Source: Psammoneis japonica
Lineage: Eukaryota
Assembly (NCBI GenBank): GCA_008632985.1
Contig: QPGO01000114.1
Span: 186,001-250,000, forward strand
DNA: 64,000 bases
Direction of reading: 5' to 3'
Part shown: piece by piece, positions 1 to 64,000 of the stretch
How the letters are laid out: every line of letters starts with the position of its first letter
How positions within the stretch are numbered: position 1 is the stretch's first letter
Notes under the pieces: generated by a model
Seen by the model: only the letters and a program-made list of their open reading frames with translations
Databases searched by the model: none
What the model was told of the DNA's origin: nothing
Made by a program: the position numbers and the translations under genes

Positions 1-3000
1 GGCAGGGGAAGAAGCCTTCAGCTTGCAGGCAGTCGGCGAAGCGCTCGTGCCAGCGGAGACCGGAGCTGCGCAGTCCACACAATGCCTTGTGGATGACAAG
101 GATGTGTCCTTCGAGTTTGCCGAACTCGGGTCCAGCTACAATGTAAAGCTTCTCCTTGGTGGTGGCTTCAAGGCAGGCATTGCCAATGTCGGTGGCCCAT
201 GTCTCCAACTCGTTGAGTTCGGCCAGGAAAATCATCAGCCGAAGGCCACGGAGGGAGACTGCTCCGGAGCAGACACTGTCGACAGGTGCATCCGTGAGGT
301 GCCCGTCGGCTGCGAGTCGTGCCTTGTGGCGACCGTCGTGTTTCACGTCGCACACTGGGTGCACTCGGATCTTCTTGTGTCCCGCAGGAGGAGTGGAAGA
401 CTTGAAGGGCCCGCAGTCATGGAAGACTTCGTATTCGTCGAGTTGGTCCATCTCGAGATCAGTTGCGTCTCCCCACTTGCGATTGCCGTTGCATTCGTCC
501 AGTGACATGGCGTGTTTGCAGTTTCGAGGAACTTCGCATCCATGCTTGCAGTGAGGTGCAGTGCGGAAGGAGCGAAGCTTGGCTTGGTTGGCCATGCGAA
601 GTGGCTTCTTTTGGCGCCTCGCGATGGTGCGGAACTGCTTCCAGCCATCCGTGTCGAGGAGTCCGTTCTCTCGTGCATAGATGGCACAGGTGACAGGGTC
701 GTCCTTGGCGATGATGGCAAGAGGCTCGGACGTGATCTCCCCACTTTCCCATTCAAGCATGATGTTGTAGCTGGAGCCTTTCCAGGTTGGGTCGTGAGGC
801 TTCAGAGGTCCTTCGTGCGACACGATGCGTCGAAATTTCCAAACAGTGGCATCTTCGTCTTCTTGCTCAATGTGATTCATGATGTCATTGCAGGCAAGGA
901 CTTCCTCGCATTCGTCATTGTTGACAGAGCAGACGAACTCAGTGAGCTCGGGATTGCCGTTGACTTTCCATTCGTGGTCTTCGACGGCCTTGACGATGCG
1001 AGCTCTGTGGCGTTGTCCGTCCTCTTGTGGCTGCATGAGGAAGGCACGTCCAATGATGTCTTGCGGATCGAAAACTGGCATCTTGGGTGTCCTGATCTCC
1101 CCATCAGGAGAGTCGACGGGGTTGTCGTCATGGCGAGATTTGATGATGGGTTCAGGTGGCTCCCCATCAGGAGGATCAAGACGCAGGTTTCGAACGGCAG
1201 GATCGGGGGTGGCGGAGCGGACGTTGGACCGGCAGAGGATCTTCTGAGTCTCGTCAGATAGAATCTTGAAGGTCATCTGGTGGCCGACATGCTCAGCAAT
1301 GCCAACGAAGCGTCCACGCAACTCACGGGATTCAGACGGCCAATCGGAGTCATCGAGGTGGAAGCACATGGGTTCCCACCAATGAAAGCAAAGCAACGGG
1401 CTGATGTCCGGGGTGGAGCCAGTGAGAGTCTCGAGGGGCGTGCGCCAGTGGAGACGTGGGGACGCTGTGTGGTTGAGCATGAAGCACACGCACATGAGCG
1501 CCAGCAGCCATGCATGGGCGGGCGAACCAAAACGATCCATGACAGTGTTCGCCATGCGCTTCACGGTCTGGTGTCGACGTTCGGCAAAGTTTTGGTGTTG
1601 CTGGTGAGGCTCACTTTGCCAGCTAGAGATGAAGAGGGCGCGCAGGATCCCGAGCACTTTGTTGCTGATCTCAACTTGAGCACGGTTGCCAATGAGTTTG
1701 GATGGGGCACCACGTTCACGGATCTGATCCTCGAGTGTGTTGACAAACTCTTTGTCTGTCTCAGTGCCGCAGACGTCAGTGACGGCAGACTCGGTGCCAA
1801 CAAACAGTTGGGCGCTGGTGCAACCAGAGTCGACGGCCGGGGTGTCGGCACAAACGGTGTCAGTGGCGACAGGCTCGTTGCGGCGGTGCACATTGAGGGC
1901 GGGGTTGGGTGATTTGTGGGCCTTGCGAAGGTGTGCACCGGCGGGCATGCGGGCGCACTGCGTGGTGCAGTCAAAAGTACGACGGACCGCATCGGCAGGT
2001 GAGAAGCCAAAGCAAGGCCGAAGAGACTCGAAGGGGGGGTCCTTGGGCTGCACAGTGCGCGCCGGAGGTGGAACGTCGTCGCCCTGGGGGCCAATCGCAT
2101 GCAGATGACACTCGCAGAACACGTCGTCGTTCGGAATGAGGTGATCATCGAGGGCGGACGCGTGATCGGCAGACAAGGAAGCGGACATGATGGTCTTGTT
2201 GACAACGACACGATGACGGCAGTTGCCGCATTCGTCAAATGGGTTGGCAGTGGGATCGTCCTGCAGGTCAGAGATCGCGTCGTGCCACTGGTCGTCGTCA
2301 GCGACAGAGTGATCGAGGACGGAAGGGTCCCATGTGTCATCACCGGTGAGGATGACATGGGGCAGGGTGTCCCATTCGGCGTCAGTGCAAGGTCGCATGG
2401 CAACATGAGGCAGGCCGGCCTTGATGTCAATGGGGATGACATGGCCATCAGGAGTGGCAATGTGTTGCAAGCCGTTGGGCACCTTGACAGAGCGATCATT
2501 GACATCCTGTTTGCACCATTCGAGCTGGCCGCAGGAATGGATGGTCTTGCCCTTGCCCGTGCATGCGCACTGATGGAGGATGGCGATGACGGGACCACGC
2601 TGGGTCTCAACAACGGCACCAGTGGTGACAATGGGGATGTCCACCAATTGATGATCGTCAATGCCCTGAACGTCGACTTGGCGAGAGGTGCGTGCAATGA
2701 CGCAAACGTCGTCGCCAGCAATGCCGCCGTTGGTCCCACGATCGACTAGAGCACCAGTGCGTGTGGAGCGATGAGCAGAGGCAGAGCAAATGACATTGTG
2801 ATTGTCAACGCGGCGGCAAGTGCGGCCGTTGAGTTCCATGTCATCTGCAGAAGCTGGCGGGGCAGAGGAAGCGGCGGATGGCCCCGGTCGACTGGCATTG
2901 TGGGCTTGGTTAGGAGACAACAGACGTTGCAGATCACTGGGTGGCAGTGGCTTGCGCTTGGTGAGGTGTGCCAGGATGGGATTGTCCGAAGTGGCGCCCG

Positions 3001-4438
3001 CATGTGGAGCGGAGTCACCAGAGTCAGCAGGAGTCGTGTTGGACAAGTTGACATCACCGTCAGTCCCAAGGCGTTGGTCATGAAGGTTGGCCGTAACAGA
3101 CTCATGGTGGTCACTGGCTCGCGGGTTGCAGGGAGGTGGGCGAGAATGCTCAAGGATGATCGCCTTGGAGGAATCGGGCAACGAATCCCAGAGCCGTTGG
3201 TGGTCGGGAGGGAGACGTCTCCATTGGACACCGGCGAGGCTGGGACCGCGGGTGCAGGCAGCATTGGCCTGAAGGACGTCAACGTCGCTGTCAATGTCGC
3301 AGAACACATCATCGGACGGTTCCTCGGAGCAGACGTCATGTGCGTGTGTGGCGCGTCGGGGAGCTCGAGGTGTCATCTTGGGTTGAAACGTGCTGTCGCA
3401 CTGAGCTGCCGCGGAGAGGAGCAAGCCACAGTGTTGATCGTGTGTGAGGCTCTTGCCACTCTGCGTACGATGCTGATCAGCTTGGCTCTTGACAGCACGG
3501 AGTTCCTCGGCAGGGTGCACGGCATTCTCGAGCATGACGCGCTTCTGTCCTTCAGAGAAGTGGTCGCTGGCCGGGATGAGTGCCTCGCACTTGCGCAACT
3601 GATCTTGCCAATGAAGGATGAACCCGTGGGTCGGACCTTTCCAAGTGCCATCACCAAGACGCGCGGTGGTCAGGTGCATGAGCAGGGTGGAGGACTCGAC
3701 AGATGCGCGGGTGGAGGCAAGCGCGCACTCAGACAAGGAGCGGTGGACGGTCTGTGCGTCAGAAGACCCCACATTTTCGCGAATGAGAGCTTTGCCCTTG
3801 TCGGTGAGGAGGATGCGTTCGAAGACGGCGAACATGCACTTTTGCTGTTCAGCAAAGAGCAGTTTGTCTTCGGGGCTGGTCGGTTTGTACGACGAGTTTA
3901 GAATGCACTCGACGTCTTGGGCACGGGCTTGTGCCACAAGTGAGGTGTGCCAAGTGTGCCACTGCTTGTCGGATTTGAGAGCCGTGAAAGCGGTGGGATC
4001 ATGCTTGATGCCTCGCTTGAAGTCCCGCACCGGGTCGCGTGCCTTGGTCGGGTTGGTGACATGTGGAGGTGCAAGGGGTGAGCTGCCGATGGACACAGAA
4101 GACATGCAGTCGGGGCTGAGGCGGCAGGCAAGGAACTCGTCATGCGTGAACAAAGAGGAGTCGTTGGCAACGTCAAGACCTTTGTGTGCTTTGACAATGT
4201 ACAGACTGACTGGTGCTGCTGACATGTTCTTATAACCACGGGGCAAAGGGATCACATCAGTGCCATTGTCACACTCAAGCGAGTCGATTTGGGACGGTGT
4301 GAACGTGAACAGTTCCTGATGCGAGTCCGTGCCGTCTTGGGCCAAAGCCAAACGAAGAGGACTCCCAGCACCTTGGGCAAGCACGGTTCCAACCACATGC
4401 TCGAAACCATCGGTTTGTTGCTGACGAGTGAGAACCAT
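1..4438 (-). CDS. copia gag-pol polyprotein (partial, Tyr-depleted; probably inactivated by missense)
   Basis: ATG at 4438 (MVLTRQQQTDGFEH). The KALCGL codon at 77-79 is in the same frame, and the ORF track lists no stop-terminated ORF in this frame, consistent with one open frame to the window edge. Confidence 0.75.
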   Translation of the reverse strand, partial: MVLTRQQQTDGFEHVVGTVLAQGAGSPLRLALAQDGTDSHQELFTFTPSQIDSLECDNGTDVIPLPRGYKNMSAAPVSLYIVKAHKGLDVANDSSLFTHDEFLACRLSPDCMSSVSIGSSPLAPPHVTNPTKARDPVRDFKRGIKHDPTAFTALKSDKQWHTWHTSLVAQARAQDVECILNSSYKPTSPEDKLLFAEQQKCMFAVFERILLTDKGKALIRENVGSSDAQTVHRSLSECALASTRASVESSTLLMHLTTARLGDGTWKGPTHGFILHWQDQLRKCEALIPASDHFSEGQKRVMLENAVHPAEELRAVKSQADQHRTQSGKSLTHDQHCGLLLSAAAQCDSTFQPKMTPRAPRRATHAHDVCSEEPSDDVFCDIDSDVDVLQANAACTRGPSLAGVQWRRLPPDHQRLWDSLPDSSKAIILEHSRPPPCNPRASDHHESVTANLHDQRLGTDGDVNLSNTTPADSGDSAPHAGATSDNPILAHLTKRKPLPPSDLQRLLSPNQAHNASRPGPSAASSAPPASADDMELNGRTCRRVDNHNVICSASAHRSTRTGALVDRGTNGGIAGDDVCVIARTSRQVDVQGIDDHQLVDIPIVTTGAVVETQRGPVIAILHQCACTGKGKTIHSCGQLEWCKQDVNDRSVKVPNGLQHIATPDGHVIPIDIKAGLPHVAMRPCTDAEWDTLPHVILTGDDTWDPSVLDHSVADDDQWHDAISDLQDDPTANPFDECGNCRHRVVVNKTIMSASLSADHASALDDHLIPNDDVFCECHLHAIGPQGDDVPPPARTVQPKDPPFESLRPCFGFSPADAVRRTFDCTTQCARMPAGAHLRKAHKSPNPALNVHRRNEPVATDTVCADTPAVDSGCTSAQLFVGTESAVTDVCGTETDKEFVNTLEDQIRERGAPSKLIGNRAQVEISNKVLGILRALFISSWQSEPHQQHQNFAERRHQTVKRMANTVMDRFGSPAHAWLLALMCVCFMLNHTASPRLHWRTPLETLTGSTPDISPLLCFHWWEPMCFHLDDSDWPSESRELRGRFVGIAEHVGHQMTFKILSDETQKILCRSNVRSATPDPAVRNLRLDPPDGEPPEPIIKSRHDDNPVDSPDGEIRTPKMPVFDPQDIIGRAFLMQPQEDGQRHRARIVKAVEDHEWKVNGNPELTEFVCSVNNDECEEVLACNDIMNHIEQEDEDATVWKFRRIVSHEGPLKPHDPTWKGSSYNIMLEWESGEITSEPLAIIAKDDPVTCAIYARENGLLDTDGWKQFRTIARRQKKPLRMANQAKLRSFRTAPHCKHGCEVPRNCKHAMSLDECNGNRKWGDATDLEMDQLDEYEVFHDCGPFKSSTPPAGHKKIRVHPVCDVKHDGRHKARLAADGHLTDAPVDSVCSGAVSLRGLRLMIFLAELNELETWATDIGNACLEATTKEKLYIVAGPEFGKLEGHILVIHKALCGLRSSGLRWHERFADCLQAEGFFPC

Positions 4439-5361
4439 GGCAGACAAAAGTAGTGTCAGGACAATCAATTCTGGTTGGGAAGAGAAGGTGGACTCGAAAC
4501 TTGGGTGAGAATGGACTTGACTTGAAATGGACTTGACTTGAAATCTTGAACTGTCTTAAAATCAGAAGTCACCGGGCTTTGTTGTCCCGTTCGTTGTCAA
4601 GTGCTAAACTTCCTGTCCGGTCCGCAGAGTTGTGCCGGCACGTCCGAACCCGCAGCCAGCGGCGCTTTGGGTTGCTTGCGAGCGGAGCAGCGGGTTGTAA
4701 ACCCCTGCAGGCAAGCTGACTGGAGGTGGACAAGACCCCCGAACCATTCTCATTTTATGTCGGTTGGATTTCCCGATCAGGCTGGCCAGTTGACGCAGGC
4801 GTCAGGCGCTGTGGACGAACGAACAAATGTGGGAAAGCACCCTCGCCCCAACGCAGGCTGCAATCACGGCTGCTTGCTCTCACAGTCGTCCTCGTGGACC
4901 TGGTGGAACTGCAGAGCACCAGCAGTCCGGGGTGGATCAGGTGCAATGGACTCGGTGTGCCTGCAGAGTGGCAGCAAAACCGCAGTCCGAAGAGTGGGTG
5001 CAGGTTCTTGGCCGTGAAGATGTGCATGCATGTGTGTGTCTTCAGCGACGAAGATCCTTGAACATGTGGGGTTCTTGACCGTTAACCGATGAACAGGCAC
5101 ATCAAGGGATGAGGATCAAGGACAGACTTGGATGTGACCGTTGAGTGCATGTCTTCAGCGGTCAAAGGTGGCATGATCAATCCAGACATCCAGCGGCAAG
5201 GAGACTTGACGGTGACGTTAACTTCCTGCCGATGCCCTGGTGTCGAATGCGCGTAGACTTGCCGATGTATGTAGAACACACACGGGGTCCACGCAGAATT
5301 GAAATGGCGTCGTTGGTAAATCAACGACGACGATGGCGGTTGCTCAATGGGTTGACAATGA

Positions 5362-5376
5362 GCAAGACTGTTAATC
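5362..5376 (-). promoter_or_regulatory. Primer-binding site of copia copy 1 (complementary to a tRNA-Asn anticodon arm)
   Basis: Plus strand reads GCAAGACTGTTAATC and abuts the LTR; identical to copy 2. Confidence 0.6.
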
Positions 5377-5650
5377 TGACAGAAATTGAAGGCAAATGGC
5401 AAGAATTCAAACAACAACTCCTCACTGCTGTCTAAATGGCAGATGAGTCTCCGCTCAGAGACCGTCACAGGAGCCGAGAGACGTGTAAGTCGGCACAATC
5501 GGGCCACTGTCATTATTCTTGTGAGCCTTGTGGCTCGAAAGCAAACTACATCGCGCGTGAACGCGCGGAACTAAAGCACACAAAACTGTGCACGGCAAAC
5601 CAAACAGCGCGACACTTCGCGCGCACCCAAATCCTGTTCAAATCATGTCA
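5377..5650 (-). repeat. 5' LTR of copia copy 1 (TGACA...TGTCA)
   Basis: Matches 48005-48280 and 54837-55113 in reverse complement. Confidence 0.93.
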
Positions 5651-5769
5651 TCGACATCCGATCAACTCTGTGTGATCGTTCTGTCCTTTGCACGCATCCA
5701 CGACTGTGGTGCGATTGACATGCAAATGACATGCAATCATGGACATGTGCGTGACAGTCGCATGCTGCA
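5651..5769 (-). repeat. Retained part of the gypsy 3' LTR (TpA-mutated)
   Basis: Ungapped match to 10026-10144 with 14 differences. Confidence 0.88.
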
Positions 5770-8700
5770 TTCGCCTCCCCAATTGCACATTAGAGTCATT
5801 TGCAAGTGGATTGTTCGACGGACATCGACAGTGTCAATGATGTCTCCACTTTCACTGCATTGTGCCATTGGCAATGACTGTTGTTGTTTTGTGTGGGCAA
5901 CACAGGGCCATTCCAATTTCCGGGTGTCTTTTGAGAGTGACATTGTTTGTTTCTCACTTGACATGCATGTGTGTGGTGTTGCGTCGAGTGTTCTCATTGA
6001 CGTTCTTGTTGATGTGAACACAAGGACTAATTGTCCTGGAGCAAGTGTTTCTCCTGACATCGATTGTGCATGGCATCGTGCCCAGTGCTTAATGTGCGCT
6101 CTCAATTGTGGCGTTCACTTGCTCACTTGTGGATTTCATGTGGTTTGGCGGGCTCACTTTACATGCCACATTGCTCTGCTGCACTGCCACGTTTCACAAG
6201 TGACAACAAACGATGGTCAAAGACATCACGACCATTTCGTCTTGACAATCAATCCTGTGATGGTCATGAGTTCCATTGTGGATTTTTTTTTTTGTGCTTC
6301 AACCATCTGTCAGTTGGATTTTAATCGTTGTTTGGACGTTTCTTTCTGACATGCCGGTGCCATTTTGTCATTCCGAAGGCACTGCTTTCGTGCACCAAGT
6401 GGACAAATGTCCATTTTTCTTTTCTTTGTCTAGATCTTTGGCACATCTCGTGTGTCGACATGATGTGTGTTTTAATGTCTTGCCTCGCACATTGTACAAT
6501 GCAACCGTGCGGGTGTTGTGAGATTGTCTTTTGCCAGTGTGAAGTGGATGCGTACAATGCATGCCAATCTGTCACTGTTTTTTTCCTAAATCGTCCTTTA
6601 AAAAGGCGATTTTGTCCTTGTGACATGAGCATTTTTCGATCTCGCTCGCCTCCACGAAAAGTGTTCGTATGATGTGTCGCGTCCGACAATTTGGAGGGAA
6701 TGTCTTTATCCCGTTTTAACGGCAGGACATTGTCGTAGGATTCAATTTTCTACAGTAAGTCGGCTGATCGCGTCTGTCACGACGATGTTCGCCTTGCTCT
6801 CGCTGTGTTTTAATTCGGGGCTGAAGTTTTCCATTGCAAGTCGTCAACGTGTGACTTTGTCCGTTGTGTCTTATGATCCGTGTGCACACAAATGTGTTGG
6901 CCAAACAGCACATTTCGGAATTTTACAAGTGTTTTCACCATGGACAGAAGTTCTTTTTTCCGTTGTAACGTGTGACATTGAAATCCGTGCATGACAACAA
7001 CGCAGTTTTTGATTTGATGCGCTCCACATTTTCGGAGACTTTTCGTTCTGTACTTGCACTTTTGCCGTTTGACCTTTGTTGAGGTGAATTTGGCTGGCAT
7101 TGCACAGGAGATCGTTGAGACTGCATGTCTCGACAACAGCAACGTATGACAACGAGATGTCGCAGTGTTCTTTGCGTTTTTCTCGTGTTGCGATTGCTTG
7201 AATCGCCTCCATTTTCTTTGTAATCGATTGCATGTCGTTGCGCATGGAAGTCTTGACAGTTTTTTTTCAAGTCAAACAGTGAAGGACTTTTGTTGTCAAC
7301 CTTCTGAGCGACTGTTTTAGTCGTTTGAATGCCGCACTGAGCTGTCACTTGCACAGGTGACATTTTGAAGTCACTTTTGTCAGGCACAAACGATCACATG
7401 CAGTCGTTCTGACAACTTCAAACCTGTTGTGAGTTCACTCAAGTGTTGCACAAAAATGTCTGGGGCTCCACAGATTCTCGTTGGAAGTCCACAGCACTCA
7501 TTTTCTCCCCACGGCATGATTTTCGTGTGAGCACGACGTGTGCTTTTTTTATTTGACATGGTGGCATTCCATGTTTGAATCAAACAGATCACACACATGA
7601 AACGTTCTTGCTTCAACAGCATTTCCTGAACATTGGGCAAAGGATGCACCACCTGCATGAACCTTGTGCTGAGCTTCTGAGTGTCGGGTGCGGTCAAACT
7701 CGACCTGTTTTCTTTGGACAATGAGTCTCAGAGCGACTTGTTCAGAGCAATTTCATTCTTAAGACTTCAATCTTTCACAATGGGTCAAACTCCTTTTGAT
7801 TGGACGCCTCCAAAGACTGTGACAGGAGAAGGTTCTCACGCGTCGTGGAATCGCGTCAGATTTTCCACGATGAGATCCACTGATGCTTCCCATGCATTCG
7901 TCTGAGGAACTTTTCAAAACGATTTCAACCTCTTAAGAAGAAGATTGAGTTGGTTGTGTTCATTTGGGTTAGATGCATCGCCGTAGTTGTCACTTGATTA
8001 AGATCGATGGCGTGATGATGTGAGTCGAGGACCATTGGTTCCGTTATTAACTCTATTCACGGCGTCATATTTTTCAATGTGATCGGTTTTCAGCTTGAAA
8101 ACATCGGCATCGAAGAGTGTATGAACATTCTTCATAAGGTAATTGCTTCTTCCCATTAGATTTCTTCATTTGCGTAGTCCAATATGACTTGTAGGACTGG
8201 ACATTAAGTCGCGTCCCATGATCATATCATTTGAACCTGAAGAAAATTTGGTGTTTTCAACATATACTGTTTGGATATCAGTATGCCTTAAATTTCGCAT
8301 AGTGAGAACTGAATTCGGTGTTTACTATCAGTCGTAAAGAGCTCACCCTCGGTTTCCCAAGTTTTTGGTGGCGGATTCTTGTGTTCTCAACTTTCGCACG
8401 AATTTGCGCAAAATTATGGTTGACGATGTTCCGTTATCGATAGGAACACGTAGATGCTTTTTTTTTCTCTCCTTTCCCAAGGAAGTATTCATATAAATGA
8501 TGACTCCTGGACTAGTATGAATTATTTCTGCCTTTTTTCTAGGCTTCCTAATATCCAGTAAAGCATATAATTCGTGAATAGACCAAAATTATTCTTCGGA
8601 TTCAGTCTGGATCATCCGATCAAATTGGTATTTTTCTTCACTGAGGGTATCAGAATCTGATTCTTTGCCCTTATGCTCTTTTTCTTTGTTCAAGGAACTC

Positions 8701-10025
8701 GCTTTGAGTATTTTTTGAACCGCCTGATCAATCATGACGTTCATCTCTTTTTTTGCGAGCGGCATTTTCGTTATCGCGACGCGACCGCGTGCGATTGCCA
8801 TTTGAACGGCGCATTTTTGGGTCTCTTTCAGAGTCACCCTTGCACTCTTTTGCTAGTTCATTTTTAGAATAGCTTCAATCCGTGATGTAGGTATTCTTTT
8901 TTCAAAGATAAGACCTTGCATTCACTTTGGATTGTTCTGGCACCATGTGGGAGACCATTTTTGGAACCAAATTTGGAACCTTTTTTATTTTGGAACCAAC
9001 TGCGCTATCAGAGCCTGAGTTGATATGTTTTTTCGTCACGGACGTCATGAACGACCTTTAGATGACTCAAAACTTAATCAGCTCATCAAGGATGAGTTGC
9101 AATAGTTGATTGTTTTGGACAGTAGACTGATGCTGCCATCCTTGCGGTGCGAGTGATAGCTGATAAATCAGCGCTCGGTTTCCCGCTAGATTCGACTTAG
9201 AATCCATCTGAGGGTCGCATAGACTCTCATCATTGACCTCTTGGGTCTAACAGAGGCTTTCTTGCTGTCAAGCAGCTCTGGTTTCTTCAGATCGTCTTGA
9301 AAAAAATAATTCTGATTCTGAAGTGCAATTCTTGGAAAGACATGAGACATGAGACTCTTGAGGTACTTTCCAACGGTTCCATCTTGCCCTTGGACTCGAG
9401 GCTCGTTGATTCGGTCTCCAAAAACTCTCCAATAGTCTCTCCTTGCATACCAGACGTATTTCTCGGACCTGATCGACTCGGAACTTGCATTCTCTGCAAC
9501 CATGACTTGGTGTAGATTTTTTGATAATGCGGTGTACTTGAAAGCCCTTGATCCTTGGGTGCTTGGAATAGACCGTATTAAAGCGAATCCTCTTGTCTGG
9601 TAGACGAAAAACAGCGTTCCATCTTGAGGTACTGCTCGGCTTGAGCTTCTTCCGCTCGGAAATCGATTCCAGCAGAACTGATGCGATTCGTTCCTGTTTA
9701 TAGAAGAATTTACAAAGGCACATTAGTTAAAATTTTCATTTTCCGTGCTTTTTACCTTCTGTGGTGTGTATACACAATGCACTATGCTCGAAGAACGAGT
9801 GTAAACGAAAGTAGAATAGTGTACGAAAAGTGGAAATTATAAGATTGAATTTTGCTCTGTGATTTTTGGTTTCTCCGAACGAGTTCTCAATGGCCTAAAG
9901 CTTCTGTACTGCTTCTACAGACAAAAGGCCTTTCGGAGAATATATTCGTGACAACAGATTGTCCGGATACGATTGCTATTGACACGTAAGATGTCAACAT
10001 CGTCAATCGATCGTATTTGCAATTC

Positions 10026-10144
10026 TCGACATCCGATCAACTCTGTGTGATCGTTCTGTCCTTTGTACGCATCCACGACTGTGGTACGATTGACATATAA
10101 ATAATATATAATCATAGATATGTATATAACAGTCGCATGCTGCA
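10026..10144 (-). repeat. Part of the gypsy 5' LTR (TpA largely intact; inner boundary not determined)
   Basis: Ungapped match to 5651-5769. Confidence 0.85.
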
Positions 10145-11396
10145 CTCTTTGCACCACATGTGACAAAGCCAAAAACATGGGCTGAGAAACACAGACAGAG
10201 CCAGGTTCAGCTCAACTGGCCACCCAGAATTCAAGCAGGGGTGCAGCCGGAATGAAGAAGGCTGCAGGTCAATTTGAGGTCCCAGTGGGAACTTGCTTTG
10301 CATGTTTGTTGACAGCCTGCTGCAGAAGCCATGGCTGCGCTGGAAACCCAAAGGTGGCGGTGCGTGATGGGGCAGATCTCGCAAATTCTCACAAGATTTT
10401 GTGATGCATGAGGCCAAAATTTGAGTGCAGCATCTGACAGCATGGGTGGGGAAGGCCAGTGCTTGTTGCCAGCGATCTTTGTGAAGATCTTTTGAAGAGG
10501 ATGACACTGCATTTTCTCGCTTTTGGAAACTTCAGAGAATTGTTTGAACACAGTGGGGCCAAACCCGCCAAAGTGTGCATTGAATTTTGGAGAACAAAGA
10601 AGACACAGATCTGCAGCAGTGGCCAAGCTGGCGGGGCAAGGCTCAGAAAACAAACTGCCCAAGAAGCCGTGGCGGGCTGGCAGCAAAACACTCCTCACAA
10701 AAGATGCCGCTGTCAAGCTGCCACAGACTGACAAAACTCCACAGTCGCATGCTGTGGGAGCTTTGCTGTAAAAGCGCAAAACCACAGCGCCTCAAGTCAC
10801 AGGTAGACAAGCTGCTTTGCAGGCAGAAGCCCAGCCAAGGGCCGCAAGTTGACAGCCCCACACAGTGTCTTCTCTTTTTCTCCTTTTTCCTTCTTTTCCT
10901 CTCTCTCTCTTCTCCTTTCTCCTTTTCAGTGTATTCTTCTGGGCCGCCTCCGGCGGCCACCTCTTTTATTCTTCCCACATGCTGAAATCTCCTGGCAGGA
11001 AGGGCTTCATGAGAGAGGTGTGATCCCTGTGCATCGATCACGCGCACGCACCAAGTCAGGGGAAGGCGTCGCGTGTGCACGATGCACGGCACGCGTTTAG
11101 AGCTGGTGACGTGTTCGCATGATGTCTTTTAAACCCGACTGACGTCCTGCCATTTTTAGAGAGGTTTGACACGGCGGAAGTTTTCTCATTTCTCATTACA
11201 TGTTACTCGTACCTATTGTTCATTTACCATGAGGTTTCTGTTGCATGCTGCCAAAATTCCATGCGTCGTTCCAAAAAATAATGCTGTGGAACGAGGTGCG
11301 ACTCCTGCTCTCTGTGCTCTGCTAGAGAAACCTACCGTTCAGACCGTCAGGACTCTTTCGCCGTTAGAAAATAAGCAAAATGACACAAAAAATGCC

Positions 11397-12188
11397 ATGA
11401 AAGCATGGGGACAGCAATGTTCTCCGTCGTGCGGCTGCGTTGTTCGATTTGAAACTAACGTGGATACAGAGACAGACACAATTCTGGATGCATCTTATCA
11501 TGCCAAGACGATTATGACAACGGTCGTGAACGGAAGGTTGGAGCCGATCCGCACCGAACGTACGCAACGACCACTGGTGACAGACTGCAAGTGTAAAACA
11601 CTCCACGAATTAGCTACAGTCGTATCCAAGTCAATTGAATCTGAAAAATTATCGACGGTGCGCAACATGACGGAATTTCGTGGCGTTCGTTCTTCCGTTT
11701 CCTTTCGTCGTGCTGTCTTGAACCATCATGAACTTCCCCGAACAGACACGCATTGCTTTGATTTGCTTGAAGAAGCCTTTCTTGCCATGGTTCGAGGACA
11801 CATGCCCAGCCCTAGACGAAGAACATTGAATATGGAACGGGTCATGGAAGAAAATCAAAACCAACAGCACGAATCTTCTCCACAAACAGAAAGTGACGAG
11901 AGTGGGAGCTCAGGCAGCGGCTACCGGTACGGAATGGATCGGACCAGCATGTCCATGTCGTCGTCATCATCTTCCAGTGCCATGTCGGCGTTGCAGCTGC
12001 TTGATCTCGACCCAGAATTGGCCTACGCAGGAGCCCCCGTTTCCAAACATGAGTACAAGGATTTGCTAGAGCGACAAGAGCAAGTTGAAAACTCTCACAA
12101 CGACACTGCTCCTCGCATCTTGGACTGGGAGTCCTACGTGGATGAAATGACGCGTGCCCAAGAGGATGCAGTGGAAGATGCGGTGTAA
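11397..12188 (+). CDS. Hypothetical protein with weak IscU/NifU-N-like N-terminal motif
   Basis: Normal codon content (Tyr present). CSPSCGCVVRFETNVD..TILDASY loosely resembles the IscU PxCGD..L.IKV..I.DA.F segment. The start could be upstream (11229). Confidence 0.6.
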   Translation: MKAWGQQCSPSCGCVVRFETNVDTETDTILDASYHAKTIMTTVVNGRLEPIRTERTQRPLVTDCKCKTLHELATVVSKSIESEKLSTVRNMTEFRGVRSSVSFRRAVLNHHELPRTDTHCFDLLEEAFLAMVRGHMPSPRRRTLNMERVMEENQNQQHESSPQTESDESGSSGSGYRYGMDRTSMSMSSSSSSSAMSALQLLDLDPELAYAGAPVSKHEYKDLLERQEQVENSHNDTAPRILDWESYVDEMTRAQEDAVEDAV

Positions 12189-12384
12189 GCATTGTTCATA
12201 ATTTCATTCTTAAAATAATAGAGATTTCATTAGTTGTATTCTGTTAGTTCCTTCTGACCTCGAGCTGTTGCGTTTTTGTTTGCAACTCTTTTGCGCTCTT
12301 CTCATGATTTTATAAGTCGGTACTGCTGCGCTTAACTTTCTACAACGCTCTGTGATTCGTTGTTCTACTATTTTCTATTTCGTT

Positions 12385-13389
12385 TTATTTAGAGGTTATT
12401 GTGATTACTGTCCCTGGTTCTTTTTGTCGTTCAGGAGAAACAATTTCGCCGACCATATCCTTTTCCTGTGTATAATACACAAGCGGCCAGTCATGTCCAA
12501 AGACCTCGGGTGGACGAATCGACGTGACATCATAACAAACCGCAAGAGAAACGGGAGCATTGGTGGATGGAACGGGATCGTCCGTGTTTAGAAATTGCTG
12601 CGTGTAATTGGCGTCCTTGCCGTAATTTCGGTTGCCATACTTTGGTGCAATCACACCGCGTTGACAAAAAGGATCCAACAATGTCAATTGTACATTGACA
12701 ATTGGTTGTATGGATTTGAGTTGAGAAACAGCCGCGTCTGCAGCAAAGGCACCCACGGAAATTCCAATGAGATGAATGTTCTGAATCTTGTTTGACTTGC
12801 TCAGTAGTTGCGTTGCAATTTCTCGACCAATGGCCTCTCCATTGAAACTAGCCTGCAACAGATTTTGGGATGCTGCACTCCAATCCACCATGGCGCGGAA
12901 TCCTTGTGTTTTATTGCCGAGTGTTTGCATGAGAGCGTCAGTATAAATGTCTTGTCCACCAGCTCCGTGAAAGACCAACGTCACGTCTTGAATGGAATCG
13001 TCCCAAGACGGCAAGGGAGGTTGAATAAAGTACTCTTGTCGTTGTTTACTACTTCCAGATCTAGAATACCATTCTCCCAATACAGGGAGAGCAATTATGG
13101 CACCGCCAATCACTTTGAAAACACCTCGTCTTGACAATTCCCCGTCCTTGCCACCTCCGCGAGTTGAAAAGAGTTGAGTAAGAGAGGGTTCCGCCACAAT
13201 GCTTCTCCTTGTTTGCACCCAGCCTTGTTGAGCTCCTATTCTTGCAGCCGCCACGAGATTTGATGATACTTGATTGCATAATCGTGGAGGAAAAGCCGCT
13301 GTCAGCATGTTGTGTTGATTGCTCGTCAATGTCAACACCAACACAAGCGCTCTTGCTGTACCGGTAGTAGGACAGCAATGTTTCATCAC
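12385..13389 (-). CDS. Alpha/beta-hydrolase (lipase-like), predicted plastid-targeted
   Basis: VFHGAGG, nucleophile elbow HLIGISVGAF, TLLDP and GHDWP. Hydrophobic signal ending TAAF-P (ASAFAP-like), then SRRGVF twin-arginine-like segment and a hydrophobic helix. Confidence 0.82.
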   Translation of the reverse strand: MMKHCCPTTGTARALVLVLTLTSNQHNMLTAAFPPRLCNQVSSNLVAAARIGAQQGWVQTRRSIVAEPSLTQLFSTRGGGKDGELSRRGVFKVIGGAIIALPVLGEWYSRSGSSKQRQEYFIQPPLPSWDDSIQDVTLVFHGAGGQDIYTDALMQTLGNKTQGFRAMVDWSAASQNLLQASFNGEAIGREIATQLLSKSNKIQNIHLIGISVGAFAADAAVSQLKSIQPIVNVQLTLLDPFCQRGVIAPKYGNRNYGKDANYTQQFLNTDDPVPSTNAPVSLAVCYDVTSIRPPEVFGHDWPLVYYTQEKDMVGEIVSPERQKEPGTVITITSK

Positions 13390-13841
13390 AAATTATAATT
13401 GATAAAGAGGATTAGTCCTTTATGTCTTGTTGTTGATGGCTCGGCTGCTATCGTGAAAAGCGATAGCCATCAAGCGGCTTCACCATCGCCATCACTTCGT
13501 TGTTATTTGAGTGCGCACCCCACGAGAGAAAAAAATGAGAGCAAAAAGTCGTGAAGACGTCATCGGATCTTACGCGAGCAAGTACGTCACACCTTGTTAC
13601 GTAGCTTTCAGTACCAATTTGTGTATCGTAAACTTAATACCAATTCCTACGTGTCTCCAACTTCAACAATTCAAATTTGGAAATTTCGACGTCAGCATTT
13701 GTGACCCATCCGATCGAAACAACTCCGAATTTGCCAAGTGTCGCTCGCAAAAGAAGAATTCCGATTGGGCGTTTTGTTGTTGTCAGTCTGCCAACAACAG
13801 CAACAAAAAACAAAACGAGAAACGTACGTTGCTTCTCAGCC

Positions 13842-15305
13842 ATGCCGAATCATCCTACTGATAATGACGTTGTAACCAAGGTGTTGCACAGTCTCATGGA
13901 AGTTGTCGATGCTCTTGTGGAGCTCTATCTAGGCAAGGTGATTGCTCCCTTTCTCAAGTTGCACGAACGTTTCTATTCTCGTCTCAACGCCGTACTACGG
14001 GGCTTGCTGGACGACAATGCCGTTCCCGACTGGTTTACGGCCAATTTCATCACGTACGCACGAACCCTCGTGGTGATTCCCACCATTTTACTCTTGGCAT
14101 GTGGTCAACGCGTCTTGCCAGCCATTCTGGTGTTGTTGGTGGACTTTGGAGACTTTCTGGACGGGGTAGTGGCAAGGTATTGGGTGGATAAAAAGAAGGA
14201 ACGAAAAGAGCAAATGGATAAGCTCTTCGAGAAGAAGAATGATGATGCACCGAAAAAGAACAAGGACACACCATCGTCTTCAGATGATGATTCGTATGGT
14301 AGGAACAACTTCTTTCTCAGAAACGAATGATTGTCTGAGAATTATGCAAGTACGTCTCACTTTTCTGTGTACTGTGTTCTTGTTTTGCAGAAGTCGTCAC
14401 GACTGGATCGGCTCGTGTCATTCCATCCTGGTCCAACAGTCACCGTGCCAAACAATACGGTGGCTTCGTCGATGCCGTGTGCGACAAGGCCTTTGTGGTG
14501 CCGTGCTGGATTTTTCTCATGTCGTCCACCGTGTCGTCCTCGAGCTGGCGCATCAATTGGTTGCAGTACCTGGTCTTGTGGTGTTTGATTTTGGCAGAAT
14601 CCGCGTCGGCTACCATTCGCTTTCGTGCCTTCTTCTTGTCGGGTGGAGTGTCGGCACCCAAGGTTCAGGGATTGGATTTCTCAACGAGTGCAGTCAAGGT
14701 GTGTAATACACTGTTGCTGAGAACGATCTTTTTTGTCTGATGCGGATAAATCCCAGTCTCACTCCTTGCTCTCTCAATATGTCGTATCAATATGCTTTTG
14801 CCCACAGGCCGATCATATTGGCAAGGCCAAGCAGACGTTTGAAATGGTTGGCACGACCCTTTTGATTTTACCCAGCGTTCTCAAATATGTTGGATTGGCT
14901 TTTTTGACGGCTGCCGTTCCCTTGGCGTATGAATCGGTCCGTCGTAAAGTCAAGAAGCGAACCATGTATGTCAGCACGGCTGCTACCGGTAGTAAATTTG
15001 ATCACTCGACACTCAAGTTTTGGATGCAAACCAAGTCCATGGGTTCCAAATTGGTTGTAGGCGTCAATGACAAGGACATGGTGTTGAATGCATGTGCGGC
15101 GTCCAGTGTGGATCAAGTCATTGTGGAGGCTCCGCAGAAGGTGGATTTGATGTTTTTGGAAAAGTTTGGAATTGATTACGTAGTTGCCACGGTGGGACAA
15201 GAGGGGCTCGTGACGCAAGAGTTGATGGCAGCCAACCGTTGTTTGATGTTACAAGGGGAGATTGCGCAACCTCTTTTACCAAAGCAAGATGTACACAAGG
15301 ACTAA
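13842..15305 (+). CDS. CDP-alcohol phosphatidyltransferase with C-terminal cytidylyltransferase-like domain; 3 exons (13842-14298, 14391-14698, 14808-15305)
   Basis: ANFITYAR and DFLDGVVAR...YGGFVDAVCDK form the CDP-AP motif, followed by GKAKQ. GT-AG introns keep the frame. C-terminal SKLVVGV...VDQVIVEAP..VDLMFLEKFGIDYVV is cytidylyltransferase-like. Confidence 0.85.
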
Positions 15306-15519
15306 GAAGAGGAACGCTTTTTGTTGATAAAAGACCGAGCGGGAAATGCCGATCTACTTATTTGTGAACGAGCTCTGACACAGAAAAGCGCTGTTGTTAG
15401 TTGCGCTGTTGTTAGTTGCAAGAAAAGCGAAAACACGTTGTCCTTCTGTACCGTTTCTGTTATAATAATAAGCTACTCATGCATTGATTGTTCTTGGAGT
15501 TTGTATTATAGAGTATTTC

Positions 15520-17427
15520 TTATAATATTATGCGGAGCACAACGGTAGACGAGATTATGCCAATAGCCCAAACAAAATATGCTAAGCCCACGCCGTATCG
15601 TACTCCGGCGCTCCGTGCGCCGGTCGGTGCCTTTGTGCTTCTGGCTCCCAGCTCGTAACCAAAAATCCCATCAGGATCGTAGACTGCATCACCCTGAAGC
15701 AGCGTTGCAGCAATCTCGGCATTCTTTATATCGGCTGGCGCCATGGAGAAAATATCATCGTTGAGAATGACCAGATCGCCAAACTTGCCCACTTCGATAG
15801 AACCAGTCTTGTCGCTGTGCTGCAACAGCTTTGCGGGATTCAGCGTCATAAAGAGGATTGCTGTTTCCAAGTCTGACAAGGACTTTCCATTGGGACGTGA
15901 CAATAAGGTGCTCAATTTGGTTAGCGGAGAGAGCTCACCGGCATCCCAGTCGCTACTAATCACCACTATAGCTCCAGCTTTGTGCATTTCGACCACGGGA
16001 ATTATGGAAGCCGCACGATTGTTTCCAATCAAGTCGTTTGCCAAAAAATTTTCATATTCCAACGTGGCAGTGCTCGGAGCAAGTTGAAAGTCAGCCACTA
16101 CATTCAAAGAAGCAAATCGTGACTTGTCTTGCTCTGCCACCATGTACACGTGCGTCAATCGATGCTGAATGTTACTTGTCGTTGACGCTTCAATAGCATC
16201 CAATGCCAAACCAGCTGCACGATCGCCAATGACGTGGAAATTCAATTGAAAGCCTTCATTGATCAGGGTTTGAGCAACATTCGTCAAGGTTGCAGCGTCG
16301 CCAAAGTACTCGAACCCCAATTCTTCTTCATTGGAGAGTCCCAGCGACGGCAAGTACGAATCATACAATGCAGCTGTAGCGAGTGACAAGATACCGTCTA
16401 CGTAAATCTTGGCTTGATTGAATCGAACCAAGGCATTTGGATCATTGGTGAACTTTGATTTCAAATCATCAAGTTGGTCTTGAATGGGCGTGTCTGGGTA
16501 AATGTAGAGACAATTGCTGGCTCTGACAGTCAACATGTCGTTTGACTCTGCTCGCGCCCAAGCTTCTGTTTGTGCTTGACGCCCGTACCCACCAGCATCA
16601 CTTACCGTCGTAATTCCATTTGCAGCCAACACTTCCAGAGAGCCCAACAGAGCTTTGTATGCCGCATCCTTGTTGGCTTGGGTGGGTGGGAAGGATGCGT
16701 CGCGCAGTGGCTGTTGCGCATTCTCTAATACAATACCAGTTGGTCGATTGGTGTCAGGGTCAAGGTCAATAATACCACCAGGTGGATCCCCCGTTAAACG
16801 GTCGTACCCCACAATCTCGAAGGCCCGAGAATTAGCAACCGCTCCGTGTCCGAGGCTATCAACAATAAGCACCGGAGTATCCGGATACGCTCGGTCCAAG
16901 ATTGTTATAGGATAATCCAAGTTGAAATCATTCTCTAAACTCTCCCATATGAAAGCAATATCAATACCAGCACCCATAATCCATCCCTGGTCTCCAAATT
17001 CTCCGCCATTTTCGCATTCGTTTTCGAATATGAAGGGAATGTCACGTATGTCAACGTCCTCGGGAATGTAGCAAAGGTTTCCAAAAATACCAGACTCTAC
17101 AGCATGCAAATGGACATCTTGAAAGCCAGGCAAAATCAAACGTTGGTTTAAATCCATGTATTCGACATTTGCTCCACCAGCAACGGCGGCATTGACTTGC
17201 GCTGCCGATCCCACAGCTATGATTTTGCCTTCGTCATCGATTGCTAGGGACTCAGCCCAAGGGTTGGACTCGTCAACCGTGTAAATTTTTGCATTTTCCA
17301 GAACCAATATTTCACCACATATTTCTGTTGGAATAATAATGACAGCCAACAAGAGCCACACCCAACTACAAGCGCAAGAAACAACTGCACGTGCACGTGC
17401 TGCTTCAGGACGAAAAAGGGAATTCAT
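15520..17427 (-). CDS. Amidohydrolase-3 (YtcJ-like) metal-dependent hydrolase, secreted or membrane-anchored
   Basis: ENAKIYT, LILPGFQDVHLH, KIYVDG, HVIGDRA, SSDW and GSIEVGKFGDLVIL. N-terminal signal peptide and hydrophobic C-terminus. Confidence 0.9.
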   Translation of the reverse strand: MNSLFRPEAARARAVVSCACSWVWLLLAVIIIPTEICGEILVLENAKIYTVDESNPWAESLAIDDEGKIIAVGSAAQVNAAVAGGANVEYMDLNQRLILPGFQDVHLHAVESGIFGNLCYIPEDVDIRDIPFIFENECENGGEFGDQGWIMGAGIDIAFIWESLENDFNLDYPITILDRAYPDTPVLIVDSLGHGAVANSRAFEIVGYDRLTGDPPGGIIDLDPDTNRPTGIVLENAQQPLRDASFPPTQANKDAAYKALLGSLEVLAANGITTVSDAGGYGRQAQTEAWARAESNDMLTVRASNCLYIYPDTPIQDQLDDLKSKFTNDPNALVRFNQAKIYVDGILSLATAALYDSYLPSLGLSNEEELGFEYFGDAATLTNVAQTLINEGFQLNFHVIGDRAAGLALDAIEASTTSNIQHRLTHVYMVAEQDKSRFASLNVVADFQLAPSTATLEYENFLANDLIGNNRAASIIPVVEMHKAGAIVVISSDWDAGELSPLTKLSTLLSRPNGKSLSDLETAILFMTLNPAKLLQHSDKTGSIEVGKFGDLVILNDDIFSMAPADIKNAEIAATLLQGDAVYDPDGIFGYELGARSTKAPTGARSAGVRYGVGLAYFVWAIGIISSTVVLRIIL

Positions 17428-18089
17428 GAGCCTTTTCTTTTTCTTCTTCCTGTCCAACTTTCCAATTCTCTCTCATATAAGGTCTCTTGGATCAAGTCAC
17501 AAAGCACCCATGACAATTGAAACGAATGGAGAGGTTGCTTGGCAACGAGTGACAGCGTCTAACACATCAACACAACAGTTGTTGAACATCCAATACCCTT
17601 ACTGCATCATCGACTACTTACAGTAGCCTGTGGTGTTATATAGAGTGCACGCGTGGCAGGTTCAAGGAGTGCATTGAATTTGGTTGCGCTTCTAATCTCA
17701 TGCGAGGTCTGGGTTTCGCTCGCGCAAGTTTTGATGACCCTGTCTGGCGCCGGATCGACTTGTCAATCTTGATTTTGGCTGTCTCGAACACTTGATGTGA
17801 GTGGCAGCTTGATCCAAGGCAACGGTGTTGCATCATCTCCACATGCACAGCTGGTCGGTCAGCATGTGTCTTGAGAGCGCCAAAAGCAGGGCTCGCCCTC
17901 CTGCGTGTGCCTGAGTTGCCACTGGGGTGCACCACAATGCACAAGGAGCTCTGAATGACACCTGTGTGGCTTCCCAACCAATCACATGGTGGGTGCTGAG
18001 GGCACCCAGTGTGGCTCTGCAAAGTGGGGCTGCTGCAACTCTTTGGTCTTTGGCGGTGAAGAAGACAGGCAACAAGGGCTGCTCAAACT

Positions 18090-19560
18090 TCAAAAGAAGC
18101 CTGGCAGCCATGCACACACAGTCTGCTCATGCACAGCAGACCCAACCAGCTGACAAGTGCAAGTCTGTCCCTCAACAAAGGAATGGACAATGCTGGGCCA
18201 GCTCTGATGAAAAGCCCGCATCTCAGCAAACCTTTCTTGGAATGGTGCACAAACCACTCAAAGCACAAGAGAGGCAAGGACCTGTCAATTTGAGCACCCC
18301 AGAGAAAAGCGTGCTGTCAACATCACAGTGGCTTCTGGAGAAGCTGTGCACCAGTCATGTTGATGTTCAAGAAAATGGCAGAGCATCAACTCCCAAAAGA
18401 ACATTCAGCTGACTCTCATGGCAACAACAAGGACAATGGTGTGCACTCAGCGGACATGCACAGGCTGTGTCCAGAAGGTGTTTCCACCGTTCACTTGTCT
18501 CACAGCTGGCATTTCCAGAGAAAGTCAACGCAATTGGACAACATTCATGCACTGCATTTCTGGGCAAAGTTGGGTTTCTTCTCATTTCTTGTTGTTGTGC
18601 CATGTCACAATGTTTTGTGACCCACACATGTTTTTGCTTTGAAGCTTCTGCTTGCGCTCCACCAACCACCAACAGCTTTTCTTGCAGGGCATGGCATGCA
18701 TGAAAAACTTGGTTTTTCTTGTGCAAGTTTTCATGACCCGCTTGAACAGAATGTGGTGCAGGCATTGTGTCTCCACAAGTGCAGCTGGTCAAAACGTGTG
18801 TCTTGAACTGGCAGCATCAGTGCAGAGACAGACCAGCAGTGCTGTCTTCCCAACAGGGGCATCTGGCACATGCACTGATCTGGGGTGAGAAAACAGGCTT
18901 CCTGAAAGGCCATGCAGCACTGTCCTGCAGCCCAAAAAGTGCCACGGTGCCAACAAAAAACACTTGCAGGATCAAAACCTGCAGCAGCCAGGCTCATTTG
19001 GCTCACAAACCAAATGAGAGTCAAAACGGGATTTCAGGTGCAGAAAAGATGGGCAGAACAATGATGCCACAATCTGACAGAGCAGGAGCAGCAAACAGAA
19101 AAACAAGCATGAGGACCTTTCTGCAAGCTGGCAACAGCAAACAACATGTCATGTGCCATCAAAAATGAGTGAGAAAAGACCTCAGAAAGATCTGCTCTGC
19201 CCCCATCCATCTGAAAAGGAGCTGACAGCCATCCACATGCAGTCTGCTCATGTGCAGCAGACCTGGTGTGAGCTGACAAGTGAGTCCATCTCAACACAGG
19301 AGTTGACAATGCTTCAGGCTTGCTGTGGCAAAAGGGCTGCATCTCAGAAAACCTTTGGAGTGGTGCACAAATCACTCAAATGCCTCAGAGCAAAATTTGC
19401 CCTCACAATGCTGGCTTCTGGAGAAGCTGTGTGCCAGTCATGTTGATGCTCAAGAAGATGACAGAATGTCAACTCCAATGAAAAACATGCTACAAATGGA
19501 CATGGCAACAAGGCAGTGTGCTTTCAGTTCACATGTGTGCAGGCTGTGTCCAAAAGAAGG
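18090..19560 (+). repeat. Diverged direct repeat pair (~18090-18480 and ~19210-19560)
   Basis: Shared strings cagtctgctcatg..cagcagacc, catctcag.aaacct, ggcttctggagaagctgtg..ccagtcatgttgatg.tcaagaa and aggctgtgtcca. Confidence 0.75.
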
Positions 19561-20709
19561 TGGCTCCACTGCAGATGCCAGCACCAGGTGTTTGTCCTGT
19601 TCATGCTGAGAGACTGCATTGACAAAGCTGAGCTCAAGAATGCTGCAATGGCCCACACATTTGTCCATTTGCTTCATGGTGCAGCACAGAGACAGCATCA
19701 CAAGTTGCATGGCTGCATGGGTGCATTGAACCAAGAACCAGCTGAAGCCAAACAAGCACAGCACTTTTGTCCTGGATGGCAACCACTGCAGACAAATTGG
19801 TGCAAACTCCATTTCCCCAAGAGGGTTGAGAGCTGATGATGCAGAGAAGACAGACACCTGCAAGACTGACCCATCAGCACAGACCAGGTCAGAGGCATCT
19901 TGCAAGCCACGCAGATGCCAAGTCAGATGTCAATGCCTGTGCAAACAAGTTGGAGGTTGCAAGAGCCCCAGACATGGAAAAGACTCCACTTTGGCTAGGA
20001 AAAGAAGAGAAAATGACCACTGGCTTGCTTGCCAAGCTTCCAGCAACCCTGACTTGGCCATTGCAGTGGTGAAAGACCCTGAAGGGGCCCAAGGTGTCTG
20101 GCGTCATTGACCAACAGAAGACTCTGCATTGTCCTGACTTTGATTCCATCATGTCTGCTGTCAAAAGCAAAAAAGCACAGCCCAAACAGTTGACAAACTT
20201 GAGTTCCATGAGGGTCAGACAACCCTGCTTTCCACCAGCAGCATGTGCAAGATTCTTGCAGTGACCCCTGCTGCACTTCTCTGATTGAGCCTTGGGGTGG
20301 AGCAACAAGCATGTGGAGCCACTCAAAAACTCAATGTTCAAAAGGACATGGCCATGGTGGCTGACCATCACAGCTGCCATCAGTGGCAGATTTTGTTCTG
20401 TGCATTGGAGTGCTGCATTGCTTGTTTTCTCCAGCAGGCACTGCATTGGAGTCAGAACCCACTGTGTGATTTGTTCCATTCACTCTGGACCCAAGAAAGG
20501 ATGTGAGCTTGTCTGCAACCTTGACAGCACTCACTTGCCACATGTTGGACTCTCATTGCATGGGTGACTGTCTTCATGGTTGGCAAGATTGGCTGGAAGG
20601 ATGGGAGCAGCAGCTGTGGTTTCATTTGGCACTTCCTTCATTTTGCAAATGACAGGAAGGTGCAGCACCTTGTGGGGTGCCAGCATGAGTGGATGAGCTT
20701 GTGAGCAAG

Positions 20710-21790
20710 GGGCACAGCTGCACCAGTTGAGCCTTGCAACACTCAACAATGGCTCTCCAAGTGTTCCCTGGGTTCCCTTGGAGACACACAGGGCCCTCAG
20801 CTTGCAGTTGTCAGGCAGGTTTTGTTGGTTGCATCAGGGTGTCCTCTCCCTCTTGAGTTGTTGGGAGCTTCGGCTCTCACTCTGGAAAATGGGTGAAGTG
20901 ACTGAGGGGTGCAGCTGCACCAGATGGACATTGTGCAATGCTCCACCGCCATTCTAAAAATGTTCCCTCTGGGTTTCACTGGCAACTTTCAATGCCCTCA
21001 GCAGCCTGCAGCTGTCATGTTGATCAGTTGCACCAAGGTGTCTCTCACTCTGGAGTTGGGAGCTTCAGCTCTCACTCTGGGGTGAGTGAAGTTGCTGGGG
21101 GTGCAACTGCTCCAGACGAGCCTTGCAATGCTCCGCCACCATTCTGAAAGTGTTCCCTGGGTTCCCCTGGAGACCTTCAATGCCCTCAGCCTGCACTTGT
21201 TGTGATGGTTGGTTGCACCAGAAGGGTGTCCTTTCACTCTGAAGTTGGAGACAGCTGGCCTCAGAAGCTTTTGCTCTGGCATGTGGGTGAAGTGATTGGG
21301 GGAACAGCTGTGCCAGATGAGCCTTGCAACACTCTGCCACTGTTCTCAACATGTTTCATGGGATCATCCAAAGACCTCCAGTGCCCTCAGCATGCAGTTG
21401 TCAGGATGGTTGGTTGCATCAGAGTGTCTCTTTCCACTCTGGAGTTGGGAATTTCAGCTCTCACTCTGGCACGGAAGAGCAGTTGGGGGGGGGGTGCAAC
21501 TGAGGCGAGCCTTGCAACACTCCATCACCATTCTCAAATTGTTCTCCTTTTTTGACAGGACACCTTCAATGCCCTCAGCCTGCATTTGTTGTGTTGGTTG
21601 GCATTGCCAGGGTGTCCTCTCTCTCTGGAGCTGGGAAGCTGGCCTCAGCTCTTGCTCTGGCAGCATGGACACAGTGACTGGGGGGCACAGTTGCACCAGA
21701 TGAGCTTTGTGACACTCAATTGCAGCTCTCAAAGTGTTTGCTGGGTTCCCTGGGAGAGACCTTCAATGCCCTCATCTTGCAGTTGTTGGG
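20710..21790 (+). repeat. Tandem repeat, ~195-bp unit, ~5.5 copies
   Basis: Recurring gcaccagatgagccttgcaa.., cttcaatgccctcagc and ctctcactctgg; units start near 20710, 20908, 21099, 21300, 21492 and 21683. Confidence 0.85.
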
Positions 21791-22049
21791 TTCTCTTCTC
21801 ACTTCTGTCCAGTTGGAGCAATGCACAGACCATTCCGAAACAGCCGCGAGCAACAGATTGCACAAGTGACTGACAAAAGCAGTCAAAAAAAAACATGTCA
21901 TTGGTTTTTGAGAGGTGGTTGCTCATTTTTTTCTCACCCTGCAAACATGGACTGCCAACACACATGATTTTTCAAAAAGTGAGACAAAACTTTGAGTGGC
22001 TGCATCGCCGCCATTGATTCCTCATTCACAGTGAAACACTCATGAGATT

Positions 22050-23605
22050 GTCTCTGTTTGAGCATGTGGCACACATGCATTGGCACCATCTCAACAAGTG
22101 CTCACAGCACAGCTCTGTGTCTTTCTTTGTTTCATTTGTTTTAATTCAGTGGCCTTTGAGTCTCTTCCCTCCAAGGTGGAGTCTCATTTTTGTTTCTTGC
22201 AGCCTTTGGACATGCAGAAGAGCATGGTGATGGCTTGCACCTTGTCAATCTGGGGTTGTCATCTCATCAGGTCCATGCTTTGCAGTGACAAGGTGTCAAC
22301 TGCTGCCTCGTGACATTGTGTGGAGCACCCATGTGTGGGTCATGCCAGGCAAGACAGCCACAAGATTGGGTTTCTTGGTGTGCATCATGACACACAAGCA
22401 TTGGCCCAATCTTGACAAGTGCTCACAGTCTTTCTCCACACTTTTTAGCTTTGCTGGTTTCAACCCAGTTTCTCTTGAGTCCATCTCATTTGAGGGGTGT
22501 TTTGTTTTGTTCTTTTTGTGGCCTTTGGATCTGCAGAAGAGTGTGGGGATGACTTGCACCTTGTCAATCTAGGGTCATTGTCATGAGGTCCATGCTTTGT
22601 GGTGACAAGGCCTCAACTGGTCACAAACTGAGAATGTGCCTGATGTCGTGTGGAGCACCCATCAATTGGTCATGCCAGGCAAAACAGCCACAAGATTGCA
22701 TCTGTTGGTGCACATGATCCACAAACATCAGCTCAGTCTGGACAAGTGCTCAAAGTCTTTCTCCACACTCTTTCAGCTTCACTGGTTTCAACTCAGTTTC
22801 TCTTGAGTCCATCTCATTTGAGGGGTCATGTTTTGTTTTGGTTTTTTGTGGCCTTTGGATCTGCAGAAGAGTGTGGGGATGACTTGCACCTTGTCAATCT
22901 GGGGCTGTTGTCATCATCAGGTCCATGCTTTGCAGTGACAAGGCCTCAACTGGTCACAAACTGAGGGTGTGCCTCACAATGTGTGGAGCACCCATCAATT
23001 GATCATGCCAGGTAAGACAGGAGCCACAACATCAGATCTGTTGGTGTGCATGATGCACAAGCACTGTCTCAGTCTGGACAAGTGCTCACAGTCTTTTTGC
23101 TCACTTTTTCAGCTTTGCTGGTTTCAACCCATTTCTTCTTGAGTCCATCTCATTTGAGGGTTGTTTCATTTTGGTTTCTTCTTGTGGCCTTTGGATCTGC
23201 AGATGAGCATGGGAACAACTTGTGCTTTGTCAATCTGGGGTGGTTGTCATTGGGTCCGTGCTTTGTGGCAACAAGGCCTTGACCAGCTCCACTGACCAAA
23301 CACATGCCTCACAATGCATGGAGCACCTGTCAACTGGCTGCACCAGATGAGACAGCCACAAGATTGCGCACTTGTCAGTGTGTGTGATGCACAAGCATTG
23401 GCTCAGTGTGGACAAGCACTCACAGTCTTTCTCCACACTTGTTTTGCTTTGCTGGTTTCAACCCAGTTTTTCTCAAGTCCATCTCATTCAAGGGGTGGTT
23501 TGTTTTGGTTTCTTGTGGCCCATGGATCTGCAGAAGAGTGTGGGGATGACTTGCACCTTGTCAATCTGGGGTTGTTGTCATCATCAGGTCCATGCTTTGT
23601 GGTGA
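22050..23605 (+). repeat. Tandem repeat, ~320-335-bp unit, ~5 copies
   Basis: gcagaagag..ggg.atgacttgcaccttgtcaatct recurs near 22214, 22532, 22863, 23199 and 23530. Confidence 0.88.
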
Positions 23606-24929
23606 CTCCATTGGTGGATCCATTGGCTTGAAATTTTGAAGACAGCACATGCAGTTGGCCAAGGAAAAGCACTCTGCCTTTTTGCCTGCATGGCCATGAG
23701 AAAATGATTGCAGTGCCAAGCAGCAAGCAGCAAGTGGCTGAGCAGCAGGAGCATGCCTGCCAGTTTGCTTCGGGGGTTCATCATGGAACAGGCAAATTTG
23801 CCAATTGCACTGCCTTTTGATTGCAGGAAGATGGCAATTCAAACTGACACCACTGCGGTTGGCACAAAAATGGAGTGGAGTTGTCAACAATGCTGTTGTT
23901 GGAAAAGGTGCATTGAGTGCACTGTGGTGCACCTTGCGACTGTAAAATTGAAACATTTGCACACTCCAACTCACTGCTGCTGTTGCTGTTTTCTTCATTG
24001 TGTTTTTTCAGTTTGAATTTCCCAGGGACCCAAGGACACCGAGAACACAAAACAACCATGGCCATTTTCTCAGCTCCTCACACTGTCCCCAACCACATTG
24101 TCATGGGATCCTTCTCCCATCCCAGTGAGACAGACAAGGCCAACCCCAGTGCTTCCTCCAATGAGTTCAAATTGTTGCCTCATGCTCTGTTGGGTGCAAC
24201 TGGGAGTTTCAGAGCAAGGTGGACAACCAGGAGCAGTCATCCTTTCAGGTGGTCCACACAACCAAGTCTCAGATTACCACCAGCTCCAGAGCTGTCAGTT
24301 TGTCACTCCCGCTGGGCGTTGTTGGCAGCACAGTGTTTGGTTGTGTTGAGTCAATGAGGGCTGTCCGGGAGACATGGGAGGACCTGACAGTGGACAGGAT
24401 TGCTTTCTGAGTGCAGCTGTCAAAGCCACAGAGGGACTCCATTTGTCTCTGGGTCCTGGCTCAAGTGAATCTGAAGCAACCCGAAGCTTTTGAGTCCAGG
24501 GGAGTTAGAGACATTGTCTTCCCCGAGACAGAGATCGCAGGCAAGCTCAGCCAGACAACTTGCCATTGCCGGTTTCTTAGACCAAAGTGTGCCACCAACT
24601 TTGGACTCTTCCAGGAGAATTGGAACAAGACATCAGGGCCTTCTGAGGTGAGCAAATTTGTGACATATTTGTCACTGCATGACCACCCAAAGAATGTGAC
24701 CATCCCAAGATCCTCACACCATCCTTTCTGTTGTGACTTGATTTGCTCTTTCATGTCTCGACCGATTTTTCCTTGGATGGATGCGAGGAACAGAGAGCAT
24801 TGTTGATGTGCTTGGATTCGGTGAGCTCAGAGCATTTTAGATGCTCATCGTCTCGCACTCCAAAATTTGTGTTGGCATCTGAATTCTTTCCCGACCTGAC
24901 GGGTGTGCAGAAGTGACACAATCACTCCA

Positions 24930-25020
24930 CTCTAGCTCCAGCAGCAGAGAGCAGCTGGCTCTCTCTCTACTCTAGCAGCAGCCACTAGAGAGAGAGTAGA
25001 AGTACAGTGCCGGTACACTG
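24930..25020. other. CTAG/AGAGTAG low-complexity motif cluster at a domain edge
   Basis: ctctctctactctagcagcagccactagagagagagtagaagtac; shares AGAGAGTAGAAGTAC with 35705-35719. Confidence 0.6.
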
Positions 25021-25445
25021 ATCGTCATCAGATGCGACCTGAACAATCAGTCGCGAACACCGATCGAAGCAATGACATTGAAATGTTGATGACTGCTCTG
25101 TCAACAATGTGTGTCGGTACATCAGGAACGAAACTTTCTGCAATTGTGATAGAAATTTGCTAATTTCATTATGAAAACTATACGTATTTCGTAGTAAATG
25201 TCCCTCGCTCATTATTGTACTGTACTCTCTAGTACGTCGTACTGCGTAGAGCATTCCCATCGGTTTCATGGAGAGGGCAGGGATTATTTTTTGGATTCGG
25301 CGAGTTGCGGTACGGGTAGATAGAGAGAGTCGTCGTCTACTATACTCTTTATTTAGACTACCAACCCACTTGTGTCCAACATAAGGTCTCTTACTGTATC
25401 AACGGCTTCCCTGAATTCACCATTGATTGCATTGAATTCGCAATC

Positions 25446-26843
25446 ATGACGGATGAGCAGAGCAAGATTCGTGAGGCAGTGGACGACTTACATACGTGGC
25501 TCCATACAGAAGCTCTAGACATTCCAAATGGCGACGGACCGAACGAGTTTATGCAACAGTTATCGTTGAAATTTCGTAGACAAAAAGTTATTGGAGAGCT
25601 TTCTGAGTCAGACGACGTGGGTGCCATTCCACTGGATCGCCTGGATTGCGGTGCGTCGATCCTTCACCCTCAAGTAGCAGGCTTTGGTATTGCGTGGGAG
25701 TATCCAGAAAAGGTTACAACGTTTCTCATGTCACTAGAGGACATTCCCCGGGCTCGCGATATTCTCGGAGACGACAGTCCCGCTGTCAAGATCATGGATG
25801 GTGCGCCCTTTGTTCGTATCAAGTCGACCGATCCAGAAATACCCAAGAGTTGCCGGTGGTTTGTGGAGGGAAATTATACAGATCTGTATTGCCTCCCTAC
25901 TGCCGGTGGCAAGCAGGCTGTCACTATAGCAGAGGATAGTAAGATAGGAGCTGGTGGTCAGCTTCAAGGGAGCTTCCATTTTGCAACCAAGGCACCGGGT
26001 GGCTTTACGGATGCACATATTGCCATATTGAATGGTACGCTCTTGTCCCTGACGACTGTGCTTCGTTATCGTCGACTTCTTGAAACCTCCAAGTTGCTTC
26101 TCATGACCTACCTTGGAAGCGATGCTGGAATACGTGTTCACGAAGGCAACATTCTCCGTGGCAATTGCGTGTCGGTTCGTTGCGTTATTTGGTTTAGCGA
26201 TATTCGCAATTTCACGCAAACATCTGCCGAAATATGGGGATCAGAAGGCAATGGGGTGAGCAACACGGGAACAGACCGGAAACAACAAGTTTTGGACTTG
26301 ATTAACGGAGTGTTTGAAATTACTCATGAAGTTGTGACAAAGCACAAGGGACAAGTACTGAAATACATGGGAGATGGCTGTATGGTGGTGTTTGCGAGTA
26401 GCTCTACTGCTTTTCACCGCGATTCCTTTGTTTTAGAGGACAGGCACAAGTATGATGATGTGCATGGAAGCAAGCTGTGTCACAGAGCAAGGATGGCAGC
26501 TCAAGAAGTCCAGGAACGATTGGCTCTCCTCAAGACGGAACGTGAAGAAAAGGGTCTACACGGAGCTTCGGTTGGGATTGGGTTGCATTATGGGGACGTC
26601 ACGTATGGAAATGTGGGAGCGGCCGAGAGACTCGATTTCACTGTGATTGGCCCCGCCGTTAACCTGGCTAGTCGGATTGAAAGTAGCTGCTCCAAGCTGA
26701 ATTCAAGAGTCCTGGCATCAGAGGATTTTGTGAAATTAGAAGGTGCTCCGGAAGCATGGACAAGTCGTGGTGAGCATAGAGTCAAGGGAGTCACCGCTCC
26801 TGTCCAACTTTTTGAGTTAGCTTCATCAGCTTCTCCGTCCTAG
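25446..26843 (+). CDS. Class III adenylate cyclase with N-terminal GAF-like region, intronless
   Basis: VIWFSDIRNFT, VLKYMGDG, GIGLHYGDVTYGNVG and DFTVIGPAVNLASRIE, with the ATP-specifying Lys and Asp. Confidence 0.92.
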   Translation: MTDEQSKIREAVDDLHTWLHTEALDIPNGDGPNEFMQQLSLKFRRQKVIGELSESDDVGAIPLDRLDCGASILHPQVAGFGIAWEYPEKVTTFLMSLEDIPRARDILGDDSPAVKIMDGAPFVRIKSTDPEIPKSCRWFVEGNYTDLYCLPTAGGKQAVTIAEDSKIGAGGQLQGSFHFATKAPGGFTDAHIAILNGTLLSLTTVLRYRRLLETSKLLLMTYLGSDAGIRVHEGNILRGNCVSVRCVIWFSDIRNFTQTSAEIWGSEGNGVSNTGTDRKQQVLDLINGVFEITHEVVTKHKGQVLKYMGDGCMVVFASSSTAFHRDSFVLEDRHKYDDVHGSKLCHRARMAAQEVQERLALLKTEREEKGLHGASVGIGLHYGDVTYGNVGAAERLDFTVIGPAVNLASRIESSCSKLNSRVLASEDFVKLEGAPEAWTSRGEHRVKGVTAPVQLFELASSASPS

Positions 26844-27279
26844 AGAGTCCCCGCCCGACATTTATCGTCTACTCCCGTAACGTTTGACTTTTCTTTACGG
26901 GTATAAAACATTCGTAACTCTCTAAAAGTGTGTTGACATTTATCATGACATAAAAGGTAGAACCTACTCTTGTCTTCTCCAACTCGTAGAGAGAGAGAAA
27001 GAGAGAGAGGACGGTTCCTCACATAGATCCAAGCTGATGTTGTTTTGCGGTTTTTCGGATCGTATCCGAGGAGTCGACGGTGCGGACGTGGCGAACAAAC
27101 GCAGGTTTTGCGTTATGCTGTCACGTCAGGATCTTTATACCTTTGGAGCAGGAACTGTGATGATTTGACGATTGGCGTTTCCACTGGCTGGTAACTGGCC
27201 ATATTCCTTATCTCATCTTGATGTGCTTTGACATTTGCGTTCTCTCTGGACCGATTCCCATGAAGTCGCCTCCATCCGC

Positions 27280-27891
27280 GATCATGATGCATGAATAATC
27301 CTCCAACTCCTCGTCAAGCATTTTTTACAGTCGCAAGGGATAAGATTAACATGTCCGTAACAAGCATCATTCTCAGCTTTGGCATTTATTTCTTCCTCGC
27401 GCTCTGCAGCTCGGCTATGCAGGGTTGCCAACCATGACCTACCAACAGAATAATTTACATTGTTCAGTGCTTCTGATAGCAACACGACAAAGGAAGCTGG
27501 GTCGGCATGCAACGACATTCTTGCAAGCCGTGACTTTGTTGGTCACACCGGGACCGCCAGTGACTACCGCAACATCAGGAGTTCCCGTGAGTCGTCGTGC
27601 CACGGTATCGGCAGCAAAGACAGGGTTGGCCTCGTGACTCACATCGACAATACGAATATCCAAACCTTCCGATTCAACTAGAATCGGAGAAATGTGGCCG
27701 CCCACAAGTTTAAACAAAAACCCAACACCGTGTGCCTGCAGCACTCTTGTAACCAATTCACCACCGTTACGTTGTGAAGTGGTATCCCCATTTGGCATTT
27801 GAAAAAAAAAACGCTTGTAAATTGTCCCTCCCAGAATAGCCACACCTGCTGTCGCAACCGGTGGGACCGTGTAGATTGGATTGCTATTCAT
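27280..27891 (-). pseudogene. Truncated TPP-dependent enzyme (acetolactate synthase-like / ILVBL-HACL family) N-terminus
   Basis: [52 protein letters not shown]. The frame degenerates after ~150 aa and no C-terminal TPP-binding domain follows. Confidence 0.78.
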
Positions 27892-28557
27892 TTTCCGCGT
27901 GTCGGTAGTTGGTCGAAAAGCAGTTGCTAATGAGGAAATCATTCTTGTGATTGATTTTGATTCCTTTATCGGCAGTTGTTTTTTCCAAATCCATCTCGGT
28001 ATTTGTGCTAAACTGTGAGGGTGGGCAATCTAATGTAAAGCGTATCCTTTCACAGAAAAAAGAAGTGAGCGGCGGAAAGATAGACAGCAGAGATCAGAGG
28101 CAGGGATGAAGGTGGCATCACAATAGTTACCGGAGGAGATCGTAGATAGAAAGGGTGCTTCTGGTTCATCACTCTTTTCGTGCTTTTCGAAAGAAGATGT
28201 GTTGTCTAGAAATTTTACTCTTTACGGTATGATCGTATGTTTTAAATTAACACATACATCCACTATAATATAATAGAATTTCGAAATTTTAAAGTTGATA
28301 CATTTATTTATGATTGTAGTTAATAACTAATAACAAAGATATAGTTCGGAGGACACTTATCGCATGTGTGACACTTATGATATGACCAGTCACAAAATGA
28401 GATATCGTTCGATTACAGTCTGTAAGGGCAGTAGAGGTCCGACAGTCGGAAATTTGAAATTTTCTCGCAAAACAACAAAACTTGATTCACACAAGTTTGC
28501 ACATCGGTACAAACAAAAACACACAAATCACAAAATCGTATCCGCGTGTGAAAGATC

Positions 28558-29475
28558 ATGTCAATGGCGAAGAAAGTTTCAACCGGCCGGGTTCTCCTCG
28601 CCGTTGTTATTTTGCTGTCTGGACTAGCTGTTCTCAATGCAGACGAGAGCGCTGTCGGAAACGCCGGATTACGAGCCCGGGATGAAAACAAGGAGAAACC
28701 ATCGGTACTGAGTTGGATTCGTGACATTATTGATCAACGCCGCCTCGATCATGACCCTCATCATTATACCAAACGGGTCGGAACCGCTGAAGCTGACTGG
28801 CACTACGACGGCAAAGGCTATTACGGTAAGAAGGGAGGAAAGGGAGGCAAGAAGGGTGGTGGTCACGGGTACGCGAAAGGCAAGGGCTACGACTATGCCA
28901 AAGGAAAAGGGTACGAGTACGCGAAAGGGAAGGGCTACGAATACGCGAAAGGGAAGGGATATGAGAGCAAAGGAAAGGGCTACGAGTATGCTAAAGGGGA
29001 GGGATATGAAGGCAAGGGCTACGAAGGAAAGGGCAGTTGGTATGAGAGCAAAGGAAAGGCCTACGAGTACGCCAAAGGAAAGGGATATGAAGGCAAGGGC
29101 TACGAAGGAAAGGGCAGTTGGTATGAGAGCAAAGGAAAGGCCTACGAGTACGCCAAAGGAAAGGGATATGAAGGCAAGGGCTACGAAGGAAAGGGCAGTT
29201 GGTATGAGAGCAAAGGAAAGGCCTACGAGTATGGCAAAGGAAAGGGATATGAAGGCAAGAGCTACGAAGGAAAGGGTAGTTGGGATGAAATCAAGGGCAA
29301 AGGATTTGAAGGAAAGGGCTATGCAGGCAAGGGTAAAGTGTTCGAAGGAAAGGGATACGAGGGAAAGGGCGGTTGGTACGAAGGAAAAGGATTCGAAGGC
29401 AAGGGATATGAAGGGAAAGAATATGAGTATTCTGACGGTCACAAAGGCACGGGCAAATGGTACAAGAGGAGGTAA
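28558..29475 (+). CDS. Secreted Gly/Lys/Tyr-rich repeat protein (GKGYE repeats, RRL motif); candidate cell-wall or silica-associated protein
   Basis: Signal peptide VLLAVVILLSGLAVLNA, QRRLD, and an 81-bp (27 aa) internal repeat. Possible intron 29472-29538 adding a short last exon. Confidence 0.8.
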   Translation: MSMAKKVSTGRVLLAVVILLSGLAVLNADESAVGNAGLRARDENKEKPSVLSWIRDIIDQRRLDHDPHHYTKRVGTAEADWHYDGKGYYGKKGGKGGKKGGGHGYAKGKGYDYAKGKGYEYAKGKGYEYAKGKGYESKGKGYEYAKGEGYEGKGYEGKGSWYESKGKAYEYAKGKGYEGKGYEGKGSWYESKGKAYEYAKGKGYEGKGYEGKGSWYESKGKAYEYGKGKGYEGKSYEGKGSWDEIKGKGFEGKGYAGKGKVFEGKGYEGKGGWYEGKGFEGKGYEGKEYEYSDGHKGTGKWYKRR

Positions 29476-29729
29476 GTTGTAGGGAGTGCATTCTCTCTGC
29501 CCGTCTTGCTTTTTCGATTAGTATACTCAATTCCGCAGCTCAACTATTGTCGCTTCTCCTTCAAATGGAAATTAGGCATTATCATGGAGTCAAAGGACGA
29601 GGAAAGAAGGGAGGAAAACACTGAGGAGAAGAGACTTCTCTATTGAAACATTTTGTTGTGTTTATAATTAAGAAGTTGATTTTTATAGTTAAGAAGTAGC
29701 TTTTATAAGTTAAGAAGTTGCTTGTAATT

Positions 29730-32700
29730 CATCGCATCCAGTCCTTTGAGAAGCGAGTGGGCACAGCAGCAACCCAAGACCGTGTTGATGAACAAAAACA
29801 GAGTTTGTTTGCAGTTTGCCATGATCCCACAAAAGCAAACACCAGTCTTGGAATTGGTCCCAGAGCCGGCAATGCTCTGTCGTTTTTTGCAGGACAGTGG
29901 TGGCACAAAGTGCAACTGCGCACCACCCAGAGTCACAGATCCAACTGTTCGCATGAGGACTGCACTCAAGGCTGCATCCTTAGGCTTGGGTGACGGTTTC
30001 AGATTGTAAATTTGTTTTCAGTGGTGCTTGGGTTAAAAATCCACCATTCGTGAGAAAGGCGGTTGATGTTGCTGTGTTGTTGAATCCACCTCAACGAATG
30101 CCAAGCATCACATCAACATCAGCTGTTGTTGAAAATGACAGAAGGCTTGAAACACACACCATTGCTTGCATGACAAAAGAGTCAAATGTCTGCAGACAAG
30201 CTGTCAAATTTCCAGAGATCTCAAGATTCTGCGGGAGAGAAAAAGGAGCAAGAGAAGGAACCACCAAGATGCTCTGTGGAGCAAACAACAGCACATTGTT
30301 GAATGGTTTGTTGTGCCATCCACCATCGATTGCTCATGCGGCCCCAAAACAGTCACTGGATGGGGGGCAGACAGCCTTCAGCGGCATGAAAATCCAAAGT
30401 CACATCATGCAAGACCAGCAAGCTCCAAAAAAAGCACACTGCAGTGTTGTGCGTTGGTCAGGGATCATTTGCTCTGTCCCTCACCTGCAGCTCTTGTCAG
30501 TGCAAAAAGAGATCTAAGATTTGCTCATGCACTGAAAGTGCAAAGAGGAGGGGAAGAACAAAGTGGCAGGCATGCTGCAACCCACATGGCAGCCTTCTAT
30601 GTGGATGCTTTGCATGCACTTTCTTTGGTCACTGACAATGCAGTTGTTGAGGCAACAAAGCTCATCATTTGTGTGTGGCCTTGCCTCATCAAGACATTTG
30701 CAGTCATGTCTTCTTCCTGGCTTGTTGCAACACAATGACTTTTCCTCTGTCATGGAGTGCAAGGCATTGCTCCATGTGGCAGCCAGGGCATGTCAACCAG
30801 TTTCTTTGCTGCTCTGAGGTCAAACACAAGGGAGCAACCAGCTGGGCCAGCCCAGCTTGTTGGCAAGAGCATTGGGTGTGCACACAGAGAAAAGCAAGTT
30901 GTGCAGTTGTGAAAAAGAGTGCTTTTGCATGCACAAATTTGTCAAACAAAATGACTCCTAAAAAGAGGAAGATGCAATGACAAAACCTGACTTTGGCTTG
31001 GAGCCATCATTGGCTCTTGTCTTGAAAAAGAGCACATGTTTGTGGACATGGTTTGGTGTGCTCAACTCGTCAGGCATTGTTGACAATGGATGAAACCCTG
31101 CCACATGCAAGCCAAGGTGAGATTTGTCCCGAGCACATCAGCACAAGCAAGTGGCAGCCCTGCTCTGTCACATTGGAGAGTGTTGTGTGTCAGCTGAGAC
31201 AAGAGTGCCTCAACAAGCACAGAGTGCTGGTGAGCAGGAGGAGACAACATGTGGTCAAAACAGCAGCAAGCACCACTTTTTGCTGGGGAGACAACAAGAA
31301 TGTGATTGTGAGTGCAGGCTGCGAGTGGCTGCCAACGTGGTCAAAGCAGCAGCAGCAAGTGTGACAACAACAATGTGATTGTGAGTTGCTCCCCCCCTTT
31401 TAACTCAAAAGTGGCACCCGTGTCTGCAATTTGAAGCTCAGCGGCTCTTTGTCAGATGGGTGTGCAGCAGCACCATGTGCGGGAGGGGGGAAACAGCTTT
31501 GCCAAGCTGCAGGAGGGTGGAAGATGACAAGACTGCAACATCAAGAGTTTTTTGGATTGTGCTGCATGTTGTGCGTGCACACATTTCTGCCCACAATCTT
31601 TGGCAAAATTGTTTCACACTCCCTGTTTTGCAGAGCCAAAGGCTCTCTGTTTTCTGCATTTGTGAGAATGAAAACAAGCTGGATGTTTTCTTTGATGACT
31701 GAAGAGTGCACCCACTGCCCAAAGAATTTGCATCAGAGGCTGTGAAAAGGGTTTTTGTTGAGCTGGAGCTCCAGCATTTGACACTGCAGAAGTGGAAAGT
31801 GGCCGAGGTGGAGACTTGTGGCAAGTGCCGCCAACAACGTTGGGGGAACATCTGGAGGGGTTGGCATCTTGCAAGCGGGATCAACGCGCTTGGGCTGTGG
31901 AACAAGGAAAAAGTTCTCAGTTCAGGTTTTCTTTCATCAAACGAAACACTGTCAACAACAGCCAAAACCTGCTTGACTTGCCAGAAGTGAGTGCCCAACA
32001 TTTGGGCCGCCACTCCTCTTGAGCCAAAAATCACCAGCCGGATGCAAAGCAGAAGAATCTGGTCTTTCAGACACGTGTTTTGTCCTCAGACAGAGCTTGA
32101 GTGGTCTCTCTTGTTTCATTGTTTCCATCGTTGACATGCAAGCATTGTCAACAGAGTCAGTTTCCACAGCGTCAATGGCTGCGAGGCATTTCCCCCGCCC
32201 CCCCCCCNCCCCCCCCCCCCCCACCTGCACACAATGACCAAGAATCTGCGTCACATCGGATCTGTCACGGCCAAACTTGTGAAAACTGATTTGCAAAATT
32301 CAAGCTGGACGTGTGCACTCAACGGACTGTTTTTTTTTCTTCAAAGTGGGCGTCACTGATTTTTAAGAAAACTGCAATCACAAATTTGAGCACAAAGCAA
32401 CCTTCACAGGGACTTTGAAGTTGTGAACGACAGCGGCGCTTTGATGCAAGAAGCAACATAAATTAAGACATTGTGATGAATGATCCAGCCCAACTCAATG
32501 GATCACAGTTTAAATTGCTTGTGAGAGTCTTTCTGTGCTTTGGACGCCGTTCTGGAGTCGAAAATGTCATCAAAACACTCTTGCTCGATGTTGTTGTTGT
32601 GCTCTTTTGACCAAAAAAAGCAAAATGAAGAAGTCAATTCTTCTCGAATCATTTGATTCAGCAACACGTGAGCCATTGACATGCAACACATGGTTGATGG

Positions 32701-35610
32701 TTGGGACTGTTGATTGACTTCTCGTCAACAATGATCGCCATTTTGACTTTAGATTCTTCATGTGACAGATTTTTCACAAGAGCTCCATTTTCACAAGATT
32801 CCAGTTGGCGGCACGAGGTCCGATTCTCAAGAATCGATTTTCACAAGATTCCATGCAGGATTCTGCAGAATCTCAGATTCTGCAGAGTGGTTGCAGACAG
32901 TGCTGGATCAGGCATCGGGCATGTTGAATCCATCACAATCATGTGCCGGAACAGGCAGTTGCAACCGACAGTGCCGCTGGCATTTGTCAATGCTCCATCT
33001 TGTCTCTTTTGCATCTCATGTTGGCACATGTGATGATCTCAGCCGACCACAAGGTGGAAAAGGCGGTTGTCGTGATTGGATGTGGTTTTGCAGGAATCAT
33101 CTCAATGGCTCATCATTTGGAAAGAAGTTCAACATGATTTTGTTGGAAGCACGAGATGTGTCTGAGGACGAGTTTGGCAGTTTGGTGGACTTGACAATGA
33201 TGGAGCTTGTGTTGACGTCAGAGTGTCTTGGGTTCATGAAGTGTGTGACGAGAGTCCCTTTTCCAAAAGTTCAGGAACAATCTCAATGTTCCGTTTCATC
33301 AATCAGAGAAACAAGAGCACGCCACAGATGAAAATGACCAACCGACACCCCAATGAATGCAATGCACACCGTCATTGACAAGGATGGCAACAGAACAAGC
33401 AAATCATTGGATCATTTGTGAGCACACAAGGACTGTCTCCGAGCTTCCTCTTGCGTTTCTCTTCTGTCAGAGCTGTTGCAATCCTTGGGAACAAATGCAA
33501 TTCGGAAAAATGCAAGAAGACTTGGAAGCGCTCGCGGGAAAATTGCCTTTTGTTGTGCAGAGGGGAAGCCTGGCGGTCTCTGCATCTTGGGCTCGCCCCC
33601 CCCCCCCCCCCCAGGCGCACCAGGAATTCAAAAATGCACCTTGGCATCGTTTGCATGCAATGAAGATGCTGAGGGCCCCACACAGCCTCGCCCTAAATGC
33701 CAGCGACTGCAATTGGTGACAAAGCCAAACTTGGAACTGCTGAGAGACCACCCAGATGTCAAACAGCACGAGCCTGAAGAAGCCTCAAACCAGTGCAAAG
33801 AGAAGGTTGCAGAATGCACTGAATTCATCCAGGTGACACCAGAAGCACTCACCACGACAGAGATTTCCGCAGATGCACTTGAAATGAAGCGCAGTGCCAA
33901 ATGGGAGCTGTCCACAGTGGGCCAAGACTGGAATGATTTTCGAACCGAAACTTTTTCCCATTGCAGAACAAAAATTCTCGAAGAGGGCCATTGCTGCCAC
34001 AGGTGTGAGACACCCAACGGGAAGACAGCTTTTCTTGAGTGCGGCTGTCACAACATGCTTGCAAATGATCGACATGCAACTGGTGCATGTGGACTTCGCT
34101 TGTGCACAAAGTGCGTGTCAGATTTGGAAGAACTCAAATCGTTGAACCTTGAAGTCTGCAAAGTTTGCAAAACACTCTCTTGCCAGATCAACCCTGAAAC
34201 TGGAAGATGCAGGGACACCAACTGCATGGCTTGCCTGCACAAGGTGGCAGGAAACAGAACCTGCTTGGAGCACATTAAAGGAAAAGGATCCTCAAAGAAA
34301 AAGCGCGTGTGTGAGCTGTGTGTCAATGCACGCTCATTGGTGAAATTGGCGGAACCGACTGTTCAGAGTGTCGCGCCGCTTGACCTGGTGCCAAAAATGC
34401 AACAAAGGCATCGCAACGGTGGCACATGCAGCAACAACCTTTGCGATGGTCACCTCAACAGGGACATCCTGTCGTCTGTCCTTGACCACTGTGGATCTCT
34501 GGAATTGACACGGTTTGCTCTGGCAAGCTGCGACAACTTCCGCTTTTCCAAAGCTTGCGTCAAACGACTTTGTCAACAGTTGAAAAGCATTTCGTGCCTT
34601 CACAATCATTTCACTTGTGGAGCATCCTTTAAAAAACTTCATCATCTGGAGGAAGAAGTCTGTGATCGGTTTGGCTTTTTCGCTGTCGACGACTTTGAAG
34701 GCGCCCAGCATTGCCTTCGACGGCACGACAGACTTTCCTTCACAAAGGCTTGCGCACCACACTTCCACCCATCTAAAGGACACAGCATGATGCATTGTCA
34801 AGACACATTGGAGTTGGGTGCATCATCACTGGCAGGGCTCATTTGTGGCAACAAGATGCTTTGCTCGAATGTGGCATCACACTGTGTGATTGGATGGGTG
34901 AAGTCAACCACATTTGCATCTGCATTTTCCAAGATCGGGTTGGTGTCAACAGAATGTGATCCTTTGGAGCCATGCAGAGAACCCGATTCTCACTGGGTTG
35001 CACACCATGAGTTGCCTTTAAAACTCTTTCTGCCGAGGGAAGAGGATGGTCAGGACTCAGAGTTGTGTGAGGAGACTGAGGCACTTTTTGGACTCAAGCA
35101 TGAAGTCAGTGCCAGGACTCTTTGTCACTTTGTGTTCAGCGCCAATGATCTCCATCGTTTTTGTTGCTGTGATGCATTCGAACAACAAGTCACAGCCGCC
35201 GAGGGACAAGTCCCCGTCAATGACGAGTCAATGCCTGACGGTCCTCTTCATTGGGCAATTGTGACAATCAAGGGTCCTGATGATGGACTCATGTTTGGCA
35301 TCCCGGATCAATTGTCTTTGCGAGATTGCGCACAGAGAACATGAACATGCGCAACTCCTTGCCCGCATCATGGGCAGGAACCGCGGTCACGTCTCGTTGG
35401 TTTAGAGGCACTTCCTGTGGATCAAGATGGAAATTCTTTCTGCTGTCGACAATGTTGTGAAACAACTGCTTGTGCATGTCAAAAACAAATTGTGCTTGCA
35501 CCAGAGAGCAGAGATCATTGCGGCCACAGCTGCCACACACCATGCCGCAGCTGTTGAACAGCTGGCTTTAGAGGAGCATGGCATGTTAATTTGTCCACTC
35601 TCTGCTCCAG
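29730..35610. other. TpA-depleted domain
   Basis: TA is very rare; survivors are mostly CTAA, TTAA or TTAG. Confidence 0.85.
33641..35344 (+). pseudogene. TpA-hypermutated duplicate of an unknown gene (Cys-rich region plus F-box-like segment)
   Basis: The 622-aa ORF contains no Tyr. It is paralogous to 38305-39370 (HLNRDILSSVLDHCGSLEL vs HLNSDILSRVLDFCGSLEL), and the paralog's ATG is TTG here. Confidence 0.7.
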
Positions 35611-35745
35611 CTAGAGAGTTGTAACTACTGGCTCTACTAGAGCTCTCTAGCTAGAGAGAGTAGCTACTCTAGCTAGAGTCTCTAGCTACTTTAGTGGCAC
35701 CGGTAGAGAGTAGAAGTACGGCAGCTACACCGTGCGGTAGGGCGC
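35596..35745. other. CTAG/AGAGTAG low-complexity motif cluster at a domain edge
   Basis: ctctactagagctctctagctagagagagtagctactctagctagagtctctagctac; absent from the paralogous position near 39600. Confidence 0.65.
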
Positions 35746-36010
35746 GGGAATTCGTACACTGGAACTGACGTCTGCCAGACGATCGAGCGAAAACAAAAGA
35801 ATTTCGTGACGTGGCAAAATTCTGCTCACATTTTTTTTGGTCCGGAGAACAGAACAAAATACAAAATAAATCCATTTGGCATCTGTCTTCCCACATCACG
35901 TTTCGGCATCAAAGATCGTAATGCGAAAACCGAAACAAAGAGCTTCACTACTGAAAACAGACTGATTTTATCATTCAACCATGATTGGACATGCCGTGTT
36001 AAAAACCACC

Positions 36011-36325
36011 ATGCGGAAGCATGCCGTCCTCTCGACTCGTTTCGTAAGCTACGTGCCGCACTTCTCGCCCATGTTTGAGACTGCCCATCTTTCTCGCCCG
36101 AATTCTCCCCCAAGAATTTCACGCCCTCAGTCATCGGCAGCTGCGACAGCAATGAAAGAAATGGACCAAGATGACTACACGAGCTTTGCTGTTTTGGGGT
36201 CGGTCATTTTTGTTGGCTTGTACTTTGCAGGGCTCGGACAGTGGACTCCTTTCTTTGTGGAACAAGCCGACCAGCTTCAAAAGAGAGCCACAGCTTCACT
36301 TACGGCGGAGAAAACTACTCAGTGA
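36011..36325 (+). CDS. Small hypothetical protein with one predicted TM helix
   Basis: ORF with FAVLGSVIFVGLYFAGLG; mutated paralog at ~39900-40230. Confidence 0.35.
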   Translation: MRKHAVLSTRFVSYVPHFSPMFETAHLSRPNSPPRISRPQSSAAATAMKEMDQDDYTSFAVLGSVIFVGLYFAGLGQWTPFFVEQADQLQKRATASLTAEKTTQ

Positions 36326-36863
36326 ACTGATTCGTTCTGCTTCTGGAACTAATCAGTGTTCCACATCAATGTGATGGATAAATTGAGTTGCGAACGAAGC
36401 GACACAGATTAAACATCGTGGAGCAATGGGTCGATACTCATATTGTCACATTGTTGGTAAAGATGTCTTGTACAGTACATATTATACACGTTTGCGTGTC
36501 GATCGAAATAGATTGAATTAGAAAACAAAAGTTAAAAATAGTAAGTGTCAGAACTACCGGTATACGATTACTCGAAGCGTCGTTGCACATAATCACGGAG
36601 TTGCGTACCAACAGTCCCAAGGGACACGCAGTAGACCTATCTTCGCCGGAATCGTCCACAGTTAGCTCGTATTTTTGACACAGGCGGCGAGCTAAAACGC
36701 CTTCAACATCCTCGAAGTCCAGCATTTTAGCTAGCATAGCACAAAGATCGGGTGGCAAAAGCACAACCGGCGACCACATCTGATTTTGCACGCGGCCTCA
36801 CGCCTCACGCACGCACGCACCCGCATCATCACCCAGCACGAAATAATAGTAAAAACATCCACC

Positions 36864-37118
36864 ATGGCGTCCAAATCTTCTCTTCCTGCAGCACAATCAT
36901 TACAGGATTGCGCATTGAGGCCATCACCCAAAGAACGAGTTGAGGGTGCTCCCTCGAGGCATCCTGTATCATCATCATGTTGCGCTGAAGAACCTCCGTC
37001 GAAAAAGGCAAAAGAAGCCTCGCCATCAGAATCAGCCACCTTTCAACATGCGGTCGATACCTTCTTGACGTCTGGTTGCTGTGTAATTCCCAAAGCGTTT
37101 GTGAAGAATTGCTTGTGA
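36864..37118 (+). pseudogene. 5' fragment duplicate of the PhyH gene at 40810
   Basis: MASKSSLPAAQSLQDC...TFQHAVDTFLTSGCCVIPKAFVK matches 40816-41075, then stops. Confidence 0.8.
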
Positions 37119-37372
37119 GTCTTGATGTGCTACAAAATCGCAAGCGATGGGAGGGTATGGGAACCTTAAGCAGGTGGCCTTGCATTTCCGTTTACTTTTT
37201 GGAATAAATTCGACTCGTTCGGGATTGTCAATCGAGACCCGACCAAGATCAAGCAGTTCTACGATCATTCCAGTCTTATAGGAAAGCCCATTCTTGTCAT
37301 GAATCTTGGTGGCGATGCCGCTAGGCGGATTGGGGGCGAAATATAACGGATGACGAATTCGTTGCCGAAACG

Positions 37373-37648
37373 TTGGCAGCACTCCGCAAAGTCTTTGGTC
37401 CTGATGCTGTTCCTGACCCGATTTCTTCAAAGGTGACTCATTGGAGCATCGATTCTTTTGCCATGGGCTCCCACTCATTTCCGCAGACAGGAAGTACTGA
37501 GACAATGTACGACGTGATTGGAACTCCAAGTGGAAATCTATTGTTTTATGGAGAGGCAACGTGCAAAACATCTTATGCAGCGGAAAACGGGGCGTGTCTC
37601 TCTGGGGCACGTGAAGCCAATCGCGTTATCAAGCTGGAGAACACATGA
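37373..37648 (+). pseudogene. C-terminal fragment of a flavin-dependent amine oxidase
   Basis: VTHWSIDSFAMGSHSF...GNLLFYGEAT...GACLSGAREANRV; no upstream FAD-binding domain seen. Confidence 0.75.
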
Positions 37649-38304
37649 CGGTAACTCGCTGCTTTGTTCTCAGACAAATGATGGATTCTGGACCGTGCGC
37701 TGAGAATGACGCTCTTGATCTCTACCACTGGGGGGTCTAAAGCTCCGAATGGCATGTCCGTTTTATTTGGGGACTTGAAAATTGAATCATCACAGCTACG
37801 AAAAAGCATTTTTTTCTCTTGCTTCAAGACGATGATATCAATGCAGTGAAATGGAATAGCGCAACCCAGGGAACGCAGATCGATCTCCGTTGTTGGAGTG
37901 ATTGAAACAGAGAATGCGACTGGTTACAGTAAACCCACCCAGTATGCGTTCTAGACGGAAGCAAAATGATGCGAGGAAGCATTATCCAAGTATCGGTCGC
38001 TGTTGCCGATTTCTACTATGCTCTCGCTGACTTTATCATATGAGTTGAAAGATTGGCTGTTTGATTAACGGCGACATATTGAAGTCGATAGAGACGGACA
38101 GGAATAACAGCAATGATGAAATCACGAAATCAAATCATCTTGGATGCGTATAGAAAGATTGAGTTCACTGCCTGTGTAGGAGACTGACTGACGACTCTCT
38201 AGAGAGTAGGCGGGAGCGGAGCGAGCACGCACTCCGAACCACCAGTTCCGTGTTTTCGTGTGAAGCGGTGGCTGCCTCAAAGCTCGAGAATATAAAAATG
38301 CACC

Positions 38305-39370
38305 ATGGCGTCGTTTGCATGCAAGAACGATGCCGAGAGCCCCACACAGCCTGACCCTAAACGCCAGCGACTGCAAGCGGGGACGAAGCCAAACTTGGAA
38401 CAGAGGCGTCGTAACGGTGGTGCGTACAGCAACAATCTTTTCGGTGGTCACCTCAACAGTGACATCCTATCGCGTGTTCTGGACTTTTGTGGATCTCTGG
38501 AACTGATACGGTTTGCTCTGGCAAGTTACGACAACTTCTGCTATTCCAAAGCTTACGTCGGACGACTTTCTCAAACGTTGAAACACTTTTCGTACTTCAT
38601 TGGTCGTTATATCCTTATCCTTTGGAGACATATGGTTTCAGGAGCTAATGAGCTGTCGGTGTTTTGGTTTTCACGCAGTCGCCAACCATGAAGGTGCCAG
38701 GCAGTACCTTCGACGGCACGACAGTCTTTCCTTTACAAAGTCTCACCCGCCAGATATCTACCAATCTATAGGATTTAGTATGATACATTGTGAAGATTCT
38801 CTGGAACTTGGTGTACCGCCACTGATGAGGTTCATTTGTGGCAACAAGATGCTTTGTTCGAATCTGGCATCTCACTGCGTAATTGGATGGTCGAAGTCAT
38901 CCTCATCCGCATTTGTTGATTCTCCCAAGATCGGATTGGTGTCGACAGAATGTGATCCTTTGGCACTATGTAGAGAACCCGATTCTCACTGGGTTGCCCA
39001 CTATGAGTTGCCTTTAAAAATCTCTTAATGCCGACAGAAGACGGTCAAGACTCAGAAGGCGAGAACTCAGACGGCGAAGAGTCAGACGCGGGCAACTTCG
39101 CTGAGGCACTTTTTGGACTCAAGTATGAAGTCAGTACAAAGACTCTGTCTTACTTTGTGTCTAGTGCCAAAAATCTCTATCGCTTTCTTGGGTTGAAACG
39201 TTCCAACAAGTCACACATTCTGAGGGACAAGTCCCCATCAATGACGCGTTAATGCCCGACGGTCCTTTGAAGTGGGCAATTGCGATGGTCCAGGATCCTG
39301 ATTATGAACGCAGGCACGGTACTGGTATTTGGAATCTTTTATTTTTTGCGAGATTGCTCAGAACATGAAT
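38305..39370 (+). pseudogene. Frameshifted, internally deleted paralog of 33641-35344 (TpA intact)
   Basis: Three consecutive ORF pieces (38305, 38600, 39028) are colinear with the 622-aa ORF. Confidence 0.7.
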
Positions 39371-40809
39371 ATGCACAACTCTATGACTGTTCCATCAGTA
39401 GGAACTCCGATTTTGTCTCGTGGATTTAGATGAGGTGTCTGTGGATCAAGATGGAAATGCTTTCTCCCGCCGTTAATGTGAAATAACTGCTTTTACGTGT
39501 CAAAAACAAGTTGTGCTTACATAAGAGATCAGAGATGATTGCAAGCACAGCTACCACACACCATAACGTAGCTAGCTATCGTTAGAGCACAGCATGTTAG
39601 TGTAGCTTTTACTTCCGCCCAAAATTCGTACGCATAAAAGCTGAGACGATTGAGTCGATCAAGAACAAAACATCATGACGTGGCAAAATTCAACTCGCAT
39701 TTTCTTGCTCGGGAGAACCTCTCTACTCTAGCAGCTAGAGGAACAGTGCATTAGTCCCAGGGAGAACAGAACAAAATCCATTTTTTTGGCATCTCATCTG
39801 CAATGCTGCATCAAAGATCTCTCTGGGAAACTGAAACAAAGAGATTTACGGACAGACTGATTGTGCTCAACCGTGATTGGACTGACTTTGTTAAAAAAAA
39901 ACACCACATGGAAGCACCATGTTGTCTTGACTCATTTTGTGAGCTGCGCACTGCACTTCTCACCCACATTTGAGACTGCCCATCTTTCTCACCCAAATTC
40001 TTTCCCAAGAACAATTCCATGCCCTCAGCCATTGGCAGCGGCGGCAATGAAAGGAATTGACCAAAACGGCTGCTGCTTTGGTCCAATCCCATTGTTTGTT
40101 GGCTTGCACTTTGCAAGGCCTGGACAGTGGACTCCTTTCTTTGTGGAACAAGCTGCCCAGCTTCAAAAGAGAGCTGCGCTGGCCAGCACCACAAGAGGCT
40201 CAGCCCTTGCAGCAGAGAAAACTGCTCAGCAATTTTGCTCACTCTGCTTCTGGAACTGGCCAGGGTTTTGTGTCACAATGCACTGGACATTGAGTTGTGA
40301 ATGAAGTGATGCAGAGCAAAAGTCGTGGAGCGACAGGTCGGCGCACATGTGTTGGCAAGGATGTTTTGCACAGTGCGCACATTTTTTGCATGTTTGTGTG
40401 TTGAGCACAAGTGACTGAATCAGAAAATGACAATTGTGCACCTGAAAATTGCTTGGAGCTCCTTCGCTGCACATCACAGAGTTGCTTGCAAACAGCCCCA
40501 AGGGGCGTGCAGGTGGTGGACCTGTGTCTTTGCCAGGGTCCCACCACCACACAGTGAACCCAGAATTTTGACACAGGTGGCGAGCTAAAACGCCGTCAAC
40601 ATGCGCCAAAACCAAGATCTAAGATTTGACCCACCTTGGCAAGCTCGAAGTCCAGCAAAAAGGCTTGCCACATTTTCACTGCGGCCTCGGTCGGCTTGCA
40701 CACGCACGGCGGGTCGTCTCCATGGCGACGAGCGCCCGCGCGCGTCCGCGCGTGAGCAAGAGTGGCAAAAGCACAACCGTCCACATCTGATTTTGCACAC
40801 ATCACCACC

Positions 40810-42236
40810 ATGGCCATGGCGTCAACATCTTGTCTTCCTGTAGCACAAACATTACAGGATTGTGTAGCGGGTCCATCACCCGAAGAACGAGTTGACGGTT
40901 CTCCCTCTTGGCGTCCTGTATTGTCGTCATGTTGCACCGAGCCTCCCTTGAAAAAGGCAAGAGAAGCCTCTCCATCATCATGCACCTTTCAACATACTGT
41001 CGATACCTTCTTGACGTCTGGTTGCTGTGTAATTCCCAATGCCCTTCCCAAAGCATTTGTAAAGGATTGTTTGTCTAAAGCGCAATCGGATTGGAACTTG
41101 TTGGATGGAGCATATAAGAGACGCAAAGAAACATTATCCAATAATAATCATCACGAGTATGCCGCCGTTCAACGCATGGATTATGCAGAAATGGTTGCCC
41201 GAGATGGACAACGACGAGATGTAAGATTTCAGTTGGATCGATTTCCTTTTGTAACGCCTGGATTGATTTACAATCTGATTGTCTTTCCGTTGGTGCAAGC
41301 CTTGTTGCAATATGGAACAGACAATTCACAACAACCACAACAGCAACAACAACCGTCGGATCAATCGGCCATTCATCTATTGTACGCGGGTATCATGTGG
41401 GCCATGCCTGGGAATAAGGACAAGAATAAGGAGGAGCCGAGTACACCCCAGAAGTGGCATGCCGACGGAGATCACTTGTTTTCGCACGTCCATTTGCCAC
41501 CTCATTGCATCAATGTCTTTTATCCTCTCATCGATTTGAACAAAGACAATGGTCCCACGCAAGTTCAAGCGGGGACTCATCAATTGGGAAATTTTGCAGG
41601 ACAGGACCATCCTACCTTTGATTTGCAAGTCAATGCCGGGGGAGTCTGTTTGTTTGATTATCGATTGAAACATCGTGGTTGTGCAAACCTTTCAAAGACG
41701 CCTCGGCCCATGTTGTATTTGGCGTATGCAAAATCCTTTTATCGGGATGTAGGAAACACTCGATCGTTGAAATCGATATTTTTAGACGACTCCACCGTTG
41801 ATTCACCCCCATGGATGCCACGACTCTTGCGAGGACAAGCCGTGCCGCAAATGGGGCAAGGATTTGAACACGTGCAGAATGTAGCAACGAAAGACCCCTC
41901 GTGCAACACTGTTGCGAATGTGATTTCACAACCAGATTCAACACAAACGTTAGAGAAATCATCCAACACAACTACTAATGAAATACTATCATGCCTTCCA
42001 CCACTTCCAACGTTGGTGAACAATGGGTCCTCTTTCAAATGACAGTTGAATTGGGTCAAGGTGTGGCCGCACAAACCTTGCGTGTCCATCACGGAGACAT
42101 TCCCATAGAAGTCGCCACACAATGTTGTATAAAACATGGAATTGATCCAGTGGCCATTCCCGCCTTGACGGATATGATTCAACAACACATGAATGCGGCA
42201 CTACTGACCGCCGCCCAAACAGAAGAGAGCGGATAG
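40810..42236 (+). CDS. Phytanoyl-CoA dioxygenase (PhyH)-family 2OG-Fe(II) oxygenase; frame shift or intron near 41990
   Basis: QKWHADG, INVFYPLIDL..DNGPT...GTH and LFDYRLKHRGCAN..PRPMLY. Confidence 0.85.
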
Positions 42237-42359
42237 TGCAAGACTACTCTGGCCAGAGTGGGTTGGGCCTAATCATTTTTTTATGTTTTACTGACAACTA
42301 TTAACCTTGCAGGAAACATCTATCACTAATGCCGGTAGATCGAATCACTTTGAACGGCG

Positions 42360-42683
42360 CTACACACGGAGTTTCGTGCCAACCGACTTGAGAGTCACGT
42401 AGTACATTTCTTCGCCAGGATCCTCCACTGTGAATTCGTAACTTCGACAGAGACGAGCCAGAATACCATAAACTTCGGCTGTAGCCAATACTTGACCTTG
42501 ACAACCTCTACGTCCAGTAGAAAAGGGCATAAAGGCTTTCAATGCAGCCTCGGTCGGGTCCTCCCACCGTGACGGCACAAACGAGTCGGGGTTTTCAAAC
42601 ACGTCGCCATCTCGGTGCATCACATAAAAGGGAAAATCGACCCAACTCTTTGCCGGAATCACCCCATCCGAGTCAATCCGCAT
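42360..42683 (-). pseudogene. Cytochrome P450 C-terminal fragment
   Basis: HRD..VFENPDSFVPSRW and heme motif FMPFSTGRRGCQG; no upstream P450 sequence recognised. Confidence 0.78.
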
Positions 42684-42979
42684 CTTTCACGGTTCCTTTG
42701 GAGGACAGATGCTGCATCAGAATCCTGATTTTGTCTCTCCAAACGAAATTCGTGCTCAAGAAAAGCGTATGAAAGGGAACTCATACGAGGACCGTAAAGA
42801 GAGGTAGAAAAAGCGCAAGGTTCGCAATGAGGAGCTGGTTTTGCCATAAGATCCTTTGGTTTCTGTGTTTCGTTGAGCATCGTTGAGTCAGTTTTTGAGT
42901 TGTAGTTATAATTATGATGGTGCAGTCAACTATAACTAGATTGATGTATTTGATCCCCTTATGTGTGGTTCTCCTTCTA

Positions 42980-43075
42980 TTCTACGAGTAGACTCTAGCT
43001 AGAGTAGAGAGTAACATTCTCTACTCTAGTAGCTACTCTCTACTCTCTCTAGAGAGAGTGCAGTAGTTAGAAGCA
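42980..43075. other. CTAG/AGAGTAG low-complexity motif cluster near a domain edge
   Basis: gagtagactctagctagagtagagagtaacattctctactctagtagctactctctactctctctagagagag; an apparently mutated version lies at 43461-43512. Confidence 0.6.
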
Positions 43076-43239
43076 GCTTTTCAACCAAGACTCTACAGAA
43101 AGGTCACCTGCCTACCTCCACAGTACAAGTACGTACTGTACACATTATGAGCGGTACCCAAAGTTGCAGCTGAGATGCTAAGTTGGGGACAACGTCTGTG
43201 GTGATGCAACCGCGACCTACAGACCTCTCTAGCCGGGAG

Positions 43240-46200
43240 TGAACCGCGACGGAAACGAGAACCTGCATGTGCGGAACGCGGACACAACAAGACAAGAACC
43301 AACCAAACACATCACCGAGAATGCTAAATTCCCCATTCCCGACTCTGACTCCACGTGGCATGCAGCAATCCGCCCGCTTTGTCTCATTGTCCGCCTGTCT
43401 GCCTCGTCCACATCACCTCCCCGAGGAGTCGTCTCCCTGTCCCCGTTTGTTTGGGGTCCACTCTGCTCTCTGGCTAGCTGGCAGCTCTCTGCTCTCTCTG
43501 CTGGAGAGAGAGATTTTCATTTCCACCATCATCCCACCACCTGGCTGTCAACCAAGTGCAAGCTTTGGCCATGGTCAATGTGTTTCATGCCACATCAGAG
43601 CGCGCATTGCAGCGATCACAGACCACCTTTCTCGCAGTCATTTTTTCAATCTGCCACAGCACAAAATTCTGTTGTTTCAAACCTTGACAGTTCTTGTGGA
43701 GCTGGCAACGACATTTCAACTGCAACAGATGAACATTTTTGTGCTGTGGGATCAGACCCCCCCCATGAGGAAAACATGTGTTTTGCCATGAAGCAGGGGC
43801 GCGTTTTCCCTGTGAGAGTGCCCGCCCTCCATCCCCGCAAAACCTGCAAATTAAAATCATTTGCGCTGTGCTGCAAACATTCTGTTTTGTTGCTCACATT
43901 TAAATCAAATGATGCTGATGGAGACAACACCCCAGAGTTTGTGCGGCAGCAGTTGCAGCTCGCTTTCTTGAAGTGCCGCTGCTTTTCAGCAGTTGTCTGC
44001 ATGAAGGGCAACCAAATTTGAGGCACCTTGGAGCACAGACAAGATGTTGGGCTTGTGAAGTCCAGAAAAGCTGCCATGTTTTTGTGCACTCACAACAAAA
44101 TGTCACAATCCAACCACACACCTCCAAAGGTGGACGGAAGTGTGCTGGTGGGAAGCACTGCGGCATCAGAAATCTTCATGGTTGATTTGCTGTTTTTGTG
44201 AAAGAAAAAACATTGTGTGTCTGTCATGGAGCGGCAGCCATGGACAGCGTGCAGACTTGTGGGGGGTCCCCATCAACAGTTTTTCCATGTCCTTGGCTCA
44301 GCGGGAGTCTTTCAAAAATGACTCGTGACATGAAACACACAAAACAATTGAGGGCGCCTGCAGAGTCCAAATGTTTTTGTGCTGAAACTGTTGTGTTCAC
44401 ACAATTTGTGCAAAAACAGACTTGACTGTTGTCGGGTCAGGCACTTTTTTGCAAATGAATTGAAGAAAAATGTGCCTGATCAGCATGTGTGCATGGTCAC
44501 CAGACTGTGCAGGCGTGTGTGCATGCATGAGGTGCAAGGTGCAAGTGGAGAATGATGTGCAGATTTGCTGCCACTGAGTGAGCTGACACGCAATGGATTT
44601 TCCACCAGCACACAACCCCGTGGTCCACATGGAAGATGAATTTGTGTGGGTCTCTTGGGTTTTTGCATGTCATCAAAATTTCTTTGATCTTCAAGAGACA
44701 CACGCCCAAATTCAAAAAATTCAGGGAGGCCGTTCCCAAAACATGTTTGAGGATGAACAAAAAAATTCTGTTTGGCAGTCTGAACAGGCCCAGGGTTGCC
44801 CCGAAGTGCTTCTCAAAATGTTTTTAGAGGGGCAAAACATCCGCCATTTCCAAAAAAGACCCTGCTGTTGGCAAAACAGATCCCAGTCCTTCACATGCAA
44901 ACAGCACCACAATGGCGCAGCAACGCACACAACAAACACCATGGCGGGCAATGCAAGTGTCATTCACTGATCTGCTTGCTGGCATTTCCAGAGAAGATCA
45001 GCACAATTGGACAACATTTGTGCACCGCATTCCTGGGTGAAGTTGGGTTTCTTCTCATTGCTTGTTGCCATGTCATTTTGCAACATTTTGACTTTCTCGT
45101 GTTTTTTGCTTTTTGAAACTTCTGCTTGCGCCAACCACCAACAGCTTTTCCTGCAGGGTGTGGCCAGTTGGATGGTTGCATCGAACCCAAACATGTGCAA
45201 CCAATTGGCCCCACCCCAGCTGACTCACAACCACATGGTCCACAATTGCCTTGGCACCTGTGCTGCAGAGGGTGCTGAGTGGGCCTGTGAGCAATGGCGA
45301 GACAGGAGAAACTGTGAGGAAAAAACTGTGCCACACTCAAAAAAGCATCAAACGCCCAAAAGATGCCATGTGTGCAACAAACAAACATGACCATCACATT
45401 GTCGACACTTTTGTCAGAAGTTCAGCCATTCTTGCCTTTGCAGCCCAAGTGCCAAGCTTGATTGTGAACGCTGCTGTGTCAGACACAGCAGCCCTGTTTG
45501 TGCCTCTCTCAGAGCAAAAGTCACGAAACACCCAAGAGGCAAGGAGCAGCATGAAATCCTCCACTGCAAGCATCATTTTTTCATCATCAGCATGTCAGCC
45601 CACAATGGCATTCATGCCATTGCCGCCACTGCAACGGGTGCCAGGTGGACCTGCGAGCCATCACAAAACAAGAGCAAGAACATTGTGGCGCCCATTTTTG
45701 TTGTTGAGATTCCTTCCTGTTTGTGTCACAAGACATGAAATCTGCCAGACTTGCCCTCACGTCTTCAAGATTTGTGAAAAAAGACACAAGTCCTGGTGCT
45801 CATGACCCAATGATTTTGTGTCTTGTCAACACAAATTCATGTTTTTTCAATGCTTTCCGGAGTGACCCACTGAGGCACATTCCCACCCTGATGATTTCGG
45901 CCGCAAAATGAACACAATTTGGCCAAATTTGTGCATTTGCGAGCATCAGGCTGGGAACAAATTTGATCGGCAAAAAAGATCAAAATCTCATGTCGAGCTC
46001 AGAAAGGAAACTGCACACTCCAGCACTGTTTGCACTGCTGCCAACTCTCTGGCTGGCCAGAGCTTCTAGAAAGGCCAACATCATGACATTGTCAGCAACC
46101 ATTGTTGTCCATTTTGTGATTGCTCTGTGGCAACCAAAGACTCATGATGACACCAGCGAAGGTCAGAAGAAAACACCCAACATCCGATCTGCTGGCAGGA

Positions 46201-48004
46201 GTTGCAGAGAGAGCAGAGAGGCACACAAAACAATGGTGTGCAGCAAGGCTGCAGCACGCAAAACTGCCAAATGAAATTTCCACAGCATGTGAGGTGCTGA
46301 AAGGCGCTGTTCTTAACTCCCGTGGTTTGCCAATGGCCCAAATCCATTTCAAAGAGCAAGGGCCATAGAAAACAGAGCAAAGCACTGTGAGGCACATTGC
46401 CGACAATGTTCTTGTGCAAAACACTGACCCCCACCAGCGTCATTGTCCCAACTTGCAACAAGGTCAATGAGGTGAGTGCACACAGCCTTCTTCACAGTCA
46501 TGTTCCATCTCAAGGGAGCACAAGCCTTCTTGCTGTTGTCATTGACATGACAAAAATTCTTTTGTTTTCTTGACTCTTGACCATCAGTCAAGCAACAACC
46601 TTGAATGTGCGCCAAAGAACCATGTCAACGCAGTGTCAGATCACACATTGCTGCAAAGATTTGGCCTCCAAGTCTGCAGATGCATGGTTTGCAAAGAGCT
46701 CCAATGCAAAATCTGAACAAGAGAAACAATGACATCAAAAACAGCATTGGTCAGCACGGTCGTCACAAGCCATGCCAACAACAAAAACTCAAGATTCTGA
46801 CAAATGGACTGCATCAAGCACAGTCTTGTTGACCTGTCTCTGCATTCTTGCCTTTGCAGACAGGATGGTCATTTGTGCATGAACAGGTCCGTTCATGGCA
46901 GCAGCCACAATGGTTGTTGTGTGGATCAGAGCAGAGAGAGAAGGGTTTTGGGTGATGGGGGCTCCTCTTGTGGCCCCAGATTTCTCCTCAGATGAAAGAA
47001 AAACATCCTGCACTTGTTTGTTGCCAGTTGTGACGAACACAGTCTTTTCGTCTTGCAGCCAACATTGTGGCACTTTCATCTCTGTTGGTTGGCCAGTCCA
47101 CAGTGCACAGCAGCCGCTGCAGCGCTTCAAGTGGTCCACCAAAAGAAGCTTGGCTGCGTGGCTCATCTCTTGTGCTGCAGATGGCTCCTTTCCTTTTGCA
47201 ATCATTTTCTTGTGCAGAGCTGGCAGAAACGCCATTTGACTGCAGCGGCACAGCTGCATGATCTGGCCCCATGCCAACATTGTGAGAGGAGGCCAGCCCC
47301 CGCTGTGGTGGCAGCTCCTGGTCCGGGGCTGTGCCCCGCAGCTGGCCTTGCTGGCGCACAGCCCCACAAACATGCACATTTCCTTTGACGCCAAACCACA
47401 GGAAAATGCACTCTCAGTTGCCTGTCTGTTGTGTTGCAGCAGGTGGATCATTTCCTTTTGCAGCCATTTTTTTCACAAAGAGCTGGCTGCTGGGCTGCCA
47501 AGCAGCCTTGGTGCTGCTGCTCACACCAGGTGCAGTGTGAGAGCAGACCTGACACCTGATTGCTGAGAGTCAGTCTTCAATCTGTCAAGTGCAAACTCAA
47601 ATTTAACCCTTCAACCACCAGGGGAGCAAATCTCCATGGGTGGAGATTTGCTCTGCTGCTCTCAAGAATTTGTGATGCGTCATGCACTCACAGTGCACAC
47701 AGTGTGAAAATGTCACATCATGCACAATCTGCTCCAAGGGTGTGGTGTCATTGCTCTGTTTGTGATGGCAGCTGAAGCAACCTCCATTGTCAAAAAGGTT
47801 GAGATTTGGCTCCTCTCTGTTCACAGATGAAGCTTGCAAAAAAAACCGGTGTTGAAAGTTGACATTTGGCTTTCTAAATTGCAAAAAGGGTTCCCCAGAT
47901 TTTTGGCGAATGTGCGCTCCAAAACAAAATCGCACAAATGAAACACCGCACACATCTGAAATTGCTTCGCTCACCATGTTTGTGATGAAAGCAAGCAAAT
48001 TTCC
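43240..48004. other. TpA- and CpG-depleted decayed repeat domain (continues at 55114-55600 beyond the copia)
   Basis: TA is very rare; contains copies of 18493-18690 (at ~44966-45160) and of 56530-56940 (at ~45250-45660). Confidence 0.82.
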
Positions 48005-48280
48005 TGACAGGATTTGAACAGGATTTAGGTGCGCGCGAAGTATCGCGCGCTGTTTAGTTTACCGTGCACAGTTTTGTGTGCTTTAGTTCCGCGCGTTCAC
48101 GCGCGATGTAGTTTGCTTTCGAGCCACAAGGCTCACAAGAATAATAACAGTAGCCCGATTATACCGACTTACACGTCTCTCGGCTCCTGTAACGGTCTCT
48201 GAGCGGAGACTCATCTGCTATTTAGACAGCAGTAAGGAGTTATTGTTTGAATTCTTGCCATTTGCCTTCAATTTCTGTCA
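48005..48280 (+). repeat. 5' LTR of copia copy 2
   Basis: TGACA...TGTCA termini; direct repeat of 54837-55113. Confidence 0.95.
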
Positions 48281-48295
48281 GATTAACAGTCTTGC
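48281..48295 (+). promoter_or_regulatory. Primer-binding site (complementary to a tRNA-Asn anticodon arm)
   Basis: GATTAACAGTCTTGC immediately after the LTR; the reverse complement contains CAAGA-CTGTTAA-TC. Confidence 0.6.
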
Positions 48296-49218
48296 TCATT
48301 GTCAACCCATTGAGCAACCGCCATCGTCGTCGTTGATTTACCAACGACGCCATTTCAATTCTACGTGGACCCCGTATATATTCTACATACATCGGCAAGT
48401 CTACGCGCATTCGATACCAGGGCATCGGCAGGAAGTTAACGTCACCGTCAAGTCTCCTTACCGCTGGATATCTGGATTGATTATACTACCTTTGACCGCT
48501 GAAGACATACATTCAACGGTCATATCCAAGTCTATCCTTGATCCTCATCCCTTCATATACCCATTCATCGGTTAACGGTCAAGAACCCTACATATTCAAG
48601 GATCTTCGTCGCTGAAGACATGTGTGTATATACACATCTTCACGGCCAAGAACCTGTACCCACTCTTCGGACCACGGTTTTGCTGCCACTCTACAGGCAC
48701 ACCGAGTCCATTGCACCTGATCTACCCCGGACCACTGGTGCTCTACAGTTCTGCCAGGTCCACGAGGACGACTGTGAGAGCAAGCAGCCGTGATTGCAGC
48801 CTGCGTTGGGGCGAGGGTGCTTTCCCACGTTTGTTCGTTCGTCCACAGCGCCTGACGCCTGCGTCAACTGGCCAGCCTGATCGGGAAATCCAACCGACAC
48901 AAAATGAGAACGGTTCGGGGGTCTTGTCCACCTCTGGTCAGCTCACCTGCAGGGGTTTGCAACCCGCCACTCCGCTCGCAAGCAACCCAAAGCGCCGCCA
49001 GCTGCGGGTTCGGACGTGCCGGCACAACTCTGCGGACCGGATGGGAAGTTTAGCACTTGACAACGAACGGGATGACAAAGCCCGGCGACTTCTGATTTTA
49101 AGACAGTTCAAGATTTCAAGTCAAGTCTGTTTCAAGTCAAGTCTGTTCTCACCCAAGTTTCGAGTCTACCTTCTCTTCCCAACCAGAATTGATTGTCCTG
49201 ACACCACTTTTGTCCACC

Positions 49219-52200
49219 ATGGTTCTCACTCGTCAGCAACAAACCGATGGTTTCGAGCATGTGGTTGGAACCGTGCTTGCCCAAGGTGCTGGGAGTCCTC
49301 TTCGTTTGGCTTTGGCCCAAGACGGCACGGACTCGTGTCAGGAACTGTCCACGTTCATGCCGTCCCAAATCGACTCGCTTGAGCACGACAGCGGCACTGA
49401 TGCAATCCCTTTGCCCCGTGGTTATGAGAACATGTCAGCAGCACCAGTCAGTCTGTACATTGTCAAAGCACACAAAGGTCTTGACGTTGCCAACGACTCC
49501 TCTTTGTTCGCGCATGACGAGTTCCTTGCCTGCCGCCTCAGCCCCGACTGCATGTCTTCTGTGTCCATCGGCAGCTCACCCCTTGCACCTCCACATGTCA
49601 CCAACCCAACCAAGGCACGCGACCCGGTGCGGGACTTCAAGCGAGGCATCAAGCGTGATCCCACCGCTTTCACGGCTCTCAAATCCGACAAGCAGTGGCA
49701 CACTTGGCACACCTCACTTGTGGCACAAGCCCGTGCCCAAGACGTCGAGTGCACTCTAAACTCGTCGTACAAACCGACCAGCCCCGAAGACAAACTGCTC
49801 TTTGCTGAACAGCAAAAGTGCATGTTCGCCGTCTTTTGAACGCATCCTCCTCACCAACAAGGGCAAAGCTCTCATTCGCGAAAATGTGGGGTCTTCTGAC
49901 GCACAGACCGTCTGCCGCTCCTTGTCTGAGTGCATGCTTGCCTCCACCCGCGCATCTGTCGAGTCCTCCACCCTGCTCACGCACCTGACCACCGCGCGTC
50001 TTGGTGATGGCACTTGGAAAGGTCCGACCCACGGGTTCATCCTTCATTGGCAAGATCAGTTGCGCAAGTGCGAGGCACTCATCCCGGCCAGTGACCACTT
50101 CTCTGAAGGACAGAAGCGCGTCATGCTCGAGAATGCCGCGCACCCTGTCGAGGAACTCCGTGCTGTCAAGAACCAAGCTGATCAGCATCGTGCGCAGAGT
50201 GGCAAGAGCCTCACATGCGATCAACACTGTGGCTTGCTCCTCTCCGCGGCAGCTCAGTGCGACAGCACGTTTCAACCCAAGACGACACCTCGAGCTCCCC
50301 GACGCGCCATGTGCGCACATGACGTCCACTCCGAGGAACCGTCCGACGATGTGTTCTGCGACATTGACAGCGACGTTGACGTCCTTCAGGCCAATGCTGC
50401 CTGCACCCGCGGTCCCAGCCTCACCGGTGTCCAATGGAGACATCTCCCTCCCGACCACCAACGGCTCTGGGATTCGTTGCCCGATTCCTCCAAGGCGATC
50501 ATCCTTGAGCATTCTCGTCCACCTCCCCGCAACCCGCGAGCCAGCAACTGCCATGAGTCTGTTACGGCCAACCTTCACGACCAACGCCTTGGGAGTGACG
50601 GTGATGTCAACTTGTCCAACACGACTCCTGCTGACTCTGGTGACTCCGCTCCACATGCGGACGCCACTTCGGACAATCCCATCCTGGCGCACCTCACCAA
50701 GCGCAAGCCACTGCCACCCGGTGATCTGCAACGTCTGTTGTCTCCCAACCAAGCCCACAATGCCAGTCGACCGGGGCCATCCGCCGCTTCCTCTGCCCCG
50801 CCAGCTTCTGCAGATGACATGGAACTTGACGGCCGCACTTGCCGCCGCGTCAACAATCACAATGTCATTTGCTCTGCCTCTGCTCATCGCTCCACACGCA
50901 CTGGTGCTCTAGTCGATCGTGGGGCCAACGGCGGCATTGCTGGCGACGACGTTCGCGTCATTGCACGCACCTCTCGCCAAGTCGACGTTCAGGGCATTGA
51001 CGATCATCAATTGGTGGACATCCCCATTGTCACCGCTGGCGCCGTTGTTGAGACCCAGCGTGGTCCCGTCATCGCCATCCTCCATCAGTGCGCATGCACG
51101 GGCAAGGGCAAGACCATCCATTCCTGCGGCCAGCTCGAATGGTGCAAACAGGATGTCAACGATCGCTCTGTCAAGGTGCCCAACGGCTTGCAACGTGTTG
51201 CCACTCCTGATGGCCATGTCATCCCCATTGACATCAAGGCCGGCCTGCCTTGTGTTGCCATGCGACCTCACACTGACGCCGAATGGGACACCCTGCCCCA
51301 TGTCATCCTCACCGGTGATGACACATGGGACCCTTCCGTCCTCGATCACTCTGTCACTGACGACGACCAGTGGTGCGACGCGATCTCTGACCTGCAGGAC
51401 GATCCCACTGCCAACCCATTTGACGAATGCGGCAACTGCCGTCATCGTGTCATTGTCAACGAGACCATCATGTCCGCTTCCTTGTCTGCCGATCACGCGT
51501 CCGCCCTCGATGATCACCTCATTCCGAATGACGACGTGTTCTGCGAGTGTCATCTGCATGCGATTGGCCCCCAGGGCGACGACGTTCCACCTCCGGCGCG
51601 CACTGTGCAGCCCAAGGACCCCCCCTTCGAGTCTCTTCGGCCTTGCTTTGGCTTCTTACCTGCTGATGCGGTCCGTCGTACTTTTGACTGCACCACGCAG
51701 TGCGCCCGCATGCCCGCCGGTGCACACCTTCGCAAGGCCTGCAAATCACCCAACCCCGCCCTTGATGTGCACCGCCGCAACGAGCCTGTCGCCACTGACA
51801 CCGTTCATGCCGACACCCCGGCCGTCGACTCTGGTTGCACCAGCGCCCAACTGTTTGTTGGCACCGAGTCTACCGTCACTGACGTCTGCGGCACTAAGAC
51901 GGACAAAGAGTTTGTCAACACACTCGAGGATCAGATCCGTGAACGTGGTGCCCCATCCAAACTCATTGGCAACCGTGCTCAAGTTGAGATCAGCAACAAA
52001 GTGCTCGGGATCCTACGCGCCCTCTTCATCTCTAGCTGGCAAAGTGAGCCTCACCAGCAACACCAAAACTTTGCCGAACGTCGACACCAGACCGTGAAGC
52101 GCATGGCGAACACTGTCATGGATCGTTTTGGTTCGCCCGCCCACACATGGCTGCTGGCGCTCATGTGCGTGTGCTTCATGCTCAACCATGCAGCGTCCCC

Positions 52201-54889
52201 ACGTCTCCACTGGCGCACGCCCCTCGAGACTCTCACTGGCTCCACCCCGGACATCAGCCCGTTGCTTCGCTTTCATTGGTGGGAACCCGTGTGCTTCCAC
52301 CTCGATGACTCTGATTGGCCGTCTGAATCCCGTGAGTTGCGTGGACGCTTCGTTGGCATTGCTGAGCACGTCGGCCACCAGATGACCTTCAAGATTCTAT
52401 CTGACGAGACTCAGAAGATCCTCTGCCGGTCCAACGTCCGCTCCGCTGCCCCCGATCCTGCCGTTCGAAACCTGCGTCTTGATCCTCCTGATGGGGAGCC
52501 ACCTGAACCCATCATCAAATCTCGCCATGACGACAACCCCGTCGACTCTCCTGATGGGGAGATCAGGACACCCAAGATGCCAGTTTTCGATCCGCAAGAC
52601 ATCATTGGACGTGCCTTCCTCATGCAGCCACAAGAGGACGGACAACGCCACAGAGCTCGCATCGTCAAGGCCGTCGAAGACCACGAATGGAAAGTCAACG
52701 GCAATCCCGAGCTCACTGAGTTCGTCTGCTCTGTCAACAATGATGAATGCGAGGAAGTCCTTGCCTGCAATGACATCATGAATCACATTGAGCAAGAAGA
52801 CGAAGATGCCACTGTTTGGAAATTTCGACGCATCGTGTCGCACGAAGGACCTCTGAAGCCTCACGACCCAACCTGGAAAGGCTCCAGCTACAACATCATG
52901 CTTGAATGGGAAAGTGGGGAGATCACGTCCGAGCCTCTTGCCATCATCGCCAAGGACGACCCCGTCACCTGTGCCATCTATGCACGAGAGAACGGACTCC
53001 TCGACACGGATGGCTGGAAGCGGTTCTGCACCATCGCGAGGCGCCAAAAGAAGCTGTTTCGCATGGCCAACCAAGCCAAGCTTCGCTCCTTCCGCACTGC
53101 ACCTCGCTGCAAGCATGGATGCGAAGTTCCTCGGAACTACAAACACGCCATGTCACCAGACGAACGCAACGGCAATCGCAAGTGGGGAGACGCAACTAAT
53201 CTCGAGATGGACCAACTCGACGAATACGAAGTCTTCCATGACTGCGGGCCCTTCAAGTCTTCCACTCCTCCTGCGGGACACAAGAAGATCCGAGTGCACC
53301 TGGTGTGCGACGTGAAACACGACGGTCGCCACAAGGCACGACTCGCAGCCGACGGGCACCTCATGGACGTACCTGTCGACAGTGTCCACTCCGGAGCAGT
53401 CTCCCTCCGTGGCCTTCGGCTGATGATTTTCCTGGCCGAACTCAACGAGTTGGAGACATGGGCCACCGACATTGGCAATGCCTGCCTTGAAGCCACCACC
53501 AAGGAGAAGCTTTACATTGTGGCTGGACCCGAGTTCGGCAAACTCGAAGGACACATCCTTGTCATCCACAAGGCATTGCATGGACTGCGCAGCTCCGGTC
53601 TCCGCTGGCACGAGCGCTTCGCCGACTGCCTGCGAGCTGAAGGCTTCTTCCCCTGCCGCGCCGAACCCGACATTTGGATGCGCAGGAACGGCGACCACTG
53701 TGAATGCATTGCCGTTTATGTGGATGACCTCGCCATTGCCATGAAGGACCCTCAATCTTTCGTCGACACTCTCACGGAAAAGTGCAAGTTCAAGCTCAAG
53801 GGTGCGGGACCCATTGAGTTCCATCTGGGTTGCGACTTTTCCCGGGACCCCGACGGAACCTTGTGCCTGTCTCCGCGCAAGTACATCGAGCGCATGGTCG
53901 ACAGCTGCGCCCGACTGTTTGGGGAGAAACCCACCACCAACGCCCTGTCACCTCTAGAGAAGGGTGACCACCCCGAACTGGACACTTCCGAACTGCTGGG
54001 ACCCGATGGCATTCACAAGTTTCAGTCTCTTGTTGGTTCACTCCAATGGGCAGTGTCCCTTGGTCGAATTGACATCACCACGGCCGTCATGTCGCTCTCC
54101 AGCTTCCGAGCTGCGCCCCGTCAAGGCCACTTGGACCGTGCCAAATGCGTCTGTGGGCACCTCTCCAAGATGCGACACGGTGCTCTCCGCGTTCGCACGG
54201 AAGAGCCCGACTGTTCGGATCTCCCTGCTCCGGCCTGTGAATGGATGCATTCCGTGTGTGGTGAAGCAGAAGAGATGATCCCGAAGGACGCTCCACCGCC
54301 CCTTGGCAAGTTCGTCACTGCCACCCACTGCGTCGATGCAAACTTGCACCATTGCATGCTCACCGGACGCTCTGTCATGGGAATGCTCCACTTCCTCAAC
54401 AAATTCCCAGCTGATTGGTTCTCTGAGAAACAAGCCACCGTGGAGACTGCGACCTGCGGGTCTGAATTTGTTGCCGCAAGGACTTGTGTTGAGCAGATTG
54501 TCGACCTGCGCATCACCCTGCGCCACCTTGGCATCCCGATCCGTAACGTCAGTCACATGTTCGGTGACAACAAGTCGGTTGTAGACAGTGCCACCATCCC
54601 GCACTCCAAGTTACACAAGCGACACACCGCACTGTCGTTCCACCGTGTGCGTGAGGCAATTGCCTCTGGTTGCCTTGAGTTCCACTTCATCGAAGGCTCC
54701 CGCAACCCTGCTGACATTCTCAGCAAGCATTGGGGTCACTCCCAAATCTGGGACCTTCTCCGCCCCCTCATGTTCTGGAACTTCATTCCATCCGAAGTCG
54801 AATCTGTTTCTGTGGCTCCTCAAGCAAACTGGGGAGTGACAGGATTTGAACAGGATTTAGGTGCGCGTGAAGCATCGTGCGCTGTTTAG
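49219..54889 (+). pseudogene. copia gag-pol with a 1-nt insertion near 49836 and pervasive Tyr>Cys/His changes
   Basis: Protease LVDRGANGG, integrase QNFAERR, RT AVYVDD, RNase H CGSEF..GDNKS..NPADILSK. gtcttttgaa here vs gtcttcgaa in copy 1. Confidence 0.9.
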
Positions 54890-55113
54890 TTTGCCGTGCA
54901 CAGTTTTGTGTGCTTTAGTTCCGCGCGTTCGCGCGCGATGCAGTTTGCTTTCGAGCCACAAGGCTCACAAGAACAATGACAGCAGCCCGATTGTGCCGAC
55001 TTGCACGTCTCTCGGCTCCTGCAACGGTCTCTGAGCGGAGACTCATCTGCTGTTTAAGACAGCAGCAAGGAGTTGTTGTTTGAATTCTTGCCATTTGCCT
55101 TCAATTTCTGTCA
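54837..55113 (+). repeat. 3' LTR of copia copy 2 (TpA-mutated)
   Basis: Follows the PPT and is followed by the TSD. Confidence 0.95.
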
Positions 55114-56529
55114 TTTCCACCCGTGGAGATTTGCTCAAGTCCAGTGGTTGAAGGGTTGTTTGCACAAGCAGTGAGAGCTGAGAGCCTGAGTCTTGCAGCA
55201 AAGCCACACAAAGGGATTTTGTGTTTGCCAAGCTTGCTTGGGTTTTCTCCTGCCTCTCTTTTCACTCGCGCACTTGCCAAAGAGAAACAGCACAGCATTC
55301 TGCTCATTGGCAGTTTTGGCAGGAAAGGTTTGGCAGCAAAAACAGAACGTTGGCTGTTGCTGTGCAAGTTGTGAAAATGTGGAGTCTGGGAAGCAGCACA
55401 GCAGCTGCAGGAAGAAGCTTTTGTTGCTCATTTTTGTGTTTTCTCTCACGTCTCTTGCCATTGACACACTTGTCACAGCAAAACATGGGTGTCATGCACC
55501 GCCATTTTTGGCAGGATGAGACTGGTTTGCGAAGTGCAAAATTGCATGTGGAGTGACACTGACATCAGGAACTGGTAAACTCTAGAGAGCAGAGGTCACG
55601 ATTCACATTGAGAACCATTGTGGAGAAACTGTGCTCCAAGATCTAAGAAGAAGCAAAAACAATGACAGGAGCTGCATGACCGTTTCGATTCTTTTCCTGT
55701 CCATTTTACGAATTTTTGTTTTGGTTTTGACATTTCCAATAAACGACCAGAAAAGACGAAAAAATGCGCCAAAACGATGGCCCACATGGACCGGACACAA
55801 CGCAGACACACAACACAGCCGCACGTATACCATGCCGTTACACCCAAAATTCTACCCAAGTAGGTTAGTATTTTTCTACTGGAAAGTGGAATTCTCGTAT
55901 GTAAAAATGTCAATACGGTGTTGGTATCTTCTAAAAAGATCTACCGTACATCCACTGTTTATTCCACTCAGGTAGAAGGCACAGTAGAATTTTCGGAGCC
56001 AAAAATTCTACCCTGCGCGCCCCTTTCGCGCGATCTAAACAGTCTGTCCTTGGTGCGTGATGTCGAGTGCGACGGGAGGAACAAAAAAAATACTCGAAAG
56101 TTCTACTCGTCTCAATGCGGCATCTCAACCATGAGCGTTGCCGTATGCAACCCCGGCAACTGCACCAATCCCAACTGCATCTATGGTGGCATGGCAAGCA
56201 GCACTCACAGGCGTCCTGAGTGCAGTAGAAACCTTCACACTCCCTGTGGGAAAGCAGACGAACGACTTGCACTACTTTCAACTTTGACAAGCTCTAAAGC
56301 ACCTATTTGAGATTACTGTTGTGAATTTTATATTTAAATATTACTAAACAATTGCATTAGCCTAAGGAACAATCAGCACCTCATTGCACTTCCACCAGCT
56401 TGAGAAGAAAACAAGCTGCTCCCTAGCGCGGAAGGCACGACCAAGGGTTGCTGCCGTTGATCTTTAAATAGATTGTTCCGCATCCTTGGCTTGAGATACA
56501 TTTTTTTATAACTATTTGGTCCGTATTCA

Positions 56530-57270
56530 CCTTGGCACCTATGCTGCAATGGGTGCCGAGTGGGCCTGTCAGCGACGGCGAGACAGGAGAAACTGTGAGG
56601 AAAAAACTGCGCCACACTTGACAATCATCAAACGCACAAAACATGAGATGTGTACAACAAACAAACATTTCCATCACACATTCGACATTATTATTAGCAA
56701 ATTTTGTTGTTCTTACCTTTGCAGTCCGAAGCCGAGCTTGATTATGAATGCTACTGTGTCAGACGCGGCAGTCCTGTCAGTGTCCTCTCTGGGAGCAAAA
56801 GTCGCGAAACACCCAAGAGGTGAGGAGCAGCAACAAATCCACTGCAAGCATCATTTTTTTTCATAGTCATATTGATCCGTAGCGGTGTTCATGCCGTCGC
56901 TGCAATGGGTGCCGGGTAGACCTATGAGCGACCACAAAACAATAGAAAAAGTGAGAGAAAAGCTGTGCCTCAGAAAAAAGCATCAAACGCCCAAAATACG
57001 GGCTTTGTAATGAGTGCAAACACAACCATACGATTTTTAAAGCTAAGTTTAGCAAGCATTGGCATTCTCACCTTTGTCCTCAAATCACCGAGTAGAAATA
57101 TCAACGCTACTGTTACCGACGCGGTGGCGCCGCGTGTTTCCTCTCTTGCAGCAAAAGTCATCAAACACCCAAAAGGCAAGGGTAAGCAAAAAATCCAAAG
57201 CAAGCATCATTTTTTTCATAGTCTCATTAGTCAATGTTGGCATTCATACCTTTGCTGTAATGGGCACCGA
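56530..57270 (+). repeat. Dispersed and tandem repeat (two units), TpA-intact homologue of 45250-45660
   Basis: ccttggcacc...ggcgagacaggagaaactgtgaggaaaaaactg and gcaaaagtc..aaacacccaa..gcaagcatcatttttt are shared. Confidence 0.75.
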
Positions 57271-57567
57271 GTAGAACTACGGGCGTTCAAAGGCCATGGT
57301 CAAGGTGACGGCGCGGTGTTTTTTGAGCGTCGCTCGCTTCGTCTTGGAGTTTTTTTTCGGGTTCAACTCCTCGCGTGGGGTTTGCGTAGGTTGATTACTA
57401 GCACGTAGCTTCTCTACTGATGGCTACGGGTTGGTCTTCTTCCCCGTAGGATGAGTACTACTCTCTACAGGGTAGAACTGAGGGTAGATTTTTTTGGATG
57501 TATTGGCCCGGTACGGTACGCAGCACAATAGGCGCCGCACGCCGCACACAACAAACACGCAGCCACA

Positions 57568-58649
57568 ATGGGAAAGAAAAGCCGTCGCAACCGAGTCAAA
57601 GGCAAGATCAAGTCGGTGGCAAATGTGCCTTTAGCTCGAGAAGAAGTAGTAGACGAGCAGATCGTTGGCCGCATGCAGGCTGTGGTCGCGAAACTGCGAA
57701 GCGACGAGAGCAATGTGAACGCTTCGGCCATCATGGAGGAGCTCCTTGGTGAATTCAAAAAGGACAGGACTCGTGCAGCTTCGGCATTTGTCGAGGCTGG
57801 AGGCATTGAAGTATTCTTGTCTTTATGCGAAAAAATCAGAACGACCCATCTGGCATGTGTTTCTGCTGTTCTACTCCTTATTTGGTTGCCGATAGCTTGC
57901 CGAGTAATGCCTGCGCCGCCACGATTGCTCAGAGCGGCGGAATTCCAACTGTTGTTCAAGCTATCCGCCATGTAATCAAAGCTGATATTCCAGAGTGTTG
58001 GGGAACCACCTTCCTGCAATCTGTGAGTCTCAGTGTGGGACTTTTGGGCGAGTTGGTGGATGTCAATGTTACGGACGTACAACGCGCTGGAGGCGCACCT
58101 GCGATAGTCGAAGTCCTGCAGCGTCCTTTAACAGATGAAGAAACGAAAAGGCACTTGTATTACAATGCCATCTCTTCGCTAATCTCGATCATTTTTGCCA
58201 CGAGTGTTGTTAACCCTCCGCTTGTGTTTGCGGAGATAGTCAATTGTGGTGGAATCCCCTCCCTACTTTCTTGCATGAAGCAGTGTCCCGACGATGTGGA
58301 CATTCAAGTATCCGGATGCGCCATCACGGCGATGCTTGCCAGTCCAGAAGCTGGTGGTTATCCATCTGCAGTCCTTGCTGCAGGAGGTGACTGTGTCATG
58401 GAGCAAGCTCTATTGTCTCACCCAGGAAAGCGCGGTATTCAGACTATTGCAACCAAGGCGATCCGCTTCATGAACACGGTTGTTCCTAAATGCAAGTGTT
58501 GCGGAAAGGAATCAGCGGATATGATGGTGTGCAATCGTTGTGACATTGTTTGGTATTGCAATGGCGATTGCAACACAAATGATTGGCCGAATCACAAGGA
58601 GGCGTGCAACAAGGCTCGTTGGAAACCCCGCAACAACGCCCGTTCTTGA
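57568..58649 (+). CDS. Armadillo-like repeat protein with C-terminal MYND zinc finger; frameshift near the A-run at ~57830
   Basis: Repeated AGGI/GGIP helical motifs and CKCCGK....VCNRCDIVWYCNGDCNTNDWPNHKEAC. Confidence 0.75.
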
Positions 58650-59249
58650 GATACCTCGTGCGTTGCTCTTTGCAAAATTCATTTGTCAAGCTCTCTTTCT
58701 CGGATGCGTCCAACATTGTCATGAATTGCTTTGCTTGCTTGGAGCAAGGAAACGTCATTGCGGCGTGCATGCGCTTTGGATATATCTGTTTCCAAAAAGC
58801 CGCCACGCCTTTTCCAAAATGTGAAAAACCGAATCGCTGGCTTGTAGCCAACGAGACGTCCAGTAGTGTAATTTGCGCATACGGTACCGTGTAGGGCTTT
58901 GAAACATGAACTGTTGTGATCCATGCTGTATAGAGACGTAGCTCTTGAGTTTTTGTATCTCTTTGTGACGTGTCTAGTTTTCGTGCAGCATCCTTTTCCA
59001 AGAGCTTCCGAGCTCTCATCGTTATCACGGCAGGCAAAAATCGAAAGCAACGGAAGAGAGAATATATGATGCCAAGAAGACACATTTCGAGACTTTCACC
59101 AAGCTTTGCGCCATATCCAGTATGCTATTTTATGAGACTTACTCTGTGTTCATGCAATGAACACACGACGGGATAGAAGTAGAAACTAGCAGGATTCGAA
59201 ATATTACAAGTGCTGCCGATCCACAGAACGTAACAAAATAGCGACACGT

Positions 59250-60342
59250 GACTTTCTGTTCTTGTGCCGTTCAGACGTTTCTCGCCATGTGGCACCGGCT
59301 CTAACACAGCAAATGAATCAGCAGCACACAACACATCTGAAAAGCAGCACCCCGACGATGTGGAAATTCAAGCACATGCTGAGTGTGCCATCCATCTACA
59401 GACCTTGCTGTCAGTGTGCGGATGGGAGTGGGGGCGGGGGCTTTGTCATGGAGGAAACCACAGGCAGCCAACAAAGCACTCCTCTCCATGAACATGGTTG
59501 TTCCCAAATGCCTTTGTCACATGAAGGAGTCAGAGGATTTTATGGTGTGCAATTGTTGGGATGCTTTTCAGTGCTCGTTCTTGATGAGATGCTCATGATG
59601 TGTTGCTCTTTCTGAAAGATTTTTTCAAGCTCTCTTTCTGTGACATGTCCCACCTTTTTGTAAGTTGCTTTGCCTGCTTGTGGAGCAAGGAGAAATGTCA
59701 TTGCCGTGTGCTGCTTTGGATGTCTGTCTTGTCTTTTTCCATTGACTTCAGATGTCTGGCAGAACAGTTTGTGCATCATGCTTTGCATGGCTTTGAAACA
59801 TGAACAGTTGTGGCTGATGTGCAAAACCCAAGCAGCAGCAGCTCTTTGGTGTTTGCAGCACTTTTGCAAAGTGCTGCCCAATTTAGCACCCAACTCCAAG
59901 AGCGTCTGAGCTCTCAGTGCATCACTGCAAAAAATGGAAAACTCCTGTGGAAGAGGAGAACATGGCACCAAGTTCACAACATGTCTTGCACATGCTGCCA
60001 CCTTTTGAGATTTGCTTGAGGGGGTGCTCATGCAATGAAAACCAGACAGCAGGAACAGCAGCGGGAATCTGGCAGGAATTGAAATCTCATGTGAGCAGCA
60101 CAAAGACCTCTGCAGTGTCAAGGAAACAGCGACAAAGCAATGAGTTGCATGTTTCTCACCACCAACTGGCAAAAAAGCATCTGTGCCATTGTGCCATTCT
60201 GGCGACATTTCTTGCAATGCAGCACTGGCACCAAGACAGCAAATGAGTGAGCCTTGTTGTCAGCAGCAGAACAGATGCTTCAATGACCAGCACTCTGGAG
60301 AAAACATGTGGAGCCCAAAACAACATGTCACAGCTGCAGCCT

Positions 60343-60374
<32 letters not shown>

Positions 60375-63300
60375 GCATCAATTGCCCTGGTGTTGTGCTT
60401 CAGAAGCACATTCAAAACATTTGCTCTGTTTTCACACTGAGTTGCCAGGTGGAGAGCTGCAAATCTGCCAACACGGTCTGCATCTCATGACAAGGATTTG
60501 ATCCCACCAATCTTGGCTCCATGCTCCAGCAACAGTCGAGCACCATTTTCGTTCCCACCTGTTGCGGCATGTGCTGCAACAGCCTGTGCCCCATTTCACC
60601 TTGTTGGTGGATGTTTGTGTGCTGGGCAGTGCCACATGACAAGAGCCCACAAAGAGTTGACTTGTGCCCACAGATGCAGTTGAGTGCCAGTGGTGTAAAC
60701 CCCCAGTCGTTGCACTCCCATTGCCAAAGAATCAAAATCTCTTGCAGCGTCAGCAACAGAGTGGATGTCTTCCTCTGTTCCAAGCACAACAGCTGTGTGC
60801 AAAACATCCTCAATGTCTGGGAACCGCTGCTGTCCCTTGGCCTTTTGAAGCCATTTGCAAAGCAGCTCCACTCCTTGCTCCCCGAGAGCTTGGACAAAAT
60901 TTTCACGGGGGTTGTCACACTGCGCCATTGCAGAAGTGTTGTGATCAACAAGGACGAACTGGCAAAAAATGTGAAATGTGCAGTGTGATTGTGGCAAGAT
61001 GATGATGGCAAAACAAGGGCAGCAACACACTGCTTGGATGAAACATTGTGCAGTGTGGTGCAATGGAAGAATGTTGCCAATGCTCGCTTGTTTTTTTTTT
61101 GCTTCTTTCTGAGTTCTGCCATTCTCTCGGAAGACTGCTTTTTGTCACACTCACATTTCAAGCTTTTCTCCATTCATCTTCTGATTCAGGCACATTCACT
61201 GGAACACTCTTGCATTTGACCAATGAGCAATGTTGTCATCCCCACCATGAGCAATCCTTGGCAAGGTTGGGGCATCCAAAAGGAGTGGCACTGCACCGCC
61301 ATCAGTCTGCCCAGCATCCGTCCCTGTCAGCACTGACAATGCAGGCAGCTTGAGTGGGAGCAGCTGATGGTGCCACTGGCAATGGGTTGGTTGAAATGTC
61401 ATGTGTCATCAGCATTGTCAAATGCATTCTCTGTGGCAGTCTGCTCCAACTCCTCTGCTGTCAGCTCCAAGGGAGGCTCATTGCTGGAACAGTTTTGAAA
61501 AGCAGCAGCCAGATTGTTGCTCTGTTCTTCCCAACCTGGCCTTGCAATTTTTTCCAACAGGCCACAGCAGTCCACTCCTGTGGTGTCCTTGAGCATTGCC
61601 AGCTCTTGTGTCACTTTCCACTTGTTGTGGTGGATTCTGAGCACAGAAGGGAGCTTGGGAAAAATCGTGACATGGCCCACTTTCAGTTTGAACAATCTTG
61701 CCAACACAACCCAAGTTTTCCAGGTGGGTTTTGAATGATTCCTTAAGAAAATCATTGCAAATCCACTTTTCGTTTGGATGGCTGATGTGCAATGGGGGGC
61801 CTCTGAGTTCCATGCATTCTTGCAAAAAAGCAAGAAGAGCCCCTTGTGTGAGATTTTGCATGTCGACATTACATTGAGCAACACACGGCATGCAGGGCTC
61901 ACCAGCAAGAAACTTCAAGTTGCCTGTGAGCTTGGGATCTGGTGTGTCTTGGTGCTTGACAAACTTTTCACCACAAGTCAATGGCCCCACTCCAAGTGCA
62001 ACAAACTCCTCTGCTGGTTTGAACAAGGACTGGTCAGTGTGGTGGGGAAATGGATCACAGCCAAACAACTTGAGCACTGAAAGTTGCACTCAATTGACAA
62101 CATTGTGACATGGCATGCCAAAGTCATGGCAATCACCACATCACATCCCAGCATTTGTGCTGCATTGACGTGTGTGACAAGGAGAAGCAAGAAGTGCCCC
62201 ACCTCTGCACCAAACTTGATTGCAAAACATTGGGTGCACATTCTGGCTGTCCGACAGCTCAGATGCTGGAATCTTCCCCGCACACCTCACATTTGCAATT
62301 TGGGCCTTCAAAACACTGCAAAGCCACAAATGCAGACATGGATCCAATGCCGCACACTCCTTTAAGTCCTCACAGATTTTCATGATTCTCCAGTCTGCAT
62401 TCTGGCCAAACTTGTCAATGCATGCCTCAAGAAGTCAAGCACAGAGTTTTTGCATGCTGCAGCCCTCCAGATGATTGGAGCCCAGTTGTTTTGCTAACTC
62501 CATTGTTTCAATTGCTCTTGGCGGTGCACTGATTTCCAAGAGCATGGCATCCACCAACATCAAATGAGACATTCATGGCAGCAGGAATGCCTTTTGGAAG
62601 CTGGCGGCATGTCAGCTGCATCAAAAAGACCTGTTTCTGTCAAGTCAAGAACCACGACTTTATCGCAGAGCTGGGGTGGAAAGCATGTCTGAACCACCCG
62701 CGTTGTCAATCAAATGCATTGGCTGACAATGCCACCCATGGGACTCAAGAGTGCCACACTTGCCACAGTGGATGCATTTGTGCTCATTCAGAGCCAACCT
62801 TGTGGATTTCCCATTGTGCCCAAATGGGTCAAAATGAAAAACCCATGCAGCCCCCTTTGCCCAATTAAAAGGGTCAAGAGTCAGAAGTGACACAGCTGAA
62901 ATGTTGGGCGGATGCCACTGCTGCTTGCTGTTCTCACATGCACCTGCATTGCTGGAGCTCATGACTGCATTCTTGACTCCTTCCAAGCAATTCAACAGCA
63001 GTGAGCCAGGCTGGGGTTTGCACTGAGACAACTCACACTCTTCTTTTTTGTTGCTTTGCTGATGTCATGTTCAGTGTCTTCATCACAGTCTTCATCATTG
63101 TCGCTAAAACGCGCCTCGTCATCGTCGTCACCTTCCTCCTGTCCTTGTGCCAACCCAGTTCTGGCAATGTCTGCAGCTGCAGCGAGCCTCTCCAGTGCCT
63201 GAATTTGCTTTTCCTCATCTCTCTTCTGTTTGTTGAGACACTCTTGTGCCAGAGCCTCTTGTCTTTCCCTTGCTCTGTCTGCTGGCAGCTCTGCTTCTGC

Positions 63301-64000
63301 TGCTTTCTGCTGCTTGGCTTGTTGCTTGCACCAAGCTTCTGCAACTGTCAACACCAGCTGAGCACTCTGCTTTTGAGCCAATTCTTTGTTTTGATCATGC
63401 TTGGCTCCAAAAACAGCTCCTTGTCCTTTGGCGTGCGAGACTGGTCTGCCAGACCCCTTTCCATTGCTGCCACTGCTGGCTCCGCCTGTGGCAATGGTGC
63501 TTCACAATGTGAGTGTGAGAGCAATGGAAAGCATTTGTGAACATCTGGGTTGCTGCAGTGTGATGACTCCTCTTGCTTTGCTTGAGTCAAGTCAATCAAA
63601 AAGCTCTGCCCACGCCAGGTGAAAAAATGCCTTTTGCACCACATGGATCTGTGCGGAGTGTTCCTGATCTTTCATTGTGCTCATTTGTTGGATGAAAAAG
63701 GTTGTTGGTGTGCAACGACCAACTCAGGTCAACACGTTGCCTTTCATTGACATCAACAAGCACCGGCACACAAACCCTGTTTCACCTCTGGAAAAGTCAA
63801 AGCATTTGGGATGTCACAATGGAAAGTGTCTCAAGCCAAGCTCTGGGTGCACACTGAGGGTGCCATCTCCAACAGCTGCTTCTTTGCAAAGATGACAATG
63901 CCCATCATTGCAAACAAAGTTCAACCTCAAATGATGCCAGTGGAGAGGTGCCTTGTGCACCACTGCACTGGCTTGTCAAAGAACCAAATGACATTGCCAA
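59250..64000. other. TpA- and CpG-depleted decayed repeat domain running to the window edge
   Basis: TA is very rare and TG/CA saturated; no recognisable intact domain. Confidence 0.8.
59345..60100 (+). pseudogene. TpA-mutated tandem duplicate of the MYND gene 3' end and its downstream region (58285-59100)
   Basis: cccgacgatgtgga.attcaag, catgaaca.ggttgttcc.aaatgc, tcaagctctctttct and ggctttgaaacatgaac are shared. Confidence 0.75.

Follow-up and report, generated by a model that had tools for sequence, protein, structure and literature searches.

Two segments of the 64,000-nucleotide stretch of Psammoneis japonica DNA analysed here (the window) raise the question of how one copy of a terminal repeat can differ from the other at its TA dinucleotides and nowhere else. 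We compared positions 5651–5769 with 10026–10144 in a MAFFT alignment and by self-BLAST of the window. The aligned segments span 119 columns without a gap, with 105 identities and 14 mismatches. The 10026 copy contains 13 TA dinucleotides, occupying 26 positions, versus none in the 5651 copy. All 14 mismatches fall within these 26 positions (hypergeometric P = 1.6e-11) and none in the other 93, demonstrating that the change is specific to TpA. At each difference the 10026 copy carries A or T, and the 5651 copy G or C. The 13 TA became TG seven times, CA five times and CG once; both strands are affected. All seven CpGs of the 10026 copy are kept in the 5651 copy, which has an eighth, created by the TA to CG double change (10125–10126/5750–5751). 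A preliminary description had claimed just this, a gapless alignment with 14 changes, all at TA, one double and every CpG kept; the alignment bears it out, and the sequence strings it quoted agree with the window. The self-BLAST match extends to 5772/10147 and adds a fifteenth mismatch, which lies past the common ...TGCA terminus and is flank or internal DNA outside the repeat. The two LTR copies display real, directional, TA-destroying hypermutation of mobile DNA.

The segments lie at the two ends of a gypsy-like element, for which we delineated the following features:

5651–5769, minus strand: hypermutated LTR segment belonging to the element's 3′ LTR, which was cut at 5651 when copia copy 1 inserted; no TA
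5770–5780, minus strand: polypurine-like tract, in which 10 of 11 minus-strand bases are purines, immediately upstream of where the 3′ LTR starts
6810–7271, minus strand: open frame with a Ty3/gypsy-type RT_RNaseH remnant (PF17917, 27.2 bits against a cut-off of 24.8, E 4.5e-06)
5651–8000, unstranded: TA-depleted tract of the element, 31 TA in 2350 bases, CpG kept
8001–10144, unstranded: TA-normal part of the element, about 50 TA per kb, with a sharp change at the element end, 10144/10145
10026–10144, minus strand: unmutated LTR segment, part of the 5′ LTR, with its outer end (TG on the minus strand) at 10144; 13 TA
10145–10900, unstranded: older flank, the insertion site of the element, TA-free and CpG-poor

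Read through in six frames, 5770–10147 gave only a sub-threshold Pfam match to RT_RNaseH, which the separate open frames lift above threshold; neither set of frames contained an RVT_1, rve, integrase or RT domain. The RNase H frame has nine library matches at E ≤ 0.001, and all four that were scanned carry RT_RNaseH, one of them together with Integrase_H2C2. A word-based search found no longer relatives of this frame. The 5′ LTR had no recognisable primer-binding site beside it, the inner end of the LTR was not located, and scanning metagenomes for an invariant 23-base piece of the LTR gave no matches. The label "gypsy LTR pair", given in the preliminary description, stands in part. It agrees with the RT_RNaseH remnant, the polypurine tract and the TG terminus common to both LTR copies. 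The element, however, is a minus-strand one, and its target-site duplication falls outside the window, which includes only 119 bases of the 3′ LTR, the outer end and the second copy of the duplication being beyond it. Assignment to gypsy is partly supported, by the one minus-strand RNase H remnant. The two segments are probably matching parts of the two LTRs of a single insertion.

Homology within the pair begins exactly at 5651, the first base past the terminus of a copia element. The window contains two such copies:

1–5650, minus strand: copia copy 1, cut by the window start, beyond which some 1.5 kb of it would lie, with its 5′ LTR at 5377–5650; TA-depleted and inserted into the gypsy-like 3′ LTR
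5651–5655, unstranded: predicted right-hand 5-bp target-site duplication (TCGAC) of copia copy 1, suggested by the 5-bp duplication of copy 2 and the start of homology at 5651; its left-hand counterpart and the predicted far flank of copy 1 fall outside the window
48005–55113, plus strand: copia copy 2, with LTRs at 48005–48280 and 54837–55113 and the duplication TTTCC at 48000–48004 and 55114–55118

RVT_2 matches (E 1.7e-23 and 1.6e-09), LTRs of about 277 bp with TG...CA ends and the TTTCC flanks of copy 2 identify these as Ty1/copia elements. The pair differs by 200 mismatches, 197 of them transitions and 186 within exchanges between YR dinucleotides; CA faces TG at 44 sites and TA faces TG or CA at 51, and there are seven polarised CG>TG/CA changes. 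At ten codons with a Tyr consensus, His in one copy faces Cys in the other; this count excludes the first ten codon rows (residues 16–33), which reflect a problem of frame or alignment where the copia 1 frame begins. Despite the 200 differences, the frames are open over 1518 and 1709 codons. Such long frames can survive while the proteins are ruined by Tyr to Cys or His replacements, because T>C and A>G never create stop codons. The LTRs of copia copy 2 differ from each other at 16 positions, 13 of TA type and three of CpG type; the first ~750 bases of this copy are TA-normal and the remainder is TA-depleted.

To polarise the changes, we used 44 columns at which Tyr is shared by 80% or more of 40 homologous copia polyproteins. 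Of these, 20 read Cys in copia 2, 12 His, seven Tyr, three Phe, one Ser and one a gap; a conserved Tyr (TAY) has thus become Cys (TGY) or His (CAY) in 32 of the 43 aligned columns. Copia 1 shows 16 Cys, seven His, four Tyr, three Phe and 14 gaps at these columns. Most of the other conserved residues are intact (His 27/29, Glu 31/31, for example). In line with these counts, the copia proteins of the window contain 0.4% Tyr, 3.7% Cys and 4.9% His, and all 120 homologues listed fall at 2.9–5.0% Tyr and 0.7–1.5% Cys. Conserved Tyr has been replaced by Cys or His in copia, and the TA-free state is therefore derived. Among the three copia LTRs, one carries TA at all 15 variable non-CpG sites, and five sites show TG, TA and CA in the three copies, states that can be joined by single steps only through a TA ancestor. 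The Tyr-column test is uninformative within the gypsy-like element, where the remnant is too short and degenerate and its one conserved Tyr aligns with Thr.

The gypsy LTR itself yields concordant evidence from composition and copy number. Around the TA-rich copy TA rho is 0.59, against 0.4–0.8 in host genes, indicating no TA excess, and the DNA around the 5651 copy is TA-depleted (rho 0.13–0.28). A multi-copy contig (X4 record 32) differs from the TA-rich copy at two of 248 bases over 9881–10128; its depth is 12.2 in the low-coverage run X4, in which single-copy DNA has a depth of 0. A second multi-copy contig, X2 record 16, also matches the TA-rich version. From summed depth, the LTR family would comprise roughly a hundred copies or more. 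This evidence on the family consensus comes from contigs of the same sample as the window, all four sequencing runs representing one sample and one study. Ancestral TA with A>G and T>C changes, the direction originally proposed, is accordingly supported by the copia Tyr codons, the host-like TA content and the multi-copy contig; the converse, that the TG/CA-rich version is the family consensus, was checked and fails, the multi-copy contig agreeing with the TA-rich copy.

Profiles at 1 kb and 200 bp demonstrate that TpA loss is regional. It covers the two copia copies, that half of the gypsy-like element which adjoins copia 1, and large unannotated domains that are also depleted in CpG (CpG rho 0.03–0.25 in the older domains). 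TA depletion shifts sharply at the insertion boundaries 10144/10145 and 48004/48005, and the amidohydrolase, cyclase and PhyH genes have normal TA and Tyr content. The signature recurs in paralogous segments that are not transposons and in tandem repeats (one overlapping repeat pair, 22388–23602 versus 22067–23268, was discarded since MAFFT had slid it onto itself). The process is consequently not specific to one family, as had been proposed from copia and the gypsy-like element. The further proposal that it runs to saturation holds for the 119-base segment (13 of 13 TA) and for the older domains, which retain 0–3 TA per kb, but not for 5651–8000, where the 31 TA remain. In extended context, ATA/TAT is the most sensitive and TTAA the most resistant. 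Doubles from TA to CG are rare, with one in 13 in the gypsy LTR pair and 0/13, 0/51 and 0/41 in the other pairs. Conceivably both strands were struck in one round to give the double, as the preliminary description suggested; such hits would, however, pass to separate daughter duplexes unless fixed by repair. As a separate observation, the single TA>CG double does not fit a strict single-hit rule.

Pfam searches of 27 open frames, mostly from TA/CpG-free domains, assigned no family to any depleted-domain frame, and Rfam and tRNA scans of the window found no matches. No RNA run is listed as containing the stretch. Among the matches listed for the window's amidohydrolase protein none is identical; the best reaches 59%, and the best named ones are from the diatom Seminavis robusta, at 50–53% identity.

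The pair is very probably explained by kilobase-scale, DNA-level hypermutation of TpA to TpG or CpA in one minus-strand LTR retrotransposon, acting after its insertion. An element with a Ty3/gypsy-type RNase H remnant would have inserted on the minus strand, with the two segments as matching parts of its two LTRs. A:T to G:C transitions, falling on either strand, would then have turned TpA into TpG or CpA. They would have struck the half adjoining copia copy 1 and spared the other, so that the 3′ LTR segment would have lost all 13 TpA and the 5′ LTR retained the family's original TA-rich sequence. The underlying reaction would most likely be deamination of adenine to inosine in 5′-TA-3′ by a deaminase aimed at mobile or foreign DNA, a mechanism already proposed for Bigelowiella natans.

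A different chemistry could produce the same process in the same direction, and we regard this as unlikely, though credible enough to be kept in mind. Here the thymine of TpA would be modified, for instance by a TET/JBP-type enzyme that converts it to 5-hydroxymethyl- or 5-formyl-uracil, and would pair wrongly with G, yielding T>C. Mispairing with G is a property of oxidised thymines, and in some protists TpA is the preferred site of T modification. Since TpA is self-complementary, T>C and A>G look alike in sequence. The sole published proposal, however, is an ADAT2-like adenine deaminase, put forward for the chlorarachniophyte B. natans, described below (Mettrop et al., bioRxiv 10.64898/2026.01.13.699255, 2026).

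Could the changes have arisen before integration? The segments would then be LTRs of different elements, altered by ADAR-like A-to-I editing of an RNA intermediate or stemming from diverged master copies. ADAR prefers a 5′ U (bioRxiv 10.64898/2026.01.13.699255, Discussion), and the target-site duplication of the gypsy-like element is outside the window. The copia Tyr columns also give some weight to this reading. Outcomes in copia 1 and copia 2 are the same in 16 and different in five; this concordance exceeds the ~50:50 level, and some changes may therefore be inherited or set by context and not made in situ. In the first 400 bases of copia 1, moreover, 15 of 16 outcomes lie on one strand. 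Against this, one RNA templates both LTRs of an element, which places differences within an element after integration. The LTRs of copia copy 2, proven by TTTCC to be a single insertion, have the same pattern (13 of 16 of TA type), the gypsy segments lack any non-TA difference in 93 positions and carry changes on both strands, and the signature extends to paralogous segments and tandem repeats that are not transposons. Together with the sharp shifts in depletion at the insertion boundaries, these observations demonstrate action after insertion, and an origin before integration is very improbable. The substrate is chromosomal DNA, because the two LTRs of one integrated element differ.

We consider a sequencing or assembly artefact, in which base modifications at TpA (and CpG) of silenced DNA lead to misreading and so to spurious TA-free tracts, to be just as hard to sustain. 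The depleted tracts do resemble chromatin domains, and a single run, of one sample in one study, contains the stretch. That run, X1, reproduces the sequence but may be the window's own assembly data, and is then not independent. Nevertheless, a 9436-base X1 contig at depth 65 equals 10953–20000 with 0 differences, including the TA/CpG-free 18–20 kb, and the assembly of short exact words into contigs as long as 315 kb suggests accurate reads. Column-wise misreading of both strands predicts that CG and TA would be roughly as frequent as TG and CA, contrary to the scarcity of doubles in all four pairs, and the domain edges match transposon insertion edges. In addition, the same mutations arose de novo in Illumina-sequenced B. 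natans lines (Mettrop et al., 2026).

Least credible of all is fungal-type RIP or another C>T process, with the 5651 TG/CA copy ancestral and CpA/TpG mutated to TpA in the 10026 copy: the 14 differences alone would fit it equally well (C/G versus T/A, at CpA/TpG) and C>T at CpG does occur in the seven polarised copia cases, but it is contradicted by the Cys and His at conserved copia Tyr codons, by a TA-rich copy in DNA without the TA excess that RIP leaves, by copia frames still open where C>T would create stops, by the TG/TA/CA sites, which cost four C>T steps from CG versus two from TA, and by the multi-copy contigs matching the TA-rich version. We rejected fungal RIP because its direction is opposite and because TA rho does not exceed 0.83 in any 1-kb bin of the window.

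The closest known parallel to post-insertion TpA hypermutation is found in B. natans. In mutation-accumulation lines, new mutations in integrated viral DNA were all on TpA, giving TpG/CpA, at a de novo rate ~1000-fold over background and in some lineages only (Mettrop et al., bioRxiv 10.64898/2026.01.13.699255, 2026). As described in the text of that preprint, the targets are an integrated giant virus and virophage in which many TpA are left (rho 0.45); LTR, copia and CpG have 0 occurrences each in this text, and its supplementary tables could list retrotransposon-derived targets. As in that account, changes in the window are almost only A>G or T>C, all at TpA and giving TpG/CpA, with an A:T to G:C direction and kilobase regions of mobile DNA beside adjoining genes that are normal. 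The window differs in its targets, LTR retrotransposons and unannotated DNA, and in the extent of conversion, which locally takes 13 of 13 TA and leaves 0–3 TA per kb in older domains, where CpG has been lost as well.

Other systems share single aspects with the window. Fungal RIP is likewise transition-only, dinucleotide-specific and regional, and cripples repeated mobile DNA. Whereas RIP makes TpA from CpA, creates stops and lowers GC, the window's process destroys TpA, creates no stops and raises GC, and read depth marks the affected stretch at 18.7–20 kb as single-copy. ADAR hyper-editing and APOBEC3 hypermutation in animals are comparable as deaminase-type editing of repeats or retroelements, but they act before integration, on RNA or on reverse-transcription intermediates. 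ADAR's context rule is also far looser than the TpA rule of the window. CpG decay by deamination of 5-methylcytosine converges on the same products, TpG/CpA, and is itself present in the window. It has another target dinucleotide and the opposite base change, however, and left the gypsy LTR pair untouched (7/7 CpG).

The window is a new instance of a very recently described process, reported so far in one 2026 preprint only, and provides sequence-level support, independent of that preprint, for eukaryotic DNA hypermutation from A:T to G:C at TpA only. Its direction is the reverse of every classical deamination defence. The known targets are widened from integrated viruses to LTR retrotransposons, which it attacks once they are integrated and from which it can locally clear all TpA. 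More tentatively, and with rather less than even confidence, we propose that this non-B. natans window reflects a genome defence that is widespread and resembles RIP but makes no stop codons. Chromosomal copies of retrotransposons would be its targets, hit in kilobase tracts, with the 5′ LTR region tending to be spared and with runs on one strand, and together with CpG decay the defence would turn old mobile DNA into TA- and CG-free sequence that cannot be annotated.

For genome analysis, insertion dating by LTR divergence is invalid in such genomes, as illustrated by 14 differences in 119 bases with zero background change. Long spurious open frames arise on both strands of TA-free DNA because TGA is the sole stop codon there. 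Ruined elements consequently appear intact, as in the 1709-codon open frame, and strongly converted DNA is missed by homology-based annotation. The tract edges, the extended context and the strand runs provide concrete leads to the enzyme.

The LTR segments at 5651-5769 and 10026-10144 (the 5651 and 10026 copies) align over 119 columns with 14 mismatches and no gaps. At each mismatch the 10026 copy carries A or T and the 5651 copy carries G or C. The 14 mismatches all lie inside the 26 positions of the 13 TA dinucleotides of the 10026 copy (hypergeometric P = 1.6e-11); the 5651 copy has no TA and reads TG at seven of these dinucleotides, CA at five and CG at one. The remaining 93 positions show no difference, and 7 of 7 CpG are retained. 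Re-alignment thus reproduced what the preliminary description had reported: 14 differences all within TA, intact CpGs and a single TA to CG double. The self-BLAST match extends 3 bases beyond the 119, and a 15th mismatch falls there, outside the common ...TGCA end.

The features of the window are as follows.

5650..1, minus strand: copia copy 1, ending exactly at 5650
48005-55113, plus strand: copia copy 2, with LTRs at 48005-48280 and 54837-55113
5770-5780, minus strand: polypurine-like tract, adjoining the 5769 end of the 5651 copy
6810-7271, minus strand: open frame with an RT_RNaseH remnant (27.2 bits; cut-off 24.8)
20708-21792, 22067-23606 and 28876-29417: three arrays of tandem repeats (units of about 200 and 320 bases), of which one lies in normal DNA and the other two in TA/CpG-free DNA

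Because copia copy 1 ends exactly at 5650, the gypsy-like LTR repeat starts at its insertion point. The right-hand duplication is expected to be TCGAC (5651-5655), with its left-hand counterpart outside the window. Copia copy 2 is flanked on both sides by a perfect 5-bp duplication, TTTCC. A contig of X1, a sequencing run from the same sample and study as runs X2 and X4, connects 5651 with the sequence lying upstream of 10013, 12 letters separating the two, so other copies of the gypsy-like family exist without the copia interruption. The summed X1 contig depth is about 70,000-100,000 for copia and about 9,000-13,000 for the gypsy-like interior, compared with a single-copy depth of 65, and thus both families are very abundant. 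Differences between X1 copies are mostly transitions (571 versus 70 transversion places).

The RT_RNaseH remnant is the sole coding trace between the two LTR segments. A library search gave its frame nine relatives at E<=0.001; RT_RNaseH was found in all four of those scanned, and Integrase_H2C2 also in one. Given this minus-strand remnant, the polypurine-like tract and the common LTR end, which is TG when read on the minus strand, 10144 downward and 5769 downward are likely the 5' and 3' LTRs, respectively, of a single element on the minus strand. These features partly support the earlier designation as a gypsy LTR pair, but within the window the element showed neither an RT nor an integrase domain, and no primer-binding site or second copy of its duplication was found. 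That it is gypsy, and that the two segments are one insertion, is likely but not proven.

Taken alone, the 14 differences fit equally well a change from TA to TG/CA and the opposite change, from CpA/TpG to TpA, of fungal repeat-induced point mutation (RIP). Six results jointly set the direction as TA to TG/CA. For the first, 40 of the 92 full-length homologues (at least 1600 aa) among the 120 listed were aligned with the copia proteins, giving 44 columns with Tyr in at least 80% of the 40. Here copia copy 2 has Cys 20, His 12, Tyr 7, Phe 3, Ser 1 and one gap, and copy 1 has Cys 16, His 7, Tyr 4, Phe 3 and 14 gaps, whereas other conserved residues are retained (e.g. His 27/29, Glu 31/31, Ser 34/35). 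The alignment indicates that copia TAY codons were turned into TGY or CAY. Second, the window's copia is composed of 0.4% Tyr, 3.7% Cys and 4.9% His, against 2.9-5.0% Tyr and 0.7-1.5% Cys in 120 of the 120 homologues listed. Third, among three copia LTRs compared, one has TA at 15 of 15 variable non-CpG sites, and five sites show TG, TA and CA, one per copy. Fourth, TA rho, a measure of dinucleotide content, is 0.59 around the TA-rich gypsy copy, 0.4-0.8 in host genes and 0.13-0.28 around the 5651 copy, with no TA excess in any 1-kb bin across the window. Fifth, the copia frames remain open over 1518 and 1709 codons although the copies differ at 200 sites (197 transitions), as expected since neither T>C nor A>G can generate a stop codon. 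Sixth, a 293-base contig at depth 12.2 from X4, a low-coverage run with single-copy DNA at depth 0, matches 9881-10128, a stretch that includes every one of the 13 TA sites, at all but 2 letters, and X2 record 16 matches 9729-10055 at all but 9; the TA-rich version is therefore the family's multi-copy form. TA is thus ancestral, as had been proposed, and the TG/CA version is not the consensus. The RIP direction was rejected on the Tyr to Cys/His replacements, the host-like TA rho, the open copia frames and the TA-rich multi-copy contigs.

The process was also said not to be family-specific, and the signature is indeed regional, common to copia, the gypsy-like element and large domains. In 1-kb profiles, copia bodies hold 2-8 TA per kb with normal CpG; within the gypsy-like element, 5651-8000 contains 31 TA in total and 8001-10144 contains about 50 per kb. 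Four domains (18001-24000, 30001-35000, 44001-48000 and 60001-64000) hold 0-5 TA per kb, with TG/CA rho of 1.6-2.0, CpG rho of 0.03-0.36 (up to 0.5-0.6 at 32-35 kb) and, 32-35 kb excepted, 2-20 CG per kb. CA/TG exchanges predominate between repeats within them (three pairs, with 18, 11 and 7 such sites), none of their frames included in a 27-frame Pfam scan matched a family, and the 18.7-20 kb stretch is single-copy by contig depth. These domains look like old mobile DNA, the end state of TpA hypermutation plus CpG decay.

TA depletion changes abruptly at the insertion edges 10144/10145 and 48004/48005, so the flanks had already been converted when the elements inserted. The first ~750 bases of copia 2 are unconverted. 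In all three elements the less converted part is the 5' LTR side (48005-48750, 8001-10144, 5377-5650), spared in copia 2 and the gypsy-like element and partly converted in copia 1; this suggests a link to transcription or a silencing domain, although three elements do not suffice for a test. In a paralogous pair (33624-37096 and 38288-41042), close to a PhyH-family gene, the depleted state switches between copies: 34390-35552 contains 4 TA and its partner 51, but for 35906-36709 and 39808-40602 the counts are 37 and 3. Tracts therefore start and stop independently in each copy.

The proposed saturation is seen in the 119-base segment (13/13) and in the old domains; the mutated half of the gypsy-like element as a whole falls short of it. 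TA to CG doubles number 1/13 in the gypsy LTR pair, 0/13 in the copia 2 LTR pair, 0/51 in the copia pair and 0/41 in a paralogous pair. No conserved copia Tyr column holds Arg; one candidate copia double lies at a conserved Val column (GTG in one copy, GCG in the other). Opposite-strand hits in one round would normally give daughter duplexes TG and CA, not CG, barring repair of both; the double therefore may, but need not, mean that both strands were hit in one round, as suggested earlier. Among the 101 TA surviving in depleted 500-bp bins window-wide, TTAA accounts for 17.8% (4.1% in normal bins), CTAA is also enriched, ATAT, ATAC and ATAA are nearly absent, and A is the 5' neighbour in 9% versus 28% (strand-symmetrised). 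A wider context preference is suggested, with ATA/TAT most sensitive. At 5250-5650 (copia 1 5' LTR and leader, minus strand), scored where copia 2 retains TA, copia 1 reads TG in sense orientation at 15 of its first 16 converted sites; later sites are mixed TG/CA. Overall, Tyr to Cys outnumbers Tyr to His by 36 to 19. This hints at single-strand runs of conversion, whereas the gypsy LTR alternates (7 TG, 5 CA).

The copia copies differ as CA versus TG at 44 sites, TA versus TG/CA at 51 and CG versus TG/CA at 47. Seven of these CG sites, polarised by protein consensus, show ordinary CG>TG/CA decay, and hence a second, classical process ran alongside the TpA process; it left the gypsy LTR pair untouched.

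It is very improbable that the TA-free tracts are a misreading of modified TA instead of real sequence. Misreading on both strands predicts CG and TA about as frequent as TG and CA, which is not observed, and tract edges track insertion history. A 9436-base X1 contig at depth 65 reproduces 10953-20000 with 0 differences, TA/CpG-free DNA included, but X1 may be the window's source, so the dinucleotide imbalance weighs more.

Stops in depleted bins are TAA 43, TAG 23 and TGA 704. With TGA the sole stop left in TA-free DNA, many long overlapping open frames arise on both strands of the copia bodies (1-5000 and 49000-55000), a trap for gene prediction. A 640-codon frame at 33422-35344 (plus strand; Tyr 0, Cys 8.0%, His 4.8%, without a Pfam family) sits in a TA-free tract, and the diverged paralogous stretch 38288-39573 has normal TA.

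Among the matches listed, the best named relatives of the window's amidohydrolase are diatom proteins (50-53% identity), none identical. The text of a recent preprint (bioRxiv 10.64898/2026.01.13.699255) reports that, of the 231 mutations newly gained by Bigelowiella natans mutation-accumulation lines within two integrated viral regions, 230 were A>G or T>C, all 230 of them on TpA, with a rate of about 6e-7 per site per generation, and its authors propose an ADAT2-like adenine deaminase. The words LTR, copia and CpG each occur 0 times in its main text, and we found no other description of this TpA signature in the literature searched. Whereas the targets reported there are integrated viral regions, those in the window are chromosomal LTR retrotransposons, hit after insertion. 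The window is a new instance of this very recently described process, the observation being confirmed and its interpretation supported: the evidence supports a process that acts on chromosomal LTR retrotransposons post-insertion, with locally complete loss of TpA.

Follow-up and report, generated by a model that had tools for sequence, protein, structure and literature searches.

A tandem duplication with reciprocal TA contents

The window analysed here, a single 64-kb stretch (64,000 nucleotides) of the genome of the diatom Psammoneis japonica to which all claims below refer, contains a tandem duplication, two Copia retrotransposons and a series of domains poor in the dinucleotide TA (Table 1). 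All 15 of 15 direct-repeat families pair positions 33624–37096 (copy A) with 38288–41042 (copy B) at 73–93% identity, and self-blastn resolves four collinear segments, S0 to S3, of 68–86% identity overall. Divergence between the two copies amounts to about 25%, with transversions contributing about 10% and indels being numerous. Among the 275 mismatches of S1, 111 are transversions and 89 are other transitions, and TA loss accounts for only about 15% of the differences in this segment. This excess of ordinary changes indicates that the duplication, noticed in an initial sequence-only reading of this DNA, is old.

Table 1. Coordinates and properties of the features discussed in the text (positions within the window)
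Feature	Position	Strand	Properties
c1, Copia element	1..5650	-	cut by window start; 96.4% identical to c2
c1 LTR	5377-5650	-	TA-poor, like rest of c1
D3	17694..24506	none	TA rho 0.02, CpG 0.12; tandem repeats
D4	29726..35563	none	TA-poor, 18 TA in 5838 nt
Copy A of duplication	33624..37118	+	order: S0, A-only 650 bp, S1, centre, S2, S3
S0 (A / B)	33624-33737 / 38288-38401		86% identity (self-blastn)
A-only stretch	33738..34389	none	about 650 bp, TA-poor; self-blastn, alignment
S1 (A / B)	34390-35552 / 38388-39573		74% identity (self-blastn)
S1 of copy A	34390..35563	+	hypermutated; frame homologous to gene X, 0 Tyr
CTAG-rich block	35611..35685	none	about 50 bp outside D4 right edge
S2 (A / B)	35906-36709 / 39808-40602		68% identity (self-blastn)
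S2 of copy A	35990..36860	none	TA-normal; 37 TA, 48 CpG over 35906-36709
S3 (A / B)	36862-37096 / 40814-41042		84% identity (self-blastn)
PhyH gene, truncated 5' fragment	36862..37118	+	right end of copy A
Flavin amine oxidase, C-terminal fragment	37325..37648	+	spacer between copies A and B
Copy B of duplication	38288..41075	+	repeat search, self-blastn, alignment
S1 of copy B	38388..39577	+	TA-normal; gene X start codon 38305, frameshifted
D5 = S2 of copy B	39893..40840	none	948-bp island, 2 TA, CpG-reduced
PhyH-family dioxygenase gene	40810..42039	+	TA-normal; 5' end = right end of copy B
D6	43476..47875	none	TA-poor, CpG-poor, high-copy repeats
c2, Copia element	48005..55113	+	5-bp target-site duplication TTTCC
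c2 5' LTR	48005-48280	+	TA-normal
c2 3' LTR	54837-55113	+	TA-poor, as is c2 body
D8	59662..64000	none	TA-poor, CpG-poor

The TA contents of the two copies are reversed between S1 (4 TA in copy A versus 51 in copy B) and S2 (37 in copy A versus 3 in copy B; 4/51 versus 37/3, p = 2.5e-18, Fisher's test), and S2 contains 48 CpG in copy A versus 17 in copy B. At the level of single sites, TA in copy B corresponds to CA or TG in copy A at 40 positions of S1 and the reverse at 1, while TA in copy A corresponds to CA or TG in copy B at 20 positions of S2, again with 1 reverse. These polarised counts (40:1 and 1:20) show no equal TA loss and confirm the proposal of the sequence-only reading that each segment is mutated in one copy only. 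The peptides on which this proposal was based (TCSNN/AYSNN, ASCDN/ASYDN, KACV/KAYV, AHHELP/AHYELP and LKHEV) were found in the translations, LKYEV, the partner of LKHEV, was read directly from the bases, and the DNA strings quoted for the second segment are present in the A/B alignment.

S1 derives from a host-like gene (gene X), for which one remote homologue was found. In copy A its start codon and all Tyr are gone, and a 640-codon frame (33422-35341) contains 0 Tyr, 51 Cys and 31 His; in copy B, indels of lengths not divisible by three disrupt the frame, and both S1 copies look dead. The initial description of S1 in copy B as intact thus applies to its TA content and not to its gene. Since a change of TpA to CpA or TpG makes no stop codon and removes TAA and TAG, it results in long Tyr-free ORFs, and the gene-like look of the 640-codon frame is in large part a by-product of TpA loss. 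The suggestion that genes unlike transposable elements are targeted is borne out only in part: S1 does originate from a host-like gene, but much of its gene-like look is accounted for by TpA loss. An asymmetric resolution of gene duplicates is likewise supported only in part, as both S1 copies look dead.

It is highly improbable that the pattern is an artefact, arising either because haplotypes or repeats were wrongly joined or because a modified base at TpA, within modified chromatin, was systematically miscalled. The sole DNA run in which the stretch occurs probably comes from the very sample that was assembled and hence gives no independent support, a single N is present at 32208, and domain-limited base modification could in principle yield domain-limited miscalls. 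However, exact contigs (0–2 differences) tile 37064-40862 unbroken at a depth of 57–67 (flanks, 58–70); they cover the end of copy A, the spacer and copy B and cross both edges of D5, the left of which is spanned by the contig covering 38834-40151. Copies as divergent as these are not alleles, which argues against a haplotype mis-join and equally against the 'allele state' invoked by the sequence-only reading, for which no evidence was found. Moreover, miscalls would neither split one ancestral TA into CA and TG at about 1:1 (5:5 and 26:18, see below) nor be accompanied by CpG decay.

TA is the ancestral state

The polarity of the change was determined using the Copia elements c1 and c2. The two LTRs of c2 were necessarily identical at insertion, yet their aligned slices now contain 18 and 4 TA, demonstrating action in place after insertion. 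At the same sites, CA is found in the c2 3' LTR and TG in the c1 LTR, which requires an ancestral TA; a manual count of CA and TG in the LTR alignment gave 5:5. Among the 200 columns that differ between c1 and c2, 139 are TA/CA/TG interconversions, with 44 CA-versus-TG dinucleotides (split 26:18), and the remaining 61 comprise 47 CpG-to-TpG/CpA exchanges in either direction and 14 other differences. The change is thus specific to a single dinucleotide and affects both strands. These young Copia copies have lost TA and kept CpG (rho CpG 0.88–0.91), indicating two separable processes of which TA loss is much faster.

The same polarity is evident from proteins. At the 43 columns where 80% or more of 15 related polyproteins have Tyr, c2 encodes Cys at 19, His at 13, Tyr at 7 and Phe at 3 (gap at 1), including conserved positions in reverse transcriptase and integrase, while conserved residues of other kinds (F, H, C, W, I, L, V and R) mostly remain unchanged. 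Tyr amounts to 0.41% in c2 versus 2.9–5.0% in all 120 relatives among the matches listed, and none of 80 related Copia loci from metagenomes has a rho(TA) below 0.33 (median 0.685; here 0.10–0.15). Between c1 and c2, 17 Tyr replacements are concordant and 5 discordant; most are thus common to both, and part of the load predates their separation and was copied instead of arising in place. Taken together, the LTRs of c2, the c1/c2 comparison and the 15 polyproteins establish that TA is ancestral and CA or TG derived.

This polarity bears on the framework of repeat-induced point mutation (RIP) that had initially been applied to the mosaic. In Neurospora and other ascomycetes, RIP changes C:G to T:A, mostly CpA to TpA, and thereby creates TpA and stop codons; it is triggered by pairwise homology, mutates both copies and leaks into adjacent single-copy DNA. 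As in RIP, transition hypermutation disables repeats here, may spill into neighbouring genes and is seen by dinucleotide indices, and repeat-associated transitions together with altered TpA and CpA frequencies resemble RIP indices. The direction is nevertheless opposite: A:T changes to G:C at TpA, so that stop codons are impossible and new ones are absent, TpA is lost while CpA and TpG are gained in the domains (TpA/ApT 0.0–0.1, where RIP gives high values; (CpA+TpG)/(ApC+GpT) about 2), and one copy per pair is spared in S1, S2 and four further pairs. RIP is a feature of filamentous ascomycetes with RID/DIM-2, whereas the PhyH gene's named homologues all come from diatoms (8 of 8); in addition, three of the named matches of an amidohydrolase belong to the diatom Seminavis. 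The polarised counts refute an uneven action of canonical fungal RIP on the two copies, and we give this reading virtually no credence.

Equally negligible is compositional selection, that is, avoidance of TA via codon usage or RNA stability with no mutation process at work. A mild shortage of TpA is common to most genomes and is also seen in the normal parts of this one (rho 0.51–0.76), but depletion in the domains is 5- to 30-fold stronger and covers LTRs, tandem repeats and flanks. The replacement of conserved Tyr by Cys or His and the difference between two LTRs of one element both contradict it.

Editing of retroelements was also rejected. APOBEC3 edits cDNA and ADAR edits double-stranded RNA, with ADAR favouring U before the edited A; both leave their footprints on an RNA or cDNA copy, on one strand and confined to the element, so that the edits would be the same in its two LTRs. 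Dinucleotide-specific transition clusters in retroelements are common to these systems and to the present case. Here, in contrast, both strands are mutated (Tyr to Cys 19, Tyr to His 13), the 5' and 3' LTRs of an inserted element do not match and DNA outside elements is included.

TA loss follows bounded domains and not homology

Seven TA-poor domains and an eighth small island make up 37,573 of the 64,000 bases (about 59%). Rho(TA) is 0.02–0.15 within the seven domains versus 0.51–0.76 between them, and the edges are sharp (resolved to 6–200 bp). CpG is also depleted in most domains, with a rho(CpG) of 0.12–0.56 in the older ones. The left part of D4 is CpG-poor and contains high-copy repeats, and its right part corresponds to S0-S1 of copy A. 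The CTAG-rich block beside its right edge is repeated in the genome and has no counterpart at the matching place in copy B. D5 ends about 30 bases within the start of the PhyH reading frame, and no repeat or insertion from which it could have nucleated is visible in its 0.95 kb. D6 was interrupted when c2 inserted, and the remainder of it lies at 55114-55576.

All Pfam-recognisable host genes of the window are located within TA-normal DNA. TA-poor DNA contains a Copia reverse transcriptase, the relic of a Gypsy-type RNase H and repeats with a contig depth of 650–1600 (versus about 60), as well as the host-like gene copy of S1 and D5, and most of it has no recognisable origin. No viral domain was seen, and no deaminase domain was found among the scanned ORFs of the window.

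Six repeat pairs straddle a domain edge, and in 6 of 6 the inside copy alone is mutated: S1, S2, the c2 LTR pair, 5651-5772 versus 10026-10147 (12:0), 45236-45677 versus 56517-56948 (12:0) and the 5' region of c1 and c2 (44:0 in 48005-48560 and beyond). Where both copies lie inside domains, CA/TG discordance replaces one-sided loss. Of the 134 TA sites inferred to be ancestral across the six pairs, the mutated copy has lost 116, and the process shows a flank preference, as TA is partly spared in YTAR context. Mutation thus follows position in a bounded domain and not homology, as the sequence-only reading had suspected when it attributed targeting to a local domain.

The mosaic might alternatively have arisen by recombination, if a hypermutated paralogue elsewhere in the genome had long ago taken part in a gene conversion or exchange by which copy B received a mutated tract of about 1 kb or copy A an unmutated one. 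The sizes of D5 (0.95 kb) and of the unmutated 5' end of c2 (about 0.55 kb, followed by a patchy 200-bp transition) are conversion-like, the change at the edges is very abrupt (no more than about 60–75 bp), and further relatives of the unit exist in the genome, as extra contigs of 90–99% likeness match 34127-34242 and 36029-36097; those of the A-only stretch (34127-34242) differ by CA/TG swaps. On the other hand, transversion divergence between A and B is similar in S1 (111/1147) and S2 (68/750), as expected of one duplication followed by in-place change, D4 extends 3.9 kb upstream of the duplication, and the contig depth of D5 (57–80 at 90% likeness versus about 60 for single-copy DNA) indicates that no close donor is present now. 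We therefore regard recombination as unlikely.

Less plausible still is that a homology-triggered, RIP-like process mutated both copies and that selection then preserved one working version per segment. A reciprocal pattern is the outcome expected of complementary retention, and the PhyH gene beside D5 looks intact. However, both S1 copies look non-functional, non-coding sequence is equally one-sided, in LTRs as well as in other repeat pairs, and a single-copy flank adjoining a repeat is mutated (5651-5772).

Discussion

These results make it probable that a process changing TpA to CpA or TpG on both strands, to near saturation and within bounded domains, generated the mosaic by in-place mutation. 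In such a model, the diatom genome would possess a mutation process (A:T to G:C at TpA) directed at sharply bounded stretches of retrotransposons, repeats and neighbouring DNA, most of which would also undergo a slower decay of CpG to TpG/CpA, of the kind expected from cytosine methylation. After the old tandem duplication, the left part of copy A would have fallen within D4, together with upstream repeats and the A-only insertion, and a 0.95-kb part of copy B would have turned into the separate domain D5, leaving each homologous segment mutated in one copy. Since the unmutated 5' LTR of c2 is flanked by two TA-poor stretches, simple spreading from neighbours does not account for every edge.

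Methylation-driven CpG decay is a known fate of silenced transposons; it matches the loss of CpG to TpG/CpA in the same domains and accounts for the CpG part only, not for TA loss. Diatom transposons carry methylation and H3K9/K27 marks, as described in PMC4504042. The domains themselves may be tied to silent or methylated chromatin.

The feature is real and belongs to a very recently described kind, TpA-only hypermutation, for which the only matching precedent found in the literature is a 2026 preprint on integrated viral DNA of the chlorarachniophyte Bigelowiella natans (Mettrop et al., bioRxiv 10.64898/2026.01.13.699255). According to its main text, 230 of 231 mutations in two hypermutable regions of mutation-accumulation lines were A to G or T to C, all of these at TpA; the process is ongoing, episodic and about 1000-fold over background, and 124 clusters poor in TpA and rich in CpA+TpG were reported, in which reverse transcriptase and DDE domains are enriched. 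Both cases share an outcome exclusively of TpA to TpG/CpA on both strands (here, 139/200 Copia differences and 116/134 ancestral TA lost), restriction to local regions, the long-term footprint and an increase in GC counter to the usual AT bias.

Several differences are apparent from the preprint as described. The host is a diatom (stramenopile) here and a rhizarian there, and the targets seen here are LTR retrotransposons, repeats and a host-like gene copy instead of giant-virus and virophage insertions. Depletion is far deeper here, compared to a rho of 0.45 in an NCLDV region and a cluster cut-off of 0.43 in B. natans. Ongoing mutation was demonstrated in B. natans, whereas action in place is evident here from the c2 LTR difference only. 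CpG decay is seen here, while the preprint's main text nowhere uses the words CpG, flanking or trinucleotide, and edge sharpness, homology independence and YTAR sparing are likewise described here and not for B. natans in that text.

By analogy with the ADAT2/TadA-like DNA adenine deaminase proposed, and unproven, for B. natans (10.64898/2026.01.13.699255), an adenine deaminase that targets TpA in DNA is the most likely agent. More tentatively, and with somewhat less than even confidence, we suggest that diatoms possess a genome-defence editing system by which adenine at TpA is deaminated in double-stranded genomic DNA, preferably where a pyrimidine follows the TA, and which is guided, independently of homology, by a positional or chromatin mark with nucleosome-sharp edges. 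Such a system would be common to chlorarachniophytes and old within the SAR supergroup, would disable transposons without stop codons and would spill onto gene copies. If so, this spillover could decide the fate of duplicated genes, and genomes would be filled with long Tyr-free pseudo-ORFs.

TpA depletion in sharply bounded domains

A dinucleotide profile combined with a map of all 1267 TA positions resolved TA-poor domains with sharp boundaries (see the table), which together occupy 37,573 of the 64,000 bases. Within the seven domains measured, the dinucleotide ratio rho(TA) is 0.02-0.15 and rho(CA) and rho(TG) are 1.36-1.98, compared to 0.51-0.76 and 1.04-1.29, respectively, between domains. 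Five domains are CpG-poor as well (rho 0.12-0.56), whereas the two bearing Copia copies are not (0.88-0.91). The TA-loss pattern is a feature of the whole window and not of the tandem duplication (copy A, 33624-37118; copy B, 38288-41075). In copy A, the final lost site is at 35563 and clearly unmutated TA resumes at 35622 at the latest; in copy B, the left edge of domain D5 lies between 39892 and 39940 and its right edge between 40766 and 40841, with D5 reaching some 30 bases into the 5' end of the PhyH reading frame.

Coordinates of TA-poor domains, retroelements, genes and duplicated segments
Feature	Position	Strand	Evidence or state
TA-poor domain	1-7760		TA map
TA-poor domain	10127-10769		TA map
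TA-poor domain D3	17694-24506		TA map
TA-poor domain D4	29726-35563		TA map
TA-poor domain D5	39893-40840		TA map
TA-poor domain D6	43476-47875		TA map
TA-poor domain	48745-55576		TA map
TA-poor domain D8	59662-64000		TA map
Copia copy c1	1-5650	-	cut by window start
Copia copy c2	48005-55113	+	complete
Gypsy-type RNase H relic	6813-7271	-	PF17917, E 4.5e-6; TA-poor flank of c1
Amidohydrolase	15523-17472		Pfam; TA-normal
Cyclase	25320-26840		Pfam; TA-normal
Amine-oxidase fragment	37325-37648		Pfam; TA-normal
PhyH dioxygenase	40756-42039		Pfam; TA-normal
MYND/Arm protein	57810-58646		Pfam; TA-normal
Lipase, NifU, CDP-OH transferase			weaker Pfam matches; TA-normal
S0 (copy A / copy B)	33624-33737 / 38288-38401		self-blastn, collinear; 86% identity
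S1 (copy A / copy B)	34390-35552 / 38388-39573		self-blastn, collinear; 74% identity
S2 (copy A / copy B)	35906-36709 / 39808-40602		self-blastn, collinear; 68% identity
S3 (copy A / copy B)	36862-37096 / 40814-41042		self-blastn, collinear; 84% identity

CTAG-rich, partly palindromic blocks occur at 24932-24988, 35611-35685 and 42995-43052, and in weaker form at 38190-38210 and 39711-39745, in TA-normal DNA 48-426 bp outside domain edges. The block of copy A at the D4 edge is missing at the equivalent place in copy B, and contig joints indicate that these blocks are repeated in the genome. By a rough count, the chance of three out of three lying within 430 bp of an edge is about 0.7%; they may represent a boundary element or a small mobile element.

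All host genes recognisable by Pfam lie in TA-normal DNA. Every one of the eight named PhyH homologues comes from a diatom (34-54% identity), the sources including Seminavis, Cylindrotheca, Trieres, Fragilariopsis (two proteins) and Bacillariaceae sp. (two proteins), and the gene's top match, which is unnamed, is 58% identical. For the amidohydrolase, the top named relatives come from Seminavis (50-53% identity), with bacterial proteins next; the collection searched contained no identical protein. The host is thus a diatom that has no close sequenced relative in that collection, and not Bigelowiella natans. Pfam scans covered 82 of the 83 domain ORFs of at least 110 aa (the 83rd in an earlier scan), 49 shorter D4 ORFs and five duplication ORFs. 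As to the origin of the TA-poor DNA, the RNase H relic was the sole match in these scans, the other 81 of the 82 domain ORFs yielding nothing convincing; it represents a second retroelement class within a domain. Rfam and tRNA scans of the window gave no match. In the contigs of the one run that contains the stretch, depth reaches about 1400 at 31136-31669 and 650-1600 at 43418-44485, far above the single-copy level of about 60, indicating that the domains contain high-copy repeats.

Tandem arrays are present in D3 at 20708-21792 (units of ~190 bp) and 22067-23606 (~336 bp); since their units differ mostly by CA/TG swaps, these arrays were present before or during hypermutation. An open frame at 28552-29472 has no match in Pfam; it is strongly skewed towards purines (GC skew 0.31) and carries 81-bp, 36-bp and 24-bp tandem repeats of Gly/Lys/Tyr/Glu-rich units. 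None of the runs listed for the stretch is recorded as RNA. In the smaller sequencing run X2, guessed to be DNA, contig cover within 29000-45000 falls solely on TA-normal 35408-36475, 38078-39679 and 40748-43417 and not on D4, D5 or D6, parts without cover being no evidence in themselves; such a pattern would be compatible with data derived from transcripts or biased by methylation.

TpA is the ancestral state

The GC-rich inverted repeat 1-5650/48005-53657 (96.4% identity) corresponds to a Ty1/Copia element, of which c2 possesses LTRs of 276-277 bp and a 5-bp target duplication. Five lines of evidence establish TpA as ancestral and CA/TG as derived. Identical when c2 inserted, its two LTRs now hold 18 TA (5' LTR) and 4 TA (3' LTR) in the aligned slices. 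By hand count, the 3' LTR of c2 and the LTR of c1 show five concordant outcomes and five discordant ones, with CA in one where the other has TG. The 5.65-kb alignment of c1 with c2 has 200 differing columns, of which 139 are interconversions of TA, CA and TG, including 44 CA-versus-TG dinucleotides; the remainder comprises 47 CpG to TpG/CpA exchanges in either direction and 14 other changes. We also aligned c2 with 15 polyproteins (the first 15 longer than 1800 aa among 120 listed matches). At the 43 columns with Tyr in at least 80% of them, c2 carries Cys 19 times, His 13, Tyr 7, Phe 3 and a gap once, and conserved F, H, C, W, I, L, V and R columns are mostly retained. Tyr content is 0.41% in c2 versus 2.9-5.0% in all 120 relatives listed, and the rho(TA) of 80 related metagenome Copia loci (median 0.685) forms the fifth line. 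RIP would create TpA, and canonical RIP is contradicted by these polarity tests, as is compositional selection.

The polarity evidence shows that c1 and c2 are dead, edited elements rather than members of a TA-avoiding lineage. Tyr replacements are mostly common to both copies (17 concordant, five discordant), so that the load was in part inherited from an edited source and in part added in place. None of the 120 listed relatives is Tyr-poor and none of 80 listed related metagenome Copia loci falls below rho(TA) 0.33 (range 0.33-1.02, median 0.685), both sets being best-scoring matches biased to intact copies; no second organism with the TA-loss footprint was found among them. The metagenome locus with the lowest ratio (L077; 0.33 overall, and 0.25 in the 1-kb window where it is lowest) may be a copy from another organism that was edited in part.

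Reciprocal TA loss in an old tandem duplication

The sequence-only reading had proposed a tandem duplication in which each segment is mutated in one copy only. The duplication is real, though old: 15 of 15 direct-repeat families pair 33624-37096 with 38288-41042 at 73-93% identity, self-blastn recovered four collinear segments, and copy A is longer by about 650 bases (33738-34389). The right end of D4 corresponds to S0-S1 of copy A, and the 948-bp island D5 to S2 of copy B. Segment-wise counts on a global alignment bore out the reciprocal loss. In S1, copy A holds 4 TA and copy B 51, with 40 sites at which B has TA and A has CA or TG, and one in the opposite direction; in S2, copy A holds 37 and copy B 3, with one-sided loss at 20 sites versus one (Fisher's test on the S1 and S2 TA counts, p = 2.5e-18). 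TA loss is thus unequal between the copies and strikes copy A in S1 and copy B in S2; the peptides and DNA strings on which the initial observation rested were found again in the alignment and translations.

Transversion divergence between A and B is similar in S1 (111/1147) and S2 (68/750), which points to one single ancient duplication; ordinary changes also separate the copies, the 275 mismatches of S1 including these 111 transversions and 89 other transitions. The only serious rival is that the mosaic arose by ancient conversion from an edited paralogue, against which stand this equal divergence, the continuation of D4 beyond the duplication, and the single-copy depth of D5 at 90% likeness. 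Symmetric mutation of both copies, subsequently filtered by selection, fails to explain the pattern, since S1 looks dead in both copies and the one-sided loss extends to non-coding pairs. Mis-assembly is unlikely, as exact contigs tile 37064-40862 at a depth of 57-67, equal to the flanks, although the reads behind them were probably obtained from the sample of the assembly itself and are thus not independent support. The contig listing comprises 16 of 431 records; the interior of copy A is represented in the depth table, its pieces lying outside those listed. The assembly may be weak at 32208, where a single N lies within a G/C homopolymer, and at 33600-33613, a C run of 13-14 bases immediately to the left of copy A.

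At 36862-37648, a truncated 5' PhyH piece ends copy A, and beyond it lies the C-terminal fragment of a flavin amine oxidase gene, which matches profile positions 340-443 of 443 and lacks the upstream part. The 5' part was not found upstream of copy A, and the gene seems to have been broken by the duplication or its insertion.

Targeting follows position rather than homology

All repeat pairs of the window with one member inside and one outside a domain display one-sided TA loss, which shows that position and not homology decides, and upheld the proposal that targeting follows a local domain rather than pairwise homology alone. In addition to S1, S2 and the c2 LTR pair, these include 5651-5772 (0 TA) versus 10026-10147 (13 TA), with TA to TG/CA in 12 of 15 mismatches; 45236-45677 (0 TA) versus 56517-56948 (15 TA), with one-sided loss of 12:0; and the 5' region of the Copia copies, where TA is retained in c2 and lost in c1 at 44 sites. 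Where both members lie inside domains, as for 18505-18695 versus 44978-45164, the tandem units of D3 and the Copia bodies, the pairs are instead discordant between CA and TG. As natural experiments, the duplication and the LTR pair show that the process is targeted by position and operates after insertion.

Copy c2 inserted into DNA already TA-poor on either side. All its TA are retained up to 48558, mixed between 48562 and 48744, and lost from 48752 onwards. Its 5' LTR and the ~280 bp that come after it (48005-48560) form an unmutated island in an element whose body and 3' LTR, like both flanks, are TA-poor; the counterpart in c1 is mutated. Such an island between TA-poor stretches implies that simple spreading from neighbours is not the whole rule. 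A protected promoter and conversion from an intact copy are candidate causes.

Flanking bases and CpG decay

The unmutated members of six pairs yielded 134 ancestral TA sites. Loss affected 11 of 21 sites in the YTAR context (Y, pyrimidine; R, purine; TTAA, CTAA/TTAG, CTAG), 64 of 71 in mixed contexts and 41 of 42 in RTAY (Fisher p ~2e-5). Among 138 TA surviving in domains, TTAA is enriched 5.1-fold and CTAA/TTAG 2.8-fold, and ATAT is absent (0/138) compared to 86 of 1115 TA in normal DNA. A TA followed by a pyrimidine on one strand is the better target, and if the footprint is general in this diatom, the sparing of YTAR and loss of RTAY provide a testable enzyme signature. Same-outcome runs of CA or TG, as processive single-strand deamination would leave, were rejected by permutation runs tests on four polarised series (p = 0.94, 0.40, 0.45 and 0.78). 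TG exceeds CA in the c1 5' region (32:12), an excess absent in S1 (15:22) and S2 (12:6).

The Copia copies have lost TA and kept CpG. CpG asymmetry is mild in S1 of copy A (21:13) and strong in S2 of copy B, where 17 CpG remain compared to 48 in copy A (34 loss sites versus 7); D3, D6 and D8 are the most CpG-poor domains. Taken as a gauge of relative age, these differences indicate that TA loss is fast and CpG loss slow, and the S1 and S2 hits were probably separate events, that on S2 of copy B being the earlier. The co-location of TA loss with CpG decay suggests methylated or silent chromatin as the target.

Stop-free reading frames in mutated DNA

By the genetic code, the change at TpA creates no stop codon and erases TAA and TAG, so that open frames persist and can be closed only through CGA to TGA changes from CpG decay. 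The D4 frame 33422-35341 spans 640 codons without a single Tyr; none of 500 first-order Markov simulations of D4 produced a frame as long, the maximum being 437. It includes the relic of a real gene, the host-like gene X of S1, for which one match (P0121, E 1.2e-8, 30-33% identity) was retrieved among 1.84 billion representatives. In tblastn, 222 residues of this remote homologue align to copy A in one frame and are split over frames in copy B; the start codon of gene X in copy B is missing in copy A. The homologue is too distant for a site-by-site polarity test; at one position, compared by eye after hand translation, it has Tyr where A has His and B has Tyr, which fits ancestral TA. The Atlas gave a weak F-box lead for gene X, its score of 0.83 falling below the guide value of 0.9.

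If the footprint is general in this diatom, gene finders will call such long open frames in TA-poor DNA, and 'proteins' annotated in diatoms that lack Tyr and are rich in Cys and His may be relics of hypermutation.

Relation to a known TpA hypermutation

According to the preprint on the chlorarachniophyte Bigelowiella natans (Mettrop et al., bioRxiv 10.64898/2026.01.13.699255), 230 of 231 mutations in two viral regions of mutation-accumulation lines were A to G or T to C, all at TpA; 124 TpA-poor clusters are described and an ADAT2-like adenine deaminase is proposed. The footprint reported here matches it in TpA specificity, both-strand symmetry, saturation and locality; the flank preference and the stop-codon effect are absent from the preprint's main text. 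Adenine deamination at TpA in genomic DNA would be the most likely chemistry; thymine oxidation at TpA would leave the same footprint and is compatible with sequence alone. Full-text literature searches, with most subscription journals outside their scope, retrieved nothing on TpA-directed hypermutation for diatoms or other stramenopiles, and this 2026 preprint was the sole precedent found. We file the P. japonica pattern as a further case of the recently described TpA hypermutation, in a second eukaryotic supergroup lineage, to which it adds positional targeting, action after insertion, kinetics relative to CpG decay, flank preference and the artefact of stop-free, Tyr-free ORFs.

If the footprint is general in this diatom, the process would not be peculiar to Bigelowiella and may represent an old or recurrent eukaryotic defence, and its mechanism would be narrowed to a reader of chromatin or domain state.

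Follow-up and report, generated by a model that had tools for sequence, protein, structure and literature searches.

RIP in ascomycetes converts C to T, mainly CpA to TpA, and creates TpA dinucleotides, stop codons, and AT-rich DNA. It acts before meiosis, depends on RID/DIM-2, and is triggered by sequence duplication, with all copies hit. The locus described here, a 64,000-nucleotide stretch of the genome of the diatom Psammoneis japonica (hereafter, the window), shares with RIP the both-strand, dinucleotide-specific transitions, the irreversible inactivation of transposons, and the sharp-edged compositional domains that adjoin intact genes. In contrast to RIP, TpA is destroyed here, TAA and TAG are removed, GC is raised, and unmutated repeated copies exist. 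Diatoms have DNMT4, which is related to RID according to the accessible part of PMC9998398; a cytosine methyltransferase-like enzyme, such as RID or DNMT4, would not explain A:T>G:C changes. Editing of retroelements by ADAR or APOBEC3 likewise leaves a deaminase-type signature. However, its substrate is RNA or single-stranded cDNA prior to integration, and it marks one strand, whereas here both strands are changed, the LTRs of a single insertion differ, and DNA without any recognisable retroelement is affected.

In Bigelowiella natans, the DNA of integrated NCLDVs and virophages has been reported to undergo TpA>TpG/CpA hypermutation (Mettrop et al., bioRxiv 2026, 10.64898/2026.01.13.699255), and the word “undescribed,” which an earlier note on this DNA had applied to its candidate system, no longer holds. 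The accessible part of this preprint, to which all statements about it here refer, proposes an ADAT2-like adenosine deaminase, mentions in its Discussion that ADAR favours a 5' U, and reports that TpA-depleted coding sequences are enriched in reverse-transcriptase and DDE domains. Common to B. natans and the window are the changes themselves (TpA>TpG and TpA>CpA on both strands, exclusively so in B. natans and here alongside CpG decay), their confinement to foreign or selfish DNA, and the upward drive of GC. The hosts are a chlorarachniophyte (Rhizaria) and a diatom (Stramenopila), respectively, and the targets are integrated viruses in B. natans and LTR retrotransposons, tandem arrays, and old remnants here. 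Depletion in the window is saturating, with an observed/expected ratio (o/e) for TpA of 0.00 to 0.1 over kilobases, compared with 0.45 in the B. natans viral region. Unlike B. natans, the window also shows a preference for the TAY context and a CpG decay that runs in parallel at a slower pace. The B. natans events arose de novo in clonal mutation-accumulation lines and are ongoing and intermittent, whereas the window holds a historical footprint alone. A word search of the accessible preprint text did not find “diatom,” “stramenopil,” “retrotranspos,” or “LTR,” and literature searches, which may have missed papers, found no earlier description in diatoms or LTR elements. The window is probably, and with good confidence, the record of a nuclear process of the same kind as that in B. 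natans, which converts TpA in chromosomal double-stranded DNA to TpG or CpA, on either strand, within bounded non-genic domains.

TA-depleted domains occupy 38,118 of the 64,000 bases (~60%), in line with the earlier estimate of more than half. They contain 155 TA dinucleotides (o/e 0.07), versus 1111 (o/e 0.60) in the rest of the window. TA is missing from runs of up to 1798 bp (P ~5e-35, given the TA frequency of genic DNA). The density of TAA drops from 8.5 to 1.9 per kb and that of TAG from 9.5 to 0.9 per kb. The sharp bounds and untouched neighbouring genes described earlier were both recovered: the edges are resolved within ~100 to 200 bp, and the recognisable host genes sit in TA-normal parts. 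Matches to named proteins, at 41-53% identity, point to an apparently raphid pennate diatom as the host. Pfam searches with 82 frames from the depleted domains turned up a single match, a gypsy RNase H remnant; both Copia copies also lie in these domains. The CpG-decayed domains of the window (CpG o/e as low as 0.03 in old domains) are all TA-free too, indicating that the TpA and CpG processes share their targets. The main domains outside the Copia copies are as follows.

5651..7800, no strand: TA-depleted flank of Copia copy B; TpA o/e 0.18, CpG o/e 0.89
6813-7271, minus strand: gypsy-type RT_RNaseH remnant within the copy B flank
10128..10769, no strand: TA-free island of 642 bp between TA-dense flanks; CpG o/e 0.32
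17693..24600, no strand: old domain with tandem arrays; TpA o/e 0.00-0.05, CpG o/e 0.03-0.25
29750..35400, no strand: TA-depleted domain
39892..40700, no strand: TA- and CpG-depleted domain
43300..48004, no strand: old TA-free domain, insertion site of Copia copy A; TpA o/e 0.00-0.04, CpG o/e 0.2-0.36
55114..55750, no strand: TA-depleted flank downstream of copy A; TpA o/e 0.11, CpG o/e 0.36
59250..64000, no strand: old TA-free domain running off the window; TpA o/e 0.02-0.06, CpG o/e 0.14-0.25

The element at 48005-55113 (copy A) is a Ty1/Copia LTR retrotransposon, as seen from its TG..CA LTR ends (the LTRs start with TGACAG and finish with CTGTCA), the 5-bp target-site duplication, and the RVT_2 match in its pol (E = 1.7e-23). 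PF07727 is present in homologues that are 60-70% identical. The parts of copy A are listed below.

48000..48004, plus strand: left copy of the target-site duplication TTTCC, from direct reading of the sequence
48005..48280, plus strand: 5' LTR, unmutated, with 17 TA
48560..48900, plus strand: transition zone, with mutated and surviving TA sites interleaved at 48562-48752
49760..54889, plus strand: long open frame of Copia gag-pol, 1709 amino acids stop to stop, with the RVT_2 domain
54837..55113, plus strand: 3' LTR, 13 of 17 TA lost (7 to TG, 6 to CA) and 2 CpG changed to TG
55114..55118, plus strand: right copy of the target-site duplication TTTCC

An independent alignment of the two LTRs reproduced the 16 substitutions and 1 indel that had been counted by hand. 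Thirteen of the 16 read TA in the 5' LTR and TG (seven sites) or CA (six sites) in the 3' LTR, as first reported; the remaining ones are two CG>TG and one CA/CG. With TA bases accounting for 12% of the LTR, the chance that at least 13 of 16 substitutions fall there is 6e-10. TA loss in the 3' LTR differs significantly from that in the 5' LTR (13/17 versus 0/17; Fisher P = 5e-6). The mixture of TG and CA outcomes within this one 3' LTR bears out the claim that both strands are affected. The 5' end of copy A is spared over its first 740 bp, yet the DNA on both sides is mutated: TpA o/e is 0.93 over the 5' LTR plus the next ~460 bp (to 48744), and the segment 48745-49050 has zero TA. Had an intact copy donated this end by gene conversion, the two LTRs would differ in the same way; even so, the changes in the 3' LTR would be post-insertion.

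Such a shape, with a spared 5' end followed by mutated DNA, is that of an APOBEC3-type minus-strand gradient. It fits a scheme in which an ADAR/APOBEC3-like deaminase edits the RNA or cDNA of the retrotransposon inside the particle before integration and the unmutated 5' LTR and ~460 bp, with mutation onward to the 3' LTR, reflect a gradient of reverse transcription. Separate editing of each copy before insertion would, in addition, yield sites that are discordant between copies. However, RNA editing would leave identical LTRs and sense-strand A>G changes only, and editing of minus-strand cDNA would leave only TA>CA in the 3' LTR, whereas the observed 3' LTR has both outcomes and the 5' LTR has none. 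Overall, there are 87 TG and 65 CA outcomes (P = 0.09), and a runs test for strand-coordinated clusters gave no significance in either copy (P = 0.86 for copy A and P = 0.15 for copy B). The tandem array, the duplicated blocks, and the 122-bp flank 5651-5772 (all described below) are mutated alike and have no reverse-transcriptase or transposon match. Editing before integration is thus very unlikely. In keeping with the post-integration origin proposed earlier, the changes arose after the copies had parted and, in the 3' LTR, after LTR synthesis.

A second Copia copy lies at the other end of the window.

1..5650, minus strand: Copia copy B, cut by the window start, 96.4% identical to copy A; 5' LTR at 5377-5650

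Copies A and B were mutated independently, after their separation. Copy B is mutated where copy A is spared (TpA o/e 0.29 over 4906-5650), and five sites read TA, CA, and TG across the three LTRs in a three-way alignment. The two copies differ at 200 substitutions, 186 of which fall within the TA/CG>TG/CA system. The differences include 51 cases of TA versus TG/CA and 47 of CG versus TG/CA; at 44 dinucleotides, one copy reads TG where the other reads CA. About 102 TA remained when A and B split, and ~78% of them were then lost in each copy, while substitutions outside the TA/CG system number only 11 in 4756 interior sites. The TA survival of 0.22 per copy and these 11 background substitutions put TpA loss at ~1300 times background, a rough, historical estimate; the B. 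natans rate, ~three orders above background, comes from mutation-accumulation lines.

Methyl-CpG decay of silenced transposons is a second process here, represented by the 47 CG-versus-TG/CA differences, and CpG methylation of transposons occurs in diatoms (PMC9998398, accessible part). It is unable to remove TpA, and in the A-B comparison TpA loss is ~23 times faster per site than methyl-CpG-type decay in the same domains. The coincidence of CpG-decayed and TA-free DNA in the window would also be expected if deamination of 5-methylcytosine in repeats recruited mismatch repair and a Pol eta-like polymerase that miscopied A:T pairs at WA in error-prone patches. Pol eta prefers WA motifs. However, WA includes AA, and AA is undepleted, with an o/e of 1.21 in depleted DNA versus 1.13 in normal DNA, which disfavours the Pol eta candidate of the earlier note. 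The scarcity of substitutions beyond TA and CG also argues against patch repair, as does the copy B LTR, which has lost 12 TA and zero CpG by substitution; the ~23-fold difference in speed is hard to square with TA loss as a by-product of CpG decay. All this makes patch repair a highly improbable source of the signature.

The polarity TA>TG/CA follows from the three-way LTR comparison, from conserved Tyr columns, and from the four other paralogue pairs listed below. Tyr columns were taken from the alignment of the copy A protein with 50 homologues if they were conserved in at least 80% of these (n = 39). Copy A has Cys in 19 of these columns, His in 11, Tyr in 6, and Phe in 3, and most other residue classes are kept at ~80-100%. 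The Tyr content of the copy A frame is 0.4%, compared with a homologue median of 3.85%, and none of the top 120 protein homologues is Y-poor. The direction opposite to RIP that had been asserted earlier is therefore borne out, and TA, rather than TG or CA, is the older state according to the three-way LTRs and the homologue Tyr columns. The same LTR alignment and Tyr columns rule out RIP-type CA>TA changes in the 5' LTR. GC-biased gene conversion is ruled out as well, having no dinucleotide specificity, and so is selection against TA, as the TG or CA outcome is random in each copy and conserved residues are destroyed.

The process is TpA-specific, favours TAY, and spares AA. The preference for the base that follows TA (+1) is 0.59 for C, 0.47 for T, and 0.29 for both A and G (chi-square P = 3e-4). 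TpA is palindromic, so that either hit abolishes the target, leaving one hit per site, and the sequence by itself fits an attack on A as well as one on T. Accordingly, every change could equally be T>C, and the context preference translates to R-T-A. Such changes would arise if a TET/JBP-type or similar enzyme modified T in TpA within silent chromatin (e.g., to 5-hydroxymethyluracil or a base modified further), with subsequent mispairing or faulty excision repair; the resulting T>C would appear as CA on one strand and as TG on the other. Thymine replacement preferentially at TpA in dinoflagellates speaks for this scheme; the U-A context that is natural to TadA/ADAT enzymes speaks against it. 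The sole experimental report of the signature also favours an A-deaminase, without proof (10.64898/2026.01.13.699255, accessible part). Thymine as the target is accordingly judged unlikely.

The signature extends beyond retroelements, to a tandem array and to four more pairs of paralogues.

5651-5772: mutated version of 10026-10147, whose 12 TA became 7 TG and 5 CA
34390-35552: mutated paralogue of 38388-39573; the 48 TA of the partner read 3 TA, 14 TG, 22 CA, and 9 other
39808-40602: mutated paralogue of 35906-36709; 29 TA read 1 TA, 11 TG, 5 CA, 1 CG, and 11 other
45236-45677: mutated paralogue of 56517-56948; 15 TA became 9 TG, 3 CA, and 3 other

The third pair also has 43 CG, which read 20 TG, 11 CA, 6 CG, and 6 other. 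A BLAST search with a purine/pyrimidine-collapsed alphabet for an extension of the homology between 5651-5772 and 10026-10147 gave only meaningless two-letter-alphabet matches. The tandem array, with 336-bp units at 22313-23606, has CA/TG discordant dinucleotides at 96 of 247 substitutions in six pairwise comparisons of four units.

The description of the signature as repeat-associated stands in part. The signature marks transposons and tandem arrays, along with non-genic DNA that resists annotation. However, the duplicated blocks 33624-37096 and 38288-41042 are mutated in opposite parts, with one copy hit in any given part; the repeat at 55339-58006 has 7-16 times the single-copy read depth, yet its TA is normal; and in the Copia family most of the read depth still carries TA at those displayed sites that are TG/CA in copy A. 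Simple triggering by duplication, as in RIP, therefore lacks clear support.

Contigs assembled from exact 31-mers (k-mer depth ~70; four runs, one sample and study) match the TA-free DNA with 0-1 differences, which rules out the consensus error considered earlier, although this sample is probably the source of the assembly itself. The contigs are identical to the window over 44413-47195 (in pieces), 59392-61131, and 63299-63771. Among the 40 read variants listed out of 453, the window has TG/CA and other contigs have TA at 11 single positions in the element and 3 in the flank; TA makes up 68-100% of the depth at 11 of these 14 sites and 9%, 20%, and 42% at the other three. Among 50 related elements on metagenome contigs, three (L029, L036, and L014) are TA-poor. 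Cys or His takes the place of conserved Tyr in 13 of 16 columns in L029, 11 of 15 in L036, and 13 of 23 in L014, and 73 of the 99 substitutions between L029 and L036 fall in the TA/CG>TG/CA system. The other 47 have a TpA o/e of 0.5-1.0, which indicates that the Copia family is not natively TA-poor. No relatives of the element were found among viral contigs.

These data bear on the view that no mutation occurred at all, the pattern being an artefact of sequencing, base-calling, or polishing at modified TpA or else natively TA-poor foreign sequence. The reads do come from a single sample and study, and the library type is not on record. However, the contig matches and the signature on metagenome contigs from other assemblies exclude an assembly artefact, and the TA-normal relatives and destroyed Tyr codons further reduce this view to a negligible probability.

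The polarity, dinucleotide specificity, both-strand action, independence of the copies, domain structure, and occurrence in other environmental elements are observed features of the TpA conversion. As a nuclear process, it would target LTR retrotransposons, transposon remnants, tandem arrays, and duplicated non-coding blocks, and would act at roughly a thousand times the background substitution rate. It would kill elements by missense, turning Tyr codons into Cys or His, and would raise the GC content; as it would also remove TAA and TAG, the frames would stay open. Targeting presumably follows silent, methylated chromatin, and a role in genome defence appears plausible. As for the chemistry, the tentative proposal, with chances at or just below even, is that a TadA/ADAT2-like deaminase converts adenine within T-A-Y to hypoxanthine; the route through 6mA named in the earlier note is a further candidate. 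More speculative, and on balance doubtful, is an ancient chromatin-guided “anti-RIP” common to diatoms and chlorarachniophytes, in which adenine deamination in chromosomal double-stranded DNA would erase the TpA of silenced transposons and integrated viruses.

TA-free DNA has practical consequences. Lacking TAA and TAG, it produces long spurious open frames in genome annotation, and the fast divergence of hypermutated copies from each other misleads repeat finders and LTR-age estimates. If the footprint belongs to a dedicated system, it would represent a DNA-editing defence with a polarity opposite to that of RIP in major marine primary producers. The signature was measured first in Bigelowiella, and now that a very distant second host shows a saturated footprint, a comparative approach opens up. 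Genomes that have the footprint, which is present in 3 of the 50 environmental elements, can be set against those that do not, and this could reveal a natural editor of adenine, or of thymine, in double-stranded DNA.

Window segment 48005-55113 is an LTR retrotransposon of the Ty1/Copia type (copy A). A second copy (copy B), at the window start, is 96.4% identical to it over 5653 aligned columns.

Features of copies A and B
48005-48280 and 54837-55113, LTRs of copy A, starting with TGACAG and finishing with CTGTCA
Both sides of copy A, 5-bp target-site duplication TTTCC
49760-54889, open frame of 1709 codons with an RVT_2 domain (E = 1.7e-23)
1-5650, minus strand, copy B, truncated by the window start, with its 5' LTR at 5377-5650

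The 10 bases preceding the 5' LTR region of copy A (47992-48001, CAAGCAAATT) are similar to those preceding the 3' LTR (54823-54832, CAAGCAAACT); this likeness may be due to chance or may go back to an older arrangement, tandem or nested.

Alignment of the two LTRs of copy A yields 16 substitutions and 1 indel, exactly as counted in the earlier note. Thirteen of these substitutions have TA in the 5' LTR and TG (7) or CA (6) in the 3' LTR, and the others are two CG>TG changes and one CA/CG difference. TA bases make up 12% of the LTR, and the probability that at least 13 of 16 substitutions fall there is 6e-10. Three independent lines of evidence show that the polarity is TA>TG/CA. First, at five dinucleotide sites the 5' and 3' LTRs of copy A and the 5' LTR of copy B have TA, CA, and TG, a pattern that takes one step each from TA but two from any other ancestor, which supports a TA ancestor. 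At five more sites TG is common to the 3' LTR of copy A and the 5' LTR of copy B, which fits independent events that would coincide in outcome 50% of the time. Second, the element frame was aligned with 50 full-length homologues; of the 120 homologues listed, 88 exceed 1600 aa, and the first 50 of these were taken. In the 39 columns with Tyr in at least 80% of these homologues, the element has Tyr in 6, Cys in 19, His in 11, and Phe in 3, while other residue classes are mostly retained (about 80 to 100%); the Tyr content of the frame is 0.4%, against a homologue median of 3.85%. Replacement of Tyr by Cys or His follows from TAY>TGY/CAY and is thus the coding footprint of TA>TG/CA. Third, in a sample of 40 of the 453 variant rows from the comparison with read contigs, 14 rows (11 for the element, 3 for its flank) represent single sites with TG or CA in the window and TA in other contigs. 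The TA share of the summed depth is 68 to 100% at 11 of these 14 sites and 9%, 20%, and 42% at the other three. The concordance of the three lines rules out the alternative named in the earlier note, that TG/CA is ancestral and TA derived.

Comparison of copies A and B shows 200 substitutions and 3 gap columns, and 93% of the differences fall within the (TA or CG) > (TG or CA) system.

Substitutions between copies A and B, by class
TA versus TG/CA, 51 (TA in copy A in 44)
CG versus TG/CA, 47
TG versus CA, in either order, 88 (44 dinucleotides)
Other single transitions, 11
Transversions, 3

The two copies acquired their mutations independently and recently. In a simple model of the A/B interior (48900-53657), about 102 TA were left when the copies separated, and each copy has since kept a fraction of 0.22 of its TA and 0.935 of its CpG. 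With a pairwise background divergence of 0.0023 (11 substitutions in 4756 sites, so that the ratios are rough), the hazard is about 1300 times the background for TA and about 58 times for CpG, TA loss being about 23 times faster than CpG loss.

The loss of TpA is a property of chromosomal domains that extends beyond the Copia element itself. TpA observed/expected (o/e) values per kilobase are 0.00 to 0.2 inside the depleted domains and 0.4 to 0.8 elsewhere in the window. The domains cover 38,118 bases (60%) and have sharp edges, in agreement with the earlier claim that more than half of the window lies in sharply bounded domains. For example, TA is frequent as far as 10127 and missing from the next 642 bp; likewise, it is frequent as far as 17693 and missing from the next 1798 bp, the longest TA-free run in the window. 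Other sharp edges lie at 29725, 43230, and 48750-48900.

Depleted domains, from TpA o/e per kilobase
1-7800
10128-10769
17693-24600
29750-35400
39892-40700
43300-48004
48900-55750
59250-64000

Dinucleotide composition of the window
Depleted domains: TA 155; TpA o/e 0.07; CpG 0.54; TG 1.62; CA 1.68
Rest of the window: TA 1111; TpA o/e 0.60; CpG 0.96; TG 1.16; CA 1.21

All CpG-decayed domains of the window are also TA-free, and the young Copia copies are TA-poor yet CpG-rich (0.9), which fits two clocks of different speed with common targets. A Pfam search of 82 frames from the depleted domains gave a single match, a gypsy-type RNase H remnant (RT_RNaseH, E = 4.5e-6; 6813-7271, minus strand). 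It lies in the TA-depleted DNA that flanks copy B, so that this copy adjoins an older, different retroelement. Host genes are spared, as the earlier note had it: the TA-normal parts contain amidohydrolase, lipase, cyclase, PhyH, TPP enzyme, amine oxidase, P450, and zf-MYND genes or pieces. Host genes in the window are intron-poor, and their best named relatives are from raphid pennate diatoms, with a Seminavis match at 53% for the amidohydrolase and relatives from Amphiprora, Amphora, Epithemia, and Seminavis at 38 to 47% for the cyclase. On these grounds the host is taken to be diatom-like.

The 642-bp TA-free island at 10128-10769 carries a 13-bp direct repeat, CAGTCGCATGCTG, just inside both ends (10130-10142 and 10742-10754) and may be a small insertion or recombination product. 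A single N is found at 32208, within a depleted domain. The open reading frame at 28552-29475 (plus strand), in TA-normal DNA, stops about 275 bp before the start of a TA-free domain. Its signal peptide-like start precedes about 200 aa of tandem repeats rich in Lys, Gly, and Tyr (YEGKGKGYEYAKGKG...; DNA period of 81 bp, 94% identity). No family was found for it in Pfam; its Tyr-rich product may be secreted, as a structural or biosilica-type protein.

Four further paralogue pairs show the same change, the depleted partner having TG or CA at TA sites of the unmutated one.

Fate of dinucleotides in paralogue pairs (unmutated versus depleted partner)
38388-39573 versus 34390-35552: 48 TA, of which 3 still TA, 14 TG, 22 CA, 9 other
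56517-56948 versus 45236-45677: 15 TA, of which 9 TG, 3 CA, 3 other
35906-36709 versus 39808-40602: 29 TA, of which 1 still TA, 11 TG, 5 CA, 1 CG, 11 other
35906-36709 versus 39808-40602: 43 CG, of which 20 TG, 11 CA, 6 still CG, 6 other
10026-10147 versus 5651-5772: 12 TA, giving 7 TG and 5 CA; 15/15 differences are transitions

Four units of the 336-bp tandem array at 22313-23606 were compared in all six pairs; of the 247 substitutions in total, 96 belong to dinucleotides with CA/TG discordance. Hypermutation affects opposite parts of the duplicated blocks 33624-37096 (copy 1) and 38288-41042 (copy 2): the left part of copy 1 (TpA o/e 0.05) and the right part of copy 2 (0.06), the partner parts being normal (0.58 to 0.62). 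An amine oxidase fragment (37325-37648) lies between these blocks, and a PhyH frame (40756-42042) begins at the right end of the second.

The TG and CA outcomes number 30 and 21 in copy A, 50 and 38 in copy B, and 7 and 6 in the 3' LTR of copy A (overall 87:65, P = 0.09), and no strand run among them is significant in copies A and B. These mixed outcomes and the lack of runs suggest numerous hits at single sites, independent of each other and on either strand. The A-B and paralogue comparisons lack TA>CG double changes (0 to 1 per table); a hit on either strand removes the palindromic TpA target. The process is specific to TpA; AA is undepleted (o/e of 1.21 in depleted and 1.13 in normal DNA). 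If A is taken as the base attacked, its 3' neighbour matters at 166 ancestral TA sites (C, 0.59; T, 0.47; A, 0.29; G, 0.29; P = 3e-4), and TA survivors within depleted DNA are mainly TTA or TAA. From normal to depleted DNA, TAA falls from 8.5 to 1.9 and TAG from 9.5 to 0.9 per kb, so that frames remain open and long spurious ORFs arise. Such frames in TA-free DNA, up to 640 aa and including 33422-35344 (plus strand), have no family match and are most likely artefacts of the near absence of TAA and TAG; gene finders may annotate them as genes.

Contigs assembled from reads by exact words (depth about 70 in single-copy parts) agree with old TA-free domains at 44413-45160, 45439-45902, 46480-47195, 59392-61131, and 63299-63771 with 0 to 1 differences, which excludes a consensus or polishing error; they come from one sample of one study and hence are not an independent confirmation. 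Independent support for the signature comes from metagenome contigs with 50 loci encoding relatives of the Copia pol. At 47 of these, TpA o/e is 0.5 to 1.0, so that the element lineage has no native TA poverty. The three TA-poor loci have Cys or His in place of conserved Tyr.

TA-poor metagenome loci
L036: TpA o/e 0.13; Cys/His at 11/15 conserved Tyr
L029: TpA o/e 0.27; Cys/His at 13/16 conserved Tyr
L014: TpA o/e 0.31; Cys/His at 13/23 conserved Tyr

L029 and L036, from different contig sets, are 94.5% identical, and 73 of their 99 substitutions belong to the TA/TG/CA/CG system, including 20 TG/CA discordant dinucleotides. Eight loci (L006, L026, L034, L039, and L046 to L049) have CpG o/e of 0.13 to 0.30 but normal TpA (0.52 to 0.85); the TpA process is thus no general companion of CpG decay across hosts of this lineage.

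In the reverse transcription scheme of LTR elements, RNA editing leaves identical LTRs with sense-strand A>G changes only, and edits of minus-strand cDNA may make the 3' LTR differ, by TA>CA only. The 3' LTR of copy A carries both the TG and the CA type and the 5' LTR neither, which supports the proposal that the changes arose after integration on both strands. The tandem array, the duplicated blocks, and a 122-bp flank are mutated alike and have no retroelement match. Both types in one LTR, together with mutated DNA that lacks a retroelement match, indicate that the process acts on double-stranded DNA; the substrate is most likely chromosomal DNA.

Copy A has an intact 5' end of 740 bp with mutated DNA to either side, whereas the corresponding part of copy B is mutated. 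Gene conversion of this segment of copy A from an intact copy would also produce the LTR asymmetry; the zone 48560-48750, with interleaved mutated and intact sites, resembles a graded edge more than a single crossover. In the sample of 40 of 453 variant rows, most of the read depth of this abundant Copia family retains TA, the summed depth being 66,000 to 137,000 (a sum, not a copy number) versus about 70 for single-copy DNA. This TA-retaining depth, the spared 5' end of copy A, and the blocks mutated in opposite parts argue against a simple RIP-like trigger by duplication. These sequence patterns favour targeting that would depend on the locus or on chromatin.

Full-text literature searches yielded a single relevant precedent, bioRxiv preprint 10.64898/2026.01.13.699255. 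It reports that integrated giant virus and virophage regions in mutation accumulation lines of Bigelowiella natans mutate at about 6e-7 per site per generation, about 1000 times the rate of the rest of the genome, and the changes are likewise almost exclusively TpA>TpG and TpA>CpA. Reverse transcriptase and DDE domains are enriched among its TpA-depleted coding sequences, and an ADAT2-like protein is put forward as the candidate editor (10.64898/2026.01.13.699255). The words or stems "diatom," "stramenopil," "retrotranspos," and "LTR" are absent from the searched text of this preprint. The passages on diatom DNA methyltransferases in PMC9998398 relate diatom DNMT4 to fungal RID and report no such mutation. 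Given the B. natans precedent (10.64898/2026.01.13.699255), the process is not categorically new, and its description as undescribed does not stand. Compared with that case, the window is a second and far more saturated instance, in a distant host lineage and with a different class of targets.

Follow-up and report, generated by a model that had tools for sequence, protein, structure and literature searches.

Copia elements and host genes in the window

The window, meaning the whole 64-kb stretch analysed here, holds one complete Ty1/copia-type LTR retrotransposon (copy B), a second copy of it that the window start truncates (copy A), and host genes that are closest to diatom genes (Table 1). 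Copy B is bounded by direct LTRs of 276/277 bp (TGACAGG...TCTGTCA) and flanked by the 5-bp target-site duplication TTTCC; the TG..CA ends and the duplication are both features of Ty1/copia elements. The reverse transcriptase domain RVT_2 (PF07727) was recovered at 84 bits (E = 1.7e-23) in copy B and at 38 bits in the truncated copy A, and self-BLAST aligned the two copies at 96.4% identity across 5653 bp. Pfam searches relaxed to E <= 5 recovered no rve domain in copy B, copy A or the intact homolog P0002; the region N-terminal to the reverse transcriptase in copy B aligns end to end with full-length copia polyproteins. The nearest relatives of the element are copia polyproteins from marine and freshwater metagenomes.

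The 1695-aa ORF of copy B does not amount to the whole polyprotein. Relative to copy A, an extra T near 49834 splits gag-pol into two ORFs (49189-49839 and 49802-54889), and the frame is open through this site in copy A and in the homologs. The larger ORF extends 53 nt inside the 3' LTR. With this insertion and its replaced Tyr residues, copy B is without the uninterrupted gag-pol frame of an autonomous element.

Table 1. Positions of the elements, ORFs and TA-purged blocks in the window
Feature	Position	Strand	Description
Copy A, same element as copy B, cut at window start	1..5650	-	ORF 2..4468 open for 1489 aa; LTR 5377-5650
Purged patch	7001..7800		TA o/e 0.10; adjoins gypsy-type RNase H remnant 6813-7271 (-)
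Small purged patch	10201..10800		TA o/e 0.03, CG 0.38
Longest TA-free run, in old purged block	17693-19491		1798 bp
Old purged block	17701..24800		TA o/e 0.03, CG o/e 0.13, CA/TG 1.7-1.95; tandem repeats
Purged block	30001..35400		TA o/e 0.04, CG 0.44; contains 640-aa ORF 33422-35341
Unpurged paralogue	38233..39564	+	Purged counterpart is ORF 33422-35341
Purged patch	39801..40700		Second unit of tandem segmental duplication; partner 35906-36288 unpurged
Purged block, insertion site of copy B	43301..47900		TA o/e 0.03, CG 0.32
Target-site duplication TTTCC, copy B	left 48000..48004; right 55114-55118		Flanking sequence
Copy B, complete Ty1/copia-type LTR retrotransposon	48005..55113	+	7109 bp; self-BLAST LTR pair, TG..CA ends, 5-bp target duplication, RVT_2
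5' LTR, copy B	48005..48280	+	17 TA sites retained, unpurged; LTR trio alignment
5' segment, copy B: LTR and leader, unpurged	48005..48754	+	48 TA, TA o/e about 0.8; 250-bp bins
N-terminal (gag-side) ORF, copy B	49189..49839	+	Separated from pol by 1-bp insertion near 49834
1695-aa ORF, copy B	49802..54889	+	7 Tyr; TA o/e 0.11, CG o/e 0.92; ends within 3' LTR
RVT_2 reverse-transcriptase domain	53270..53905	+	Residues 1157-1368 of the 1695-aa ORF
3' LTR, copy B	54837..55113	+	TA sites changed: 13/17 (6 to CA, 7 to TG)
Purged block	59301..64000		TA o/e 0.04, CG 0.20

Tyrosine codons and TA dinucleotides

The 1695-aa ORF contains exactly 7 Tyr (0.41%), the number originally counted, alongside 62 Cys and 84 His, against a mean of 3.79% Tyr in full-length homologs (n = 79). 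Of the 47 columns where Tyr is conserved (in at least 70% of these 79 homologs), 21 read Cys in copy B, 12 read His and 7 keep Tyr, against a retention of 715 among all 858 conserved columns (Fisher p = 1e-26); other residue classes are retained at 77-97%, including Arg at 62 of 66 columns. The altered motifs that had been singled out are all present in the translation, where KALYGL, GNAYLEA, ATYGSEF and THYVDANL of the homologs read KALHGL, GNACLEA, ATCGSEF and THCVDANLHH. Cys or His at the Tyr columns, the outcome that the original prediction had named as decisive against it, is found in none of the homolog sets. The 7 surviving Tyr include that of YVDD (53717) and are grouped within 52889-53882, where TA outside the coding phase also survives. 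The reverse transcriptase region of copy B has 6.7 TA/kb, compared with 33-77 in ten normal relatives. Tyr loss is a by-product of a TpA-specific A:T>G:C process and is not about Tyr as such.

Three codons at which the copies diverge had been reported, and all three are real: KAL[H/C]GL, with CAT in copy B (53579-53581), TGT in copy A (77-79) and Tyr in 79/79 homologs; DSV[H/C]SG at 53387 (Tyr in 79/79); and DTV[H/C]AD at 51806 (Tyr in 77/79). The count was too low, as discordant Cys/His pairs occur at 7 of the 27 columns where at least 50% of homologs have Tyr and both copies have Cys or His, and the DNA holds 44 CA<->TG double differences. The accompanying argument, that TAY alone can lead to both TGY and CAY in a single step, does not hold, since CGY (Arg) can as well. 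The claim that TA is ancestral stands on other grounds, the Tyr columns of the outgroup homologs and the alignment of the three LTRs.

Among the 858 conserved columns, the one-step transitions in copy B are TA>TG (33), TA>CA (15) and CG>CA/TG (11); A>G or T>C changes number 48 within TA and 7 outside it, with only 2 events of T>C before C. Differences between copies A and B are transitions in 197 of 200 cases and transversions in 3, and they reduce to 156 events: the 44 CA<->TG doubles, 51 TA<->TG/CA, 47 CG<->TG/CA and 14 others, so that a ladder from TA through CA or TG to CG accounts for 142 of the 156. The LTR trio (both LTRs of copy B and that of copy A) displays TA, CA and TG at identical sites. 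Where the 5' LTR of copy B has TA, its 3' LTR has CA at 6 sites and TG at 7, and the LTR of copy A likewise has TG or CA, frequently not the same one as the 3' LTR. The 13 TA-derived changes thus lie in the 3' LTR and none in the 5' LTR; the only further differences are 2 CG>TG and 1 CA/CG, and all 277 bp are free of non-YR substitutions. At the 48 TA sites of the unpurged 5' segment of copy B, copy A is altered at 36 (TG 27, CA 9).

Outcomes on the sense strand are TG at 62 sites and CA at 30, which is not single-strand editing. The alignments support changes that strike either strand and arise independently in each copy, as originally claimed, given the 44 doubles and about 10 LTR sites hit in the copy B 3' LTR as well as in the copy A 5' LTR, of which about 5 are discordant. 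This independence does not extend to about half of the internal changes, which seem common to both copies; because only 7 of 27 columns are discordant where about half would be expected, many changes evidently arose before A and B separated, and copying continued from an element already partly purged.

Susceptibility depends on the flanking bases. Survival of TA in purged relative to normal DNA is highest in TTAA (0.34) and lowest in ATAC/GTAT (0.010) and ATAT (0.009). Where the ancestor is known, mutation has struck 17 of 18 RTAY sites and 2 of 7 YTAR sites (p = 0.002); RTAY is the most sensitive motif, with saturation above 95%, and YTAR is refractory. Flanking bases have no influence on whether TG or CA results, and the flank rules for CG loss and TA loss differ.

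The low number of stops relative to RIP, also part of the original prediction, has a simple basis. The change from TA to CA or TG creates no in-frame stop, because the new G follows T and the new C is absent from stop codons; the sole stop-to-stop change possible is TAA>TGA. Over six frames, TAA and TAG fall from 18.5 per kb to 2.2 in purged DNA, and ORFs are therefore open in many of its frames.

Purged blocks and other sequence sources

A focus on Tyr codons and copia proved too narrow, as TA-purged DNA spans 35.6 of the 64 kb (56%) in 9 blocks that include non-copia DNA, with older blocks depleted of CG as well. The amidohydrolase, cyclase, PhyH and lipase genes are located in normal blocks (TA o/e 0.5-0.7). 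The 640-aa ORF at 33422-35341 has 0 Tyr and 8% Cys, and at the 46 TA sites of its unpurged paralogue it has CA at 21, TG at 13 and TA at 3. Every segment of the tandem duplication to which these belong (33.4-37.1 kb and 38.2-41.0 kb) is purged in one unit only. Purged blocks consist of repeats, with a summed depth of 240-3003 in contigs of run X1 on 44001-48000 compared with 65-79 for single contigs. Repetition alone is no trigger, because some repeated sequence (56530-56859) is unpurged. Among 79 ORFs of the non-copia purged blocks, no TE domain was found save one RNase H fragment, and these blocks may be of old retroelement origin. The 5' LTR and leader of copy B are unpurged despite purged DNA to either side, with an abrupt change to TA-free DNA at about 48755 (250-bp bins), an escape that a simple model of spreading heterochromatin does not predict. 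Purged blocks have CG o/e of 0.13-0.44, and the copia copies have CG at 0.92 and TA at 0.11. CpG loss in the same DNA is slower: young copies are TA-free and CG-normal, and old blocks are without both.

Over the flank 44172-47508, which is free of TA and CG, contigs of run X1 (word depth 65-79) show 0-1 differences from the window sequence. Copy B has TG at 48624 and 48626 in the leader, and most contigs carry A there, which restores TA; at internal sites they are CA/TG mixtures in which TA is rare. TA-poor loci made up 3 of 50 in the metagenomes, and 5 of 387 retrieved copia proteins had Tyr below 1.5%. In two metagenome loci of another copia family (L036 and L029), YVDD has become CVDD and HVDD, with 21 CA<->TG doubles between them. 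Metagenome sequences of other copia families carry the signature too. Searches of the literature returned no account of a TpA-erasing signature.

Candidate mechanism and known systems

The loss of TA has a fixed direction and di- and tetranucleotide specificity, falls on both strands, lies in patchy, sharp-edged domains and recurs in other copia families. We infer an enzymatic process working in situ on DNA, and assign a probability of roughly 0.65 to hypermutation, after integration, of silenced or repeated genomic DNA in a diatom-like host, converting TpA to TG or CA with a preference for RTAY. One of the two A:T pairs in 5'-TpA-3' would become G:C, and the strand struck would decide between TG and CA; the preferred context would be the palindromic RTAY, with YTAR spared. 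The process would be nearly complete and much faster than ordinary substitution, would turn Tyr (TAY) into Cys or His along with other TA-spanning missense changes, and would erase TAA and TAG in every frame while creating no stop, such that dead elements would retain long ORFs. CpG in the same DNA would be lost more slowly by the usual CG>TG/CA route. Candidate chemistries are deamination of adenine on DNA with a 5'-T preference, or mispairing with G of thymine at TpA that a TET/JBP-type enzyme has oxidised (to 5hmU/5fU); sequence data cannot separate the two, and we know of no 5hmU-type modification in diatoms. Gene conversion of the first 750 bp of copy B from an unpurged copy could explain the LTR asymmetry, in which case the changes of the 3' LTR need not be post-integration. 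The excess of TG over CA and the run of 16 TG to 1 CA in the LTR of copy A hint at strand-coordinated events, which in-situ hypermutation alone does not explain.

Misreading of modified bases as CA or TG during sequencing or assembly is largely refuted. Purged DNA is probably heavily modified, and the four runs identified all derive from a single sample in one study and could be the very reads behind the assembly, but contigs at word depth 65-79 repeat the TA/CG-free flank, metagenome contigs and proteins of other projects carry the signature, and CA versus TG differences between copies are stable site by site. The least credible explanation is adaptive avoidance of TA, that is, selection on active elements instead of mutation bias, to which the retained YVDD Tyr and 6 others of copy B would lend themselves. 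It has to contend with the clustering of those residues where non-coding-phase TA also remains, the replacement of conserved Tyr at 33 of 47 columns, the purging of LTRs and non-coding blocks, the loss of the YVDD Tyr in both metagenome loci and the frameshift of copy B. We also consider it unlikely that TA is lost with no dedicated system, as a side effect of how methylated heterochromatin is repaired or replicated, for instance through an error-prone polymerase erring at TA during patch repair of 5mC-deamination mismatches, perhaps amplified by GC-biased conversion among copies. The purged blocks are the CpG-depleted blocks, AT>GC is the direction that biased gene conversion favours, and a very large family (13,953 X1 contigs) offers ample room for conversion. 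Such a by-product fits poorly with the extreme specificity (48 changes in TA context versus 7 elsewhere, 3 transversions in 200), the saturation at RTAY, the differing flank rules and the purging of young copies at CpG o/e 0.92, where TA loss precedes CpG decay.

Editing coupled to retrotransposition is quite unlikely, although it accounts for several observations. A 5'-U/T-preferring deaminase acting at every round of replication on the element's RNA (TA>TG) and on minus-strand cDNA or an RNA:DNA hybrid (TA>CA) would deliver new copies already mutated, as APOBEC3/ADAR do with retroviruses. The affected elements are retrotransposons, the sense strand is biased towards TG, the internal changes common to A and B would be mutated templates that were copied, and X1 contigs give a profile that resembles one low in the LTR and leader and high in the interior. 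The LTRs of copy B nevertheless differ at 13 TA sites with every change on the 3' side, both strands are struck, the change at about 48755 is abrupt with no gradient, tandem segmental duplicates and blocks free of TE domains are likewise purged, and old CpG-depleted blocks are still TA-free, which would call for ongoing action in place.

Returning to in-situ hypermutation, we suggest, tentatively and at slightly less than even odds, that it represents a dedicated genome-defence pathway of one diatom lineage, a chemical mirror of RIP in which an enzyme rewrites RTAY by A:T>G:C in silenced or repeated duplex DNA. If so, candidates for the enzyme would be a deaminase of adenine in DNA and a thymine oxidase of TET/JBP type that yields a G-pairing base, and new insertions would be disabled within a time too short for ordinary substitution. 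Tyr codons, TAA and TAG would be gone, dead elements would remain as stop-free ghost ORFs and, with CpG decay, heterochromatin would be driven to a state free of both TA and CG.

Several known systems share parts of this pattern. Deamination of 5mC at CpG has the same kind of self-complementary YpR target and the same CA/TG product pair, acts in the same blocks and accounts for 47 A/B differences, but it explains CG loss alone, is slower here than TA loss and follows other flank rules. APOBEC3/ADAR are likewise deaminase-type, transition-only, context-dependent and inactivate retroelements, and the 5'-U preference of ADAR would yield UA>UG. They act before integration, on a single strand of RNA or cDNA, whereas here both strands are affected (44 CA/TG sites), non-retroelement duplicates are purged and the LTR pair has diverged; pre-integration editing is expected to leave LTR edits shared, against 13 and 0 in the 3' and 5' LTRs of copy B, subject to possible gene conversion of the latter. 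The element is copia-type, like the CoDi Ty1/copia elements of diatoms (PMC2806351); a term look-up in the searchable text of that paper returned no point mutation, deamination or dinucleotides, and 'transitions' once, on nutrient regimes. In dinoflagellates, another SAR lineage, the account in PMC11572971 describes repeat-directed base modification, with TET/JBP-derived 5-hydroxymethyluracil enriched at repeats and silencing TEs, and cites older work in which T is preferentially replaced in TA and TC dinucleotides. TC is unaffected here, and the sections of that account drawn on here include no mutational outcome, while the present signature is one of mutation, read from sequence alone.

The closest parallel is RIP of ascomycete fungi (RID/DIM-2 dependent). 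Both are in-genome hypermutation of repeats and transposons by transitions only, dinucleotide-defined, on either strand and in patchy, sharp-edged tracts, destroying coding capacity and leaving a dinucleotide skew; transitions in repeats are present here as in RIP (197/200, with purged blocks repeated and genes unpurged). RIP converts CpA to TpA and is thus of C:G>T:A type, whereas the changes here start from TpA and yield CpA/TpG; RIP lowers GC, creates many stops and mutates both duplicates, while the process described here raises GC, creates no stops and affects one copy per segment of tandem duplicates. The host here is a diatom-like stramenopile, and the cytosine methyltransferase-like enzyme of RIP is incapable of the chemistry needed. 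DNMT4 of diatoms is described in PMC9998398 as related to RID. The pattern would then represent a TpA-erasing hypermutation, opposite in direction to fungal RIP and likewise directed at repeats, that wipes out Tyr codons.

The element and its tyrosine columns

The unusually Tyr-poor open reading frame lies in copy B, one of two copies (A and B) of a Ty1/copia-type LTR retrotransposon in the window, with a match to RVT_2, the reverse transcriptase of the copia type. It is most closely related to copia polyproteins of marine and other metagenomes (best identity 72%); one search gave 1599 hits, and an exhaustive search gave 45,923 at E <= 0.001. The frame is not a whole polyprotein: a 1-bp insertion near 49834 (one extra T relative to copy A) frameshifts gag-pol and thereby splits a gag-side ORF (49189-49839) from the 1695-aa ORF. 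At this position copy A and the homologs read through, and some contigs of the sequencing runs X1-X2 lack the inserted base. The ORF terminates 53 nt within the 3' LTR of B, and 11 ORFs of at least 150 aa, counting both strands, overlap 49000-56000. A 119-bp repeat (5651-5769 and 10026-10144, 88% identity) adjoins the end of copy A, which therefore also sits in repeated DNA.

A recount confirmed seven Tyr among the 1695 residues (0.41%), alongside 62 Cys and 84 His; full-length homologs (n = 79) have a mean of 3.79% Tyr, with a minimum of 2.86%, and a mean of 0.92% Cys. Of the 47 columns that are Tyr in at least 70% of these homologs, copy B reads Cys at 21, His at 12, Tyr at seven, Phe at four, and Ala and Ser at one each. 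The other residue classes are kept at 77–97% of their columns (Arg 62/66, His 31/32, Trp 22/23), and the loss at Tyr columns relative to other conserved columns is pronounced (Fisher p = 1e-26). Where at least 50% of homologs have Tyr and both copies read Cys or His (27 columns), the pairs formed by the two copies are Cys/Cys at 13, His/His at seven, His/Cys at four, and Cys/His at three, making 7/27 discordant. The three discordant codons singled out in the original prediction were indeed ancestrally Tyr, the residue found in 79, 79, and 77 of the 79 homologs. The argument made from them stands only in part: TA is the ancestral state, but TAY is not unique, since CGY too lies one step from both TGY and CAY. 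A CGY (Arg) ancestor is ruled out by the outgroup Tyr (77–79 of 79 homologs) combined with the arithmetic of double changes discussed below, and it is thus the outgroup, not one-step ancestor logic, that fixes the direction.

The dinucleotide signature, its timing and its context

The effect acts on a dinucleotide, TA, and not on tyrosine. The observed/expected (o/e) ratio of TA is 0.11 in the ORF of B and 0.13 in copy A, with CG at normal values (0.92 and 0.90, respectively) and CA and TG overrepresented, and in the reverse transcriptase region B has 6.7 TA per kb compared to 33–77 per kb in ten normal relatives. Almost all differences between the copies are transitions (197/200), and the 156 events consist of 44 CA<->TG doubles, 51 TA<->TG/CA, 47 CG<->TG/CA, 11 other transitions, and three transversions. 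A ladder of TA-(CA/TG)-CG steps accounts for 91% of these events, and ordinary divergence amounts to ~14 events in 5.65 kb. By our own arithmetic, 47 single CG changes over roughly 480 CG sites predict less than one discordant double from a CG ancestor, compared to the 44 observed, and the CA<->TG doubles must therefore derive from TA. Across 858 conserved columns, the one-step transitions in B are TA>TG (33), TA>CA (15), CG>CA (8), and CG>TG (3), with seven A>G or T>C changes outside those contexts. A short alternating tract at 48621-48626 of B is TGTGTG, and its counterpart in copy A is CACACA, as would be expected if a (TA)n run had been converted on opposite strands in each copy; at 48624 and 48626 most X1 contigs have A, restoring TA where B has TG.

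The two LTRs of a single insertion are identical at creation. In a three-way LTR alignment, the 5' LTR of B retains TA at 17 sites, at which its 3' LTR has CA at six and TG at seven; many of these sites likewise read TG or CA in the LTR of copy A. About five of about ten sites mutated in both the 3' LTR of B and the LTR of A are discordant, and for a site reading TA, CA, and TG across the three LTRs, TA is the only one-step ancestor. All 13 TA-derived changes between the B LTRs occur in the 3' LTR; beyond these, the pair differs across 277 bp by nothing but two CG>TG changes and a single CA/CG difference. This asymmetry reflects either change that was post-integration and very fast or the overwriting of the first 750 bp of B by an unpurged copy, where purged denotes DNA nearly stripped of TA. 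Those 750 bp (48005-48754) hold 48 TA (o/e about 0.8), of which 36 are changed in copy A (27 TG and nine CA), and TA-free DNA in B starts abruptly at about 48755. This 5' LTR and leader are unpurged despite purged DNA flanking both sides.

How well TA survives in purged compared to normal DNA differs with the flanking bases, in the order TTAA (0.34), CTAA/TTAG (0.22), CTAG (0.12), GTAA/TTAC (0.09), GTAC (0.06), CTAC/GTAG (0.034), ATAG/CTAT (0.028), ATAA/TTAT (0.026), ATAC/GTAT (0.010), and ATAT (0.009); no ATAC/GTAT and no GTAC is left when only the old blocks are counted. At sites of known ancestor, from the comparison of the first 750 bp of B to copy A, RTAY was mutated at 17/18 and YTAR at 2/7 (p = 0.002). 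No effect of the flanks on the choice between TG and CA, and thus of strand, was found (p = 0.78 and 0.88). On the sense strand, TG outcomes are in overall excess (62 TG to 30 CA), and there is a run of 16 TG to one CA in the LTR and first leader of A. An RTAY rule common to the loss of CG was rejected, as GCGC survives best and ACGT least.

Extent in the window and consequences for annotation

The window is a mosaic of nine purged blocks covering 35.6 kb (TA o/e 0.03–0.10, TA-free runs of up to 1798 bp) and 28.4 kb at TA o/e 0.5–0.7, with the genes that can be recognised (amidohydrolase, guanylate-cyclase domain, PhyH, and lipase) sitting in the normal blocks. The best named hits of the amidohydrolase, a host gene neighbouring the copia element, are from the diatom Seminavis robusta (50–53% identity), which makes a 'diatom-type' label reasonable, and its family may have come to diatoms from bacteria. 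A protein-atlas search with it returned the family but no useful taxon. Within the purged blocks, a Pfam search of 79 stop-to-stop ORFs returned nothing beyond one gypsy-type RNase H fragment. Older purged blocks are also CpG-depleted (o/e 0.13–0.44), leaving complex sequence almost without TA or CG. That these blocks have lost most CpG yet are TA-free suggests that TA was removed continuously in place, as ordinary C>T change would otherwise regenerate TA from the plentiful CA and TG. One purged block contains a lone N, at position 32208.

In the tandem segmental duplication, the partner segment 34390-35543 reads CA at 21, TG at 13, and TA at three of the 46 TA sites of 38388-39564. Which unit is purged switches from patch to patch, the next segment being purged in the opposite unit, such that only one copy of each pair was hit. 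A 640-aa ORF of the first unit has no Tyr, 8% Cys, and no Pfam match.

Features of the window, with positions in window coordinates
Feature	Position	Strand	Remarks
Copy A, cut by window start	1-5650	-	96.4% identity to B over 5653 bp
Gypsy-type RNase H remnant (RT_RNaseH)	6813-7271	-	E = 4.5e-6; TA-poor patch adjoining copy A
Amidohydrolase gene (Amidohydro_3)	15520-17472	-	diatom relatives 50–60%, many alphaproteobacterial 45–50%
Tandem-repeat array	20709-21788		period roughly 200 bp; self-BLAST; inside TA/CG-free block
Tandem-repeat array	22187-23606		period roughly 330 bp; self-BLAST; inside TA/CG-free block
Tandem-repeat array	28861-29303		period roughly 85–90 bp; self-BLAST; normal DNA, ORFs open on both strands
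Tandem segmental duplication	33422-37100 vs 38233-41039		period about 4 kb; 74–86% identity
Copy B, complete LTR retrotransposon	48005-55113	+	LTRs 276/277 bp, start TG, end CA; 5-bp target duplication TTTCC
1695-aa ORF of copy B	49802-54889	+	open; RVT_2 match E = 1.7e-23

The expectation that such change creates few stops was borne out: a new G must follow T, a new C fits in no stop codon, and the sole stop that could arise is TGA from TAA, already a stop. Existing TAA and TAG codons are destroyed as well; counted over six frames, the two together occur at 18.5 per kb in normal and 2.2 per kb in purged DNA. With these codons nearly absent, ORF finders will call long false proteins devoid of Tyr and enriched in Cys and His, and Tyr-poor false models are already present in public protein sets. 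Dating by LTR divergence is badly inflated, the LTRs of B being 6% apart without any ordinary substitution. A bimodal TA o/e provides a one-line screen for this process in other algal genomes.

Explanations and known systems

The TA/CG-free flank at 44172-47508 is reproduced by X1 contigs with 0–1 differences (single-contig word depth 65–79), though the four runs derive from one sample and one study, and could be the data from which the assembly was made, such that this agreement is not independent. At >=88% identity, 13,953 X1 contigs match the stretch and differ from it almost exclusively by transitions, among them C>T and A>G in pairs, at intermediate shares, where the stretch has CA/TG sites. 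Independent support for the signature is given by metagenome loci. TA o/e is 0.52–1.02 at 47 of 50 related loci, and the other three are TA-poor (L036 0.13, L029 0.27, and L014 0.31). L036 and L029, both copies of a different copia family, have 0.6–0.9% Tyr; YVDD is replaced by CVDD and HVDD in them, and several columns disagree as to Cys or His. Their 96 events include 21 CA<->TG doubles and 25 TA<->TG/CA, compared to eight and 31 of 398 in a control pair that is about equally diverged. Among 387 retrieved copia proteins, five have <1.5% Tyr, with Cys and His raised. L014 (1065-2759) is a partly purged copia relative (Tyr 3.0%, Cys 3.2%) and apparently an intermediate stage of the same process. 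Weighing the shared origin of the runs together with these loci, an artefact is very improbable. Selection on active elements for TA avoidance, set beside the loss at conserved Tyr columns, is hardly credible.

The favoured explanation, to which we assign a probability of roughly 0.65, is an in-situ, DNA-level A:T>G:C hypermutation specific to TpA (RTAY) that would target silenced or repeated DNA. Several observations count against it: the 7/27 discordance, the unpurged 5' end of B amid purged DNA, some repeated segments that are unpurged, and a sense-strand TG bias that it does not account for by itself. With so few columns discordant, about half of the changes predate the split of A and B, and a partly purged template was still copied. 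Editing during retrotransposition, by which the changes would arise as the element is copied, has to be set beside these points as well as the one-sided change of the B LTRs and the purged blocks outside the element, and appears quite unlikely. A bias of repair or conversion in methylated DNA, with no dedicated system behind it, considered with the CpG depletion of the older blocks and with a flank rule that CG loss does not share, is also unlikely. For in-situ hypermutation, candidate chemistries would be DNA adenine deamination with a 5'-T preference or oxidised thymine at TpA, from which identical patterns are expected. For a separate pathway whose DNA-editing chemistry is new, the odds fall a little short of even; if true, a genomic TpA-specific A:T>G:C process would be new chemistry in eukaryotic genome defence and would point to an activity in nature that edits DNA from A:T to G:C at a short palindromic motif.

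A literature search, including two diatom TE/epigenetics papers by term and with subscription journals and preprint supplements outside its scope, met with no account of TpA>CpA/TpG hypermutation, whether in diatoms or in other organisms. Hypermutation directed at repeats is known in two forms, as C>T change (fungal repeat-induced point mutation, RIP, and APOBEC) and as A>I at the RNA level. A cytosine methyltransferase is incapable of A:T>G:C chemistry. Diatom DNMT4 enzymes are related to fungal RID, according to PMC9998398. In dinoflagellates, 5hmU made by TET/JBP is enriched at repeats and required for TE silencing, as reported in PMC11572971, where older work is also cited for a preference of 5hmU to take the place of T in TA and TC. 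This makes the thymine route worth testing, although in the DNA analyzed here TC is unaffected.
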